Assembly (NCBI GenBank): GCA_020429915.1
Contig: JAGQKV010000012.1
Location: 65,737-129,736, forward strand
Length of the DNA stretch: 64,000 nucleotides
From: Candidatus Omnitrophota bacterium
GTDB lineage: Bacteria > Omnitrophota > Gorgyraeia > Zapsychrales > Zapsychraceae
Direction: 5' to 3'
Shown piece by piece: positions 1 through 64,000 of this stretch (position 1 is its first letter; each line of letters begins with the position of its first letter). A model generated the notes under the pieces. That model did not search any database. It worked only from the letters and a program-made list of their open reading frames with translations, and was not told where the DNA came from. Both the position numbers and the translations under genes were made by a program.

Positions 1-238
1 TCATGGCTGCATAGTCGCAGATTTCTCCCGCGGCTTGATGCAGGGCCCGAAAATCATCTTCGCTGGTAAAGAAGCAGTAAGCCCAACACTCCCAATCAAT
101 TGCGTACCCCAGCTCACGGGACACCCGGCGTACTTCCGACGGGGGATAATATTTCTTCTTTCCGTGCCGCCGGACCAGTCCCTCGCCGACATCACTGAGG
201 TATTTCTTTTTGTCATCCGGTTCAACCTGACAAGCCAT
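1..238 (-). CDS. Partial hypothetical protein whose 3' end runs off the window. It is read in a different frame from track ORF 1..225 and begins MACQVEPDDKKKYLSDVGEGLVRRHGKKKYYPPSEVRRVSRELGYAIDWECWAYCFFTSEDDF...
   Basis: Manual reverse-complement translation from the ATG at 238 gives a protein-like sequence. GGAGG lies 5 nt upstream. There is no stop before the window edge. The competing track ORF 1..225 translates as low-complexity junk. Confidence 0.45.
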   Translation of the reverse strand, partial: MACQVEPDDKKKYLSDVGEGLVRRHGKKKYYPPSEVRRVSRELGYAIDWECWAYCFFTSEDDFRALHQAAGEICDYAAM

Positions 239-249
239 GGGACCTCCGC

Positions 250-630
250 TTAAATTTGCTGGTTTTGGTCCACGGCGTGTTCCTGCAGCCAATCCAGCGG
301 CACGTGCGCGAGTGCCGCTTCGTGAGTAGCTTCCAGCACCACTTGCGGGGCCATACCCGCTTCATAGGCTTCCTTCCAGCGCAGAACGCACACGCACCAT
401 TGGTCACCGGGAATCAGGCCGGGGAAATCCATTTCCGGATGGGGCGTGCTCAGATCGTTTCCGACCGCTTTGGAGAAGGACAGGAATTCCTCATTGATCC
501 GGACACAAACGGTATGCCGCCCGAAATCTTCCGGTCCGGTACGGCAGTATCCGTCACGGTAAAAACCGGTCATCGGAAACTTGCAGCACGGCTGAAGCCG
601 GGTGCCCAGGACATTTTTTTGCTCAGTCAT
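250..630 (-). CDS. DUF2237 family protein
   Basis: MTEQKNVLGTRLQPCCKFPMTGFYRDGYCRTGPEDFGRHTVC...GNDLSTPHPEMDFPGLIPGDQWCVC matches the conserved DUF2237 pattern. GGAAGGA RBS sits before the ATG at 630. The track ORF is extended upstream to 711 with no support. Confidence 0.7.
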   Translation of the reverse strand: MTEQKNVLGTRLQPCCKFPMTGFYRDGYCRTGPEDFGRHTVCVRINEEFLSFSKAVGNDLSTPHPEMDFPGLIPGDQWCVCVLRWKEAYEAGMAPQVVLEATHEAALAHVPLDWLQEHAVDQNQQI

Positions 631-667
631 ATTTTTCCTTCCCCCTCTTCCACAGTTCGGTCGGTTA

Positions 668-1270
668 CTACCGATCGAGGATCTCGAACTCCTCCACCCA
701 GACCACTTCACATGAGCCGGCTCCGGTGTCGTTGCGACTCAGCGAAGTGTACCACTTCCACCCGTCGTTCCGGTAAACGTTGACCAGATAACCCGCGATC
801 TCGACCACCTGACCGCGTCCGACGCGGTTCAATTCCTTAAAAATCTCTTCACTCGCCGGCAGCATATGCATATTGCCGCTATGGCGCAGGAGTTGCCGGT
901 GAGGGATCGGCGGGGCGCGGTTGTAATTAATAAAGTACCAGCGGTCATTCTGCGTAATTTTGACCTGACTGAGCACATCGTCATCCGACATGGGCCCCCA
1001 TCCCAGGGCGAGGTCCATCGGCGACAGTTTCGCCTCGATTCCGAGCTTATAGTTCTTCTTGGCGAGTACCCGCGCCTTGATCCGGAATTCGGCCTTTGGG
1101 ACAATCTTGAAATCCTGGACCAGGATGGGTTTTTGGCGGATTTTCCGCTGCACCGGCTCCTCGACGACCAGCATTCCGGGGCCGTGATATTCCCAGCTGT
1201 TATAGATGTGATTATAAACCGCGACGCCGATCAGAATCACGCCGCAGAGGATCAGGATTTCTCGGGACAT
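668..1270 (-). CDS. Membrane-anchored hypothetical protein
   Basis: 200-aa ORF with an N-terminal hydrophobic helix (ILILCGVILIGVAVY). No recognisable catalytic motif. Confidence 0.55.
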   Translation of the reverse strand: MSREILILCGVILIGVAVYNHIYNSWEYHGPGMLVVEEPVQRKIRQKPILVQDFKIVPKAEFRIKARVLAKKNYKLGIEAKLSPMDLALGWGPMSDDDVLSQVKITQNDRWYFINYNRAPPIPHRQLLRHSGNMHMLPASEEIFKELNRVGRGQVVEIAGYLVNVYRNDGWKWYTSLSRNDTGAGSCEVVWVEEFEILDR

Positions 1271-1404
1271 GGCTCAATTTGGGGTTAATCAATCAACTCA
1301 CCGTACGGATGACCGCCCACTCTGAAGTCATCAGCATGACACAACAGGTCCCGATAGTCAATCTTGGCCAACCGGATCATGTCCATCGGCTGATGGTCGT
1401 ACAG

Positions 1405-1770
1405 CTAATCGATCGTATTTTTTTCCCGAAAGTTTCCGAAAATTGATCCCACGAAATTAGCAACCAAAATGACCAAAATTTCGCCGACCGCATAGAATTC
1501 GTAGCGCCCTCCGTACTGAATCATCAGGTCCCGACCCACAAAGGGATCATTGCAAACCAGGATCGCCCGGGAGGAAAACAGAATGGTGAGCACCACCGTC
1601 AGAAAAACAAAGCGGGGGAAAAACACATTCAGGGTAAACCCGATCAGACCCAGGACAAGGGCATAGACCAGAATCGTGCGGGGCAAAACGATCTTCTGCG
1701 TAATCGAGGCCCAGGCCGGTCCGTTCATCAAAAAGAAACAACATATCGTCATCAATACTTTTCGCCACAT
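1405..1770 (-). CDS. Small integral membrane protein, about 4 TM helices
   Basis: 121-aa ORF that is hydrophobic throughout. Confidence 0.5.
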   Translation of the reverse strand: MWRKVLMTICCFFLMNGPAWASITQKIVLPRTILVYALVLGLIGFTLNVFFPRFVFLTVVLTILFSSRAILVCNDPFVGRDLMIQYGGRYEFYAVGEILVILVANFVGSIFGNFREKNTID

Positions 1771-1849
1771 ATCTTCACCCAGGTGTTTAGCGGATTCCTA
1801 ATAGTATACCCGAATCATGTCGGTAGGCAAATGATCATCCTGCCGGGGC

Positions 1850-2440
1850 TCAGCCACGACCCGAGGCCTTCACCAGCACCGTCCGGGCATCGGAAATAAA
1901 CTCATCCAAACGCTCGTCCTCGTCGATAAGTTCATAGACAGTGAAGCGCAGTGATTTATTCTTGATGGAAAGCGTGACGCGTTGGCGCCGCCATTTCAGG
2001 AACAGGGACTGAAGGTCTGCGGTGAGGAATTCGCGGATCGGATTCTTTTCCGGCCCCCGGACGACGAAGTCCGAATCGAATTCGGGCCGGATGATGTCAA
2101 TATCTTGTGACCCCCAGCGCTTGCCGAAAGCGGGTAGCCCGTCCTCCGCTCCGATACTCACCTCCACCGCGAACGGTGAATCCATCTCAACGGCCAGGGA
2201 GGTTTGGGCGGGGGATCTCCTGCCGGGATAAGACAGGCTCAGGCTGACCGGAATCCCATCCAGGTCAAATCCGACGTAGTAAGGAACACCGACAATCGAC
2301 TTCACGGCCCCGTCGTAACGCAGCGCAACACCGGTCAGGAGGTAATTGACACCCCGCCGCCTCCGGCGGATCAGCGGGATCGCGATAAAGACCGGCAAAA
2401 TGTAAAACACCAGGGCCCACCACGCCCAAAATTTGTCCAT
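1850..2440 (-). CDS. Membrane-anchored hypothetical protein
   Basis: 196-aa ORF with one N-terminal TM helix followed by RRRRR. Co-directional with its neighbours. Confidence 0.5.
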   Translation of the reverse strand: MDKFWAWWALVFYILPVFIAIPLIRRRRRGVNYLLTGVALRYDGAVKSIVGVPYYVGFDLDGIPVSLSLSYPGRRSPAQTSLAVEMDSPFAVEVSIGAEDGLPAFGKRWGSQDIDIIRPEFDSDFVVRGPEKNPIREFLTADLQSLFLKWRRQRVTLSIKNKSLRFTVYELIDEDERLDEFISDARTVLVKASGRG

Positions 2441-2449
2441 CCCGGCCTC

Positions 2450-3208
2450 CTAGCGTTCCGTGGCGATATAATCGCCGACGATCCGCCCGTGATCAAAGGC
2501 GAAATCCGCTCCCAACAGGTCGTGATAGCCAATAATCTTGAGCGCCTGGGCGTCGTCGCCGCTGCGCGGCTCGCCCATGCCCGTCCCGATAAAAACCGTC
2601 GTGGAGGTCTCAAAACGCGGATCGCGTCCGGGCTGATCATACACCCCGAATTCTCGCAGGCCGCCGAGATCCAAATTGGTCTCCTCCTTGGCCTCCCGCC
2701 GCGCCGCGGTCTGGGCATCCTCTCCCGGGTCAATAAATCCACCCGGCAACGCCCATCCGTAGGGCGGATTGGAGCGCTCGATCACCACCAGCCCCTCCGG
2801 ACGCTCGATAATCAGATCCACGGTATGATACGGCTCCCGTCCCAGATCGATTTCCAGATGCTTAATATATCCTTCGAAAGTATCCTGATATTCCTCCAGA
2901 TTTTGTCCTCCGTCGACGTTAATGACGATATGCTCCAGACCGCTGTCGCCGGCCTTAAGTATCCGGCGGATCTCCTGAGCGACGATGCGGGCCACACCTC
3001 CGATAGGAAAATCGGGGTAACGGTTGTCGAGGCCGGACATTTCAAACAATTTTTCCTCGCGTTCGGCTGCGCGCCGCAGGATATCCCGCACCCGGTCGCG
3101 GACAGGGCCTTGGGCCTTTACCAGTTCGGGGCCCTCCATCCCGACGGCTTTCTTGTCAGGGGTTCCATCCTTTAAAGCGAACGTGATCTCGGTTCCGCGT
3201 AAATTCAT
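2450..3208 (-). CDS. NUDIX hydrolase with an uncharacterised N-terminal extension of about 140 aa
   Basis: Nudix box GGFIDPGEDAQTAARREAKEETNL (GX5EX7REUXEEXGU). Overlaps cca by 4 nt. Confidence 0.8.
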   Translation of the reverse strand: MNLRGTEITFALKDGTPDKKAVGMEGPELVKAQGPVRDRVRDILRRAAEREEKLFEMSGLDNRYPDFPIGGVARIVAQEIRRILKAGDSGLEHIVINVDGGQNLEEYQDTFEGYIKHLEIDLGREPYHTVDLIIERPEGLVVIERSNPPYGWALPGGFIDPGEDAQTAARREAKEETNLDLGGLREFGVYDQPGRDPRFETSTTVFIGTGMGEPRSGDDAQALKIIGYHDLLGADFAFDHGRIVGDYIATER

Positions 3209-4635
3209 GCTGCGTCCTTTGCTATTTTCTTGGCCAATGCTATGGCCTCGATTTTGGTCTTGATTTTTCCGAGTGAATGCCGTTCCTGAATCTGCGCCAG
3301 GATTTCGCCGATCAAGGGCGAACCGGACACCTTCAAGGCCTTCATGATGTCATGCCCGTTCACCAACGGGACGTACGGTTCTTCTTTTTGCTTATGAAGA
3401 AACTCTTCAATCAGCTGAAGACATATCGCCTCATGATGCCGTTGGTCATCTTCGGTGGTCATCGGCCCGCGTGTCGAACGCTGATCCGCCCACGATAACA
3501 GCGCAATCGCCGCCGCCTCCTCGTCCGTATCGCGAAAATACCGGTACAGCATGCGCGGGCTCGGCCGCTTGTAATTGGAGATGTAACCCGGCCGCATGTG
3601 CCACTGGACCATATCCTCGACGCTATGCCGTTCGTGGGTTGACAATTTCAGCATCCGGCATACCGCCGTCGCGATGCGCCGCCCGACATGTTCATGCCCG
3701 TGGAAAGTGAGCCGCTCGCCCACGCGCTTGCGCGTATCCGGCTTGCCGATATCATGCAACAACCCGGCCAGCTTGATGAGCGCGCGGCGGGAATGTCCGC
3801 CGCCGACCGTCTCATCGAGATAAACCTGAAGTTCCGGATTATCGACCTTGGCGATCAGTATATCCAGCTGACGGACGACCTCAAGCGAATGCGGCCATAC
3901 GTCCAGATGATGATAACCGCCCTGACGACAGTCAAACATCACCCGCACCTGCGGAATCACGCGCTCCAAAAGCCCCACGCGGTCCATCGCCTTGAGAATT
4001 TCCGCGGTCTTGGACGATTCGAGAACCTTAAAGAATTCTTCGCGCACCCGTTCCGGCGACACGTCGCGGATGCGGTCCTTTTCCTTGCGGATTTGATTCA
4101 AAGTCTTGAGCTCGATCTTAAAGCCGAGATTCGCCTTCAGACTGAAGGCGCGCATCATCCGCAGCGGATCGTCCGTGAGCGACCGTATGGATGTCCGCTT
4201 GATGCGCCTGTCCGCAATGTCCTTCCGGGCCCGTTTAACATCAATGATTTGAACCTCAAGTTCATCTCCCTCCGTCAAGGCGTTCAGATCCACAGCCAGG
4301 GTATTGATGGTAAAATCGCGCAAACCGAGGTCGGCGACAAGATCCTCCCCACGGTAACCGGCAAAATCATAGGTAAATAATCGGCCGCCGGTCTTCTTGG
4401 CCACCCGCGCGCACTGATGATCTTCATCCAGAAGGATATACTTACCGCGAATCTCCCGGGCAAACGCCTCGGCCAGCACCAGAGGCCGCCGGTCGACGGC
4501 AAAGTCCAAATCGTTCAGCGGCCGCTTGAGCAAATAGTCTCGCAGGCACCCGCCCACCAGATGCACCTGCAGACGGCGCTTTTTGGCAAGAGCCTGTAAC
4601 GTTTTAAGGACCGGATATTCAGCTAATAGGTTCAT
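3205..4635 (-). CDS. cca: CCA tRNA nucleotidyltransferase with HD domain
   Basis: N-terminal GGCLRDYLL...DLDFAV polymerase-beta head domain. Central HD motifs (LLHDIGK, HGHEHVG). Confidence 0.9.
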   Translation of the reverse strand: MNLLAEYPVLKTLQALAKKRRLQVHLVGGCLRDYLLKRPLNDLDFAVDRRPLVLAEAFAREIRGKYILLDEDHQCARVAKKTGGRLFTYDFAGYRGEDLVADLGLRDFTINTLAVDLNALTEGDELEVQIIDVKRARKDIADRRIKRTSIRSLTDDPLRMMRAFSLKANLGFKIELKTLNQIRKEKDRIRDVSPERVREEFFKVLESSKTAEILKAMDRVGLLERVIPQVRVMFDCRQGGYHHLDVWPHSLEVVRQLDILIAKVDNPELQVYLDETVGGGHSRRALIKLAGLLHDIGKPDTRKRVGERLTFHGHEHVGRRIATAVCRMLKLSTHERHSVEDMVQWHMRPGYISNYKRPSPRMLYRYFRDTDEEAAAIALLSWADQRSTRGPMTTEDDQRHHEAICLQLIEEFLHKQKEEPYVPLVNGHDIMKALKVSGSPLIGEILAQIQERHSLGKIKTKIEAIALAKKIAKDAA

Positions 4636-4720
4636 GGCAAAAAAAAGAGCAGCGAGTAAAGCCGGACATCGATCCGCGCTTCAACGCGCTACTCTGACAG
4701 ATATCGATTGCGGGCCGGTC

Positions 4721-5125
4721 TCAGTTCTTGAAGATGACCGCCTGTTTGATCACGTCTTCGGCCACGTAAATCTCGGCCCCGGTCCGCACCGCGAGCGCCA
4801 CTCCGTCGGAGGGACGCGAGTCGACCAGAATTTTCTTGCCGGTTTTGGTCTTCAATTCCAACTTGGCGTGAAACGTATTGTTATGCATTTTATCGATGAT
4901 CAGACTGTTGAGTTTTGCGCCGAGACTCTCAATCACCGAGGCCAGCAAATCATGCGTCATCGGCCGCGGGGGAATCACCCCGGACAGTTTCATTTTGATA
5001 CTGGAGGCCTCCAGAAAACCGATCACGATCGGGAATTGGCGTTCCCCTTCCTTTTCTTTGAGAACGATAATCTGATCCTGTCGTTTTTCGTCGATGATAA
5101 TTTTGCTGAGTTCAACTTGTATCAT
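4721..5125 (-). CDS. Bifunctional nuclease (DUF151/BFN) domain protein
   Basis: 134-aa ORF with the typical BFN pattern (ILVDSRPSDGVALAVRTGAEIYV). Confidence 0.75.
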   Translation of the reverse strand: MIQVELSKIIIDEKRQDQIIVLKEKEGERQFPIVIGFLEASSIKMKLSGVIPPRPMTHDLLASVIESLGAKLNSLIIDKMHNNTFHAKLELKTKTGKKILVDSRPSDGVALAVRTGAEIYVAEDVIKQAVIFKN

Positions 5126-5148
5126 AAAACCTTCTTTACGGTCGTTGA

Positions 5149-5637
5149 TTAATCGGATGACGTCTTGGCTGATTTGCCGATCTTTTCTTTGTCCAGCATG
5201 CCCTTCAACTCCTGCATGAACTGATTGACGTCACGGAATTGGCGGTAAACCGATGCGAAACGCACATAGGCGACCTCATCGAGCCGCGCCAGTTTTTCCA
5301 TCATGATTTCACCGATATCCTGCGTATGGACCTCACGGTCAAAATTCTTTTGTACGTACCGCTCGACTTCATTCACCAGGGCTTCGATAGTATCGATACT
5401 GACCGGTCGCTTCTCACAGGCCTTCAAGAGACCGGAAATGATCCGCTTGCGATCAAATGGCTGCCGGCGGCCGTCGCGCTTGATAACCATCAACGGGACC
5501 TGCTCGACGAATTCGTACGTCGTGAAGCGGTGCTGACATTTCAGACATTCGCGGCGGCGGCGCACCGAATTCCCTTCTCCACTGAGACGCGAGTCGATAA
5601 CCTTGGTTTCTTTATAGTTGCAGGACGGGCACTTCAC
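5149..5637 (-). CDS. nrdR: Transcriptional repressor NrdR
   Basis: [19 protein letters not shown] zinc ribbon plus an ATP-cone. Confidence 0.95.
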
Positions 5638-5647
5638 AATGCGATCC

Positions 5648-6925
5648 TTAATACACCAGTCCGGGATAGACCGGATATTTTTGCGTCAGCTGTTCCACCT
5701 CGCGGATAACCGCGTCGAGTTCCACCTGATTGTTGCGGTTAGTCATGGCGCGGTCCATCAAACCGGCAATCACGCGCATATCGTCTTCCTTCATGCCGCG
5801 CGAAGTCACCGTGGGCGTCCCGATACGCAGACCGCTGGTCACCGTGGGCTTCTCCGGATCGAAGGGAATCAAATTCTTGTTCACTGTAATGCGCACCGAA
5901 TCAAGTACCGCGGCGGCTTCATTTCCCTTGATATTTTTCGGCCGAAGGTCCATCAGGAAAAGGTGATTGTCGGTGCCGCCGGATACGATCCGGTAACCGA
6001 GACGGCTGAACTCCTCGGCAAAAACGGCCGCGTTCTTCACCACTTGCCGTTGGTACTCCTTGAATTCATCGGTGAGCGCCTCTTTAAAGGCGATCGCCTT
6101 GGCCGCGATGACGTGCATCAGCGGACCGCCCTGGGTACCCGGAAATATGCGGGAATTGATCTTCTTAGCCCACTCCTCCCGGCACATGATGATCCCGGAA
6201 CGCGGACCGCGCAGTGTTTTATGCGTGGTGGTGGTCACAAAGTCGGCGTACGGAACCGGGTTGGGGTGAAGGCCGGCCGCGACCAGTCCGGAAATGTGCG
6301 CCATATCCACCATCAGCAGCGCGCCCACCGAATCGGCTATTTCGCGAAATTTCTTGAAGTCGATGATACGCGGATAGGCCGACGCGCCGGTCACCACCAT
6401 CTTGGGTTTGTGCTCCTTGGCCAGGGCGGCAATGGCGTCATAATCGAACCGCTCGGTTTCCTTGTCGACATGATACGACACAAAATTATAAGAGAGCCCG
6501 GAAAAATTGATCTTCAAGCCGTGTGTCAGATGCCCGCCGCTAGCCAAGTCCAACGCCAACACCGTGTCGCCGTAGTCAAGCGCCGCCAGGTAGACTGCCG
6601 CGTTCGCCTGCGAACCCGAGTGTGGTTGCACATTGACATGCTCAGCCCCGTACAATTCCTTGGCCCGGGCGATCGCCAGCTCTTCGACGACGTCCACGTA
6701 TTCACAACCGTCGTAATAACGTTTATGGGGATAACCCTCGGCATACTTGTTGGTCATGACCGAGCCCTGAGCCTCCATGACCGCAAGGGAAGTGATATTT
6801 TCCGACGCAATTAATTCAAGATTGTCGCGCTGTCGTTTCAGCTCGTGACAGAGCGCCTCATAAACCTCGGGATCTGTTTCCTGGATATGCTTCATGACTT
6901 GCCTCTTCTCTACTGTCGTACTCAC
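5648..6925 (-). CDS. glyA: Serine hydroxymethyltransferase
   Basis: [11 protein letters not shown]...HLTHG..K SHMT signatures. The ATGA overlap with the rpiB stop supports a start at 6925. Confidence 0.95.
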
Positions 6926-7389
6926 GGGTTGCTGTTTAGCACCTTTCCCTGTTCCATATCACGGATCAGATTGATGCGTCGCTCATGCCGTCCGCCCTCG
7001 AACGGGGTGGTCAGCCATATCCGGATGAGTTCAGGCAGTTCATCGGGGTCGACGAACTTGGAACTGAGAACCAGGACATTGGCGTTGTTGTGTTCCCGGG
7101 ACAGACGCGCCGCTTCGGTATTATAGCAAAGGGCCGCGCGAATGCCATCCACCTTGTTGGCCGCGATCGATTGTCCGATCCCGGACATACATACAAGGAT
7201 TCCCCGGCTTCCTTCCGCGGACAATACGCCCCTGGCGACTTTCTGGGCGATGACGGGATAATCACAACTGGCCGTGGAATTGGTTCCAACGTCTTCCACC
7301 GCATAGCCCAACTCACCGACGATGGTTTTGATGGTGCTCTTAAAATCGATCCCGCGGTGGTCCGCCCCGATATAAACCTTCACAGCCAA
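6922..7389 (-). CDS. rpiB: Ribose-5-phosphate isomerase B
   Basis: [17 protein letters not shown]...[16 protein letters not shown] RpiB/LacAB family. Confidence 0.9.
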
Positions 7390-7405
7390 CTCCTTATCCT
7401 GATAC

Positions 7406-8470
7406 CTACAATAAACCGACGACCTTCTGAACGGCCTGTTCGATCACACTCATACAAAATTGATATTCACTCCGGTCCCGTCCGATCGGATCCGGAATAT
7501 CGAGGTCCGCCAAAAGACTGCCCGGCTCGGCGGCAAATTCTTTCAGCAAATACACACGCTTTTCAACTTCCGGCATCCTTTCTAAAACCTGTTGGCGATG
7601 GGCCCGGGTCATGACAAAAATGAGGTCCGCCTTGCGCAGAAGGATGGTATTAATCGGCTGTGACAGATGCCCGCTGGCATCGATGCCTTTTTCCCCCAAA
7701 ACCATCAGCGTGTCCGCGCTCGCCTTGGCCTGCAGGAAGACACTGGTTCCCGCCGAGCAGACTTCAATGTGCGGTTTATCCCGCACCAAGTGTTGCAAAA
7801 GGTAATGAGCCATAACCGACCGGCAGCTGTTGCCGGTACACACGAACAAAATAGTTTTCAGCCCGCCCATTTTTTGAATCTCTGCCGCCGGGATCACACC
7901 TTCGCGCAGGACCTTCGGCTGATCCGAGGTAACATCCACCACCGTTGACCCGTGGCCGTATTGAGTCTCACCACCGTCAATCGCCAAATCCACTTGTCCG
8001 TCCAAGTCGACCAAGGCCTCCTGCAACGTGCGCGGCGCCGGTTTTCCTTCCAGATTTGCAGACGGAACAGCCACCGGAGTCTGGACCTCGGCAACCAAGC
8101 GGCGGGCGATCTCATGGTTCGGGACCCGCACGCCGACGGTGCGCCCCGGATCGCGGGCTTCGACGACAACGGTCAACGGGCCGGGCCAAAACCGGTCAAT
8201 GAATTTGTAAAGCAACGTCTTCTGGGAACGTGTGTAATTGGAAATGAGCTCCGGTTGGGAAATCATGATCGTCAGCGGCTTGTCCGGAGCGCGGTTTTTG
8301 ACCTTACGCAGACGGGCAACGGCATCGGGATTGGCAAAATCGGCGGCTATTCCGTAAACTGTTTCGGTCGGGAACACGACCAGACCGCCATTACGGATGA
8401 CCGACGCCCCTCTGAAAATCGCGGCCGGTTCGGGAAACTCGGGATGTAAGGTGAGTATTTCTGTCTTCAA
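7406..8470 (-). CDS. tsaC: L-threonylcarbamoyladenylate synthase (TsaC/YwlC) fused to a low-molecular-weight protein tyrosine/arginine phosphatase (YwlE-like)
   Basis: N-terminal YrdC/Sua5 fold (VVFPTETVYGIAAD). C-terminal CTGNSCRS P-loop characteristic of LMW-PTPs. Confidence 0.85.
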   Translation of the reverse strand: MKTEILTLHPEFPEPAAIFRGASVIRNGGLVVFPTETVYGIAADFANPDAVARLRKVKNRAPDKPLTIMISQPELISNYTRSQKTLLYKFIDRFWPGPLTVVVEARDPGRTVGVRVPNHEIARRLVAEVQTPVAVPSANLEGKPAPRTLQEALVDLDGQVDLAIDGGETQYGHGSTVVDVTSDQPKVLREGVIPAAEIQKMGGLKTILFVCTGNSCRSVMAHYLLQHLVRDKPHIEVCSAGTSVFLQAKASADTLMVLGEKGIDASGHLSQPINTILLRKADLIFVMTRAHRQQVLERMPEVEKRVYLLKEFAAEPGSLLADLDIPDPIGRDRSEYQFCMSVIEQAVQKVVGLL

Positions 8471-8485
8471 CGCAACCTTATCGTT

Positions 8486-9781
8486 CTAACGTTTCTGGCT
8501 GGGCTGCTCCATGTGGATGAAGGCCTTGGCGCCGATATCCCTGCGGAAAAAGCACTTATCGAACTTAATCTGCTCGACCGCGGCATAAGACTGGTCAATG
8601 GCCTTTTGCAGATTGGCTCCCAACGAAGTGACCCCCAGGACCCTTCCACCGTTGGTCACCACCTTGCCGTCGACAAGCTTGGTGCCGGCATGAAAAACGA
8701 CGGTCTTGTCGTGCCCGTTAAAAGCATCCAGTCCGGTGATCTCAAAACCGTTCTTATATTCACCCGGATATCCTCCGGAACTCATCACGACGCACACGCA
8801 GGCCCGGTTGTCCCAGTCGAGTTCGAATTCGTTCAGCCGTTCCTCACAACTGGCCAAAAGCACCGGCACCAGGTCATTCTTCAACCTGGGCAGGACCACC
8901 TGCGCTTCGGGATCACCGAAGCGCACGTTGTATTCAAGAACATAGGCCCCCTGCTTGGTGATCATCAACCCGACGTACAAAATTCCCTTGAAAGGCGCGC
9001 CTTCGCGGTTCATGCCGCGAATGGTGGGCTCAATAATGCGCGCTTCGATCTTGTTGAGCAATTCCCGTTTGATTATCGGCGCCGGGGAATAGGCCCCCAT
9101 CCCTCCCGTGTTGGGCCCCATATCGTCGTCGAAAATCCGCTTGTGGTCCTGGGATGAGGCCAGCATCACATAATCCTGCCCGTCGCAAATCGCCAGCAAC
9201 GAAGCCTCTTCGCCTTCGAGACATTCCTCGACGACGACCTTGTTTCCGGCTTCCTTGAAGACCTTATCCTGCATGATTTGCTCAAGGGCCTTATGGGCCT
9301 GGGCGATATCTTCACAAATAATCACACCTTTGCCGGCGGCCAGTCCGTCGGCCTTGATAACGAGCGGATACTCGGCACGTTCGGTATAATCGACGGCTTC
9401 ATGATAATTGTCGAAAGTTTTGAAGGAAGCCGTCGGAATATTGCACTTGTGCATAAATTCCTTGGCGAAAACCTTACTGCCTTCCAACAGGGCGGCGGAC
9501 TTGGTGGGACCGAAAATCTTCAGACCGCTGGCCGTGAAGTAATCGACGATCCCCTTTACCAGCGGGGCCTCCGGACCGACGATCGTCAGATCAATGCGTT
9601 TTTGGGAGGCGAAATCAAGCAGGCCTTCAATATCGTCCGCCGGGATATCAACGCACTCGGCCAAACCGGCAATCCCGCCGTTTCCCGGGGCGCAATAAAT
9701 CTCTTTGACCAGCGGACTTTGCTTGATCTTCCAGGCCAGAACATGCTCGCGGCCTCCGGAACCGATGATGAGTATTTTCAT
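8486..9781 (-). CDS. purD: Phosphoribosylamine--glycine ligase
   Basis: MKILIIGSGGREHVLAWKI ATP-grasp PurD. Confidence 0.95.
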   Translation of the reverse strand: MKILIIGSGGREHVLAWKIKQSPLVKEIYCAPGNGGIAGLAECVDIPADDIEGLLDFASQKRIDLTIVGPEAPLVKGIVDYFTASGLKIFGPTKSAALLEGSKVFAKEFMHKCNIPTASFKTFDNYHEAVDYTERAEYPLVIKADGLAAGKGVIICEDIAQAHKALEQIMQDKVFKEAGNKVVVEECLEGEEASLLAICDGQDYVMLASSQDHKRIFDDDMGPNTGGMGAYSPAPIIKRELLNKIEARIIEPTIRGMNREGAPFKGILYVGLMITKQGAYVLEYNVRFGDPEAQVVLPRLKNDLVPVLLASCEERLNEFELDWDNRACVCVVMSSGGYPGEYKNGFEITGLDAFNGHDKTVVFHAGTKLVDGKVVTNGGRVLGVTSLGANLQKAIDQSYAAVEQIKFDKCFFRRDIGAKAFIHMEQPSQKR

Positions 9782-10803
9782 GATGCTCCCCTTTGGAAGA
9801 CGATCTTTTTCTTTTGATTAGTGACGACACTTCCGATGCGGTAGTGTCTAATCCTGTACTTTTTGAGGGTTTCCTGCACGGCAGCGGCATCTTTGGCAGC
9901 CACGACCAGTGCCATGCCGATGCCCATGTTGAATGTCCGGTACATCTCGGACTCTTCTATTTTACCCTCTTTTTGCAAAAGGGGAAATACTTTTGGGACC
10001 GGCCAACTGCCGATATTCAGTGAGAAACAGCAGTTTTTTGGCAAAATCTTGGTCAACTTGTCGTAGAATGCTCCCCCGGTGATGTGTGCTATGCCTTTTA
10101 TTCTAAATTTGGAGGTCAATAACGCAACCTCTTTCGCATAAATCTTGGTCGGACGCAGCAGGCTGGTGGCGTGTTTCCGGAGCAACGGTTCGGACAGCAC
10201 TTTGCGAACCAGGGAATATCCGTTGGAGTGAATCCCGCTGGAAGGCAGGCCGATCACCGCATCACCGGGAATGATGGCGCTGCCGTCGATGATCTTCTTT
10301 TCGTCCACGACCCCCACGGCAAAACCAGCCAAATCGTACTCGGTCGGACCGTACATGCCCGGCATTTCTGCCGTCTCTCCGCCGATCAAACTGCAACCGG
10401 CGAGACGGCACCCCTTGGCGATGCCGGACACAACCTTCTTCAGAACCGCCGGCTCCAATTTTCCGCAAGCAATATAGTCGAGAAAGAAAAGAGGCTGCGC
10501 CCCTACACAAAGTATATCATTCACATTCATGGCCACCAGGTCGATCCCCACCGAATCGTGAATTTGAAACTGTTGCGCCAGCAAGAGTTTGGTGCCGACC
10601 CCGTCCGTGGAGGACACCAGCACGGGTTTGCGGAAACGGCCCGCCGCCAGCGCGTACAAGCCGCCGAAGGCGCCATCCCTTTTGATGACTTCCGGACCGT
10701 GCGTCGCGGTCACCATTTTCTTAATCTGCCGGACAAAGGTATTTGCCTGATCGATGTCGACGCCGCTGTCTTTGTACGAGGTCTTGGCTTTGGTCACTGG
10801 CAA
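9778..10803 (-). CDS. purM: Phosphoribosylformylglycinamidine cyclo-ligase
   Basis: AIR synthase signature (YKDSGVDID...GLPSSGIHSNGYSL). Confidence 0.95.
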   Translation of the reverse strand: MPVTKAKTSYKDSGVDIDQANTFVRQIKKMVTATHGPEVIKRDGAFGGLYALAAGRFRKPVLVSSTDGVGTKLLLAQQFQIHDSVGIDLVAMNVNDILCVGAQPLFFLDYIACGKLEPAVLKKVVSGIAKGCRLAGCSLIGGETAEMPGMYGPTEYDLAGFAVGVVDEKKIIDGSAIIPGDAVIGLPSSGIHSNGYSLVRKVLSEPLLRKHATSLLRPTKIYAKEVALLTSKFRIKGIAHITGGAFYDKLTKILPKNCCFSLNIGSWPVPKVFPLLQKEGKIEESEMYRTFNMGIGMALVVAAKDAAAVQETLKKYRIRHYRIGSVVTNQKKKIVFQRGAS

Positions 10804-11606
10804 AAATGCTCCCGCGCATAATTCACGCCGTTCTCAAAAATCAACGCCCCCTGCCCGAGCCGGCCGTTGACGGACAACCGGGTCCAGAACGGATGCTGCG
10901 TGGTGAAAAAATGCCGTTCGGGGTGGGGCATCAGACCGAGAATCCTGCCGCTCGGATCGGTAATTCCGGCCACGTCTCCCAGTGAGCCGTTGGGATTCTC
11001 CGGATAAGCCGGATCATTGCCCTCAAAAGAGCAGTAGCGAAAAGCGATCTGGTGGCTGCCGGACAACCGCTGCAGCAGGTCCGGGTCTGCGACAAACTTC
11101 CCCTCCGCATGGGCGACGGGATAGTAAACGAGCTCGTCGAGCCCTTTCGTCCAGACGCTGTGTCCTTCTACTCGCAGATAAGTCCAGCGGTCTTCAAACT
11201 TACCGGAATCATTGTGGGTCAGCGACACTGTCTGCGATGTCTTTTTCGCCGTCAATGTGGCCGCATCGACCGGTCCGGGCAGGATTCCCGCTTTGACCAG
11301 CACTTGAAATCCGTTGCAAATCCCGATAATCAATTTCCCGGCGGCGATAAATTCACCGAGGTCCGCGCCCAAGTGATGGCGCAGTTCATTCGCCAGAATG
11401 CGTCCCGACTCGATATCGTCGCCGTAGGTGAATCCTCCCGGTACGGCGAGGATGTGATACTCCCTGAGATGGGTCTCGTGCCGGTATAAGGCATCGATGT
11501 GCACCGAATCAACCTGCGCCCCGAAGTGCGCGAAGGCGAATGCAGTCTCGCTGTCACAATTGGTACCTGCCGTCCGGAGTACAATTACTTTAGGCTGCTT
11601 GCTCAT
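10794..11606 (-). CDS. purQ: Phosphoribosylformylglycinamidine synthase subunit PurQ (glutaminase)
   Basis: Class I GATase with a Cys-His pair (GICNGFQ...MPHPE). Confidence 0.9.
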   Translation of the reverse strand: MSKQPKVIVLRTAGTNCDSETAFAFAHFGAQVDSVHIDALYRHETHLREYHILAVPGGFTYGDDIESGRILANELRHHLGADLGEFIAAGKLIIGICNGFQVLVKAGILPGPVDAATLTAKKTSQTVSLTHNDSGKFEDRWTYLRVEGHSVWTKGLDELVYYPVAHAEGKFVADPDLLQRLSGSHQIAFRYCSFEGNDPAYPENPNGSLGDVAGITDPSGRILGLMPHPERHFFTTQHPFWTRLSVNGRLGQGALIFENGVNYAREHFCQ

Positions 11607-11607
11607 A

Positions 11608-14508
11608 TCACCACCTCAACGGAGCTTGCCAGGCTTCCTTGAGTTCATAAATACTGCTGTGCACACTCAGTTCTCCGTCCAGGCCGGTAATTACGAAGTC
11701 CGGGTATTCCTCAACCAGACCGATCAGCCCAAGGGGAACCCCCTTCAACTGCTGTTCAAACTGCTTTTGCTTGGCGGGCGGCACCTCCACCAGAAAACGG
11801 CTGTTGGATTCGGAGAACATCAGAATATCGTCGCGCGCGTCAGTCCCGCGGAACGGAACCTTTTGCAGGTGCGCGCTGACCCCCAATCCGCCGGCAAAGG
11901 CCATCTCCGCCAACGCGACCGCCAGACCGCCCTCGGAACAGTCGTGCGCGCTGCACACCAATCCCTTGCTGATGGCCCCGGACAACGCCCGAAACGTCCG
12001 CAATGCCTGGGCGAAGTTCGCCCGCGGCACATCCGTTCCCAGGCTCCCAAGATAATCATAATATATGGACCCTCCCATTTCGGGAAACGTTCGGCCCACA
12101 ATGTAAATCAGATTACCCGCTTCTTTCAGATCCATGGTGACGGTCATATGAATATCTTCTACGATCCCGATGGCCGAAATCAATAGCGTGCCGGGAATCG
12201 CGATGGACTTCTTGCCCTCGGCGTATTCATTGTACAGACTGTCTTTGCCGGAAATAAACGGTGTCTGATATCCGACCGCAGCCTTGTAACATCCTTCGGC
12301 GGCACGGACCAGCGCCCCCAACCGGTCGGGCTTGTCCGGATTTCCCCAGCAAAAATTATCGAGAATGGCGATACGGTCGGGGTCGCCGCCGACACACACG
12401 ATTTGCCGGATCGCCTCGTCGATGCAGGAAGCCGCCATCCAGTAGGGGTCGATCATTCCGTAACGGATATTGATCCCGTTGGAAACCGCAAACCCTTTTT
12501 TCGAGTCCAGCTTGGGCCGCACAACGCTGGCGTCCGACGGCCCGTCGGCATCCACTCCGCACAGCGGCTTGATGACACTGCCGCCCTGGACCTCATGATC
12601 GTACTGGCGGATGACCCATTCCTTGGAACAAACATTAAAGTGTCCCAACACCGCCCGTAAGGCCGCGTCGAGGTCCGGCTTCTTCGGTAATTTGGGCGAC
12701 TTGCCCTTGTACGGCTTCCATACCGCCTTCTTGGTCACCCGCGGGTTGCCGTCGTGAAGGAAGCGCATGTCGAGATTGCACACTTCGGTCTGCCCGTAAT
12801 AAATTTCCAGCCGGCCGGTCCCGGTGAACTCACCGATGACACTGGCCTCAACATTTTCCGCAGCGAACACGGCGAGAAATTCCTCGACCTTCTGCGGCGG
12901 GACCGAGAAGACCATGCGCTCCTGCGACTCGGAAATCCACACCTCCATATATTTCAGGCCTTGATACTTGAGCGGCACTTTATCCAGATGCACCCGCGCT
13001 CCGGTCTCTTCTCCCATTTCCCCCACGGCGCTCGACAAGCCGCCCGCCCCGCAGTCGGTAATGGCGTTGTACAGATCCCGGTCCCGCGCCTGGAGCAGAA
13101 CGTCCAAGACCTTCTTCTCCTGAATGGGATCCCCTATTTGCACTGCCCCCGACGAAACCGTCTCGGACTCGGTGGTCAGTTCGCCGGAGGAAAAAGTCGC
13201 CCCGTGTATTCCGTCGCGGCCGGTCTTGCCGCCGGCGACGATGATCGCGTCGCCTTCCATGACCTTTTTGCGAACCTTGTCCCGTGGCATAATTCCCACA
13301 CAACCGCAATACACCAGCGGATTGCCGACAAAGCCCTGATCGAAAAGGATGGCACCGTTGACCGTCGGGATTCCCATCTTGTTGCCGTAGTCCCGCACGC
13401 CGTCGACCACTCCCTTCATGACCCGTTTGGGATGCAAGGTCCCCGGCGGCAATTCGGAGAACGGCGTGTCCGGCCGGGCGAAGCAAAAGATATCCGTATT
13501 GCACACCGGCTTGGCGCCGAGTCCCGTTCCGAGGATGTCCCGGATAACCCCGCCGATCCCGGTATTCGCGCCGCCGAACGGCTCCAGGGCGGACGGGTGG
13601 TTGTGGGTTTCGACTTTGAAACACAAATGGGAATCTTTGTCGAACTTGATGACCCCGGCGTTATCGTGGAATACCGATACGCACCACGGCTTGGCCAAGC
13701 GCTCCGTGGCCTTGACAATAGTCGACTTTAACAGGTTGGTGATATGTTTGGTTTTGTGCCGGCCGTCGGTCATGGTCCGGTATTCGATGTTGCCGCGGAA
13801 CGTCTTGTGGAAACAATGCTCGCTCCACGTCTGCGCCAGCGTCTCGAGCTCACAATCGGTGGGATTGCGGCCCAGCGATTTAAAATGTTTTTGAATGGTC
13901 TGCATCTCGGGGATGCTGAGAAAGAGTTGCCCTTCCGCGCTGATGCGGGCCAAATCCGCTTTTTTGGCTGACAGCAAATCAATAGTAATCGCCTGCACCT
14001 CACCGCTAAGCGCGGCGGCATGCAGCAATTTGGGATGGGCCGGATCGGCGACGTGCTGAATAATTTTGTTACTGAGGACCTTATCGACGATCAGACTCAA
14101 CTTGGCCGCGCTGAGCGTGCCGCGCAGCGTATAACGGCGGGCCGTACTTACCGACTCGACGTCGTCGATATCCATATCACCGATACCCTTAAGGGTAGAC
14201 TCCTCCACCGGATCCATCACACCCGGATTAAAAGCGATTTCGATAGAGTGCACATCCCGTTGGGCGCGCGGGCGTTTAAATTCATCGGAAGGCAGGAAAT
14301 GAAACTCCTGGGTTACCGGATCGGTCAGCAGCTCCCGGCAGACCCGTTCCACGGCACCGGAGCTGAGCCGGCCTTCGATATTGAAGATCCTCTCAACGTC
14401 CACACCGGTGACGGTGGAAATGCCCAATTCCTGGATGGAACGGCGCACCCCTTCGGCGTGAGAATCAAACACGCCGGCCTTGTTTTTAATTTCAACGCGC
14501 CAGGTCAT
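11608..14508 (-). CDS. purL: Phosphoribosylformylglycinamidine synthase: PurS-like N-terminal domain fused to PurL
   Basis: First ~80 aa are PurS-like. Then about 120 aa of linker precede the PurL core (WSEHCFHKTF...). Total 966 aa. Confidence 0.9.
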   Translation of the reverse strand: MTWRVEIKNKAGVFDSHAEGVRRSIQELGISTVTGVDVERIFNIEGRLSSGAVERVCRELLTDPVTQEFHFLPSDEFKRPRAQRDVHSIEIAFNPGVMDPVEESTLKGIGDMDIDDVESVSTARRYTLRGTLSAAKLSLIVDKVLSNKIIQHVADPAHPKLLHAAALSGEVQAITIDLLSAKKADLARISAEGQLFLSIPEMQTIQKHFKSLGRNPTDCELETLAQTWSEHCFHKTFRGNIEYRTMTDGRHKTKHITNLLKSTIVKATERLAKPWCVSVFHDNAGVIKFDKDSHLCFKVETHNHPSALEPFGGANTGIGGVIRDILGTGLGAKPVCNTDIFCFARPDTPFSELPPGTLHPKRVMKGVVDGVRDYGNKMGIPTVNGAILFDQGFVGNPLVYCGCVGIMPRDKVRKKVMEGDAIIVAGGKTGRDGIHGATFSSGELTTESETVSSGAVQIGDPIQEKKVLDVLLQARDRDLYNAITDCGAGGLSSAVGEMGEETGARVHLDKVPLKYQGLKYMEVWISESQERMVFSVPPQKVEEFLAVFAAENVEASVIGEFTGTGRLEIYYGQTEVCNLDMRFLHDGNPRVTKKAVWKPYKGKSPKLPKKPDLDAALRAVLGHFNVCSKEWVIRQYDHEVQGGSVIKPLCGVDADGPSDASVVRPKLDSKKGFAVSNGINIRYGMIDPYWMAASCIDEAIRQIVCVGGDPDRIAILDNFCWGNPDKPDRLGALVRAAEGCYKAAVGYQTPFISGKDSLYNEYAEGKKSIAIPGTLLISAIGIVEDIHMTVTMDLKEAGNLIYIVGRTFPEMGGSIYYDYLGSLGTDVPRANFAQALRTFRALSGAISKGLVCSAHDCSEGGLAVALAEMAFAGGLGVSAHLQKVPFRGTDARDDILMFSESNSRFLVEVPPAKQKQFEQQLKGVPLGLIGLVEEYPDFVITGLDGELSVHSSIYELKEAWQAPLRW

Positions 14509-14553
14509 GGTTACGCATTCGTTTACGATTGTTAGTGAGTGGAGGTAGAGCGG

Positions 14554-15264
14554 TTATGAGTTAACCCGGTTAAACACTTCCTGGTAGGCCTCTTCAATAT
14601 TCCCCAAGTCATGCCTGAAACGGTCCTTGTCGAGCCGTTTGCCCGTCCCCTTCTCCCACAGGCGGCAGGTGTCCGGAGAAATCTCGTCGGCCAGGATAAT
14701 GTGCCCCTTGTGCCGGCCGAATTCGAGTTTGAAGTCGATAAGCTGCAAGTCAAGCTTGTCGAAAAAGTCTTTCATCAAACCATTGATCTTCAGTGTCAAC
14801 TCACGTATTTGCGCCAGCTCTTCGGCTGTGGCGATCTTGAGCATGCGGATATGATCTTCGTTGATGAGCGGATCGCCGAGTTCGTCCTTCTTGTAGCAGT
14901 ATTCCATCACCGGCTGTTCCATCCGGATCCCCTCTTCGACACCGAGCAGGCGGCATAATGATCCGGCCGTGACATTACGGACGATCACCTCAACCTTGAT
15001 GATCTCAACCGTCTTGATGAGCATCTCGCGGTCTGAAAGAGAGTCGACAAAATGAGTCGGAATGCCCTGCGCTTCGAGGAACTGGAAAATCTTCGTGGAA
15101 ATCTTGTTGTTAAAGACACCCTTTTGCTGGATGGTCCCTTTCTTGGCCGCGTTAAAGGCGGTGGCATCATCCTTGAAATACTGAATCATCCGGTCGGGAT
15201 CGTCGGTACGGTAGAGAATCTTGGCCTTGCCTTCGTAAATAGGCTCGCCCTTGGTAACCATCAC
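14554..15264 (-). CDS. purC: Phosphoribosylaminoimidazole-succinocarboxamide synthase
   Basis: SAICAR synthetase N-terminus (IYEGKAKILY). Confidence 0.95.
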   Translation of the reverse strand: MMVTKGEPIYEGKAKILYRTDDPDRMIQYFKDDATAFNAAKKGTIQQKGVFNNKISTKIFQFLEAQGIPTHFVDSLSDREMLIKTVEIIKVEVIVRNVTAGSLCRLLGVEEGIRMEQPVMEYCYKKDELGDPLINEDHIRMLKIATAEELAQIRELTLKINGLMKDFFDKLDLQLIDFKLEFGRHKGHIILADEISPDTCRLWEKGTGKRLDKDRFRHDLGNIEEAYQEVFNRVNS

Positions 15265-16556
15265 TTCAGTCCCACTCGTTTATAAATCTTGTCGTTATGA
15301 CGGGTGTAGTACTTGATGTCGAAACACTTGTCGATTTCTTCCGGTTTGAAATACTTGCGGACCTTGCGGTCACGGTTGAGGATGTCCTTGAAATCGGAAG
15401 TTTCCTGCCAAACCTGCATGGCGCAGCGCTGAATGATATCGTAAGCTGCTTCCCGTGTCAGGCCCTTCTTCATCAATTCCAGCAGAACCCGCTGGGAATA
15501 AATGAGCCCCTTGGTCTTGGCCAGACTGGCGATCATATTCTTGGGATAGACGAGCAAACCGTCCAAAATGGGAATAATCTTGTGGAACATATAATTCAGG
15601 GCGATACAGCTGTCGGGGATAATCACCCGCTCCACGGAAGAGTGGCTGATGTCGCGCTCATGCCACAGACATATATTTTCAAATGACGCGATCGCGTTGG
15701 AACGCAACAGACGGGACAACCCGGAGATCCGCTCGCAAGTCACAGGATTGCGTTTGTGCGGCATTGCCGAGGACCCGATCTGCCCTTTGAAGAACGGCTC
15801 TTCGACCTCCAGGACCTCGGTCTTCTGCAGCAGACGGATCTCGGTGGCGATCTTATCCAGAGTCGAACCGACCAGGGCCAGGGTCGTCATGAATTGGCAG
15901 TGATGATCGCGCTGAATGATCTGGGTTGCGATATTGGCCGGCTTCAATCCGAGTTTCTCGCAGACGAATTCTTCCACATACGGATCGATATTGGCAAACG
16001 TCCCCACGGCCCCGGAAAGCTTTCCGTAAGACATGATGTCACGGGCCTGTTCCAGCCGGGTTTGATTGCGCTTCATCTCGTCGTACCACACCGCGATCTT
16101 CAGCCCGAAGCTCATCGGCTCGGCGTGGACGCCGTGGGTACGCGCGATACACGGCGTGTCTTTGTACTTCTTGGCTTTCTGCTTGAGGACCGCCAGCATC
16201 TTTTTGGTGTCGGAAAGCAGGATATCCAGCGCTTCCATGCATTGTACGGACAACGAGGTGTCAAGCAAATCGGACGATGTCAGGCCCATATGGAGGTATT
16301 TGGCTTCAGCCCCGATGTACTGCCCCACATTATTGATGAAAGCGACCACATCATGGCGGGTCTTTTCCTCAAGCCGCTTGACCTCATCGATATCAAATTT
16401 GGCGCTCTTCTTGATTTGGTCGAGGGATTTCTTGGGAATGTGCCCCAATTTGCACAGGGCTTCACAAGCGAGGACTTCGATCTTCAGCATAATCTCCATC
16501 TTATGCTTTTCCGACCAGATGTTACCCATCTTAGACAGGGTATACCGTTCGATCAT
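15261..16556 (-). CDS. purB: Adenylosuccinate lyase
   Basis: Fumarate lyase family with the PurB N-terminus (MIERYTLSKMGNIWSE) and the SSAMPHKRNP signature. Confidence 0.95.
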   Translation of the reverse strand: MIERYTLSKMGNIWSEKHKMEIMLKIEVLACEALCKLGHIPKKSLDQIKKSAKFDIDEVKRLEEKTRHDVVAFINNVGQYIGAEAKYLHMGLTSSDLLDTSLSVQCMEALDILLSDTKKMLAVLKQKAKKYKDTPCIARTHGVHAEPMSFGLKIAVWYDEMKRNQTRLEQARDIMSYGKLSGAVGTFANIDPYVEEFVCEKLGLKPANIATQIIQRDHHCQFMTTLALVGSTLDKIATEIRLLQKTEVLEVEEPFFKGQIGSSAMPHKRNPVTCERISGLSRLLRSNAIASFENICLWHERDISHSSVERVIIPDSCIALNYMFHKIIPILDGLLVYPKNMIASLAKTKGLIYSQRVLLELMKKGLTREAAYDIIQRCAMQVWQETSDFKDILNRDRKVRKYFKPEEIDKCFDIKYYTRHNDKIYKRVGLK

Positions 16557-16667
16557 CTTCTAGACTCCTTTAATAGATACATTCTGTGGGGTCGACAAGG
16601 GGTTGCCATGAATCGGGTTTCAGGATTTTACCGGGAAATTAAAAGGTTTTGGCTCTTAGGTTTAGAT

Positions 16668-16696
16668 ACTATAACAGAGATAAATTTCAGGGTCAA
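16668..16696 (-). promoter_or_regulatory. Sigma70-type promoter of the pur operon (TTGACC-17-TATAGT)
   Basis: Read on the minus strand: TTGACCctgaaatttatctctgtTATAGT. This leaves a leader of roughly 105 nt before the purB ATG at 16556. Confidence 0.6.
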
Positions 16697-16882
16697 TTAA
16701 AATTGCGGCCCGGAATCGCCACCCAACCCCTAAGATATGCCTCAAACTACTGAAATTAATTAACTTATGGGATTTGCTATGCGAAAAAAATAGGCGGGAA
16801 TTTGATTGACACCAGGGGCACCGGAGCCGCCCGCGCGGGGCGACTCCGGAATTTCGCTTGTAAACATTTACTGATACTACAC

Positions 16883-17467
16883 TTATAAATCGGCAGGCAG
16901 CTTGAGCCGTTCCTTGAAATAATCCACCATCACCTCGGCGGTGTCACGGATCATATCGTCGGCGACCAGGATCATCTTTGAGCCGGTGGGCGTCTTGAGA
17001 AAGGTGTTCATTTCCTTGAATTCCTCCTCGGTAAAGGTGGCCGCGTACACCGGGATGATCACCTTGATCAGTTCGTTGATCCGCATCACTTCCTCGACCT
17101 TGGCCATTTGTGCCGGCGGCGCCTTGGCCCGCAGGATTTCGATATTCCGCTGGATATTGACACGTGCTCCGTTCAGCTCCAGGTGCTCGAGAATCAGCAG
17201 GACTTTGGTCGGCGGAATGCCTGGAAAACCGTTGGCGTCGATCTGGCTGGGATCCCACTTAAACGGCTCCTCCTCATCCATGATCTTTTCGATCTGCTCG
17301 TTATAGTAAAGCTTGGGCAGGCGCCCCTCCATCACCTTGATGTAATAGTTTCCTTTCTCAACGACCTTCCCTTTAATGACGCGGCCGTCCTTGAGATAGA
17401 TCAGCTCGGCCCGGGCGGTCGAACATATCAGCAGGAGGAACATCGCGGTAAAGATTGTTTTCTTCAT
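16883..17467 (-). CDS. Secreted hypothetical protein (Sec signal peptide)
   Basis: MKKTIFTAMFLLLICSTARA signal peptide. 194 aa with no recognisable domain. Confidence 0.6.
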   Translation of the reverse strand: MKKTIFTAMFLLLICSTARAELIYLKDGRVIKGKVVEKGNYYIKVMEGRLPKLYYNEQIEKIMDEEEPFKWDPSQIDANGFPGIPPTKVLLILEHLELNGARVNIQRNIEILRAKAPPAQMAKVEEVMRINELIKVIIPVYAATFTEEEFKEMNTFLKTPTGSKMILVADDMIRDTAEVMVDYFKERLKLPADL

Positions 17468-17659
17468 AATAACCCCTGTGTGTTTCGGTTTACCATTGAA
17501 CGCTCCGGGACGATCGGGGCCCCGGTCGCATTCTCAAGTGTACCACATTTCGCCGGAATCTTCCTTACCCGCGGGGAAACTTTCCGTGGCGTTTTTCGGC
17601 GCCAACAGCGCACAAATCTGGTTGAACCGCCAAATGATCTATGATACCATGTGTGACTT

Positions 17660-18769
17660 ATGATCGATAAAATAAGAGTCCAGATCGACCGGAGCCTGGC
17701 CGGCTTCATGGAGCAGGTCAAGCGCGACTATAAATTGCACCTGGTCAGCCCGGTTTTGTACGAAAGCATTAAGGAGTTCAACCTCCGCAAGGGCAAGCGA
17801 ATCCGTCCGTTGCTGCTGATCCTCAGCTACAAGGGCTTCTCGCCCAAAGGCAAACGCATTCCGCCGTCGATCTTCTATGCCTCCACCTGCATCGAATTGC
17901 TGCACAATTTCATGCTCATCCACGACGACATCATCGATCGGTCCGATCTGCGCCGGGGCAAGCCCACCATGCACAAACTGCTCGGCAAGATCGTCCGCGC
18001 CGGCGATCAACAGAAGCTGGGTTACGACCTGAGTATCGTGGCGGGGGATATCGTGTACGCGTTCGCTATCGATGCTTTTCTCTGTATTAAGGAACGACCC
18101 GAGCGCAAAGAGCGCGCCCTGAAGTATTTCGTCCAAACGGCGGCCTTTACGGCCATGGGAGAATTTATCGACACCATCCACGGCGTGGAAAAGCTGAACA
18201 AGGTTAAAGAAAAGGACGTGTTCCTGAATTATACGCTGAAAACCGCGCGCTATACCTTTGATTGTCCGCTGGTCACCGGGGCCATCCTGGCCGGCGCCAA
18301 GGAAAAAGACATCAAGAAGCTTTCACGGCTGGGCGTGCATATCGGCCAGGCCTTCCAAATCCAGGATGACATCATCGGGATCTTCGACACCCAGAAGAAT
18401 ATCGGCAAATCCATCCTCAGCGATCTCGACGAATCAAAAAAGACACTGTTGGTCTGCCACGCCAACGAGACGCTCTCCCCCGGGAAGAAACGCCAATTCA
18501 TCAAGTATTTCAACAAAAAGAAAAAGACCTACAACGACCTCGTCGCGGTCCGGAAGATCTTCATGTCCGCAGGCAGTCTGCAGTACTGCCTCGAACAACT
18601 CGACCAGCGCCTGACCGAGGCCATCAAAATCCTGATGAGCCTCGAAATGCAGCCGAAGTACCGTGACACCGTAAAGCAGGCGATCCAGGAACTCTTCAAG
18701 CACTCATGGCGGATTGCCGAGCAGTACGACGTCCCCCTCCCCTCCAAGCAGCGTGTTATCGCCCGCTAG
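17660..18769 (+). CDS. Polyprenyl (trans-isoprenyl) diphosphate synthase
   Basis: First and second aspartate-rich motifs are present (LIHDDIIDRSD and FQIQDDIIG). Product chain length is not inferable. Confidence 0.85.
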   Translation: MIDKIRVQIDRSLAGFMEQVKRDYKLHLVSPVLYESIKEFNLRKGKRIRPLLLILSYKGFSPKGKRIPPSIFYASTCIELLHNFMLIHDDIIDRSDLRRGKPTMHKLLGKIVRAGDQQKLGYDLSIVAGDIVYAFAIDAFLCIKERPERKERALKYFVQTAAFTAMGEFIDTIHGVEKLNKVKEKDVFLNYTLKTARYTFDCPLVTGAILAGAKEKDIKKLSRLGVHIGQAFQIQDDIIGIFDTQKNIGKSILSDLDESKKTLLVCHANETLSPGKKRQFIKYFNKKKKTYNDLVAVRKIFMSAGSLQYCLEQLDQRLTEAIKILMSLEMQPKYRDTVKQAIQELFKHSWRIAEQYDVPLPSKQRVIAR

Positions 18770-18817
18770 CAGATATTTTCACTAATCAGGTTTCAAAGAA
18801 GGATCGACTTCGCGCGG

Positions 18818-19291
18818 TCAGCGGGATAGGATGAGTTCGCCTTGCCTGATTTTTTCCGAATCGAGGGCAGCCTCATCTGTGGCGAAGGTCACTCCCGTGA
18901 CGGTCAGCGTCCGGTCACGGTCCGAAACGCCATCCTCAAGCGCGGTGAAATACAGGGTGAGCAGGTCGCCGGATTCAGCGTTTAAAGGGAATAGTCCGAT
19001 CAGGGCAATCTTCACTACATCAGGGCCGTCTTCACGGCTTTCCACGAGCTGAAATTGACTAACGGAACCGCCCTTTTCGATACGGTCGAGCCGGAAGGCA
19101 CCGGCATCGAAGGTAAAAGCGAGATCGACGGCAAAGACATCGGCAAGCGTGTTTTCCCTGAAGTTAATGGTCACGCTCGCCTGTTCGCCACGGTGCAACC
19201 GGGCGTCGGTAACGTTGACTTCCAGGGCATGCACAGCGGTCGCGGACAAGACAGCGGCCAAGGTGAGTAGCATCGTGAGTTGTCGGATCAT
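18818..19291 (-). CDS. Secreted single-domain cohesin-like protein
   Basis: Signal peptide MIRQLTMLLTLAAVLSATAVHA with AAAGGA RBS. The mature part (VNVTDARLHRGEQASVTINF...ADVFAVDLAFTFDAGAFRLDRIEKGG...VVKIALIGLF) follows the strand pattern of type-I cohesin modules. The track ORF is extended upstream to 19357. Confidence 0.5.
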   Translation of the reverse strand: MIRQLTMLLTLAAVLSATAVHALEVNVTDARLHRGEQASVTINFRENTLADVFAVDLAFTFDAGAFRLDRIEKGGSVSQFQLVESREDGPDVVKIALIGLFPLNAESGDLLTLYFTALEDGVSDRDRTLTVTGVTFATDEAALDSEKIRQGELILSR

Positions 19292-19344
19292 AAGGTGTCC
19301 TTTCCCCCGGCGGGGAGTATGCGGAATTCGGTCAGGCAGTCGGT

Positions 19345-28423: not shown

Positions 28424-28690
28424 ATGGCCGTAAAGAGGAAAGCAGTAAAGAAAAAAACCACAGCAACTAAGAGAAAAGCAGCCCCGAAGAAAAAAGCAGC
28501 AAAGAAAAAAGCAACAAAGAAGAAAGCAGTCAAGAAGAAGGCAACAAAGAAGAAGGCAGTCAAAAAGAAAGCAACTAAGAAAAAGGCAGTTAAGAAAAAA
28601 GCAACTAAGAAAAAGGCTGCCAAAAAGAAAGCCACTAAGAAGAAGGCTGCTAAGAAGGCGACTAAGAAGAAAGCCGCCAAGAGAAAGTAA
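28424..28690 (+). CDS. Histone H1-like (Hc1-like) lysine/alanine-rich DNA-binding protein
   Basis: MAVKRKAVKKKTTATKRKAAPKKKAAKKKATKKKAVKKK... (KKKATKKKAV repeats). AGGAGGG lies 6 nt upstream of the ATG. The track start at 28418 is a TTG. Confidence 0.85.
   Translation: MAVKRKAVKKKTTATKRKAAPKKKAAKKKATKKKAVKKKATKKKAVKKKATKKKAVKKKATKKKAAKKKATKKKAAKKATKKKAAKRK
28490..28680 (+). repeat. Roughly 30-bp tandem repeats encoding the KKKATKKKAV units inside the Hc1-like gene
   Basis: Near-identical units of the form AAGAAGGCAACAAAGAAGAAGGCAGTCAAG repeated about 6 times. Confidence 0.8.
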
Positions 28691-28710
28691 GCACTTTTTA
28701 ATCATAAAAA

Positions 28711-28747
28711 AACCCTTCGGAGAAATCCGGAGGGTTTTTTTATGGCC
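28711..28747. terminator. Bidirectional rho-independent terminator between convergent genes
   Basis: AAAAAAACCCTTCGGAGAAATCCGGAGGGTTTTTTT has a 9-bp stem flanked by A-run and T-run. Confidence 0.8.
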
Positions 28748-28757
28748 TGAAACTCGT

Positions 28758-28988
28758 TTACTTTTTCGAAGACGACTTGCGCTTCGGCTTCTTTTTGGTC
28801 AACTGTTTGTATTTCTCCGGCATATTGTACTTCATCCACCCCACCGCGTACAGCCGCAACCATTCCTCCGTGGCCTGCTCGATGCCGATGCTGTAGCCGG
28901 CTTTTTGGCTCTCAATCCATAAATGCTTGTTGATTTCTTCTATAACTCTTTTATCCTGAAGGAGTTCCCTAAAATTGTTCTGATCCAT
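28758..28988 (-). CDS. Small conserved hypothetical protein with a Lys-rich tail
   Basis: 76-aa ORF: MDQNNFRELLQDKRVIEEINKHLWIESQKAGYSIGIEQATEEWLRLYAVGW..KKKPKRKSSSKK. Confidence 0.55.
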   Translation of the reverse strand: MDQNNFRELLQDKRVIEEINKHLWIESQKAGYSIGIEQATEEWLRLYAVGWMKYNMPEKYKQLTKKKPKRKSSSKK

Positions 28989-29044
28989 CCTTATTCTCCC
29001 GTCCTACTTACCGGCCTCGCGGGGACGACCGGTACGCTCTGGAT

Positions 29045-29584
29045 TCACTTGGTACCCACAGTACATTCACTTTGGACGCAACGGCATGCCCGGCACTGAA
29101 AGTCCGACACCCCTTCCACCTGCGCCGAAATAAAATTGAAACATTGCCTCCCCTGGTTCGTCGGCCGGCCGCAGATGCAATCCGAATCGTCCATACAGTA
29201 GCGCGTGCCCCGGAAATAGTCGGCCTCCGGAAATTTGGACAACACCCGGCCGGTCAAAGCGTCAATCAAAATCGTTAGTCCCAGGCGACCGTCCTGCTCG
29301 ATACCGCAAATCTCTCCCACGGTGAACTGGACGACCCACGCGTTTTCGATACAGGTCACCCAGTCGCTTTCGCAGGGCTTGACCACTTCTTTTTCGATAC
29401 AGTTCTTCAGTCGCCCGTCATACATGGTGTACAACAACTCCGCCTCCTCCGTGCTTTCTGCGACAACCAGCGCTTCCTTGCGGGTCAGTCTCGTTTCCGC
29501 GGTCTGGGCAGCTACCGGAACGGCGGCTATTACCAATGCCATGGCCAATATGTATGATATCAAATTATGCCAGCGCGCTTTCAT
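29045..29584 (-). CDS. Secreted cysteine-rich hypothetical protein
   Basis: Signal peptide LAMALVIAAVPVAAQTA. About 14 Cys residues in 150 aa. Confidence 0.55.
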   Translation of the reverse strand: MKARWHNLISYILAMALVIAAVPVAAQTAETRLTRKEALVVAESTEEAELLYTMYDGRLKNCIEKEVVKPCESDWVTCIENAWVVQFTVGEICGIEQDGRLGLTILIDALTGRVLSKFPEADYFRGTRYCMDDSDCICGRPTNQGRQCFNFISAQVEGVSDFQCRACRCVQSECTVGTK

Positions 29585-31676
29585 TTGCCGAGTCCTTAAT
29601 AAAGAGTACGGATGATTGAATGTTGCGGTGAATATCCTGGACCGATTCCAGGTTGAGTTTGGCCTGCATGCCGAAAATGTTAAGGTCGGCCACCGGACAT
29701 TCCTGGATGACCATCTGAAAATCGCCTACGAGAACCTCGACCATGACATCGGAGGACAGGCGCATCAGTTTCTTGATTTTCTCCAGATAGGTGCGGGCGC
29801 CCTCAGCCTCCCCGGGATCCGCCACTACCTGGATCAACCTGACCGAGGCCTCCCAGTTCTGTTCCAGCTGCAGAGTCACCAGAACGGCCAGATTAATATT
29901 CGGGCTCTCCCGCCGGACCCACAAATTGATCATCGACTTTTGCTGGAAGCCGAGTTTGCGGTTGATGCCCAGGAGAATAATCCCCATACCCTCATGCGAG
30001 GCCTTCTCGACAACGGCATAAGTATACACATCATTGGTCGACGGTTCATCCAATATCTGCAAAAATGTGTTGGGTGGAAAGAAAAAACCCCTTACGGTCT
30101 GCAAGGCCGCGAAAGACGCCTGCTTGGGAGATCCGGTCTGAACGATGGCCGCTTCCGTAAAGATACCTTCCTGACGCAGCGGTGCCAACTCCTCGCGGAT
30201 TCCTTGCCGGGACACCTCCTTATTATCCTCTTCGTCAATGACATTGATGATGCTTAACCGACCCTCCGGATAAACAATACTGCGCACGAGCGGTAAAGCG
30301 CGCTCAAACTGCTCCTGGTGATACAACACCATCAGGATATTCGGTTTCCAGATCTTCGGATAATACGGCAGTTTGCTGGCCGCTTGGGCAAACTTCTCCG
30401 CCAGGTACACCAAGGCCCCGCTGCGTACATCCGGCGAGTAGACCTGGGAATGGCGCTTGATCAATACATAGTAAATCACCCCGATGGTCGCCATGGCCAG
30501 CACGCTGAAGCGGGCGTCCACCACGAGCATGACCAGCAGACAGCCGATGCTTCCCAACAATGAAACCGAACGGGGGATACGAAAAGACGGACGAAAACTG
30601 ACAATCCCGATGGATTGCTCGATAAAAACCGTCAGGTTGATCATCCCGTAAGTAATTAGAAAGAACATGGTCAGAAGACCAGCGATCTGATTCAGAGATC
30701 CCAACAGGATGGTCAGCAGCGCAATGGCAAACGTGACCAGGATCGCCCGCGTCGGTTCTCCCCCCGGCCGGATCTTTTCCAGCATTTCGGAAAATGGCAG
30801 CATCCGATGCTGGCTTAACGCTACCAGGACCCGCGGCGCGCCCACCGCGGTGCTCATCGCCGAAGACAGGGTCGCTCCCATGATCCCGGCCAGGACCAGC
30901 TTGGGCCAGGCGCCCATGCCGATCGCCACATACGGATCGGAACGCAACATGATCGCGGGCACGCGCGCGGCGAAGCATACCGCCAGGGCCACATAAACCA
31001 AGAAACTGACCAGGATCGCGGCCAGCGTCCCCCGCGGGATGGCCTGGGCCGGCTCCTTCAACTCACCCGACATCGATGCACCGGCCATAATCCCGGTGAC
31101 GGCCGGAAAGAAAACCGCGAAGGCCGGCCAAAATCCGACCCGCTCGCCGGTCACGGGGATATCCGAATAGGTATATCCGCTGTTGTTGAAAAAGATCGTG
31201 ACCAGCGACGCGAAAATGACGGCCATAATCCCGTACTGAATACGAAACGCCAGTTTAGTGCTGAAGTAAGTCACACCCAGCACCGCCCCCCAGACGATTA
31301 AAGAAACGGCCAAACCGGAATGACCCGGAAACAGATAGTGCCACGCCTCGGTAAAACCGGTGATATAAAACGCCACCGAGATCGCCTGCGACATATACAA
31401 CGGAATGCCGATAGCGCCGCCGGCCTCAATGCCAAGGGATTTGGTAATGATCGAATAAGCGCCGCCGGGCCCGATGCGAATATTGGTGACCATGCTCGAC
31501 ATGCACAGTGCTGTGGCCAAGGTGATCAGATTGGCCAGTATAATGATAATGATCGAGGCGCTCAACCCCACCTGACCGACCACCCACCCCAAGCGCAGAT
31601 ACATGATCACACCGAGGATGCTCAACAGGCACGGGGTAAAGACTCCTTCGAATGTCGAGAAACGCCGAACACTCAT
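29565..31676 (-). CDS. APC-superfamily transporter of the cation-chloride cotransporter / amino-acid permease type, with a C-terminal cytoplasmic domain
   Basis: About 12 TM helices with an SLC12/AAP-like N-terminus (FEGVFTPCLLSILGVIMYLRLGWVVGQ) and a roughly 280-aa soluble tail. Confidence 0.7.
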   Translation of the reverse strand: MSVRRFSTFEGVFTPCLLSILGVIMYLRLGWVVGQVGLSASIIIIILANLITLATALCMSSMVTNIRIGPGGAYSIITKSLGIEAGGAIGIPLYMSQAISVAFYITGFTEAWHYLFPGHSGLAVSLIVWGAVLGVTYFSTKLAFRIQYGIMAVIFASLVTIFFNNSGYTYSDIPVTGERVGFWPAFAVFFPAVTGIMAGASMSGELKEPAQAIPRGTLAAILVSFLVYVALAVCFAARVPAIMLRSDPYVAIGMGAWPKLVLAGIMGATLSSAMSTAVGAPRVLVALSQHRMLPFSEMLEKIRPGGEPTRAILVTFAIALLTILLGSLNQIAGLLTMFFLITYGMINLTVFIEQSIGIVSFRPSFRIPRSVSLLGSIGCLLVMLVVDARFSVLAMATIGVIYYVLIKRHSQVYSPDVRSGALVYLAEKFAQAASKLPYYPKIWKPNILMVLYHQEQFERALPLVRSIVYPEGRLSIINVIDEEDNKEVSRQGIREELAPLRQEGIFTEAAIVQTGSPKQASFAALQTVRGFFFPPNTFLQILDEPSTNDVYTYAVVEKASHEGMGIILLGINRKLGFQQKSMINLWVRRESPNINLAVLVTLQLEQNWEASVRLIQVVADPGEAEGARTYLEKIKKLMRLSSDVMVEVLVGDFQMVIQECPVADLNIFGMQAKLNLESVQDIHRNIQSSVLFIKDSANESALA

Positions 31677-31677
31677 G

Positions 31678-32397
31678 TCATCGTTCCCAAGCGAGTTTAT
31701 TCCGGTAGGTGATGCGTGATGCGATCACGCCGGCTTCATACAGTACGACCAGCGGGACAGACATTATCAACAAGGTGATGACATCGGGTGGTGTGATGAC
31801 CGCACTGACGATGAGGATCAGCACGATGGCGTGTCTCCGCTTCTGGACCAGAAACTCCGGCGTGGCAATGCCGATGGCCGTCAGGAAAATCAATACGATG
31901 GGTAATTCAAAAATGAGACCGCACGCCAGCACCAGTGATGTCAGGAAACTGACGTAACTCTTCACCGTGATCATCGGCACCAGCCATTCACTGGAAAAAC
32001 CCAGGAGAAACTTCAGTGAGATAGGCAGGGCGACGTAGTACGCAAAGGCCACTCCCAACGCGAAACACAGCAGAGACAAAGGGCCGTAGATCCGCACGAA
32101 TTTCTTTTCATTATCCTTTAAACCCCGCGCGACAAACATCCAGATTTGATAAAGAACAACCGGCATCGCCGTCAGCAGCCCGCCCAGGATCGCCAGCAAC
32201 ACGCGAGCTACGAACGCATCAGCCGGCGAGGTGAATACCAGGCGTCCGACGGGTTTGATAACGAAAGCCAGAACCGAATCGACAAATTGATAAAAAGCGA
32301 TGCCCGCCATCAGGACGAATCCCAGACAGATGAACAGCCGGGACCGTAGCTCTTCGACATGGTCCCAGACTGGGGCCAAATCAGGCTGCTGAGTCAT
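31678..32397 (-). CDS. tatC: Twin-arginine translocase subunit TatC
   Basis: HVEELRSRL N-terminal motif and 6 TM helices. Confidence 0.9.
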   Translation of the reverse strand: MTQQPDLAPVWDHVEELRSRLFICLGFVLMAGIAFYQFVDSVLAFVIKPVGRLVFTSPADAFVARVLLAILGGLLTAMPVVLYQIWMFVARGLKDNEKKFVRIYGPLSLLCFALGVAFAYYVALPISLKFLLGFSSEWLVPMITVKSYVSFLTSLVLACGLIFELPIVLIFLTAIGIATPEFLVQKRRHAIVLILIVSAVITPPDVITLLIMSVPLVVLYEAGVIASRITYRNKLAWER

Positions 32398-32569
32398 CTT
32401 TCGACTGTGTGGTCTTGGTTACATCTTCTTCGAGTTCACGGCCGGCCTTTCTGAATTCCTTTATCGCCTTTCCGATCGAGTGGCCGATTTCAGGCAATTT
32501 CTTTACGCCGAACAAGAGGATAATCACCAGGACGATAAAAATTATTTCCGCCGCTCCGATTCTTCCCAT
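32381..32569 (-). CDS. tatA: Twin-arginine translocase subunit TatA/E
   Basis: MGRIGAAEIIFIVLVIILLFGVKKLPEIGHSIGKAIKEF canonical TatA sequence. Confidence 0.9.
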   Translation of the reverse strand: MGRIGAAEIIFIVLVIILLFGVKKLPEIGHSIGKAIKEFRKAGRELEEDVTKTTQSKDDSAA

Positions 32570-32665
32570 ATGCTCTCCTCCTTTACCCCAGTGCGGGTGA
32601 CCGCGTTTCTCCGGTCTATTGTAAATGATGCGGGGCGATCTGGACAGGAATAATCCCGCTTTCCC

Positions 32666-33073
32666 TTACCGCGTCCGCTCGAAATATATCAATTTCGGAT
32701 TGTTAAGGACCTGATCCGCGGTTTTTACGTTCAGAATCTGGATCAAAAACCGATACTTGCGGTTAACCCGCAACGGCGACGTGTCGTCGGCAAAGACGAT
32801 CATCTCCTTGTCCGTCAGGACGTATTCAGCAAAGCGCGAACGCCGTTCGGCGATCACGACGTGGTCCGGCATACATGGTTTGCACTGCGTCCCTTCCGGA
32901 CACTCGGGACATTCGTATACCTTGACCACATATCCCGACACTTCGTAAGTGCCGAAGGCCGGATTCAGGGCGTTGAGTTCGCTGATGCTGTAGACCGGCG
33001 GCTCCGGCCGCTCCTGGGCAAAACCCGCGGCGCAAAGCGTCACGACAAACAACAACGTCAACAATCCCTTCAT
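32666..33073 (-). CDS. Secreted hypothetical protein
   Basis: MKGLLTLLFVVTLCAAGFAQ signal peptide. CPECPEGTQCKPC cysteine cluster. Confidence 0.55.
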   Translation of the reverse strand: MKGLLTLLFVVTLCAAGFAQERPEPPVYSISELNALNPAFGTYEVSGYVVKVYECPECPEGTQCKPCMPDHVVIAERRSRFAEYVLTDKEMIVFADDTSPLRVNRKYRFLIQILNVKTADQVLNNPKLIYFERTR

Positions 33074-33156
33074 AGTCCCCTCTCCTCCACAACGGCAGGC
33101 GATTCATAACAGTAAACAAACAGACAGGGGCAGATGACGTCCGGGCCGGATCGGGA

Positions 33157-34428
33157 CTACTTCTTACCGAGCAAGGCGAACATCTTTTTCTTATACGCCT
33201 CCACACCCGGTTGATTAAACGGGTTCACTCCCAGCAGATAGCCCGACACCGCGACGGCGCGTTCAAAGAAATAAAACAGCTGGCCCAGATGATAGGCATC
33301 GCCCTTACAAAGCTTGATCGTCATATTCGGCACATCTCCCTCAAAGTGCGCCGAGGCCGTGGCAATATGCGCCTGTGTATTAACATAATCCAAATCCTTG
33401 CCGGCAACGATGTTGAATCCGTCCAGATCTTCTTCACTGTCAGGAACAGCCAGCGTATGGTCAGGTGTTTCGATATCAATAAAGGTCTCGAACATATTGC
33501 GCAAACCTTCTTGCATAAGCTGACCCATCGAATGCAAATCGGTAGAAAGGCTCAGCGATGAAGGAAAGATTCCTTTGCCCTCCTTCGCCTCACTCTCACC
33601 GTACAGCTGTTTCCACCACTCCAGCACATAGAACACATTATCGTAAAACGAAGCGGCCACTTCGATGACCTTGCCCTTGCGGTACAACAGGTACCGTGTC
33701 GCCGCGTACTGATAGGCAATATTCTTATCGAGGTCAAAGTGCGAGTAGAGTCGTTGCCCTTCCCGCGCGCCGGAGACCAGTGATTTGATATCGATGCCCG
33801 CCAGGGCCAGCGGGACCAGCCCCACCGGCGTCAGAATCGAAAAACGTCCGCCGATATCATCGGGAATGACGTAACTGCGGTAGCCGTTGTCATCGGCGAT
33901 CGTTCGCAAAGCCCCGCGCTTGGCATCGGTGACGCAAATAATGCGTTTCTTCAACTCATCACCGCTGTATTTCGTCTGCAGAAAATCCTTAATAATACGG
34001 AAAGCCAGCGCCGGCTCCGTCGTGGTCCCGGATTTGGAGATCACCACCACCGTGGGATTGCGGTCCTTAAGCTGTTCCAGCAATCGGTAATGATAGTCGG
34101 CGCTGATATTCAGACCCGCGTAAAAAATCGGGATTTTCCCGCCGCGAACAAACTCTTCGGCGGCCCGGATGCCTAGGTAGGACCCCCCGATCCCGATGCT
34201 CACGATGCAATCGGAGTGCCCGCGCACCTCTTCGCCCAGGGCGACCAACTCATCGAGCTGTGCATCAGGGATGCGGCCGGGCAGGTCTGTCCAGCCGGTA
34301 AATTCGTGGCCGGCGCCGCGGCGGTGTTCCAAATCTTCGTGGACCTTCTGAATATTATCGGCGATCGCCTCGATGTCGGATTGTTCGGCAAATCCTTTGA
34401 GATGACCGCGGTCAAGACTTATGCTCAT
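33157..34428 (-). CDS. pgi: Glucose-6-phosphate isomerase
   Basis: PGI family (IGIGGSYLG, SKSGTTTE). True start is MSISLDRGHLKGF with GGAAGG RBS. The track ORF is extended upstream to 34620. Confidence 0.9.
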   Translation of the reverse strand: MSISLDRGHLKGFAEQSDIEAIADNIQKVHEDLEHRRGAGHEFTGWTDLPGRIPDAQLDELVALGEEVRGHSDCIVSIGIGGSYLGIRAAEEFVRGGKIPIFYAGLNISADYHYRLLEQLKDRNPTVVVISKSGTTTEPALAFRIIKDFLQTKYSGDELKKRIICVTDAKRGALRTIADDNGYRSYVIPDDIGGRFSILTPVGLVPLALAGIDIKSLVSGAREGQRLYSHFDLDKNIAYQYAATRYLLYRKGKVIEVAASFYDNVFYVLEWWKQLYGESEAKEGKGIFPSSLSLSTDLHSMGQLMQEGLRNMFETFIDIETPDHTLAVPDSEEDLDGFNIVAGKDLDYVNTQAHIATASAHFEGDVPNMTIKLCKGDAYHLGQLFYFFERAVAVSGYLLGVNPFNQPGVEAYKKKMFALLGKK

Positions 34429-34447
34429 GGCCTTCCTTTCTTTTAGT

Positions 34448-35401
34448 CTATCGCTTTTCTTCGAAATACTGGTACCACTTGCGGGTGGGCGTGTAAATCT
34501 GCTCCGGATCAAACGGACGCCGCCGCGGAGATTCAAGACACTCGGGGCTGCAGCACCCTTCGTATTGATGCGCCCCTTCCTCGCTGCATATGAACAACTT
34601 GTTGCAATCCGGATTGGCACAGTTCAAATAGGTATCGCACGGGACCCCGGTGATTTCACACGTCGTCAGCGGCTGCTCCTGACCCTGCTGGATCGGGACC
34701 GTCAGGCGGTCGTCAAAGACGAAACACTTGCCTTTATAGTGCGCGTCACCGACGGTCTTCGCATAATTGATAATCCCGCCGTGCAGCTGATTTACATCCC
34801 TGAATCCCTTCTTTTTCATCAACACGGAGAACTTCTCGCAGCGGATACCTCCGGTGCAATACATCAACACCTTCTTCGACTTGTCTAGTCCGGCGCGATC
34901 CAGCCATTGCGGAAAATCATAGAAGTTCCGTTCGTCGGGACAGATCGCCCCTTCGAAGTGACCGACTTTGGACTCATAGTCGTTGCGGACATCAATCAGG
35001 ATCACTTCTTCATCCGAGTCCAGTACCGCCTTCCATTCCTCCGGTGAGAGATGACGCCCCCCTTCGCGCACATCCAGCCGTTCGGGGGTCTTGAGCGTCA
35101 CGATTTCTTCACGAACCTTGACGATCAGTTTGACAAACGGCACATGGTCCAATTCGTCAACCTTGAACTCGGTCGCAGCGAAGCCGGGCAGCGCGCGCAC
35201 CGCCTGCATATACGTCTCGATCTGCCCGGATAAACCGGCCAAAGTCCCGTTGATGCCTTCGGCCGCCACGTAGACCCGGCCGTAGACATTCAGTTGCTGG
35301 CACAACTTCTTGTGGGCCAGACAGAATTCCTCCGGATCGGCCACCGGCGCAAATTGGTAGTAAAGAATCAATCTGTAAGGATACGCGGATACTTCGGACA
35401 T
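34448..35401 (-). CDS. trhO: tRNA uridine(34) hydroxylase TrhO (rhodanese-like, YceA family)
   Basis: YYQFAPVADPEE...NVYGRVYVAAEGINGT and the rhodanese CTGGIRCEK. The start could instead be the upstream 35458. Confidence 0.85.
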   Translation of the reverse strand: MSEVSAYPYRLILYYQFAPVADPEEFCLAHKKLCQQLNVYGRVYVAAEGINGTLAGLSGQIETYMQAVRALPGFAATEFKVDELDHVPFVKLIVKVREEIVTLKTPERLDVREGGRHLSPEEWKAVLDSDEEVILIDVRNDYESKVGHFEGAICPDERNFYDFPQWLDRAGLDKSKKVLMYCTGGIRCEKFSVLMKKKGFRDVNQLHGGIINYAKTVGDAHYKGKCFVFDDRLTVPIQQGQEQPLTTCEITGVPCDTYLNCANPDCNKLFICSEEGAHQYEGCCSPECLESPRRRPFDPEQIYTPTRKWYQYFEEKR

Positions 35402-35418
35402 GATTGCTCCCTCGGCCC

Positions 35419-36564
35419 TTAACGGCCGGCTAAATGTTCGATGTCCCCGGCGGCACATCCGATCGGCCCCTCGATGATCGCACCGCCAAGCACAACATCA
35501 TTCCGGTAAAAGACGACCGACTGCCCGGGCGTCACCGATTGCTGCGGTTCGTCGAAGTCGACGCGGATGCGGTCGGCCTCCAGACAGGTCAGGCGCGCGG
35601 GAATTTCCGGGGCATTGTAACGGATACGCGCACTCACCGCCACGGTCTCCCGGGGGACGTCCATGCTGACCGGATTAAAGTTTTCGGCAAACAGGCCCTT
35701 GGCATACAAATGTTCCCGCGGGCCGACATGCACCGTGTTGGATTCCTTGTCGATCCTATACACATAGACCGGTTCACCCAGCGCGATCCCGAGTTTATCG
35801 CGCTGTCCGATGGTGTAATTGATGATTCCTTTGTGACGGCCGACGACCTTGCCGTCGGCGCCGACAAAATCCCCGGGAACAAACACGCCGTCACCCAACC
35901 GTTGCCGGATAAACTCCTTGTATCCCGCATCCGGAACAAAACAGATATCCTGGCTCTCCGGCTTGTCGGCCGTGTTCAGCGCATACCGCTCCGCCAATTG
36001 ACGCACTTCGGCCTTGGTCAGATCCCCCAACGGGAACAGGACTCGCGACAACGTTTCCTTTTTCATGCTGTACAGAAAGTAAGACTGACACTTCCGCTGG
36101 TCTTCGGCCTTTTTCATCTCATAGCAGTCACGCGCCCGGTTGTAGTGGATCTTGGCATAATGTCCCGTCGCCAGGCAGTCCGCGCCGAGGCTCATGACTT
36201 TCCGGTATAGTGTGCCGAATTTCAGGAATTGGTTGCAGCGCACACACGGATTCGGGGTCCGGCCGTTGATGTACTCGTCGGTAAAATTGTCGATGATGTG
36301 CTCATTGATATCCTTGGCAAAATCCAGGACATAATGCGGGATATCGAGAATCTGCGCGGCACGTTTGGCATCCTGGATGCCGTCGACCCCGCAGCAGGAA
36401 GGCTTCTTGCTGTCCGGATGCGTAATGCTGAAGCACATCGTCACGCCGACGACATCATAGCCCTGCTCCTTCATCAGCGCGGCCACCACAGACGAATCCA
36501 CCCCGCCGCTCATCGCCACGAAGACCTTCTTGTCCTTGTTGACTTCTCTATTAATATTCACCAT
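35419..36564 (-). CDS. mnmA: tRNA-specific 2-thiouridylase MnmA
   Basis: VFVAMSGGVDSSVVAALM PP-loop and MnmA C-terminal domains. Confidence 0.95.
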   Translation of the reverse strand: MVNINREVNKDKKVFVAMSGGVDSSVVAALMKEQGYDVVGVTMCFSITHPDSKKPSCCGVDGIQDAKRAAQILDIPHYVLDFAKDINEHIIDNFTDEYINGRTPNPCVRCNQFLKFGTLYRKVMSLGADCLATGHYAKIHYNRARDCYEMKKAEDQRKCQSYFLYSMKKETLSRVLFPLGDLTKAEVRQLAERYALNTADKPESQDICFVPDAGYKEFIRQRLGDGVFVPGDFVGADGKVVGRHKGIINYTIGQRDKLGIALGEPVYVYRIDKESNTVHVGPREHLYAKGLFAENFNPVSMDVPRETVAVSARIRYNAPEIPARLTCLEADRIRVDFDEPQQSVTPGQSVVFYRNDVVLGGAIIEGPIGCAAGDIEHLAGR

Positions 36565-38617
36565 ATTCGTTTTCTGTCACTTCATCAATCGCCTGATAAG
36601 CCGCTGTTAACAGCCGGTCGATCTCCGCCCGGCTCACGGAAAGCGGCGGCATCAGGACGATCACATTGCCCAACGGACGCAGGATCACACCGTGCCGGCG
36701 CGCGGCGCGGCAGACCCTTACTCCGACTTGCCGCTCCCACGGAATGGACTTTTTTGTCTGCCGGTCGGCCACCAGCTCAATGCCGACCATGAACCCCTTC
36801 TGTCTGACGTCGCCTACAGAACGTAGATTATAAAACACCCGCAAGCCCTTGCTCAAGTGTTTTATTTTGGCCCCCAGCCGCTGCAAAACCCTTTCTTTTT
36901 CAAAGACTTCGAGATTCGCCAGCGCGGCGGCGCAACACAGTGGATTGCCGGTATAAGTATGCCCGTGAAAGAGCGTCTTCTGGTCCCGGTAGTCGGCCAC
37001 AAAACCGTCGTAAATCTTTTGACTGACTATAGTTGCGGCTAAAGGCAGATAGCCTCCCGTAATCCCCTTGGCCAGGCACATGATGTCCGGGACCACCCCT
37101 TCATGCTGACAGGCAAACATCCGGCCGGTCCGCCCAAAACCGGTTGCCACTTCGTCGGTTATGAGAATAACCCCGTATTCGTCACAGAGCTCCCGAAACC
37201 GGCGGAGTATTCCCTCCGGCCACACGATCATCCCGGCCGCCCCCTGGACCAACGGCTCCACGATCAGCGCGGCCGTACGGTCGTGGAACTTCTTGAGATG
37301 CTGTTCGAACCTGTCCACACATTCAAACGCGTAGGCGGGATATTCCTTGCCGGCCGGGGCCCGGTAACAATCGGGAAAGTCCAGCCGGACCGTTTTAAAG
37401 ATCAGTTTGCGGTAAACCCGGTGAAACAAATCGATGCCGCCGACGCTGACGCTGCCGAGGGTATCGCCGTGATAGGAATTTGCCAGATGCACCAGATCGG
37501 TCTTGCGGGGGCATCCCGTATTCTGCCAATACTGATAGGCCATCTTGAGGGCCACTTCCACGGCGGTCGAACCGTTGTCCGAGTAAAACACCTTATCCAG
37601 ACCGGGCGGGGTGATCTCAACCAGTTTGCGGGCGAGTTGCACGGCGGGCGCATTGGTGAGACCCAAAAGTGTGGAATGCGCCACACGATCGATCTGTTCC
37701 TTGAGCGCGCGATCGATTACAGGTTGGCGGTGACCGTGCACGGTAACCCACAGGCTGGAGATCCCGTCCAAATAGCGGTTGCCGTCGGTGTCGATCAGCT
37801 CGTTGCCGTCTGCCCGGTCGATGACCAAAGGCTCGTCGGCGACCCAATCGCGCATCTGGGTAAACGGATGCCAGATATGCGCCTTATCCAGGCGTTGCAG
37901 ACGGGCCGTCCGGGAAACCCGGCGCGGCCGGCACAGCTTCTTCAGATGGAGATGCTCCCGGCACGCCGCCGTCATCTTCCCGGGATCCTGCGACGCCAGG
38001 TACGGTATGCTGCCCAAGATAGGGACATCGCCGAACTTCCCGATGGCCGCCGGATTGGTCTCGTGGGCAATGGTCGGCTGTTCCCGACACGGCTGATTGA
38101 AAACCACACCGGCAATCTCCAATCCGTATTGATGTGCGCACTGTATGGTCATCAGGGTGTGATTGATCGTCCCCAGACCCGGCAACGCCACGATGACAAT
38201 CCGCGCGTTTAGCTCCCGCGCCAGATCGGCCATCAAATAGTCTTTCGCCAGCGGAACCAACAGCCCCCCCGCCCCCTCGATCAATACGGCTTCATGCCGT
38301 CCTCTGATCTTCTCAAACGCGGCGTTGATTGTCTGCGGCCGGATGATCCGCTTCTGACGTTTGAACGCAATATGCGGCGACAAGGGTTCGGGCGCAAAAT
38401 AGGGATTGATCTCATCCAGCGAATCCGCCACAGCGAGCCCCGACTTCAGACGGGCCGCGTCATCCCCGGCGCATTGCACCGGTTTGAACACGCCGACATC
38501 GACCCCTTGTTCCTGCAGGAGACGCCCCAGGCACAACGTGGCCACGGTCTTGCCGACATCGGTCCCCGTCCCGGTGATAAAAAGATCGCCGATCTGCCGG
38601 CCGAAATCAACCTTCAC
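36551..38617 (-). CDS. bioDA: Bifunctional dethiobiotin synthetase / adenosylmethionine-8-amino-7-oxononanoate aminotransferase (BioD-BioA fusion)
   Basis: N-terminal BioD P-loop FITGTGTDVGKT. C-terminal class-III aminotransferase with ...LAKGITGGYLPL. The probable GTG start at 38617 overlaps the bioC stop (GTGA). The track ORF is extended upstream to 38716. Confidence 0.85.
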   Translation of the reverse strand: MKVDFGRQIGDLFITGTGTDVGKTVATLCLGRLLQEQGVDVGVFKPVQCAGDDAARLKSGLAVADSLDEINPYFAPEPLSPHIAFKRQKRIIRPQTINAAFEKIRGRHEAVLIEGAGGLLVPLAKDYLMADLARELNARIVIVALPGLGTINHTLMTIQCAHQYGLEIAGVVFNQPCREQPTIAHETNPAAIGKFGDVPILGSIPYLASQDPGKMTAACREHLHLKKLCRPRRVSRTARLQRLDKAHIWHPFTQMRDWVADEPLVIDRADGNELIDTDGNRYLDGISSLWVTVHGHRQPVIDRALKEQIDRVAHSTLLGLTNAPAVQLARKLVEITPPGLDKVFYSDNGSTAVEVALKMAYQYWQNTGCPRKTDLVHLANSYHGDTLGSVSVGGIDLFHRVYRKLIFKTVRLDFPDCYRAPAGKEYPAYAFECVDRFEQHLKKFHDRTAALIVEPLVQGAAGMIVWPEGILRRFRELCDEYGVILITDEVATGFGRTGRMFACQHEGVVPDIMCLAKGITGGYLPLAATIVSQKIYDGFVADYRDQKTLFHGHTYTGNPLCCAAALANLEVFEKERVLQRLGAKIKHLSKGLRVFYNLRSVGDVRQKGFMVGIELVADRQTKKSIPWERQVGVRVCRAARRHGVILRPLGNVIVLMPPLSVSRAEIDRLLTAAYQAIDEVTENEYGEY

Positions 38618-39402
38618 CGGCGGGTCCCTTCCAGCCAAATCACACAGAACGTCGCGGTAACGCCGAAACGGTCTGTAAAATGCCGGCGGTAATAATCGCC
38701 GGCGCGCCCAAGCCATTCCTTGCCCAACGCCACCTCGGGATTAAGGACGTTCGCCCCGATCTCCTTGGTCCAACGCAATAACGCCAGCAAATCGGGAAAA
38801 TGGACTTTGATGATCTCTTCGCTGATCTGGATCTCCGAGAATCCGGCCTCACCGGCATACCGCGTGACATCCTCGAGACGGGGAAGTCGGCGAAAGGCGC
38901 GCACCTGGCGGCCCGCCGGGGCGGTTTCTTCGAGGGAGCGAAACATCTCGCCGAAGGTGTCGTAACCGAACAGGGTGATGTAAATCTTTCCGCCATCTCT
39001 CAAAATATCCCGGTTGCCGCGCAGAGCCGCGGGCAGGTCTTCGATCCACTGGTAAGCCAGGTTCGACACGAGCACATCAAAAGAACCGGGCTTAAAGGGA
39101 AGCACACGGGCGTCAGCCTGCACGACGGTAAACTCCGCCCACTTTTTCTGCGCCTCCTGAAGCATTCCGCTGGCAAAATCCAGCCCGACGATCTGCGCCT
39201 CGGGCAAATAGAATCCCAGCCGGTTGGTCAACCAACCCGTACCCATACCGACGTCAAGGATCCGGTCGACACCTTCATTGTCGATCACCTTGCGGCTCAA
39301 CTCACGGCCGATCTCCTTGTGCAGACTGGCCAGGGCCTCGTATTGGGCGGCGGCATCCGAAAAAGACGCACGGATGCGGCGGCTGATGGCATTAAGTATC
39401 AT
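38614..39402 (-). CDS. bioC: Malonyl-[ACP] O-methyltransferase BioC
   Basis: SAM-MTase motif ILDVGMGTG. Sits in the bio cluster between bioH and bioDA. Confidence 0.85.
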   Translation of the reverse strand: MILNAISRRIRASFSDAAAQYEALASLHKEIGRELSRKVIDNEGVDRILDVGMGTGWLTNRLGFYLPEAQIVGLDFASGMLQEAQKKWAEFTVVQADARVLPFKPGSFDVLVSNLAYQWIEDLPAALRGNRDILRDGGKIYITLFGYDTFGEMFRSLEETAPAGRQVRAFRRLPRLEDVTRYAGEAGFSEIQISEEIIKVHFPDLLALLRWTKEIGANVLNPEVALGKEWLGRAGDYYRRHFTDRFGVTATFCVIWLEGTRR

Positions 39403-40207
39403 GTTCGGTTTCCTTCAAGAATGCCTCGAGGACGGCGTTAAATTCATGCGGTTTGCTTAAAAACGGAAAGTGCCCGCACTCCTCGAAGGAGTCATAACGG
39501 GCGTCCGGTTGAACCTGACGGATGTACTCCATGACTTCCTGTTTACAGATTTCATCACCGGTCCCGGTAATAAAATGCATCGGCACGGCGACCTTTTCCA
39601 GCACCGGCCGCAAATCCTCCTGCTCCAGAATATCCAGATACTGGACCAACGCCGACTTGATCGGCTTATCTTCGAACTGCCGGAATTTTTGCAGCCACTT
39701 AAACCGCCGCGAGGCCCGCTCCTGTTTGGTAAACAGCGAGCGGAAAAAGACGTCTACGATCGACGGATAGTGCGTGTGCAGCTGGGTTCCGAGCTTGCGC
39801 ATCGCGTCCACATCCAGACCGTAGGGAAAATCGGCGGATTGCGCGAAACGCGGCATCGATCCCACCATCACCATCCGCGAAAACTTCTCCGGCATCGCCT
39901 CATACATCTTCAGTGCGAACAATCCGCCCAGGGAGCTGGCGACCAATGTAACTTTGCCGGGCATCAGACGAGTGATCATCGTGGTCAGATCGGCACACAT
40001 ATTCGCCAGGTTCGTCTTTTCCCAACTGGATTGTCCGTGTCCGGGCAGATCCACCGTCAACACACGATAATTGTGGGAGAAATACTTGGACTGTTGGCGC
40101 CACACCCGCTTGTCCACACCCCATCCGTGCAGAAAGACCAGCGACGGCCCCTCGCCTTCCAACTCATAATGCCAAACTATGCCATGTGCGCCTTTGATAT
40201 GTCCCAT
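39392..40207 (-). CDS. bioH: Pimeloyl-[ACP] methyl ester esterase BioH (alpha/beta hydrolase)
   Basis: LVFLHGWG...ASSLGG nucleophile elbow. Located in the bio operon. Confidence 0.8.
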   Translation of the reverse strand: MGHIKGAHGIVWHYELEGEGPSLVFLHGWGVDKRVWRQQSKYFSHNYRVLTVDLPGHGQSSWEKTNLANMCADLTTMITRLMPGKVTLVASSLGGLFALKMYEAMPEKFSRMVMVGSMPRFAQSADFPYGLDVDAMRKLGTQLHTHYPSIVDVFFRSLFTKQERASRRFKWLQKFRQFEDKPIKSALVQYLDILEQEDLRPVLEKVAVPMHFITGTGDEICKQEVMEYIRQVQPDARYDSFEECGHFPFLSKPHEFNAVLEAFLKETEHDT

Positions 40208-41379
40208 CAGATGACCTGCAGTTCCTTGCCGATGTGCTGCATTTTATTCAGCACATAGTCGATATCGGCCTTGTTATGTTTCGCCGTGACCGTCATCCGC
40301 AGCCGGGCGGTGCCCGGCGGCACCGTCGGGGGTCGAATCGCCAGGACGAGAATCCCTTCTTCAAACAACCGCCGTGAAAATGTCACGGCCTTCTCGTTAT
40401 CGCCGACCCGTATCGGGATGATCGGCGTTGAGGAATCCATCGTGTCAAAGCCCGCCAAACGCAAGGCGGCCCGGGTGTAGTGCGTATTGTCCCATAACTT
40501 GTTCCTGTGGGCCTGGTCGCGTTCGATGATCTCCACAGCCTTCAAAGATGCCGCAGCCACCAGTGGTGGCAAACCGGTGGTGTAAATAAAGCTGCGCGAT
40601 TTATTGACCAATACGTCGATCAGGTTGCGCGAGCCGCAACAATACGCTCCGAAACTGCCCGCCGCCTTGGAGAAGGTCCCCATCTGTATTTCGACGCGAT
40701 CAGCCACACCGAAATGCTCGCAACATCCCTTGCCGGTGTCGCCCATCACGCCCATGGCGTGGGCCTCATCCACCATCACCATCGCCTGATACTTCCCGGC
40801 CAATTCGACGATCCGGTCCAGCGGGGCCAAGTCGCCGTCCATACTGAACACCGTATCGGTGACGATGCATTTGCGTTGAGCGGGCGGCGCGGCAGTCAGC
40901 AACCGGTCGAGATGGTCCATATCGACATGGCGGTATCTGTGAAATGACGCTCCGCTTAAGCGGATCCCGTCGATAATAGAGGCATGATTGAGCCGGTCGC
41001 TGAAGATCACGTCGTCTTTGCCGAACAAACTGGTCAGGATCCCCTGGTTGGCCATGAAGCCGGTGCTGTAGAGCAAACACGCCTCGGTACCTTTGAAGCG
41101 GGCCATTTCCCGCTCGAGCCGGTGATGCGAGGGCATGCTGCCGCACAACAAACGGGACGCGGCCGCGCCGTATCCTTCCTGCCGGATGCTGTTGACAATG
41201 CTTTGCCCCAACCGGCTGTCATTCGCCAGTCCGAGGTAATCGTTGGAACAAAAATTGTGAACCTGCCGCCCGTCAAACTGGATCGTCGGGCCCTGGGGGC
41301 TTTGGGTCTCTCGGACGTGCCGTAGCAATCCCTGGTCCGCCCATTCATGCAGCATTTTTCTGAGGTCGTCTTCCAACAT
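40207..41379 (-). CDS. bioF: 8-amino-7-oxononanoate synthase
   Basis: PLP-dependent class-II aminotransferase in the bio operon with the lysine motif TFSKAAGSFG. Confidence 0.9.
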   Translation of the reverse strand: MLEDDLRKMLHEWADQGLLRHVRETQSPQGPTIQFDGRQVHNFCSNDYLGLANDSRLGQSIVNSIRQEGYGAAASRLLCGSMPSHHRLEREMARFKGTEACLLYSTGFMANQGILTSLFGKDDVIFSDRLNHASIIDGIRLSGASFHRYRHVDMDHLDRLLTAAPPAQRKCIVTDTVFSMDGDLAPLDRIVELAGKYQAMVMVDEAHAMGVMGDTGKGCCEHFGVADRVEIQMGTFSKAAGSFGAYCCGSRNLIDVLVNKSRSFIYTTGLPPLVAAASLKAVEIIERDQAHRNKLWDNTHYTRAALRLAGFDTMDSSTPIIPIRVGDNEKAVTFSRRLFEEGILVLAIRPPTVPPGTARLRMTVTAKHNKADIDYVLNKMQHIGKELQVI

Positions 41380-42323
41380 CAGCCGATCGGTTGCACGTCG
41401 CCGGTCATGCAGCGCACGCGTTGCCCGTCCTTAACCTGTACGATTAAACCGCCGTGTTCATCCAAATCCACGGCCGTTCCGATAATATCCCCGATGGAAA
41501 TCTTCTGCCCCAGCGTCGAGGACAGCTCCCGCCAACGTTTAATCACCGGATCAAAGCCTTGCCCATTGAGAACCGCATACCAACGATCGAGACTGCGCAG
41601 CACGGCCTGCATCACGGCAATGCGGTCGGCAGACGTTCCGGTTTGCAGTTTCAGCGAAGTCGCCTGCGGAGGAAGCTGACGCTGAGCGGTGTTGACGTTG
41701 AGACCCAAGCCGATAACGATAAATCTCACCCGGTCCATTTCCGCGCTGAGCTCCATGAGAATCCCGGCCAATTTCTTCCCCTGGACCAGCAGGTCGTTCG
41801 GCCACTTGATGTGTACGTCGAGCCCGCTGAACTCCCGCAGCGCCTCGCATACAGCCACGGCGCTGAACAATGTCATCTTGGCTGCATCCGTGGGCAACAG
41901 ATTCGGCCGCAACAGCAGCGAAAAATAGACACCCTTACCCTTGGGAGACGACCACCGGCGTTCCATGCGCCCTCTTCCCCGGGTTTGTGTCTCGGCACAA
42001 ACGACGGCCCCTTCCGGTTCGTCTTCCACTCCCAGTTGAAAGGCGACATCCATCGTTGACGCCAAAGACTCGTAATGCAACACCCGGCTTCCGACGATCG
42101 CGGTGCCCAGTCCGTGCGCGACTTCCCGGGGGAGCAATTTATCCGGAATGCCGTTGAGCTTGTAGCCCAGGTGCGGGACCGCGACAATTTCGTAACCGTC
42201 TCTACGCAGTTCTTCGATATTCTTCCAAATACCGGCCCGACTGATCTTCAGCTGCCGGGATATGTCCTCACCGGACGAATAGCCCGCGGATTTTCGCAAA
42301 CAATCTATGATGGCGTCTTTCAT
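41379..42323 (-). CDS. birA: Bifunctional biotin ligase / bio-operon repressor BirA
   Basis: N-terminal HTH (ISRQLKISRAGIWKNIEELR) plus the BPL catalytic domain (GRGRMERRWSSPKGKG). Confidence 0.9.
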   Translation of the reverse strand: MKDAIIDCLRKSAGYSSGEDISRQLKISRAGIWKNIEELRRDGYEIVAVPHLGYKLNGIPDKLLPREVAHGLGTAIVGSRVLHYESLASTMDVAFQLGVEDEPEGAVVCAETQTRGRGRMERRWSSPKGKGVYFSLLLRPNLLPTDAAKMTLFSAVAVCEALREFSGLDVHIKWPNDLLVQGKKLAGILMELSAEMDRVRFIVIGLGLNVNTAQRQLPPQATSLKLQTGTSADRIAVMQAVLRSLDRWYAVLNGQGFDPVIKRWRELSSTLGQKISIGDIIGTAVDLDEHGGLIVQVKDGQRVRCMTGDVQPIG

Positions 42324-42378
42324 ATCTGTATTATTTCTGCGGCAATAGGGTTTAATCGTAAAGTTGTCGATGGAAAAT

Positions 42379-43518
42379 CTAAATGCGCAGGCTCGTCACC
42401 AAACCGGGCAATTTGTCCAGGACGGTGTCGACATGTTCCTGTGTGGTCCAACGGCCGAGGCTGAGCCGCAGGGAGCCGTAGGCCAGCTCGTCGTCGAGAC
42501 CGATGGCGCGCAAAACATGCGACGGCTCCATCGCGCCGGACGTACAGGCCGACCCCATGGAGGCGTACACCTTGTTCATGTCCAGGGCCATGAGCAGCGA
42601 CTCACCCTCCACACGTTCGAAAGAAAAGTGCACGTTGTTCGGCAACCGGTTGCCGCGATGTCCGTTGATGGTCACCCCCTCCACACGCCGGGGAACTTCT
42701 TCGAAGAGCTGTTCACGCCATTGGGTTTGCCGGGCCGCCTCATCTGTCATCCGCTCACGGGCGAGCGCGACGGCCTTGGACATACCGACGGCCCCGGGCA
42801 CATTCTGTGTTGAGGCGCGCATATCCCGCTCTTGATCTCCGCCGCGCAGCAGTTTTTCAAGCGGCGTTTTCTTCCGGACATACAGCGCGCCGACGCCTTT
42901 CGGCCCGTAGAATTTGTGAGCGGACAGCGAGAGCAGATCCGCTCCCAGTTCATTCACATCCACCGGAATATGGCCCACGGTCTGGCAGGCATCGACCAGC
43001 AGCGGGATTTTCTTCGCGCGGGTCAAAGCGCTGATCTCACGGATCGGTTGAATGGTCCCGATTTCATTGCTGGCATGCATCACCGCCACCAGAATGGTCT
43101 GGTCCGTGATGGCCGCGCCGACTGACGTCGGTGACACCCGGCCTTCCCGGTCGACCGGCAGAAAAGTGACTTTATACCCTTCGGCCTGCAGGAATTCCGC
43201 CGGCTCCAGCACGCTGTGATGCTCTATCGCCGAGACGATCACATGCTTGCCGATACCGCGCAAGGCATGGGCCGCCCCGTAAATCGCGTGATTGTTGGAT
43301 TCGGTCGCTCCGCTGGTCAGCACGATTTCCTCGGGCAGTGCGCCCAGAAAATCCGCCAGATTCGTGCGCGCGTCCTCAAGGGCCTTAAGCGCGGCACGAC
43401 CCAAGTCGTGCGGACTGGCGGCATTGCCGAACTCCTCATGCCAATAGGGGGTCATGGCCTCAATGACCGCCGGATCGACCGGGGTCGTGGCCGCATAATC
43501 GAAGTACATTTTGTCCAT
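42379..43518 (-). CDS. Cysteine desulfurase (NifS/IscS family)
   Basis: Class-V aminotransferase with active-site Cys (SMGSACTSG) and PLP lysine (SLSAHKFYGPKG). Confidence 0.9.
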   Translation of the reverse strand: MDKMYFDYAATTPVDPAVIEAMTPYWHEEFGNAASPHDLGRAALKALEDARTNLADFLGALPEEIVLTSGATESNNHAIYGAAHALRGIGKHVIVSAIEHHSVLEPAEFLQAEGYKVTFLPVDREGRVSPTSVGAAITDQTILVAVMHASNEIGTIQPIREISALTRAKKIPLLVDACQTVGHIPVDVNELGADLLSLSAHKFYGPKGVGALYVRKKTPLEKLLRGGDQERDMRASTQNVPGAVGMSKAVALARERMTDEAARQTQWREQLFEEVPRRVEGVTINGHRGNRLPNNVHFSFERVEGESLLMALDMNKVYASMGSACTSGAMEPSHVLRAIGLDDELAYGSLRLSLGRWTTQEHVDTVLDKLPGLVTSLRI

Positions 43519-43704
43519 AGCTCTCCCTGTTATCGCTTAATATTAGTGAAGTTGCGAATCATTGTCAACCCCGATTCCAAGTCAGGTTGACCAAACCGGC
43601 AAAATCCGGCCCCGCCTGGCCCAATCCGCCCGCGGAACCGGGATACTCTTCCCACACCCCGCCATTTGTGATATATTTGAAGCTATTCTGGAGAATCATT
43701 CCGC

Positions 43705-44649
43705 ATGCGTTCCAAGCTATATCTCACATTATTTGCCGCCCTTGCACTGGCCGGGTATCTCAGCCGATTCGGCTTCTGGTTCGATCTGACCACGCATTTT
43801 CAGCCGCAGTATCTGATCGGATTGTTGGCCTGCGCCGGATTCTGCGCCTGGCAACGGCGCTGGAGGACCATGGCCGTGGCTGTCATCTGCGCGGCGATCC
43901 CTTTAAGCCGGATCCTTCCTTTATATATGCCGCTCACCCGCACCGCCCATGCCGGCCCCGCATCCACGCTTTCCCTACTGCTGGTCAATATCAAGGCCGA
44001 GAACCGTCAGTTTGAGAAGCTGCGCGCCTACATCCGGGAGTCCGATCCGGACATTATCGCGCTGGAAGAGTTCAATGAACTTTGGCACAATGAACTTTCG
44101 CCGGTATTGAAGGATTACCCGTACACCATTCATGAATTCAGAGCAGACAATTTCGGCATCGGATTATACAGCCGTCTGCCGGTCGAGAATCTCAAGATCA
44201 AGCGCTTTAGCGATGTTCCCAGTATCTCAGGAGACTTGACCGTCAACGGCCGGCCGCTCACGGTCCTGGTGACACATCCCATCCCGCCGGTCCGTCCGAG
44301 CGCCTTCCGCTACCGCAACCGGCACTTCGCCAACATGGCGGCCGCCCGCGGGGAGTATCACGATAACCTTGTGCTCATCGGCGACTTGAACTCGTCGTCC
44401 TGGTCGTATTTCTTCCAGAAACTGGCCGCGGATATGGGCCTGCGCGACTCACGCGAGGGGTTCGGCCTGCAGTTTTCCTGGCCGACGATGACGGCCTTGC
44501 TGCTGACCACCATTGATCATGCCCTGGTCAGTGATAATATCGTTGTTAATGAAAGGCGTATCGGGAAGGACATCGGATCGGATCACTTTCCGGTGTATCT
44601 TGAGATCGGGGTCAGCGGTCCGCGGGCGGTTACTCCGTCAGCCAACTGA
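43705..44649 (+). CDS. Endonuclease/exonuclease/phosphatase (EEP) family membrane protein
   Basis: 2-3 N-terminal TM helices and EEP motifs (LLLVNIKAEN...LIGDLNSS...SDHFPV). Confidence 0.8.
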   Translation: MRSKLYLTLFAALALAGYLSRFGFWFDLTTHFQPQYLIGLLACAGFCAWQRRWRTMAVAVICAAIPLSRILPLYMPLTRTAHAGPASTLSLLLVNIKAENRQFEKLRAYIRESDPDIIALEEFNELWHNELSPVLKDYPYTIHEFRADNFGIGLYSRLPVENLKIKRFSDVPSISGDLTVNGRPLTVLVTHPIPPVRPSAFRYRNRHFANMAAARGEYHDNLVLIGDLNSSSWSYFFQKLAADMGLRDSREGFGLQFSWPTMTALLLTTIDHALVSDNIVVNERRIGKDIGSDHFPVYLEIGVSGPRAVTPSAN

Positions 44650-47600
44650 TCTGGTCCGCGGATTCCGCAGGCACAACCTCCGGCTCCGGCCCGCCGGCCA
44701 GTGAGTCGCCATTAATCCCGCCGCCGAGTATCAACGGCAGATTAAGAACCGGACTGATATTGATGATGACCGGCACGAAACCGTTTACCGGGACCGTCTG
44801 CAATTCCTGCAACTCCGCGGGCACGTTCATCTGAATCACATCCCCGCTGCTGTGCAATTCCATATTCCCCGCGTTGAGATCGATCCCACCGACCGGACGG
44901 CTCAGCACCGCACGGTCCGTGGACTGCTCACCCTGTTGCACGGCCGTCTCCTGTGCATCCGGCCGGACTCCGAGAATATTGCGCGCGTATTCCAGCTGAT
45001 TGGTAGGGATAATGATGGTCGTGTTGGCCTGAAGGTCTTCGGGTCGGCGAATACCGTTACGGTCCATGATCCGCTGGTAGAGGGGCCGGTTGAAAATGCC
45101 GTCCCATTCCGCCAACGGCGTGGGTGACCCGTCGGCCTGGATACCGTAAAAACGCTGCGCGATGAGTTCCAGACGGTCGCCCGGCTGCACACTATAAGCC
45201 ACCTCCAACCCGCCGGGTACTATCAGCGACACGTTCTGTGGAAGATAGTAAAAGCCGCGCACGGCATTGTAATCGGCGGGATCGGGAAGCGGATCAAGGT
45301 CGAGTTCACTCGCATTTGCACTGTGAATCTCCGGATAGGCAAAATAATTGTCGAAGTAAAGCTTCGCGATACCGCTGAGCGTGCCCATGGCGGCACCCCG
45401 ACGTGTGATAAACCCTTCCACGTCGCTGACGCCGGTGATGTGCACATCCGGCCGCGCCGAATAGTCCATCAACGGCTCGATCAGCGGGACAAGATCACGG
45501 AAGACATCCGGGGGAATGAGTATGGACGGTTCATCCAGATAGCGCGGCAACGCATTGAGCGGAGGCACCGGGCCCTGTTCGGTCACTAGGGGCTCACTGT
45601 CGTTCTCCGCCCCATCCAAGTCACCGCCGGGATTATGGCGCGAATAGATATACGGCGTTATCAACAACGCCGCCACCAACGTGATGATAAGCGTTGCCTC
45701 CGTCACGTCGGAGAAACCGGCACGCGTCACACCGGCTTCGGTCGCGGCAAGTTCAACCGCGGCCGCTTCCGATGCACCGGATTGCGCGGCAAAGACCGGG
45801 GCGTAAGGTTTTCCCCGTTTCTGCAGCGCCAGCACCTCGTCCAAAATGTCGGCAGCCATAGCCTTCAATTCCGCAGCCGACAGCGCCAACGCCGCATCCA
45901 TCAGGTCGGCATTGCTGTCCAGCAACCTGTTATTGAGATCAAAGTCATCGACGCCTAATCGTTGCGCGAAAAGATTGAGGATATTACCGGTGGCCTGTCC
46001 GTAGATCACGGCGTTCTGTCCGGCAAACAACGCGGCCAATCCGCTGTTCAGGGAAATGTGCAGTTCAATGACCTTGACCAAATCGGTGTAAGGCGCGTCT
46101 CCGTACGCGATGCTGGACAGATACGCCGTGGTTTCCTGGGCAATGCGGCGGCCGGCGCCGTAATAGCGGTTCTGCACTCCGTTAAGCTCGTCGCGCGTGT
46201 GCTGACGTTCATGGATCCCGGTGGAGGCGTGACGGCTGCGAAGGATAGCCTCAATCTGATCCGCCCCCGGAAAGCGCGGGTAATCCCGCTGCACTCCCCG
46301 GCGAATCAGCTCACTGAGCCGGTGAATCCCGCGCCCGCCGTAGGTGCGAAACGGCCTCTCAAACAGATGCGGCAGCACGTCGCTGTACGTTTCGCCGTCA
46401 ATTATATCCTTCAACACCACACCGAAGGTATCGCCGTTCCAGGTGAAACCCAAGGCCGCAATATCTTCGTCGACGCGGTCGATCCGCTGTCCCAGGTAAT
46501 AGATTTCCGGCAATGCCCCGCGGCGATTGCGCGGCCCGTCCGTATCGATCTCAATCGCGTCGATCCGGAAGGCCTGGCTCGACAGGATAGATACATTTTG
46601 CTGCGAGCCGTCGGAGAAATTCTGGGTCCGCTCCAACACTTCCAATTGAACGTACACCATCTGTTCCTTGAGAAACGGATTGTTGCGTAAATCACGGGCC
46701 AAATCTTCAATCAACGCCCGGTTGCGGCGTACATTGGCGCTGTAACCGCGCAATCCCTTGCCGATGAGCGACGGACTGAAGCTCCGTTGCAGCAACCGGG
46801 AAAAGATTTTCTCGACACTGGAATCGAGCAGACCCGCACCGCGACGGGTCAGCCGCAGCATGTCGGTCGTCGCGACCTCATGGGCCGAGGCCATCAGCAG
46901 TTGCGGCAGCACTTCCGAGAAAAAGATCATCGTCCGCAGCGACGGGTCCTTGGTCTCGGCCATGGCCTCGACCGCTGGCTGCATTCTGTCCAGATACTGA
47001 CGGGAGGTGACTTCGAGCGGCACGAAAATAGCTTGTTCGGGTTCGCGGCGATCGTCCCGCCGGGTACTCTCCCGCTCGAAACCGAAGGAAATGTCGCGCT
47101 CCCCGCTGGCCGCGTCTTCTCCCTGGGAATAGGCGGATGACGAATCCCCCACCCCAAACGTCCGCTTCGTTGACTCCCGTTCGCCCAACAGCTCGCGTGC
47201 GTGGACCATTATCTGCTCTTTGGTCCGCTCCCGTTCCCGAGCCGCCCGCGCTTCCTCTTCTTCGCGCTCGGTACGGGTACTTGTTCCGCCGGTCGTGCGC
47301 CTATCCGATTCAGGCACCTGAACGATGTATTGCGACCAATCGATCTCTTCGGTTTCCGCTGCCTGCAGCTTGACGCCAAGCTCGGGTGATATCGCGTCGA
47401 AAAGAGCGACGATCTCGTCGACCGTTTCCGGCGTGTATGTCCCGGCAAACTCCGCTTGTTCACGTAATTGCGGCCGGCCGTAGATAAATTCCAGAATGGC
47501 GGTCACCCGTTGGGGAAGATTGGCTTCGAAACGCAGGCTGCGCTTACCGGGCTCTTCAATATCCGCCAGCCGTTCCAATTGACGGATCAGGCCGGCCAAT

Positions 47601-49783
47601 GTCTGAATCCCCCGGTCCTGGCGGAGTTCGCGATAGTAGTCGCCGCGCGACCGTCGCGCGATTTCCTTCCACTCAGGAGCATGATCTTCTCCGAGATATT
47701 TCTGAGTACGCGGGCCGTTGTGAACGTCGACCTTATCGCGCATGATTTGAAGGATTTGAACCACTTGTTTGAGCAGCTGCGGATTGTTACGGACAAACGG
47801 ACTCGCTTCCCGCAAGCGGTCGGCGAGAATTTCGTCCAGCAGACTTCCGGAGCGCATCATTTCCCATGCCATGTTCAGCGAGTTATCGTACGTGCCGCGG
47901 AAGATCCCCAACAGGTCGACGGTCAGGACAGCCGCCTCACCGTCACGCCCCAACCCCAAAGTAAAAGGCGCTACCGTATTGACGGCCAACCGGATATCGG
48001 TCTGCCCCCAGCCACTGACGTCATCACCGTTGGAATCCAGGAAACTTTTCAGCGAGTCGAGCGCATGCCGGACCAGGGCCGCATACACTTCATCGTCGAG
48101 TTCGCGCAGCTGTCCCAGAATCTCGGTCAACAACTCACGGCGGCGGTTACCGTCGCGGGGGATGCTTTGCAACCGTCCGGCGAGCGCCTCAAACACGCGG
48201 CGCTGTTTGTAGCCGTATTTGTCGGTCCTGATCCGATAACCGGCCAGCGTATCCAGCAACGGTTTCAAGGCGGCCAGCTTCTCGGAACTGCGACCCGCCT
48301 CGCCCAGTTCTTCCAGCGATCGGCGCAGGGCCTGCGCAGACGCCCGCAGCCCCTCTTCACCGCCCGGCACGTTTAATTCACGTTCGGGAAATCCGATCCC
48401 AAAGACATAACCGCGGTCGTCATCTACCTCAATTTCAGTGCGTTCTTCCGAACCTTCCACCGCCACGGTCGCCTTACGAAACTGGCGATACCGGATACCG
48501 TCCATCACCACTTCATAACTGCCGAAATGGTACGTATCGTAAAAAGGCAGGACCGCACGGTCGCTCAGACGACCGACTCTGTCAAAGGCGATATCCTCTG
48601 CGCCGGCCGTCCCCCGCCCGCGCAGACCGGTGTTGACCGACAGAATCTTTCCCTGGGGCACGATCTGAGCTGCCACGCTCCCGGGTTCGATTTCCCTGAT
48701 TTGCTGCGGGAGTTTGGAATGGTTCACGCCTCCGGAGAAGTACTTCTTGGGGATAATCTCATCGAGCTGTGGATCGTATTCCTCCTTGATATAGCTGTAC
48801 ACCCCTTCTTTAAAGGCCGTCACGTATTGTTCGTAAATCTTCCGGTTAATCTCGCGGTCCGCTACGTCCACTCCGTCGACACGGTTCTTGTCGACATAGA
48901 CCCGGCTCAGGAAGCTCTCGCGCAGGTTCTTCTTGTACCACGTGGCCAGGATCATGGAATGGTAAATCTGCCGCAAGTTGGAGAATGTCCGGCCGTTGTT
49001 GACCTCGCGTTCGATCTCGGGAATAAGGATCTCCCGGACGATTTGGGAGGACACCTCGGACAAGACATTGGTGTCGCCTGGTTTTTCGGCGGAATGATGT
49101 TCCAGGGCGAGGTAATCCTCCTCCAACATGACTTTCAGCCGGCTGTTGACGACATACACCGTCTGTCCCTGCACGACCACATCGGCCGTCTCCGGAACGA
49201 TCCAGATCTTATTATAGGTGTTGACCGGGACGTCGGTGGTCCCGAACTCAGTCTGGGCCCGTTGATAAACACGGTCCCAAAACTTCTTTCCCAACTCATC
49301 TTCGGGATAGATCATGGAAGCCGTCAGCTGTTTGAGCAGATAGTCCTGCGCCAACAGATCACGCCCCATTTCCGTCCGGCCGAATTCATCCGGAATGATC
49401 CGGTCCCGCTCGAACGGCGACAGGTTGACCCACATCTTGTCTTCCGAGACCGTCAACGCAGCCAGGAAATACTTAATGAGGCGGGTTGACTCGCGCTGCA
49501 AGTCGACTCCGTCCAAATCCTGTTCACCGGTATCGATCAGAAAGTCAAACTGAAGAGGATTGTCCGCATCAATGGTCACCCCGCGTATGATGGCGGGATG
49601 AAAGTCGGGGGTGACATACAACATCGTACCCGGCTCGGGCAAATCAAGGACAGTCGCGGGCTGTGCCGCAAAGGAAGACCCCGGGACCAGTCCGGTATTG
49701 ACAGCCAAAACGCAGGCCATAAATGCCCGGAGGAAACGGCTCCAGACGGTCATGTTCGCATTGTTTCTATGCATAGTTGTCAT
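44630..49783 (-). CDS. Giant multidomain protein of unknown function (about 1700 aa) with a signal peptide, one late TM helix and a LysM-like C-terminal region
   Basis: Continuous 1730-codon ORF. A probable Met start at 49783 or 49753 precedes the SP-like RAFMACVLAVNTGLVPGSSFAAQPA. An E/R-rich low-complexity block lies in the middle. A TM helix appears at about aa 1370 (TLIITLVAALLITPYIY). The C-terminal region is LysM-like (YSVQPGDRLELIAQRFYG). Confidence 0.75.
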   Translation of the reverse strand: MTTMHRNNANMTVWSRFLRAFMACVLAVNTGLVPGSSFAAQPATVLDLPEPGTMLYVTPDFHPAIIRGVTIDADNPLQFDFLIDTGEQDLDGVDLQRESTRLIKYFLAALTVSEDKMWVNLSPFERDRIIPDEFGRTEMGRDLLAQDYLLKQLTASMIYPEDELGKKFWDRVYQRAQTEFGTTDVPVNTYNKIWIVPETADVVVQGQTVYVVNSRLKVMLEEDYLALEHHSAEKPGDTNVLSEVSSQIVREILIPEIEREVNNGRTFSNLRQIYHSMILATWYKKNLRESFLSRVYVDKNRVDGVDVADREINRKIYEQYVTAFKEGVYSYIKEEYDPQLDEIIPKKYFSGGVNHSKLPQQIREIEPGSVAAQIVPQGKILSVNTGLRGRGTAGAEDIAFDRVGRLSDRAVLPFYDTYHFGSYEVVMDGIRYRQFRKATVAVEGSEERTEIEVDDDRGYVFGIGFPERELNVPGGEEGLRASAQALRRSLEELGEAGRSSEKLAALKPLLDTLAGYRIRTDKYGYKQRRVFEALAGRLQSIPRDGNRRRELLTEILGQLRELDDEVYAALVRHALDSLKSFLDSNGDDVSGWGQTDIRLAVNTVAPFTLGLGRDGEAAVLTVDLLGIFRGTYDNSLNMAWEMMRSGSLLDEILADRLREASPFVRNNPQLLKQVVQILQIMRDKVDVHNGPRTQKYLGEDHAPEWKEIARRSRGDYYRELRQDRGIQTLAGLIRQLERLADIEEPGKRSLRFEANLPQRVTAILEFIYGRPQLREQAEFAGTYTPETVDEIVALFDAISPELGVKLQAAETEEIDWSQYIVQVPESDRRTTGGTSTRTEREEEEARAARERERTKEQIMVHARELLGERESTKRTFGVGDSSSAYSQGEDAASGERDISFGFERESTRRDDRREPEQAIFVPLEVTSRQYLDRMQPAVEAMAETKDPSLRTMIFFSEVLPQLLMASAHEVATTDMLRLTRRGAGLLDSSVEKIFSRLLQRSFSPSLIGKGLRGYSANVRRNRALIEDLARDLRNNPFLKEQMVYVQLEVLERTQNFSDGSQQNVSILSSQAFRIDAIEIDTDGPRNRRGALPEIYYLGQRIDRVDEDIAALGFTWNGDTFGVVLKDIIDGETYSDVLPHLFERPFRTYGGRGIHRLSELIRRGVQRDYPRFPGADQIEAILRSRHASTGIHERQHTRDELNGVQNRYYGAGRRIAQETTAYLSSIAYGDAPYTDLVKVIELHISLNSGLAALFAGQNAVIYGQATGNILNLFAQRLGVDDFDLNNRLLDSNADLMDAALALSAAELKAMAADILDEVLALQKRGKPYAPVFAAQSGASEAAAVELAATEAGVTRAGFSDVTEATLIITLVAALLITPYIYSRHNPGGDLDGAENDSEPLVTEQGPVPPLNALPRYLDEPSILIPPDVFRDLVPLIEPLMDYSARPDVHITGVSDVEGFITRRGAAMGTLSGIAKLYFDNYFAYPEIHSANASELDLDPLPDPADYNAVRGFYYLPQNVSLIVPGGLEVAYSVQPGDRLELIAQRFYGIQADGSPTPLAEWDGIFNRPLYQRIMDRNGIRRPEDLQANTTIIIPTNQLEYARNILGVRPDAQETAVQQGEQSTDRAVLSRPVGGIDLNAGNMELHSSGDVIQMNVPAELQELQTVPVNGFVPVIINISPVLNLPLILGGGINGDSLAGGPEPEVVPAESADQISWLTE

Positions 49784-50023
49784 CAGGACGTCTTGATTGG
49801 GGCTATATAGTTTAGCACACAACGGTTTGGGTCACCAGCGCCGCCTGCGGGCGCGCGACATCCTGTAAATATATGCTATGGATAACTTTATGCATCAATC
49901 ATAAAGATAGTTGAGTATGAACTGATGACGACCGACGATCCGCGCCGCCGCATCGCTATATATAATATCGAATTAATATTAATAAAAATAAGCTTCCGCG
50001 GCAAATATGTGCGGCTTAATAAA

Positions 50024-50052
50024 TTGACAAGCCAGCACCTGAGTGATATATT
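50024..50052 (+). promoter_or_regulatory. Consensus sigma70 promoter (TTGACA-17-TATATT) driving the tRNA pair
   Basis: TTGACAagccagcacctgagtgaTATATT. The -10 ends 26 nt upstream of tRNA-Ala. An AT-rich UP-like tract precedes the -35. Confidence 0.7.
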
Positions 50053-50077
50053 GGGTGATATTTTGCAGCGAAATGAC

Positions 50078-50150
<73 letters not shown>

Positions 50151-50256
50151 TATCTTTTTGGCGTACCGGCCGCTGACGAGCGCTCTGCGAGGACCTGGAT
50201 GACTTCGATGATTGCTCCCACAGCATTTTCGTATTCGGCCGTAACCGCCTCCTTTT

Positions 50257-50340
50257 GCTGGAGTGGTGAAATTGGTAGACGCACTGGATTCAAAATCCAG
50301 CGGGGGCGACCCCATGAGAGTTCGAGTCTCTCCTCCAGCA
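50257..50340 (+). tRNA. tRNA-Leu (anticodon CAA)
   Basis: 84 nt. Acceptor stem GCTGGAG/CTCCAGC with discriminator A. Anticodon loop TTCAAAA. Long variable arm. T-loop TTCGAGT. Confidence 0.9.
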
Positions 50341-50422
50341 TTACTCCCCCTTTCCTTTAATACCGCACGGCCATTGACCCTCCGGACATCTTAAGATACA
50401 CTTGAGAAAAAGGAGACCGCCC

Positions 50423-50956
50423 ATGAAAAATGTGATCCCGCTCCTCGTAGTGCTGTTCGTAGCCGCCACCGGCATCAACGCCGACGCTGAAACCAAGACC
50501 AAGCTGATCCACCTGCGTGACGGATCTTCACTGACCGGTAATGTGCTCTCCCTCAACCGGGGCGAGTACACCATCCAAACCAAGAATCTCGGTGTCATGA
50601 AAGTCCGCCAGGACGATATTGTCAGCATCTCGAACCCCGGCTTTGCGCCGCAAGAAGCCCAGGCAGCGGAACCGCTGATGCCCGGCCAGATGGCACCGCA
50701 TCTGACCAAATCCAACCTGGGACACCAAGTGCAGACACTGCAAAGCAGCATCATGGGCGATCCGGAACTGGTCGAGGACATTCAGGTGTTGATGAGCGAT
50801 CCGGAGATCGTCAAGATCATCCAGGACGAAACGTTTATGCAGAAAATCATGACGCTTGATATGGATTCTATCGAGAACGATCCGCGATACCGGGACCTCA
50901 TGTACAATCCCCGCATGCGGCGCTTCATTCAGAAACTCCAGGCGCGCGATCAATAG
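50423..50956 (+). CDS. Secreted hypothetical protein
   Basis: MKNVIPLLVVLFVAATGINA signal peptide. AGGAG RBS. The track start at 50402 lies upstream of the RBS. Confidence 0.6.
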   Translation: MKNVIPLLVVLFVAATGINADAETKTKLIHLRDGSSLTGNVLSLNRGEYTIQTKNLGVMKVRQDDIVSISNPGFAPQEAQAAEPLMPGQMAPHLTKSNLGHQVQTLQSSIMGDPELVEDIQVLMSDPEIVKIIQDETFMQKIMTLDMDSIENDPRYRDLMYNPRMRRFIQKLQARDQ

Positions 50957-50972
50957 CCGTCGTTATGTCGGA

Positions 50973-52814
50973 TTAGTACGGGACACGCAGGTTCCACAGC
51001 TGCGGATTGCGTGGCAGCGTCGGCCGCTCCGCCGAATTGATCAGCGCGTCGTCGGGAAGGTCATTGAGGGGGACAGGCCGGCGGCTCGTCAAACCGAAAC
51101 GTTTGGCATTTAATATCAGATGCCGCGCCCCGAAAGTCTTGTATTCCTTATTCAAAGCCCCCGCCTCTTTTCGAATCATCACAAAGCTGTGCCGGTAGTC
51201 GCTGACAAAGTCCTGAATGAACTTGTCGGTAATCGCCTTGCGGCCGGCCAGAACCTCGACCTTGTCGCTGTTCTCCTGCCTCACCCTGAGTTGGCTTTTC
51301 TCGTTAAACATGGGCGACAAGAGCTTCAGAGCCTCCGGGTTGTCATTCTCCAGGGTAGAGAAATACGGAGTAATCTCCGCAAAACCGGCGGCACGCAGCG
51401 TCGAGAAGTATACTTCCCAATATTGCCGGTCATGCAGATCAACGATCTCTGAAGCATCGAATACACCAAACCCGCCCTCCGCCAATGACGTCAGGACGAA
51501 GTGAAAGAATTCGCGGCTGTAGAGTTTGCTGAGATCGTAATCCTTGACCCGGGGAAAGTCCATGTAAATAGCGTCATACAGCGTGTCGTTGTGACGCAGG
51601 TAGTGGTAAGCATCGGCGGCGATCGTTTTGACCCGCGGATCGGCGAGAGCGCCGCGATTGGCGTAACGCAGCACCGGGTCCTCTGACGCGACTTTGAGTA
51701 TCTGCCGGTCGATATCGACAAGGGTGACTTCTTTGACGTCGGGGTATTTTAAAATCTCGCGCAACAACAATCCGTCGCCGCCGCCGAGAATCAGCACCCG
51801 CCGGGGGACCCGGTTATTGTATATGACAGGGACATGCGCGAAATACTCGTGGTTGATATTCTCGGTATCGAGTCGGAACTGGAAAAAACCGTCCATAAAC
51901 AGCACGACCCCTTTAGGGAACTCCGGGTCCTTGTCGAATTTGCCGCTGTAAATCGCCCACAGGTCGTCGAAGACATCCTCCTCGGGCGGATAATACACCA
52001 GATCAATTTTTTGATAAGGTGAACTCAACCGGGTCACCGTGGGCCATTCTTTCATCGGCCGGAAGAGGTCCCGGATGCTTTCGGCGCTTTGGGCGTAGTA
52101 GTAATACTTCTGGAGAAAATATTGATTCAGACTCTTGGCCTGCCACAAACCGGCGCTCATGAGCAGCAGCACGACACTCACGGCACCGCGCCGCAGCCAG
52201 CCGCGCGGCAGATCGAGTTGGAGGTAAAGCGCGGCCAGAATATTGATTAATCCGACGATAAAGGCGATGGTGAGCAATTCAAATCGCGCCAACAAAACCA
52301 GCGGAAACAGGACTGCGCCGCACAGGGAGCCGAAATAATCGATACTCAGAATACGGTTGGTGATCCCGGGGCCCTTATCGTTAGTGGCCTGACCGATCCC
52401 AATCAAAAGCGGCAACTCGCACCCGGTCAAGAACCCGATCTTTACAACCGCGCCGAGGACCACCAGATAGAAGATCCACGCCATATCGAAAAAGTTGTTA
52501 TTGACCCAGATATACCGGACCACCATATGGGCCACGTGGATAACCGCCAGCGACAACCCGCCGATCAGACTCAACAGGATTTCCACGCGCACCAGGGCGG
52601 CGCGGCAGTCCTCGTCGCCGAACCAGTGCCGGTAATTTAGCGCGCCGAGCCCCATCGATCCGAGAAAGGCCCCCAGCCCCAGACTGTACCAGACCACCGT
52701 ATTGGCGGCATAGAACGATACGGTCTGCGCCAGCAACAATTCATATACAATGCTGCACGCCGCCAGCAGGAAGGTAATCGCGTAGAGTGACTTATTGCCG
52801 CCACGGAACTTCAT
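50973..52814 (-). CDS. speE: Membrane-embedded polyamine aminopropyltransferase (spermidine synthase-like): N-terminal multi-TM domain plus SpeE catalytic domain and a C-terminal extension
   Basis: About 7 TM helices over aa 1-220. Then the spermidine-synthase motif VLILGGGDGLLLREILKYPDVKEVTLVDID and D...DFP. Total 613 aa. Confidence 0.8.
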   Translation of the reverse strand: MKFRGGNKSLYAITFLLAACSIVYELLLAQTVSFYAANTVVWYSLGLGAFLGSMGLGALNYRHWFGDEDCRAALVRVEILLSLIGGLSLAVIHVAHMVVRYIWVNNNFFDMAWIFYLVVLGAVVKIGFLTGCELPLLIGIGQATNDKGPGITNRILSIDYFGSLCGAVLFPLVLLARFELLTIAFIVGLINILAALYLQLDLPRGWLRRGAVSVVLLLMSAGLWQAKSLNQYFLQKYYYYAQSAESIRDLFRPMKEWPTVTRLSSPYQKIDLVYYPPEEDVFDDLWAIYSGKFDKDPEFPKGVVLFMDGFFQFRLDTENINHEYFAHVPVIYNNRVPRRVLILGGGDGLLLREILKYPDVKEVTLVDIDRQILKVASEDPVLRYANRGALADPRVKTIAADAYHYLRHNDTLYDAIYMDFPRVKDYDLSKLYSREFFHFVLTSLAEGGFGVFDASEIVDLHDRQYWEVYFSTLRAAGFAEITPYFSTLENDNPEALKLLSPMFNEKSQLRVRQENSDKVEVLAGRKAITDKFIQDFVSDYRHSFVMIRKEAGALNKEYKTFGARHLILNAKRFGLTSRRPVPLNDLPDDALINSAERPTLPRNPQLWNLRVPY

Positions 52815-52817
52815 AGG

Positions 52818-53171
52818 CTAATATCCGCGCTCCAGTATCCGCTGTTTCATATCCCTGGCCCCGAACTCGCGCCGGACGTGTTCCACCGCCTGTTCCGGAA
52901 GCATCTCCCCGCAGGTGAGGATATCAAAGGCTACAAACTCATCCTCCGGCCACGTGTGAACGGAAAAATGCGATTCGGCGATCAGGATCACGCCGGTCAC
53001 GCCGTGCGGTTCGTATTGCTTGAAAAAATGTTCCACCACGGTCGCACGGCTGACTTCTGCCGCCTGCAACAGCACGGGCTTGACCTGCTCCACCCGGCTG
53101 ATTTTCTCCGCCGGGCAGCCGATCAATTCAATGAGGAAATGGCGACCGAATGAATGTTTCAATTTATCCAC
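52818..53171 (-). CDS. speH: S-adenosylmethionine decarboxylase proenzyme, small class 1A, pyruvoyl-dependent
   Basis: AESHFSVHTWPE self-cleavage/pyruvoyl site. 117 aa. Confidence 0.85.
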   Translation of the reverse strand: MDKLKHSFGRHFLIELIGCPAEKISRVEQVKPVLLQAAEVSRATVVEHFFKQYEPHGVTGVILIAESHFSVHTWPEDEFVAFDILTCGEMLPEQAVEHVRREFGARDMKQRILERGY

Positions 53172-53174
53172 GGA

Positions 53175-53876
53175 CTAAACTCCTTTATTGAGGTACAGAT
53201 CCACGCAAAACTCCTTGATTCCCGGCGTAAATATCAAACCGATCGCCATAACGATAAAAAGGGCGACTTGAAAATACAGTAACGGATAAAAACGCCTCGC
53301 CTCTTCCCTGTCCGGTTCCGTATCGAGATAGTTGGTCAGCAAGCCGGCGCAACTGTTCAATAACCCGGTTATAAACGCGGCCATCACCAAGCCGGTGACC
53401 GGATAGTAGATAAACGCGAACACCATTGTTCCGATGACCGCGCCGAAATAGCTGAAGCCGAGCACCTTGCTTTCCGCGTGCGGGACCTCGTCCTTCATCA
53501 GTTCCATCAGGATCGGCAGTTCCTTACCGGTGAGATATCCGACAAGCAGAATCAACCCGTGAGACAACACGGCAAACAACGGTCCGGAACCGAACAGACG
53601 GTCCAATCCGTACAGCCACAGCATCAGAAAACCGCCCGCGAAGGTCAGCCATATCTCGGTCCTGAGAAGCTGGCACCGCGGGTTTCGCAAGCCGCTTTCC
53701 ACGGACCGCGCGCCCAAACCCATGGCAAAAAGGTACAGACCGATCGTCACGCTGTAGCGCAGGACGGTATTACGCAAAAACAGACAGAGCGACTGCGCCA
53801 GCAACAACTCATAGCAGATGCTGCACAGGGAAACGACAACAGTAATGAAAAGTAAGAGTGTCTTGCGATCAGGCAT
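53175..53876 (-). CDS. Transmembrane-only paralog of the spermidine-synthase N-terminal membrane domain
   Basis: 233 aa and all TM. The N-terminus LLLFITVVVSLCSICYELLLAQSLCLF aligns with LYAITFLLAACSIVYELLLAQTVSFY of the 613-aa SpeE-like protein. No catalytic domain. Confidence 0.65.
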   Translation of the reverse strand: MPDRKTLLLFITVVVSLCSICYELLLAQSLCLFLRNTVLRYSVTIGLYLFAMGLGARSVESGLRNPRCQLLRTEIWLTFAGGFLMLWLYGLDRLFGSGPLFAVLSHGLILLVGYLTGKELPILMELMKDEVPHAESKVLGFSYFGAVIGTMVFAFIYYPVTGLVMAAFITGLLNSCAGLLTNYLDTEPDREEARRFYPLLYFQVALFIVMAIGLIFTPGIKEFCVDLYLNKGV

Positions 53877-54924
53877 AATCGACTTTCCTGCGGCGATCGA
53901 TAATATAAGCGATCAGATAACCAATGATTAATGTGCCGGCGACCAGACCGAGGTAAGCGGCCAGCGCCTGCGGAAAGGTCATGCGAAAATGAAAAAGGAC
54001 ATAATGGGTGGCGTGATACCCCGCGATCGTATTCAGCAGGAATAACCACAAAATAGCCCGCCCCATCTTGACCATGAACGACCGTTCACACAACCGCCGC
54101 CACTGCTCGCTCCGGCGAAACAGCGTTTCCAGCCCCCAAATCCAAACCATGCTCGTCCCGGTAATGCCCAGGATATAGAACGGCGACGCCTTAAACATAT
54201 CCCCTCCCCACAGCGCCGTGGTCACTACCGGATGATAGTCGCCGGTCGCCAGGGACACGGCGACCAGCGCCAGCCCCGCCGGCAGCAACGCGCCGAACAG
54301 CCTTCCGTTACCCGTCTCCAAGACATAACCGATGAGCAGTCCGGCGGTAAAAACGAACAACCACGGACACAACGGCCAAAAGTGTTCCCCCGTCTGGGAG
54401 CCGATGACAATCGCATACCAGTACTGGTCGGACAACTCTTGCCACGGAAACCGGTCGGACAGCGCCAGAGCCGCGCACCCCATGCCGAACGCCATTCCCA
54501 CACCGACCGCCCGCGGCAGCCAGCGGATGAGCGGAAACGTCATCATCATCGCCAGGGCGATAAACTGCAGGACATCCCATTCGTCGATGCCGTATATCCC
54601 CCAGCACATGTAGTTGATCAAAAATCCCAGCGACAACAACCCCAGCGCCCGCTTGGCGACAAATCCGAAACCGCTATTTTTGCGGACGGTAGCGATGTAA
54701 AACGTCACCCCCGCCAGCAACGGCACTTCGAACCCGAACACATGCAGACTGAAATAACCGAAGCAGGGAAACGGCCCGGCCATCTCGGGCCAACGCATTT
54801 CAAACCGGGTGAGATCAAGCCACATCCACACCCATTCATGCAGACCGATCAGATAGATGATGCCCAATCCCTTGAGAAATTCAATGCTGGTATAGCGACG
54901 ACTACTCATAACGCGGCAAAACAT
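53869..54924 (-). CDS. Acyltransferase-3 (AT3, OatA N-terminal-like) family integral membrane protein
   Basis: About 10 TM helices. N-terminal AT3 signature R..(I)EFLKGLGIIYLIGLH corresponds to the family pattern R..LDGLRG.A...V..H. Confidence 0.6.
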   Translation of the reverse strand: MFCRVMSSRRYTSIEFLKGLGIIYLIGLHEWVWMWLDLTRFEMRWPEMAGPFPCFGYFSLHVFGFEVPLLAGVTFYIATVRKNSGFGFVAKRALGLLSLGFLINYMCWGIYGIDEWDVLQFIALAMMMTFPLIRWLPRAVGVGMAFGMGCAALALSDRFPWQELSDQYWYAIVIGSQTGEHFWPLCPWLFVFTAGLLIGYVLETGNGRLFGALLPAGLALVAVSLATGDYHPVVTTALWGGDMFKASPFYILGITGTSMVWIWGLETLFRRSEQWRRLCERSFMVKMGRAILWLFLLNTIAGYHATHYVLFHFRMTFPQALAAYLGLVAGTLIIGYLIAYIIDRRRKVDYA

Positions 54925-56128
54925 CCTCGGTTAAGTAGCGCGCGATATGCCCGGCCATCAGCGCGTGCATGCGGCCGGAGTTGTGGCCGTCATCGGTGTA
55001 GTAGACCGGATCGCGGACATTGATTCTGTCATTATAAATCAAGTCGTTCAGATCCAGGACATGATATTGCTGTTTTTCCCAATGTTGCGCGAAGCGCAGA
55101 TACTGTTTCGGCTGCCCGGCCGCCTTCCGGACGAGGTCCTTGCCGGTGGGCAGAATCAGGATGACGGGGATAGCGCCTTCTGCACGGACCGCGCCGACGA
55201 ACCGGTCGATCACGACCGTGGCCACGCGGTAACCCTCGGAGTCGATATTAAAAATATTGTCTTTGAGGAACAACATATCCGGGTGCTGAGCCCCCGAGAG
55301 CTGATAACCGACCAACTTCAGATAGCGCACCATTGCCAGGTGATCCCATCCGCCGCTGCGGTACAACTGGTGATAATAGAAGTCATGTTCGCCGAGCCGG
55401 CGGATCGTGGCCGCGGGCTTATTCAACAGTAAGCGGTAATCCTCAAGCTGCTGAAAGGGGTTCTGCACCTCGGTGAGCTGTCCGTCCTGTTCCAAAAACC
55501 TCGGTTTGGTCAGCGGGAATTCTGTTTGGGGGGAATAAAACGGCCGGAAGACATTCAGATTGCGAAAGACATTCTCGCTGTTAAAGCCGAAGATGACGAT
55601 TCGCGGGTGATAGTCCCGCCCCTCATACCGGTAACGCCAATAGGCCTGATCCTGCGCGTACCCGCTGACCCCGAAATTAAGGACCTCCCACTCCGGACGC
55701 AGCCCTTCGAGTTGCGCCTGCCAGGTATCGGGATACGTTACCCCGTGCCCGAACGTAAAGGAATCACCGAAGGTGGCTACACGCAACCGGTCCGCAGCCG
55801 GCCGCGCATCAACGACCGCCGCAGCCGCCCTGAAGCCCTGCGTATTGCACCGGAAGCCGGTCTTGGTCGTCGCCGGGTTGGGCACCCAGCCCAACCGCGC
55901 GTGATAACGGATGTGACCTTCTTCGCCGGCGAGCATGCGGCGGATAATGTCCCGCTGGCCGTCGCTCAAGCGAGCTTCCGGCAATGGAGAATATTCGATC
56001 CCTTTCCACTTCTTTAATAATGACAGCGCTCCGGCGGCGGTCAGTTCGGCCACCAGAAATAATCCGAGAATCAGCAGGATAGAAAACAGGAAGTGGTTGA
56101 AACGGCGTTTTGCGGCTGGTTGTTGCAT
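54902..56128 (-). CDS. Membrane-anchored SGNH/GDSL hydrolase-family protein
   Basis: N-terminal TM anchor and block-I motif ATFGDSFTFGHG. Overlaps the AT3 gene by 23 nt. Confidence 0.7.
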   Translation of the reverse strand: MQQPAAKRRFNHFLFSILLILGLFLVAELTAAGALSLLKKWKGIEYSPLPEARLSDGQRDIIRRMLAGEEGHIRYHARLGWVPNPATTKTGFRCNTQGFRAAAAVVDARPAADRLRVATFGDSFTFGHGVTYPDTWQAQLEGLRPEWEVLNFGVSGYAQDQAYWRYRYEGRDYHPRIVIFGFNSENVFRNLNVFRPFYSPQTEFPLTKPRFLEQDGQLTEVQNPFQQLEDYRLLLNKPAATIRRLGEHDFYYHQLYRSGGWDHLAMVRYLKLVGYQLSGAQHPDMLFLKDNIFNIDSEGYRVATVVIDRFVGAVRAEGAIPVILILPTGKDLVRKAAGQPKQYLRFAQHWEKQQYHVLDLNDLIYNDRINVRDPVYYTDDGHNSGRMHALMAGHIARYLTEDVLPRYE

Positions 56129-56184
56129 ACAAACATATCATCGCGGGACGGCGTCCCTGCGGCCAATAAGCGGTTGTCACCGGC

Positions 56185-57789
56185 TCATTGCCGGTTGAGC
56201 CCCAGCGCCTTGGGCGGCGCAACGGTAGGCGGAAAGCGGCGGTCAATCCGGATACGTGTCGCCCCGCGTACCGGCCACCCCATCCGTTCGCAGATATGAC
56301 GCCAGATGTGATACAGATTATATTTCGCGTACAGGATGTGGCTGACGGACAAGCGCCCCAAGCTGAAGACGACATCGGCGCAGAAAAGGGCCAAGTTACT
56401 GACGAACGGCGGGGCCTTGCTGAAAAATTTGGGATCCAAATGAGGCCGCAACCATGCAGGGACCTGCGGCATCAGTTTGAGAACGACCTGGTAGCCGCGA
56501 TAAATCGGCAAATGCTCCGGCTGAATGGTCCGGTTCGGTCTGAGAAAGACGGTCAGCTCCAGCCCGTCGTTCATCTTCTCCACATCGGCCGCGGTAATCC
56601 GGCCGGAGGCCAGCGCCTGCCCGACGATCTCGGTCCCCGGATAAAACATCACAAAATACGTGTCGATCATACCCGGCGTGCTGCGCAGAAAGAGTTGTCG
56701 CGCCATTTCCTGTGACTCGAGCGGCTCGCCCGGCAATCCGAACAGATGGTGGGCACGGACGTGGATATGATATTTCTTCAACCAAGCGATCGACTCGGCG
56801 ACCTTGTCATTCTTTTCTGAACGTTTGACCACGCGACGCTTGAACGACTCGTTCGCGCTTTGCACGCCCAAGTCCACCTGCACGCAACCCGCCTCGGCCA
56901 GCATGCGGGCGATATCTTCACTCATGTAATTGGCATGGATCTCCACCTGGAACGGCAGTCCGATTTCTTCACCGTAACGCTCACAAAATTCCTTGAGCCA
57001 CGGTTTATTGATGATAAAAACGTCGTCATAAAAACGGATCAGCCGTGGCCGGTAGCGTGCCTTGACGACACGTAACTCTTCCATGACGTGATCGACGCTA
57101 CGCTGCCGGATATAACCGGTTTTTTTGTCCCCCGGCAGGTTGGCGAAGAAACTGTTAAAACAGAAGGTGCAGCGATAGGGACAACCCCGGGAGGCCATCG
57201 TCAGATAGGAGTCGTGCTGCGGGACGTATTCTTCCCATATGGCTTTGTCGTAATGCGGCAGGGAATCCAGATCCATCACGAATCCGTCCTGGGGTCCGCG
57301 CACCCGTGTTCCGTCGGGCAATTTGTAGAGCGTGTTGGAGATTTCCTGTCCGGTCAGACCGCCGTTCTCCAGGGCCGCGCAGATCCGCGGAAAGGCCAGG
57401 TCGGCCTCACCGATCACTACGATATCCACCTCCGGCTGATCGATCACCCGATCGGGCAGTGCCGAGGGGTGCACCCCGCCGAAGATAACCTTCACCCCGG
57501 GACGCAGGGACTTGGCCTCCCGTGCGATGCTCAGCGCCCACTGATAAGTCGCGGTCAACACGGAAAAGGCCAAGACGTCGGGTTGAGTTTCTCTGATTTT
57601 GTCGATCACCCGCTGACGGTCGTCGAACATGCGGGCAAGGAAGGGAACGTGGAGATGGTCGCGGTCGTGAAAGAGGGATACGCTGAAGGCCAGATGGACC
57701 TCGTGCCCTTCCCTCTTGAGGATCGCGGAAAGCTGGGAAATTCCCAGACTCTCAAATCCAACCGTGGCAAACGTGACGACCATAGGCAT
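56185..57789 (-). CDS. B12-binding domain radical SAM protein
   Basis: N-terminal cobalamin-binding Rossmann-like domain and radical SAM cluster motif ASRGCPYRCTFC. Confidence 0.8.
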   Translation of the reverse strand: MPMVVTFATVGFESLGISQLSAILKREGHEVHLAFSVSLFHDRDHLHVPFLARMFDDRQRVIDKIRETQPDVLAFSVLTATYQWALSIAREAKSLRPGVKVIFGGVHPSALPDRVIDQPEVDIVVIGEADLAFPRICAALENGGLTGQEISNTLYKLPDGTRVRGPQDGFVMDLDSLPHYDKAIWEEYVPQHDSYLTMASRGCPYRCTFCFNSFFANLPGDKKTGYIRQRSVDHVMEELRVVKARYRPRLIRFYDDVFIINKPWLKEFCERYGEEIGLPFQVEIHANYMSEDIARMLAEAGCVQVDLGVQSANESFKRRVVKRSEKNDKVAESIAWLKKYHIHVRAHHLFGLPGEPLESQEMARQLFLRSTPGMIDTYFVMFYPGTEIVGQALASGRITAADVEKMNDGLELTVFLRPNRTIQPEHLPIYRGYQVVLKLMPQVPAWLRPHLDPKFFSKAPPFVSNLALFCADVVFSLGRLSVSHILYAKYNLYHIWRHICERMGWPVRGATRIRIDRRFPPTVAPPKALGLNRQ

Positions 57790-57807
57790 AATTCGGGTTG
57801 ATGACGG

Positions 57808-57836
57808 ATGATAACGGGCCCCCGGGACCCGGTCAA
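57808..57836 (-). promoter_or_regulatory. Sigma70-type promoter (TTGACC-17-TATCAT) for the rSAM-SGNH-AT3-speE operon
   Basis: Minus strand reads TTGACCgggtcccgggggcccgtTATCAT. The spacer is a GC-rich near-palindrome. The -10 is about 19 nt from the rSAM ATG. Confidence 0.5.
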
Positions 57837-57886
57837 CTTACACTAGATCATATCATATTACGCCGGATTCGAAAACCGGCACGGTG

Positions 57887-58420
57887 CTACTCGTTCTCGG
57901 AGATGATTTTACCCTGGAGCAGACGAACCAGCAGATCGGCCTCCTGAGGGTCGATCACCTTGGTGGATTCGGTGAAGTTGGCGATGCGCTCTTTTTGTTT
58001 GAGAAAGAACACGATATCACCCAGCACCCGGATGGCGTCCAGCAACCGCGCCCGCAGGTTCGCGGCGGCCTTGAAATCGGGATTGCTCCCCTCGGCTTGA
58101 GCCATCTCCCCGACCAGACGCTTGAGTTCCGCGACCCAGTCGTTGTAATTGTTTTCCAGTTTGACGTAGTAGTCGGCGTCCCCGCAGATCCACATCTTGA
58201 TCAGCTCGATCTCCTCGGCCGTTAGTTCCTGTTTGCTCTGTAACTTGCCGATAATCCCCTCCACCTCGGACTTGGTAACGGCCTGGATGTGTTCGCGCAA
58301 GGCGGCGTCCAGGTCCTGCATGGTGGTGGACAAACGCCAGCAGCTTCCGGTACTGAAATTTCCCTCCAAGGAGGCGAATTGGCTCTGGATCTCGTTCAGG
58401 GATGCCTTAAAATCACTCAT
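57887..58420 (-). CDS. Soluble hypothetical protein, predicted helical
   Basis: 177-aa ORF with AGGAGAA RBS. An extended -10 TGATATAAT lies about 45 nt upstream (58461..58469). Confidence 0.55.
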   Translation of the reverse strand: MSDFKASLNEIQSQFASLEGNFSTGSCWRLSTTMQDLDAALREHIQAVTKSEVEGIIGKLQSKQELTAEEIELIKMWICGDADYYVKLENNYNDWVAELKRLVGEMAQAEGSNPDFKAAANLRARLLDAIRVLGDIVFFLKQKERIANFTESTKVIDPQEADLLVRLLQGKIISENE

Positions 58421-58530
58421 CGGATTCTCCTATCTGTACATTGTGGGACGTGGATTTGCCTCAATTATATCACATCCGGCAGTTCCCCGCCGGGTGAAGA
58501 ACAGCGCCCCCGGCGAAGGGACACACAGGC

Positions 58531-59439
58531 TTAACCGGCCGCGGCAGCCGCTTTTTCGGACACGCGGACATTCATCGGCGGCGCCGATCCGTCCTTGTCT
58601 TTTCCCATGTAGAGCGTCACATGGGGGAACGGGATCTCGATATCCCGCTCGTCAAAGCGTTTCTTGAGTCGCTTATTGAATTCACGGCCGACCGCCCACT
58701 GCTTGATAGGCTTGGTCATTGTCCGCGCCTTGATTATCACGGCGGAATTGTCGAACTTGTCCAGCCCGAGGATCTCGATCGGGGCCAAGATGTCCTTTTT
58801 GAATTCCGGATCCTGACGCAGCTCTTCATCGACCGCCTTAATGACCTCAATCACCTCATCGACGTCTTCACGGTAAGCGACACCGATATCGAATACGTAA
58901 CGGGAATACTCTTTCGTCATATTGGTCACCACCCCGATCTGTCCGTTGCGGACGTAATGGACGTTGCCGGCGAGGTCGCGCAGGATGACCATGCGCAGGG
59001 TGACCTTTTCCACCAGGCCGCCTTTGTCGGCGATATTGACCACGTCGCCGACCCGGATTTGATCTTCCAAGAGAATGAAGAAACCGCTGATCACGTCTTC
59101 AACCAGTTTCTGTGCCCCGAAACCGACCGCCAATCCGACAACCCCGGCCGTGGCCAGGATCGGACCGATGTCGATGCCGAGCTCCTTGAGAATCATCATA
59201 CCGGCCATAACGAAAATCCCGATTTTCAGAACATAGCGGACAATCGAACTCAGGGTATCGGTCCTTTTTTGCAATTCGGCATTATCGGCTTCCTTCTTGC
59301 TGATCCATTGGATCAATTTCGCGGACAGCAATTCCGCCGCCTTGAGCCCGATCACCATCAGGATCATTATCAGGACGATCTGGAGACCGCTGGTGATCAG
59401 CCACTCACCGACGGCCTGTAAATACTTTTGTGCATCCAT
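58531..59439 (-). CDS. Mechanosensitive ion channel, MscS family
   Basis: TM3-beta domain signature GVVGLAVGFGAQKLVEDVISGFFILLEDQIRVGDVV...IPN-like. Confidence 0.85.
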   Translation of the reverse strand: MDAQKYLQAVGEWLITSGLQIVLIMILMVIGLKAAELLSAKLIQWISKKEADNAELQKRTDTLSSIVRYVLKIGIFVMAGMMILKELGIDIGPILATAGVVGLAVGFGAQKLVEDVISGFFILLEDQIRVGDVVNIADKGGLVEKVTLRMVILRDLAGNVHYVRNGQIGVVTNMTKEYSRYVFDIGVAYREDVDEVIEVIKAVDEELRQDPEFKKDILAPIEILGLDKFDNSAVIIKARTMTKPIKQWAVGREFNKRLKKRFDERDIEIPFPHVTLYMGKDKDGSAPPMNVRVSEKAAAAAG

Positions 59440-59530
59440 TTTATTGCTCCTCTCACTTGCGTCTCGGCGTTAATTCACCCTTTATGTCAACCCTCCGAGT
59501 CGCCGCCTGATCGACGGCGCAAGAAATCTA

Positions 59531-61039
59531 TTACGGCTTCGGCCACACGCGGAATAATTGGCGGGGATAGCGGCCCGATTGCCAGCAGCTCTCCTGCCAA
59601 AATTCGTAAGGCCGAACCCCCACCGAATCCAGCCGGTAACCCTCCGTCATCATCGCAGCGAAGCGGCCCTGCGGATCATAATTATACAGACCATGTTCGG
59701 TTACGTAAACCGGGATTCCGCTGTTCAGCAGTCCGTCAAGCTCCCGGCGGAAGGCGGCGTGCGCCTCTTCATCGATGCGATACTGATCATGAAACCGGGA
59801 AAGCAGATTCAGATTGCTGTAGTAACGAAAGAACAGCGAATCGTCCACGGTGATGATGCGCGCATCCGGCGGGGCGAGCCGTGCCACCCAGCGAACGTAT
59901 TCCGGAATGGTCGCCTGCCGGTGCCGGGTCGTCAGGACCGGTTCGACCATACACACCATCCCGACCGCCATGACCACGGCCAGGAGCATGGCCAAAATAC
60001 GTCTGAACCGCCCGGCCGCACAATTATGGGAAAAGAAGCAGGCCATCAGGATGCACAGCGGCGGATGCAGGATGGTCAAAAATCGCGGGACCAGCGTGTA
60101 CAGCCGGCTGTACAACAGCACCGGGAAAAGCAGCCACAGCATCAAAAATAAATACGCCGGCCCGCCGCGCTGCTTCGACAATTTCCATCCCCCGATAAAG
60201 ATCAGCATGATCCCCACCGGAGTAAATGTATAAATGATGTGATAGAGGATATTCAGCAACGGCTTGAACAACAGCCCGATGGAAGCATGCGGAATCACCG
60301 ATGCCTCCTTATACTTCACGAATTGGGCCAAATAGGCCGCCCGTTCACTGCCGATGAGGTACGGCAGATAAAAGATGCTCATCGCCGCTGCCGCGACGGA
60401 ACCGAACACCAAGAAAGTCCGCAAGCGGTCCCGCGTGCTGACGGTCCACAACAAAAAGGCCAGCGGCACCGCCATCAGCACCAGATTCTGCAACCGGGCC
60501 GCCCCCAGAAACCCGATGAACGCCGCCGCGACGACCAAATCCCTTCCCCGCCCGGAATCCCGAAAACGCAACAGAAAATTAATCCCGGTCAGTAAGAAAA
60601 AGAGTGCCGGCGTATGACTCAATCCGTAAGTGGAAACCGCCAGAAATATGGGGGTCACCGATAAGAAAAATGCCGCGAAAAACGCGGTGTCGCGGTCAAT
60701 GAGGCGCCGGGTTACCTGATATAGCAACGGTACGCAAGCAGCTCCCATCACGACACTCATGAAGTTAACGGCCAGCACCGGGTCATGCACGCCGACGATC
60801 TTACCCAACAGGACAAAGATTCCGCCGCACACAATGGTGAGCGGATAACCCGATCCGAAAGAGTAGGACAATTGCAGGGTGGTGACGAGCTGCTCGGCCT
60901 TTAATGCCAGATTCAGGGTATCGACACTGTAGGGGCCGATACTGATCCAGAGTAACCGCGGCACAAAACTGACCACGAACAGTAGTGTAGCGACAACGCC
61001 CGCCGGGATCTGCCGCCGTGAGTGTGATTCAGACGTCAC
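59531..61039 (-). CDS. GT-C fold membrane glycosyltransferase-like protein (ArnT/PMT-like)
   Basis: 502 aa, about 12 TM helices in the N-terminal two-thirds plus a C-terminal soluble domain. Fold-level call only. Confidence 0.5.
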   Translation of the reverse strand: MTSESHSRRQIPAGVVATLLFVVSFVPRLLWISIGPYSVDTLNLALKAEQLVTTLQLSYSFGSGYPLTIVCGGIFVLLGKIVGVHDPVLAVNFMSVVMGAACVPLLYQVTRRLIDRDTAFFAAFFLSVTPIFLAVSTYGLSHTPALFFLLTGINFLLRFRDSGRGRDLVVAAAFIGFLGAARLQNLVLMAVPLAFLLWTVSTRDRLRTFLVFGSVAAAAMSIFYLPYLIGSERAAYLAQFVKYKEASVIPHASIGLLFKPLLNILYHIIYTFTPVGIMLIFIGGWKLSKQRGGPAYLFLMLWLLFPVLLYSRLYTLVPRFLTILHPPLCILMACFFSHNCAAGRFRRILAMLLAVVMAVGMVCMVEPVLTTRHRQATIPEYVRWVARLAPPDARIITVDDSLFFRYYSNLNLLSRFHDQYRIDEEAHAAFRRELDGLLNSGIPVYVTEHGLYNYDPQGRFAAMMTEGYRLDSVGVRPYEFWQESCWQSGRYPRQLFRVWPKP

Positions 61040-61638
61040 GATTTGATAATCTCCACGGGGTTGTTAAAAAGATTCGCATTGGGAATCAATACAGTCCGGT
61101 TATCACTCTCCAAGGTGGTGTAACGCAGGTCGACGCGGCGCACGGTCCCGTCGTACCCGGAGACCTTGATATGCGATCCGATGCGAAACGGCTGGTACAC
61201 CAGGACAAGCACGCCGGCCAGGACGTTGGACAGCGCATCTTTCAGGGCAAATCCCAGAGCGAAACCGGTCAGGCCCAGCCCCGCGACCATAGCCGCGACA
61301 TCAATACCCATTGTCCCCAATCCGGCAATCAGTCCGACAACGATCAGCACCATTTTCACAATGCGCCCCAACAGATAAAAAACATCCTGCTGAATCCGCG
61401 ATTTCGTGGCCAGCGTCAGAATTATCTTTTCAATGACGATGGCTATCGCCCAGATAATCAAACAGGCCGCCACTCCGGCCAGAATGCGGGCCGGTGCGGT
61501 AATGAACAGCGATGCAACGGGCGCGGCGGTTTCGACGAACACGGTAACCTCCTCGATTGTGATGTCTTTTTTCTTTCCCGGACGCGTGGAGAAAGAAATA
61601 TTTAATGGTCCGATCACCGGATACGTTAACCGAAACAT
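61036..61638 (-). CDS. Small MscS-family mechanosensitive channel
   Basis: GLGLTGFALGFALKDALSNVLAGVLVLVYQPFRIGSHIKVSGYDGTVRRVDLRYTTLESDNRTVLIPNANL MscS signature. Confidence 0.8.
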   Translation of the reverse strand: MFRLTYPVIGPLNISFSTRPGKKKDITIEEVTVFVETAAPVASLFITAPARILAGVAACLIIWAIAIVIEKIILTLATKSRIQQDVFYLLGRIVKMVLIVVGLIAGLGTMGIDVAAMVAGLGLTGFALGFALKDALSNVLAGVLVLVYQPFRIGSHIKVSGYDGTVRRVDLRYTTLESDNRTVLIPNANLFNNPVEIIKS

Positions 61639-61677
61639 CCCCCCGCATACGGTTTCGGAAATCCGAACGGTGTGCGC

Positions 61678-62724
61678 TCAGGAATGTCGGAGTTGGCCGC
61701 AGGCACTGTTGATATCTTTGCCGCGCGGCGTGCGGATCGTGGCGTGAACACCGAACTCCGTCAAACGGTCACGGAAACGGAGCATCTCGTCCCGGGCCGG
61801 TGTCTGATGATCGAACTCCGAAACCGGATTGTAGGGAATGAGATTCAACTTGCAGATCAATCCGTGAAACGCCTTTTTCAGCGCCTGAGCGGCCTGCTCG
61901 GTGCAGGTGACATCCTTGATAAGGATATATTCGAAGGTGATTTGCCGGCGATAGCTTTTTTGATAGGTCCGGCAGGCCTCAATCAGATCGTTAAACGGAT
62001 ACTTCTTATTGACCGGCATCAGGACATTGCGCGACTCATTGTCGTAGCCGTGCAGGGAAATCGCGAGTTCAATCTGAATCCCTTCCCGTCCCATTTCAAG
62101 AATGCGGGGAATGACACCGCAGGTGGATACGGTGATGCGCCGTGCGCCGATATTCACACCGACCGGATCATTAATCAGCCGGATAGCCTTCATCAGATTT
62201 TCGTAATTGTCGAGCGGTTCGCCGATACCCATAAAAACGATATGCGACAACGGCCGGGGATGCGACTTGGCTTCTTCCTTGACCTGCAGCACCTGCGTGA
62301 TAATCTCTCCGCAGCTCAAATTACGGTTCCAGCCGCCGATCCCGCTGGCACAAAACCGGCAGCCGAACTTGCATCCGGCCTGAGTGGAGATGCAGGCCGT
62401 CGTGCGGGTCTTGGTGGGGATCAGGACCGTCTCCACCTTCTCATCATCGTGCAGGGCAAACAGGAACTTGGTAGTGCCGTCGGCGGACACTTCCTTGCGG
62501 ATCTGCTTATGCGGATGCAACGCAAAATCTTTTTCCAACCGCTCACGCAACGGTTTTGAGATATTGCCCATGTCGGCAAAACTCTGCGCGCCTTTGTGGT
62601 AGATCCATTCGGCGACCTGACGGGCGCGGTAAGACTTCTCGCCGATCGTGGCCATGTATTCTTGAAGTTCCGTAAGGGAGAGATCGCGGATATCGTTGGT
62701 AGACGGTGCCGGCGTCATGATCAC
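61678..62724 (-). CDS. rlmN: 23S rRNA/tRNA adenine-C2 methyltransferase RlmN (radical SAM)
   Basis: STQAGCKFGCRFCASG cluster motif and RlmN N-terminal domain. Confidence 0.9.
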   Translation of the reverse strand: MIMTPAPSTNDIRDLSLTELQEYMATIGEKSYRARQVAEWIYHKGAQSFADMGNISKPLRERLEKDFALHPHKQIRKEVSADGTTKFLFALHDDEKVETVLIPTKTRTTACISTQAGCKFGCRFCASGIGGWNRNLSCGEIITQVLQVKEEAKSHPRPLSHIVFMGIGEPLDNYENLMKAIRLINDPVGVNIGARRITVSTCGVIPRILEMGREGIQIELAISLHGYDNESRNVLMPVNKKYPFNDLIEACRTYQKSYRRQITFEYILIKDVTCTEQAAQALKKAFHGLICKLNLIPYNPVSEFDHQTPARDEMLRFRDRLTEFGVHATIRTPRGKDINSACGQLRHS

Positions 62725-63677
62725 TTTTTGGACTGGAACATGCCGATCGCGCGAAACTTTTGATAGCGTTGTTCCAGCAACTCTTCCCCGGAGAGCGGAA
62801 CGAGTTCGCCGATATGTTTCACCAGCGCGCCTTTAAGACGCTCGGCGATCAGGACCGGGTCGCGGTGGGCACCGCCCCTGGGCTCTTCGATGACTTCGTC
62901 GGCGATACCGAAATCGCGCAGATGCTCACCGGTGATCTTGAGGGCCTCGGCGGCCTGCGGCGCTTTTTCGGCGCTGCGCCAGAGGATGGACGCGCAGCCC
63001 TCCGGAGAAATGACGGAATAGTAGGCGTGTTCCAGAATAAGGACCCGGTCGGCCACTCCGATACCGATCGCCCCGCCGCTGCCGCCTTCGCCGATAACGA
63101 CAGCGATCACCGGCGTCGAAAGCCGGGACATATCGCACAAATTCTCCGCGATGGCCTGAGCCTGCCCGCGTTCTTCCGCCCCGATTCCCGGATAGGCGCC
63201 CGGAGTATCAATCAGGGTCACGACCGGCAGGCGGAACTTGGCCGCCATTTCCATCAGGCGCATGGCCTTACGATAACCTTCGGGGTGGGCGCAGCCGAAG
63301 TTGCGCTTGACGTTCTCCTTCGTGTCCCGTCCTTTTTGATGACCGAGGATCATGACCTTGTGCCCGTCGATACGCGCGAATCCCGCGATGAGCGCCAGAT
63401 CATCCGCATACTGGCGGTCTCCGTGAAGTTCGACGAATTCATCAGTGATCATGCGGATATAGTCCAAGGTGTACGGTCGGTCCGGATGACGGGCGATCTG
63501 CACACGCTGCCACACAGTCAAGTTTTTATAGATCTGGGTTTTGACCTTTTCCAGCTTCTCCTGGAGTTTACGGATTTCCGGCTCGATGGAAATCTTCAGA
63601 TCATCCCCGTGATTGCGTAACTCTTCAATCTTGGCTTCCAGTTCGTATATCGGTTTTTCGAATTCTAAGACAGTCAT
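62721..63677 (-). CDS. accA: Acetyl-CoA carboxylase carboxyltransferase subunit alpha
   Basis: Carboxyltransferase alpha sequence family (HPDRPYTLDYI...IDTPGAYPGIGAEERGQ). Confidence 0.95.
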   Translation of the reverse strand: MTVLEFEKPIYELEAKIEELRNHGDDLKISIEPEIRKLQEKLEKVKTQIYKNLTVWQRVQIARHPDRPYTLDYIRMITDEFVELHGDRQYADDLALIAGFARIDGHKVMILGHQKGRDTKENVKRNFGCAHPEGYRKAMRLMEMAAKFRLPVVTLIDTPGAYPGIGAEERGQAQAIAENLCDMSRLSTPVIAVVIGEGGSGGAIGIGVADRVLILEHAYYSVISPEGCASILWRSAEKAPQAAEALKITGEHLRDFGIADEVIEEPRGGAHRDPVLIAERLKGALVKHIGELVPLSGEELLEQRYQKFRAIGMFQSKK

Positions 63678-63787
63678 AGCAGCTTCCTTATTTCGTCCCG
63701 CCTATCGCGGGCCGATCATATGAAAAATTCACAGGCACTTTCCACAGCCGGAGGGCGGTGCTTGTGAATTCGTTGGGACACTTTTCG

Positions 63788-64000
63788 TTAATTGACGATC
63801 GCCACCTGCGTGCCGACCGGAATAATGCTGTACAATTCTTCTACATCCGAATTGCGCATCCGCACGCAGCCGGCCGTTACCTGTTGACCGATTTTGTCCG
63901 GATCCACCGTCCCGTGAATGCCGTACCCGGGAATGTCAAAGCCCAACCAGCGGCTTCCCAGGACATTGGCGGGACTCTCCGGGGGGACCACCACGCCCTT
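63788..64000 (-). CDS. L,D-transpeptidase catalytic (YkuD) domain protein; C-terminal part only, the N-terminus lies beyond the window
   Basis: HGT...AGCVRM catalytic His/Cys signature. The ORF continues past 64000. Confidence 0.75.
   Translation of the reverse strand, partial: KGVVVPPESPANVLGSRWLGFDIPGYGIHGTVDPDKIGQQVTAGCVRMRNSDVEELYSIIPVGTQVAIVN

Follow-up and report, generated by a model that had tools for sequence, protein, structure and literature searches.

In a Candidatus Omnitrophota genome, the gene for a membrane-anchored SGNH protein overlaps the gene for a ten-helix membrane acyltransferase, and genes of the polyamine type lie immediately downstream. The arrangement raises the question of whether the pair is a two-gene equivalent of OatA, in which corresponding parts are fused, or whether the acyltransferase has some other principal partner. 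Whether AT3 proteins that stand alone have a "missing" SGNH partner is a question left open in a review (PMC9558356), and the locus is a candidate for a third layout, in which a TmAT acyltransferase is accompanied by a separate, putatively translationally coupled SGNH protein. The stretch of DNA analyzed here, called the window, comprises 64,000 nucleotides. The organisms are uncultured, and all of the readings offered below are drawn from sequence.

Organization of the locus

Six co-directional genes make up the locus, in the order radical SAM, SGNH, TmAT, 7TM, AdoMetDC, and 7TM-aminopropyltransferase (Table 1). The radical SAM gene is a variable accessory, present in the related loci L084, L085, and L094 but not in L001 or L087. 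The promoter-like site ahead of it is a consensus match only, and such sites are no commoner than in shuffled sequence. No MBOAT gene was detected in the operon with Pfam. A PMT_2 glycosyltransferase is encoded on the same strand about 3.4 kb upstream.

Table 1. Features of the Omnitrophota locus (window coordinates)
Feature	Coordinates	Strand	Length	Remarks
Promoter-like site TTGACC-17-TATCAT	57808..57836	-		just 5' of radical SAM start codon; consensus match only
B12-binding radical SAM enzyme	56185..57789	-	534 aa	first gene of run
SGNH-fold Ser/His enzyme, membrane-anchored	54902..56128	-	408 aa	
Stop/start overlap, SGNH/acyltransferase	54902..54909	-	8 nt	ATGAGTAG
TmAT-superfamily acyltransferase, stand-alone	53869..54909	-	346 aa	10-TMH, HGSNAT_cat/DUF1624 type
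Polytopic membrane protein (7TM)	53175..53876	-	233 aa	start overlaps acyltransferase stop by 8 nt
Class 1b S-adenosylmethionine decarboxylase (AdoMetDC)	52818..53171	-	117 aa	ESH processing site and TCG motif
7TM-fused aminopropyltransferase (SpeE613)	50973..52814	-	613 aa	membrane domain, SpeE-like domain, C-terminal extension

As listed, the acyltransferase reading frame spans 53869–54924 and encodes 351 residues, and the initial annotation of this DNA gave its overlap with the SGNH gene as 23 nt. A second ATG, at 54909, yields a protein of about 346 residues and is the start in 11 of 11 acyltransferase homologues and in all gene calls on related contigs; the upstream ATG at 54924 is used by none of the homologues. 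It follows that the overlap measures 8 nt and not 23. A GAGGA sequence directly abuts the first ATG, with zero spacer, and lies 15 nt ahead of the second. The two genes, their shared minus strand, and their SGNH-then-acyltransferase order are as first described, and the overlap is real, if shorter. The overlapping sequence, ATGAGTAG, may be read as a site of translational coupling from the SGNH gene to the acyltransferase gene. Two relatives have overlaps of 8 nt (L094) and 11 nt (L095), and in two others the genes are separated by gaps of 57 nt (L001) and 46 nt (L087).

The membrane acyltransferase

The protein had been assigned to the AT3 family, and the assignment stands at the level of the clan but not of the family. 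The sole Pfam match at E ≤ 1 is to PF07786 (HGSNAT_cat/DUF1624; 43.3 bits against a cut-off of 22, with residues 10–210 aligned to positions 1–192 of the 222 in the profile), and the protein can therefore be placed in the AT3 clan (CL0316, the TmAT superfamily); there is no match to PF01757 (Acyl_transf_3) itself. The ten transmembrane segments proposed earlier appear as ten long helices in the AlphaFold model (pLDDT 82.9). Foldseek matches this model to human HGSNAT (TM 0.64, E 4e-5) and to GWT1 (TM 0.51), with E ≥ 0.1 for all other structures. Metagenomes scanned with the alignment of the acyltransferase yielded two loci only.

The R...FLKGLG...GLH signature recognized in the initial annotation is genuine and, in the 346-residue numbering, corresponds to R5, S8, and E10-x-x-K13-x10-H24. 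R5, K13, and H24 do not vary among 12 aligned acyltransferase sequences, and E10 is nearly invariant. The AT3 signature in TMH1 is R/K-x10-H (PMC7448272), and the conserved positions of TmAT proteins include DxxR in TMH1, a glycine in TMH6, and SxxxY in TMH9 (PMC12423673). A search of PDB sequences with the acyltransferase-family profile gave no match at E ≤ 1, and the motifs were therefore placed by predicted helices rather than by residue alignment with HGSNAT. Placed in this way, the TmAT positions correspond to ExxK, a conservative replacement, to G190/G194 in helix 180–199, and to T294xxxY298 in helix 286–307. Lysine at the TMH1 DxxR position is also found in Cas1 and TraX (PMC12423673). 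The same placement revealed no position for the FxxxxG motif of TMH2. The region of the AT3 RxxR motif, which lies after TMH2 or in TMH3, holds only K86-R87-A-L-G, with no second arginine; R87, at the start of helix 81–107, is about 90% conserved. The AT3 histidine position is filled by the invariant His24, and the asparagine of the HGSNAT_cat family is not there.

Other motif residues are R87, the Y163/Y165/H176 loop, G190/G194, and T294xxxY298-H299. Y163 and Y165, in the loop between helices 5 and 6, are invariant in the 12 aligned proteins, including P0084, P0086, and P0088 from loci that have no SGNH gene in view, and the Y-x-Y pair is retained in the acyltransferase of L090. Since these tyrosines are kept in the copies with no SGNH gene in view, the TmAT protein can probably act alone.

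The SGNH protein

A single transmembrane helix (residues 13–31), preceded by three Lys/Arg and no Asp/Glu residues, would anchor the SGNH protein with its N-terminus inside; the location of the SGNH domain outside the membrane is predicted from charge counts only. The GDSFTFGH block noted earlier lies at residues 121–128 (window 55745–55768), and H382 (window 54983–54985) follows D379 and D380. The blocks of the family can be traced as G121-D-S123 (I), N151-x-G153-x-x-G156 (II), G181-x-x-x-E-N186 (III), and D379-D380-G-H382 (V). G121, D122, S123, and H382 are invariant across 45 homologues. The aspartate three residues before the histidine varies within this 45-member family; in the window copy the Ser and His of the presumed triad are intact and Asp is present.

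The model of this protein (pLDDT 93.2) has an SGNH fold, but the score against Lipase_GDSL_2 (PF13472), at 26.1 bits, falls under the gathering score of 32.9. Foldseek finds 52 PDB matches at E ≤ 1e-3, with target-normalized TM scores of up to 0.76, and the 50 that were listed are all of SGNH type save for de novo designed scaffolds. They include CgnD, TesA, generic SGNH esterases, and acetyl-xylan esterases, and the closest solved folds are hydrolases. OatA, PatB, AlgX, and DltD are not among these 50 best matches. Over the half that contains the histidine, a profile of the SGNH family aligns with two acetyltransferases, AlgJ (E 1.4e-6) and AlgX (E 5.6e-5).

In transferase-type SGNH active sites, such as those of OatA and PatB, the glycine of block II is replaced by serine or asparagine (PMC12148441). 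Block II of the window protein reads N151-F-G-V-S-G156, with the canonical glycine kept, and the block III asparagine, Asn186, is also present. By this criterion, which is derived from OatA and PatB only, Gly156 would correspond to the hydrolase state.

Relatives of the SGNH protein span many phyla, where their neighbors are glycosyltransferase genes (GT2, GT4, and PMT_2). Among 80 such loci from other phyla, none has the acyltransferase, the 7TM protein, AdoMetDC, or SpeE within 10 kb, and neighbor clustering and Pfam scans disclosed no MBOAT or AT3 gene beside the SGNH relatives in other phyla.

The aminopropylation cassette

The polyamine-type enzymes that had been noted in the operon are readily identified. 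AdoMetDC scores 115.7 bits against PF02675 and 121.6 bits against TIGR03330, for which the cut-off is 75.65. SpeE613 carries a spermidine-synthase domain (84.3 bits in Pfam), matches NF002956 with 285 bits, and has more than 500 full-length homologues in several phyla. Its GGGDG motif contains the acidic residue of GxG(D/E)G that marks an enzyme using decarboxylated SAM. The 233-residue 7TM protein is paralogous to the N-terminal membrane domain of SpeE613, with about 32% identity to residues 1–237, and matches positions 18–231 of NF002956 with 110 bits. Positive-inside charge counts for the 7TM proteins are ambiguous, and no weight is placed on them.

The trio of 7TM paralogue, AdoMetDC, and 7TM-SpeE is also a conserved unit in three other phyla (Pseudomonadales, Bdellovibrionales, and Gemmatimonadota), where it occurs without the SGNH or acyltransferase genes; one homologue, P0134, is an AdoMetDC-SpeE fusion. 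Li et al. 2019 (Biochem J 476:2579) reportedly described a class 1b AdoMetDC adjoining a fusion of an N-terminal membrane domain with a C-terminal SpeE-like domain, and are said to have proposed for this cassette a target other than an ordinary polyamine. Spermidine-synthase-like proteins fused to 7TM domains have been described (PMC11237479), and a passage of that paper credits Li et al. 2019 with "aminopropylation of other substrates".

Partners of the acyltransferase across Omnitrophota

An SGNH gene adjoins the acyltransferase gene in 5 of 11 Omnitrophota loci (the window, L094, L095, L001, and L087). None is seen beside it, in the DNA available, at the other six (L084, L085, L086, L088, L089, and L090), of which L088 and L089 are readable on the upstream side only and L086 is confined to a contig of 2.9 kb. 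The acyltransferase gene is linked to the 7TM-fused aminopropyltransferase in all loci where the flank is known. Acyltransferase and cassette are co-directional with an 8-nt overlap in the window, L001, L084, L085, L087, L094, and L095; they are convergent in L086 and divergent in L090 (30% identity, E 6e-48). Judged by gene content, the acyltransferase has its constant partner in the aminopropyltransferase cassette, and the SGNH gene is apparently an optional add-on. With no SGNH gene seen in six of the 11 loci, any relay role for its product cannot be essential, and the constancy of the cassette points away from O-acetylation of peptidoglycan or LPS as the default target.

The order of genes in the region (ACCA, RlmN, the cluster, and a downstream p184 homologue) is broadly kept among these genomes, and some of the adjacency could therefore reflect inherited order rather than function. 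In L084 and L085 the place of the SGNH gene is taken by a gene for a protein of 133 or 134 residues. This protein was considered as a possible SGNH remnant and rejected, there being no similarity; it is instead an exosortase-associated secreted protein of the TIGR04073 type.

Possible functions of the operon

The reading that we favor, to which we would give about an even chance, is that the genes form an envelope-modification operon, in which the TmAT protein acylates the product of the aminopropylation cassette outside the membrane and the SGNH protein is an accessory relay or an editing esterase. The core working unit would be the stand-alone acyltransferase together with the membrane cassette. 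AdoMetDC would supply decarboxylated SAM, and the 7TM-SpeE-like enzyme and the free 7TM paralogue may aminopropylate a membrane-associated or extracytoplasmic substrate. By analogy with the mechanism of its family, the ten-helix pore of the TmAT protein would thread acyl-CoA, probably acetyl-CoA, and hand over the acyl moiety, on the outer side, to the cassette product or to a neighboring envelope molecule. In those lineages that have it, the SGNH protein might accept the acyl group on Ser123 and, like the SGNH domain of OatA, pass it to an acceptor, or might remove acyl groups in the manner of Ape1. The link between acyltransferase and cassette suggests that the cassette product is located in the membrane or envelope and is acylated, which narrows the target for lipidomics or envelope chemistry.

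A more specific form of this proposal, which we advance tentatively and regard as unlikely in its details, is that the genes together decorate a molecule of the membrane or envelope with an N-acylated aminopropyl group. Using decarboxylated SAM, the 7TM-SpeE pair would attach the aminopropyl group to a substrate other than an ordinary polyamine, and the HGSNAT-like acyltransferase would N-acylate the new primary amine at the outer face. The SGNH protein could then relay or erase the acyl group, and a further modification could come from the B12-radical SAM enzyme. If this were true, acylation would be the first named downstream step for the widespread "polyamine-independent" cassette of AdoMetDC and membrane spermidine synthase, and the acyltransferase the first TmAT protein working with an unfused SGNH partner.

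It is conceivable, if somewhat unlikely, that the SGNH protein is a hydrolase that receives no acyl group from the acyltransferase, acting either as an editing esterase or amidase that strips off acyl groups installed by the acyltransferase, like Ape1 of the PatA/PatB/Ape1 cluster, or as a lipase or esterase on an unrelated envelope substrate. The canonical Gly156 and Asn186, the hydrolases (for example TesA and the acetyl-xylan esterases) among its best structural matches, the dispensability of its gene across lineages, and the wide distribution of the family without an acyltransferase partner are all consistent with such a role. Against it are the apparent translational coupling to the acyltransferase in the close clade, the resemblance in sequence of the protein's histidine-containing half to two transferases, AlgJ and AlgX, and the narrow derivation of the block II criterion, which was not drawn from other SGNH transferases.

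The initial annotation proposed a split OatA-like pair. On such a reading, an AT3-like protein that acetylates itself with acetyl-CoA would pass the acetyl group through the periplasmic SGNH protein to peptidoglycan, LPS, or another glycan, with the polyamine genes as mere neighbors. The likeness to OatA, OafA, and OafB is considerable: the membrane protein has ten helices, a TmAT fold with its presumed acyl-CoA pore, and the R/K-x10-H motif; the SGNH protein has intact Ser and His residues and is tethered, with its domain predicted outside, by one transmembrane helix that could stand in for the 11th helix of OatA; and the two parts are tightly coupled genetically, with the 8- to 11-nt overlap conserved in the close clade. 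The similarity to AlgJ and AlgX, the same-strand PMT_2 gene about 3.4 kb upstream, and the GT2, GT4, and PMT_2 neighbors of SGNH relatives in other phyla are also in keeping with such a pair. However, we consider a two-gene OatA decidedly improbable. The membrane part is of the HGSNAT_cat/DUF1624 type rather than PF01757, the SGNH protein keeps its block II glycine and is missing from view at six of the 11 orthologous loci, the setting is an aminopropylation cassette wherever the flank is known rather than a glycan locus, and SGNH relatives elsewhere have neither a TmAT nor an MBOAT neighbor. Nor is there a sign that the pair arose by fission of a fused ancestor. The genes stand in the reverse of the order in the fused enzymes, with SGNH first, and no fused relative of either was found: no acyltransferase relative exceeds 464 residues among the best 150 of 318 representatives, none of these being fused to an SGNH domain, and the longest of 77 SGNH relatives has at most 532 residues. 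The split-OatA proposal is thus partly borne out, by an AT3-clan protein and an SGNH-fold protein, but is not supported as regards descent from a fused enzyme.

It is very improbable that the two genes serve separate pathways and adjoin only through clade-wide gene order, since, although the flanking order of ACCA, RlmN, the cluster, and the p184 homologue is conserved among relatives and insertions or deletions of the radical SAM gene, the SGNH gene, the TIGR04073 protein gene, and an MscS/PMT_2 block fall at the same site, stop/start overlaps of 8–11 nt flank the acyltransferase gene on both sides and it stays beside the SpeE-like gene despite changed orientation in L086 and L090.

Relation to known acyltransferase systems

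In PatA/PatB/Ape1, AlgI/AlgJ/AlgX, and DltB/DltD, as in the window, the membrane acyltransferase and the anchored SGNH protein are made as distinct polypeptides; the Omnitrophota SGNH protein resembles AlgJ and AlgX in the profile match over its His block, and Ape1, an accessory esterase, is a plausible analogue. In contrast to PatAB, AlgIJFX, and DltBD, the membrane partner has a TmAT fold and not that of an MBOAT protein. The catalytic order in AlgX and AlgJ is Asp-His...Ser, whereas the window protein has the canonical SGNH order, Ser...His.

Human HGSNAT represents both the best Pfam family and the best structural match of the acyltransferase. Like HGSNAT, Oac, GumF/G, and OpgC, the Omnitrophota protein is a stand-alone 10-TMH unit of a kind able to act without an SGNH domain, and HGSNAT acylates an amine, the type of group that an aminopropyltransferase creates. 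The two differ in that identity is only 12–14%, His24 is found where HGSNAT has Asn, and the extra luminal domain and helix of HGSNAT are not present.

In the literature on DUF1624, membrane spermidine synthases, and Omnitrophota polyamines, no account of this gene combination was found, and to our knowledge a TmAT acyltransferase, whether alone or accompanied by an SGNH protein, has not previously been described together with an AdoMetDC/membrane-SpeE cassette. The locus would tie an outward-facing, acyl-CoA-dependent acyltransferase to a membrane cassette of many phyla, and the close relatives that have no SGNH gene offer a natural comparison set. The cassette itself resembles that of Li et al. 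2019 in placing AdoMetDC beside a membrane/SpeE-like fusion, but here it includes an extra free 7TM paralogue, and the Omnitrophota add a coupled TmAT gene, with or without SGNH.

Organization of the Operon

The operon consists of six consecutive genes on the minus strand, from 57789 to 50973, and a promoter-like site, TTGACC-17-TATCAT (a consensus match only), lies directly 5′ of the radical SAM gene that opens the series. Close homologues carry Candidatus Omnitrophica/Omnitrophota MAG annotation. The radical SAM and SGNH genes are 56 nt apart, and only 3 nt separate the AdoMetDC gene from each of its neighbors; the acyltransferase and 233-aa genes overlap by 8 nt, the usual arrangement among related loci.

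Coordinates of the operon, the aminopropylation cassettes and associated features
Feature	Locus	Coordinates	Strand
Promoter-like site	window	57836-57808	
B12-binding radical SAM enzyme	window	56185-57789	minus
SGNH protein, 408 aa, with GDSFTFGH	window	54902-56128	minus
Acyltransferase, polytopic membrane protein	window	53869-54924 as listed; start used, 54909	minus
233-aa membrane protein	window	53175-53876	minus
S-adenosylmethionine decarboxylase (AdoMetDC), 117 aa	window	52818-53171	minus
Membrane-plus-spermidine-synthase protein (7TM-SpeE), 613 aa	window	50973-52814	minus
Cassette	window	50973-53876	minus
Cassette	L091	4943-7920	
Cassette	L092	4939-7845	
Cassette	L093	4602-7558	
Second membrane/SpeE-like fusion, 681 aa	L093	2555-4600	
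TIGR04073 protein	L084	7547-7951	
TIGR04073 protein	L085	7515-7916	
MscS/PMT_2 block with 177-aa protein	window	58531-61638	
184-aa protein	window	50402-50956	plus
tRNA-Ala(GGC) and tRNA-Leu(CAA)	window	50078-50341	plus
1730-aa ORF	window	44630-49822	minus
2134-aa ORF	window	20472-26876	minus

The pairing of an SGNH gene with a membrane protein gene described in the initial annotation is real, as is its setting among polyamine-type enzymes; the AdoMetDC and spermidine-synthase-like genes run on downstream in the same direction. The 23-nt overlap assigned to the pair is wrong. The second ATG (54909) is the start in all 11 acyltransferase homologues and in all gene calls on related contigs, giving a protein of 346 aa, and the GAGGA 5′ of the gene touches the first ATG with zero spacer; the overlap is therefore 8 nt, ATGAGTAG (54902-54909). 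It is conserved as 8 nt in a relative, L094 (83-86% identical), and 11 nt in L095 (62-65%); a gap of 46-57 nt separates the genes in L001 and L087 (47-52%).

Conservation of the Locus

Eleven Omnitrophota loci, the window included, have the acyltransferase, and in all those with a known flank it adjoins the membrane aminopropyltransferase. The acyltransferase and SpeE-like genes are convergent on the 2.9-kb contig L086, and in L090 (30% identity) the acyltransferase and the 7TM-SpeE pair are divergent, so that the association is maintained across three gene orientations. The SGNH gene lies directly upstream of the acyltransferase in five of the loci (the window, L094, L095, L001 and L087). An unrelated secreted protein of the TIGR04073 family fills its slot, 3′ of the radical SAM gene, in L084 and L085. 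Two loci are readable on the upstream side only: RlmN immediately precedes the acyltransferase in L088, and in L089 the gene before it encodes a polytopic membrane protein of 543 aa that has TPR repeats at its C-terminus. The TIGR04073 proteins (exosortase-system-associated; 133/134 aa) lie between the radical SAM and acyltransferase genes.

The 7TM paralogue, AdoMetDC and a 7TM-SpeE of about 620 aa occur as a trio alone in Pseudomonadales, Bdellovibrionales and Gemmatimonadota. Conversely, in 80 SGNH-family loci (Acidobacteriota, Nitrospirota, Planctomycetota, delta-proteobacteria and further phyla) no acyltransferase, 7TM, AdoMetDC or SpeE gene lies within 10 kb. Immediate neighbors there are GT2, PMT_2, GT1/GT4, epimerases, carbamoyltransferase and LPG_synthase_TM, and neither MBOAT nor AT3 is among them. 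Judged from these three sets of loci, the architecture is nested: a widespread aminopropylation cassette, a TmAT (transmembrane acyltransferase superfamily) protein added in Omnitrophota, and variable accessories (SGNH, radical SAM, TIGR04073).

The Aminopropylation Cassette

The 613-aa SpeE-like enzyme contains the GGGDG motif that marks aminopropyltransferases using decarboxylated SAM, and the adjacent AdoMetDC exceeds the NCBIfam equivalog cut-off. The 7TM-SpeE has more than 500 full-length homologues. One of them, P0134 (750 aa), joins an AdoMet_dc domain to a spermidine-synthase domain and so links the two predicted cassette enzymes in Rosetta-stone fashion. Membrane-fused SpeE-like proteins have been noted previously (PMC11237479), and a passage of that paper cites Li et al. 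2019, on AdoMetDC gene linkages, for “aminopropylation of other substrates.”

The cassette AdoMetDC is of class 1b, and the SpeE-like enzyme of about 620 aa has a conserved C-terminal extension. The free polytopic protein of about 233 aa is a paralogue of the N-terminal domain of the SpeE-like enzyme, encoded two genes downstream, which suggests a hetero-oligomeric membrane domain. In the Gemmatimonadota locus L093 the second polytopic-membrane/SpeE-like fusion immediately precedes the cassette; there are thus genomes in which two distinct genes for membrane-fused aminopropyltransferase-like proteins adjoin each other.

The Acyltransferase

The membrane protein had been called an AT3 acyltransferase. 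A Pfam search gave no match to PF01757 (AT3) but did match PF07786 (HGSNAT_cat, formerly DUF1624; 43.3 bits; cut-off, 22), which belongs to the same clan, recently merged as the TmAT superfamily (PMC12423673). The predicted ten membrane spans reappear as ten long helices in the AlphaFold model (pLDDT 82.9), whose only meaningful PDB neighbors are human HGSNAT (E 4e-5, TM 0.64) and GWT1 (TM 0.51). In the family alignment R5, K13 and H24 are invariant and E10 nearly so (ExxK-x10-H); the AT3 motif R/K-x10-H (PMC7448272) is thus present, as initially proposed, at K13 and H24, whereas HGSNAT has Asn in place of the His (PMC12423673). The protein thus truly belongs to the TmAT superfamily and, within it, to the HGSNAT_cat family, but its His is AT3-like.

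Conservation extends to R87, where helix 3 begins, to G190 and G194 (helix 6) and T294xxxY298-H299 (helix 9), and to a loop (residues 150-179) holding Y163, Y165 and H176. An N-in/C-in topology would fit the RR-rich N-terminus and the DRRRK C-terminus, and would place this loop outside. Both tyrosines are invariant in 12 of 12 aligned proteins, members from SGNH-less loci included, and L090 keeps the Y-x-Y; the acyltransferase is thus probably independent of the SGNH protein. By exhaustive HMMER scan the family is small, with 318 representatives at E<=1e-3 and 40 at E<=1e-30. Among the best 150 of the 318, nearly all measure 330-400 aa, the maximum being 464 aa, and hence the family stands alone, with no SGNH fusions on this length criterion.

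The SGNH Protein and a Possible Function

Pfam Lipase_GDSL_2 matches only blocks I-II of the SGNH protein, below the cut-off (26.1 versus 32.9), but the very confident model (pLDDT 93.2) has the SGNH fold, its structural matches being the SGNH hydrolases CgnD (E 9e-8), followed by TesA and acetyl-xylan esterases. Invariant in a 45-member alignment are R100, G121-D122-S123, N151, D160-Q161, R189, K208 and H382. The expected Ser and His are therefore S123 and H382; D379 and D380 precede the His in this copy, although the H-3 Asp is not conserved family-wide. A single TM helix (residues 13-31), preceded by KRR and by no acidic residues, weakly suggests an N-in orientation with the domain outside; the call is weak because lysines also follow the helix. 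The family has unusually many invariant or near-invariant basic residues (R100, R116, R165, R189, K208, R210) and an LGW motif (residues 79-81) between anchor and catalytic core, features that hint at a negatively charged substrate, for instance a lipid or polymer containing phosphate.

In TmAT proteins acyl-CoA is bound within a trans-membrane pore, and the acceptor that they acylate lies on the opposite side of the membrane; members that stand alone need no SGNH domain for this (PMC12423673, PMC7448272, PMC9558356). In the best-supported model, to which we give an even chance, the cassette would add an aminopropyl group to a membrane or envelope molecule, and the acyltransferase would acylate that product, or a neighboring molecule, at the outer face. 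In loci that have it, the SGNH protein would play an accessory part, either relaying the acyl group through Ser123 as in OatA or erasing it as Ape1 does.

It is rather unlikely that the SGNH protein is purely a hydrolase. Block II (N151-F-G-V-S-G156) keeps the canonical Gly, which in PatB and OatA is replaced by Ser or Asn, a change proposed to favor transfer over hydrolysis (PMC12148441), and by that criterion the protein looks like a hydrolase. Over its His-containing half, however, the family profile gives matches to two acetyltransferases, AlgJ (E 1.4e-6) and AlgX (E 5.6e-5). A true two-gene OatA for glycan O-acetylation, the split enzyme of the initial annotation, is more improbable still. 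A TmAT membrane protein and an SGNH-fold protein are indeed both present, but the likeness to an OatA- or PatAB-type relay holds in outline only: OatA-type enzymes are single polypeptides and these two genes bear no sign of fission, the pairing is not obligatory, and with Gly156 the SGNH site is not of the transferase type. Least probable is mere inherited gene order as the source of the adjacency of the SGNH and acyltransferase genes.

Published layouts comprise MBOAT with a separate SGNH protein, or fused AT3-SGNH. Read from sequence, the SGNH/acyltransferase pair by itself extends this known scheme; what appears to be new is a TmAT whose SGNH gene is unfused and translationally coupled to it, attached to an AdoMetDC/membrane-SpeE cassette. 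The putative link between the acyltransferase and an uncharacterized aminopropylation cassette in uncultured bacteria offers a testable lead.

Genomic Surroundings

The interval between RlmN and the operon holds two MscS-type genes, one truncated (200 aa) and one full (302 aa), with a gene for a PMT_2/ArnT-like GT-C glycosyltransferase (502 aa) between them; after the full MscS comes a 177-aa protein that has no family match. The MscS/PMT_2 block is missing in L001 and L087, where RlmN adjoins the SGNH gene; PMT_2 is also a recurrent SGNH-family neighbor in other phyla. Convergent with the operon's 3′ end is the 184-aa protein, with a hydrophobic N-terminus (possibly a signal peptide) and a sub-threshold STI1/HOP DP-domain match. 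Its position is kept in all Omnitrophota relatives with a downstream flank read (L001, L084, L085, L087, L090 and L094). Of the two giant ORFs, the 1730-aa one has a TTG start, a charged N-terminus followed by a hydrophobic stretch (again a possible signal peptide) and only a weak C-terminal LysM match. The two tRNA genes lie between it and the operon's convergent neighbor.
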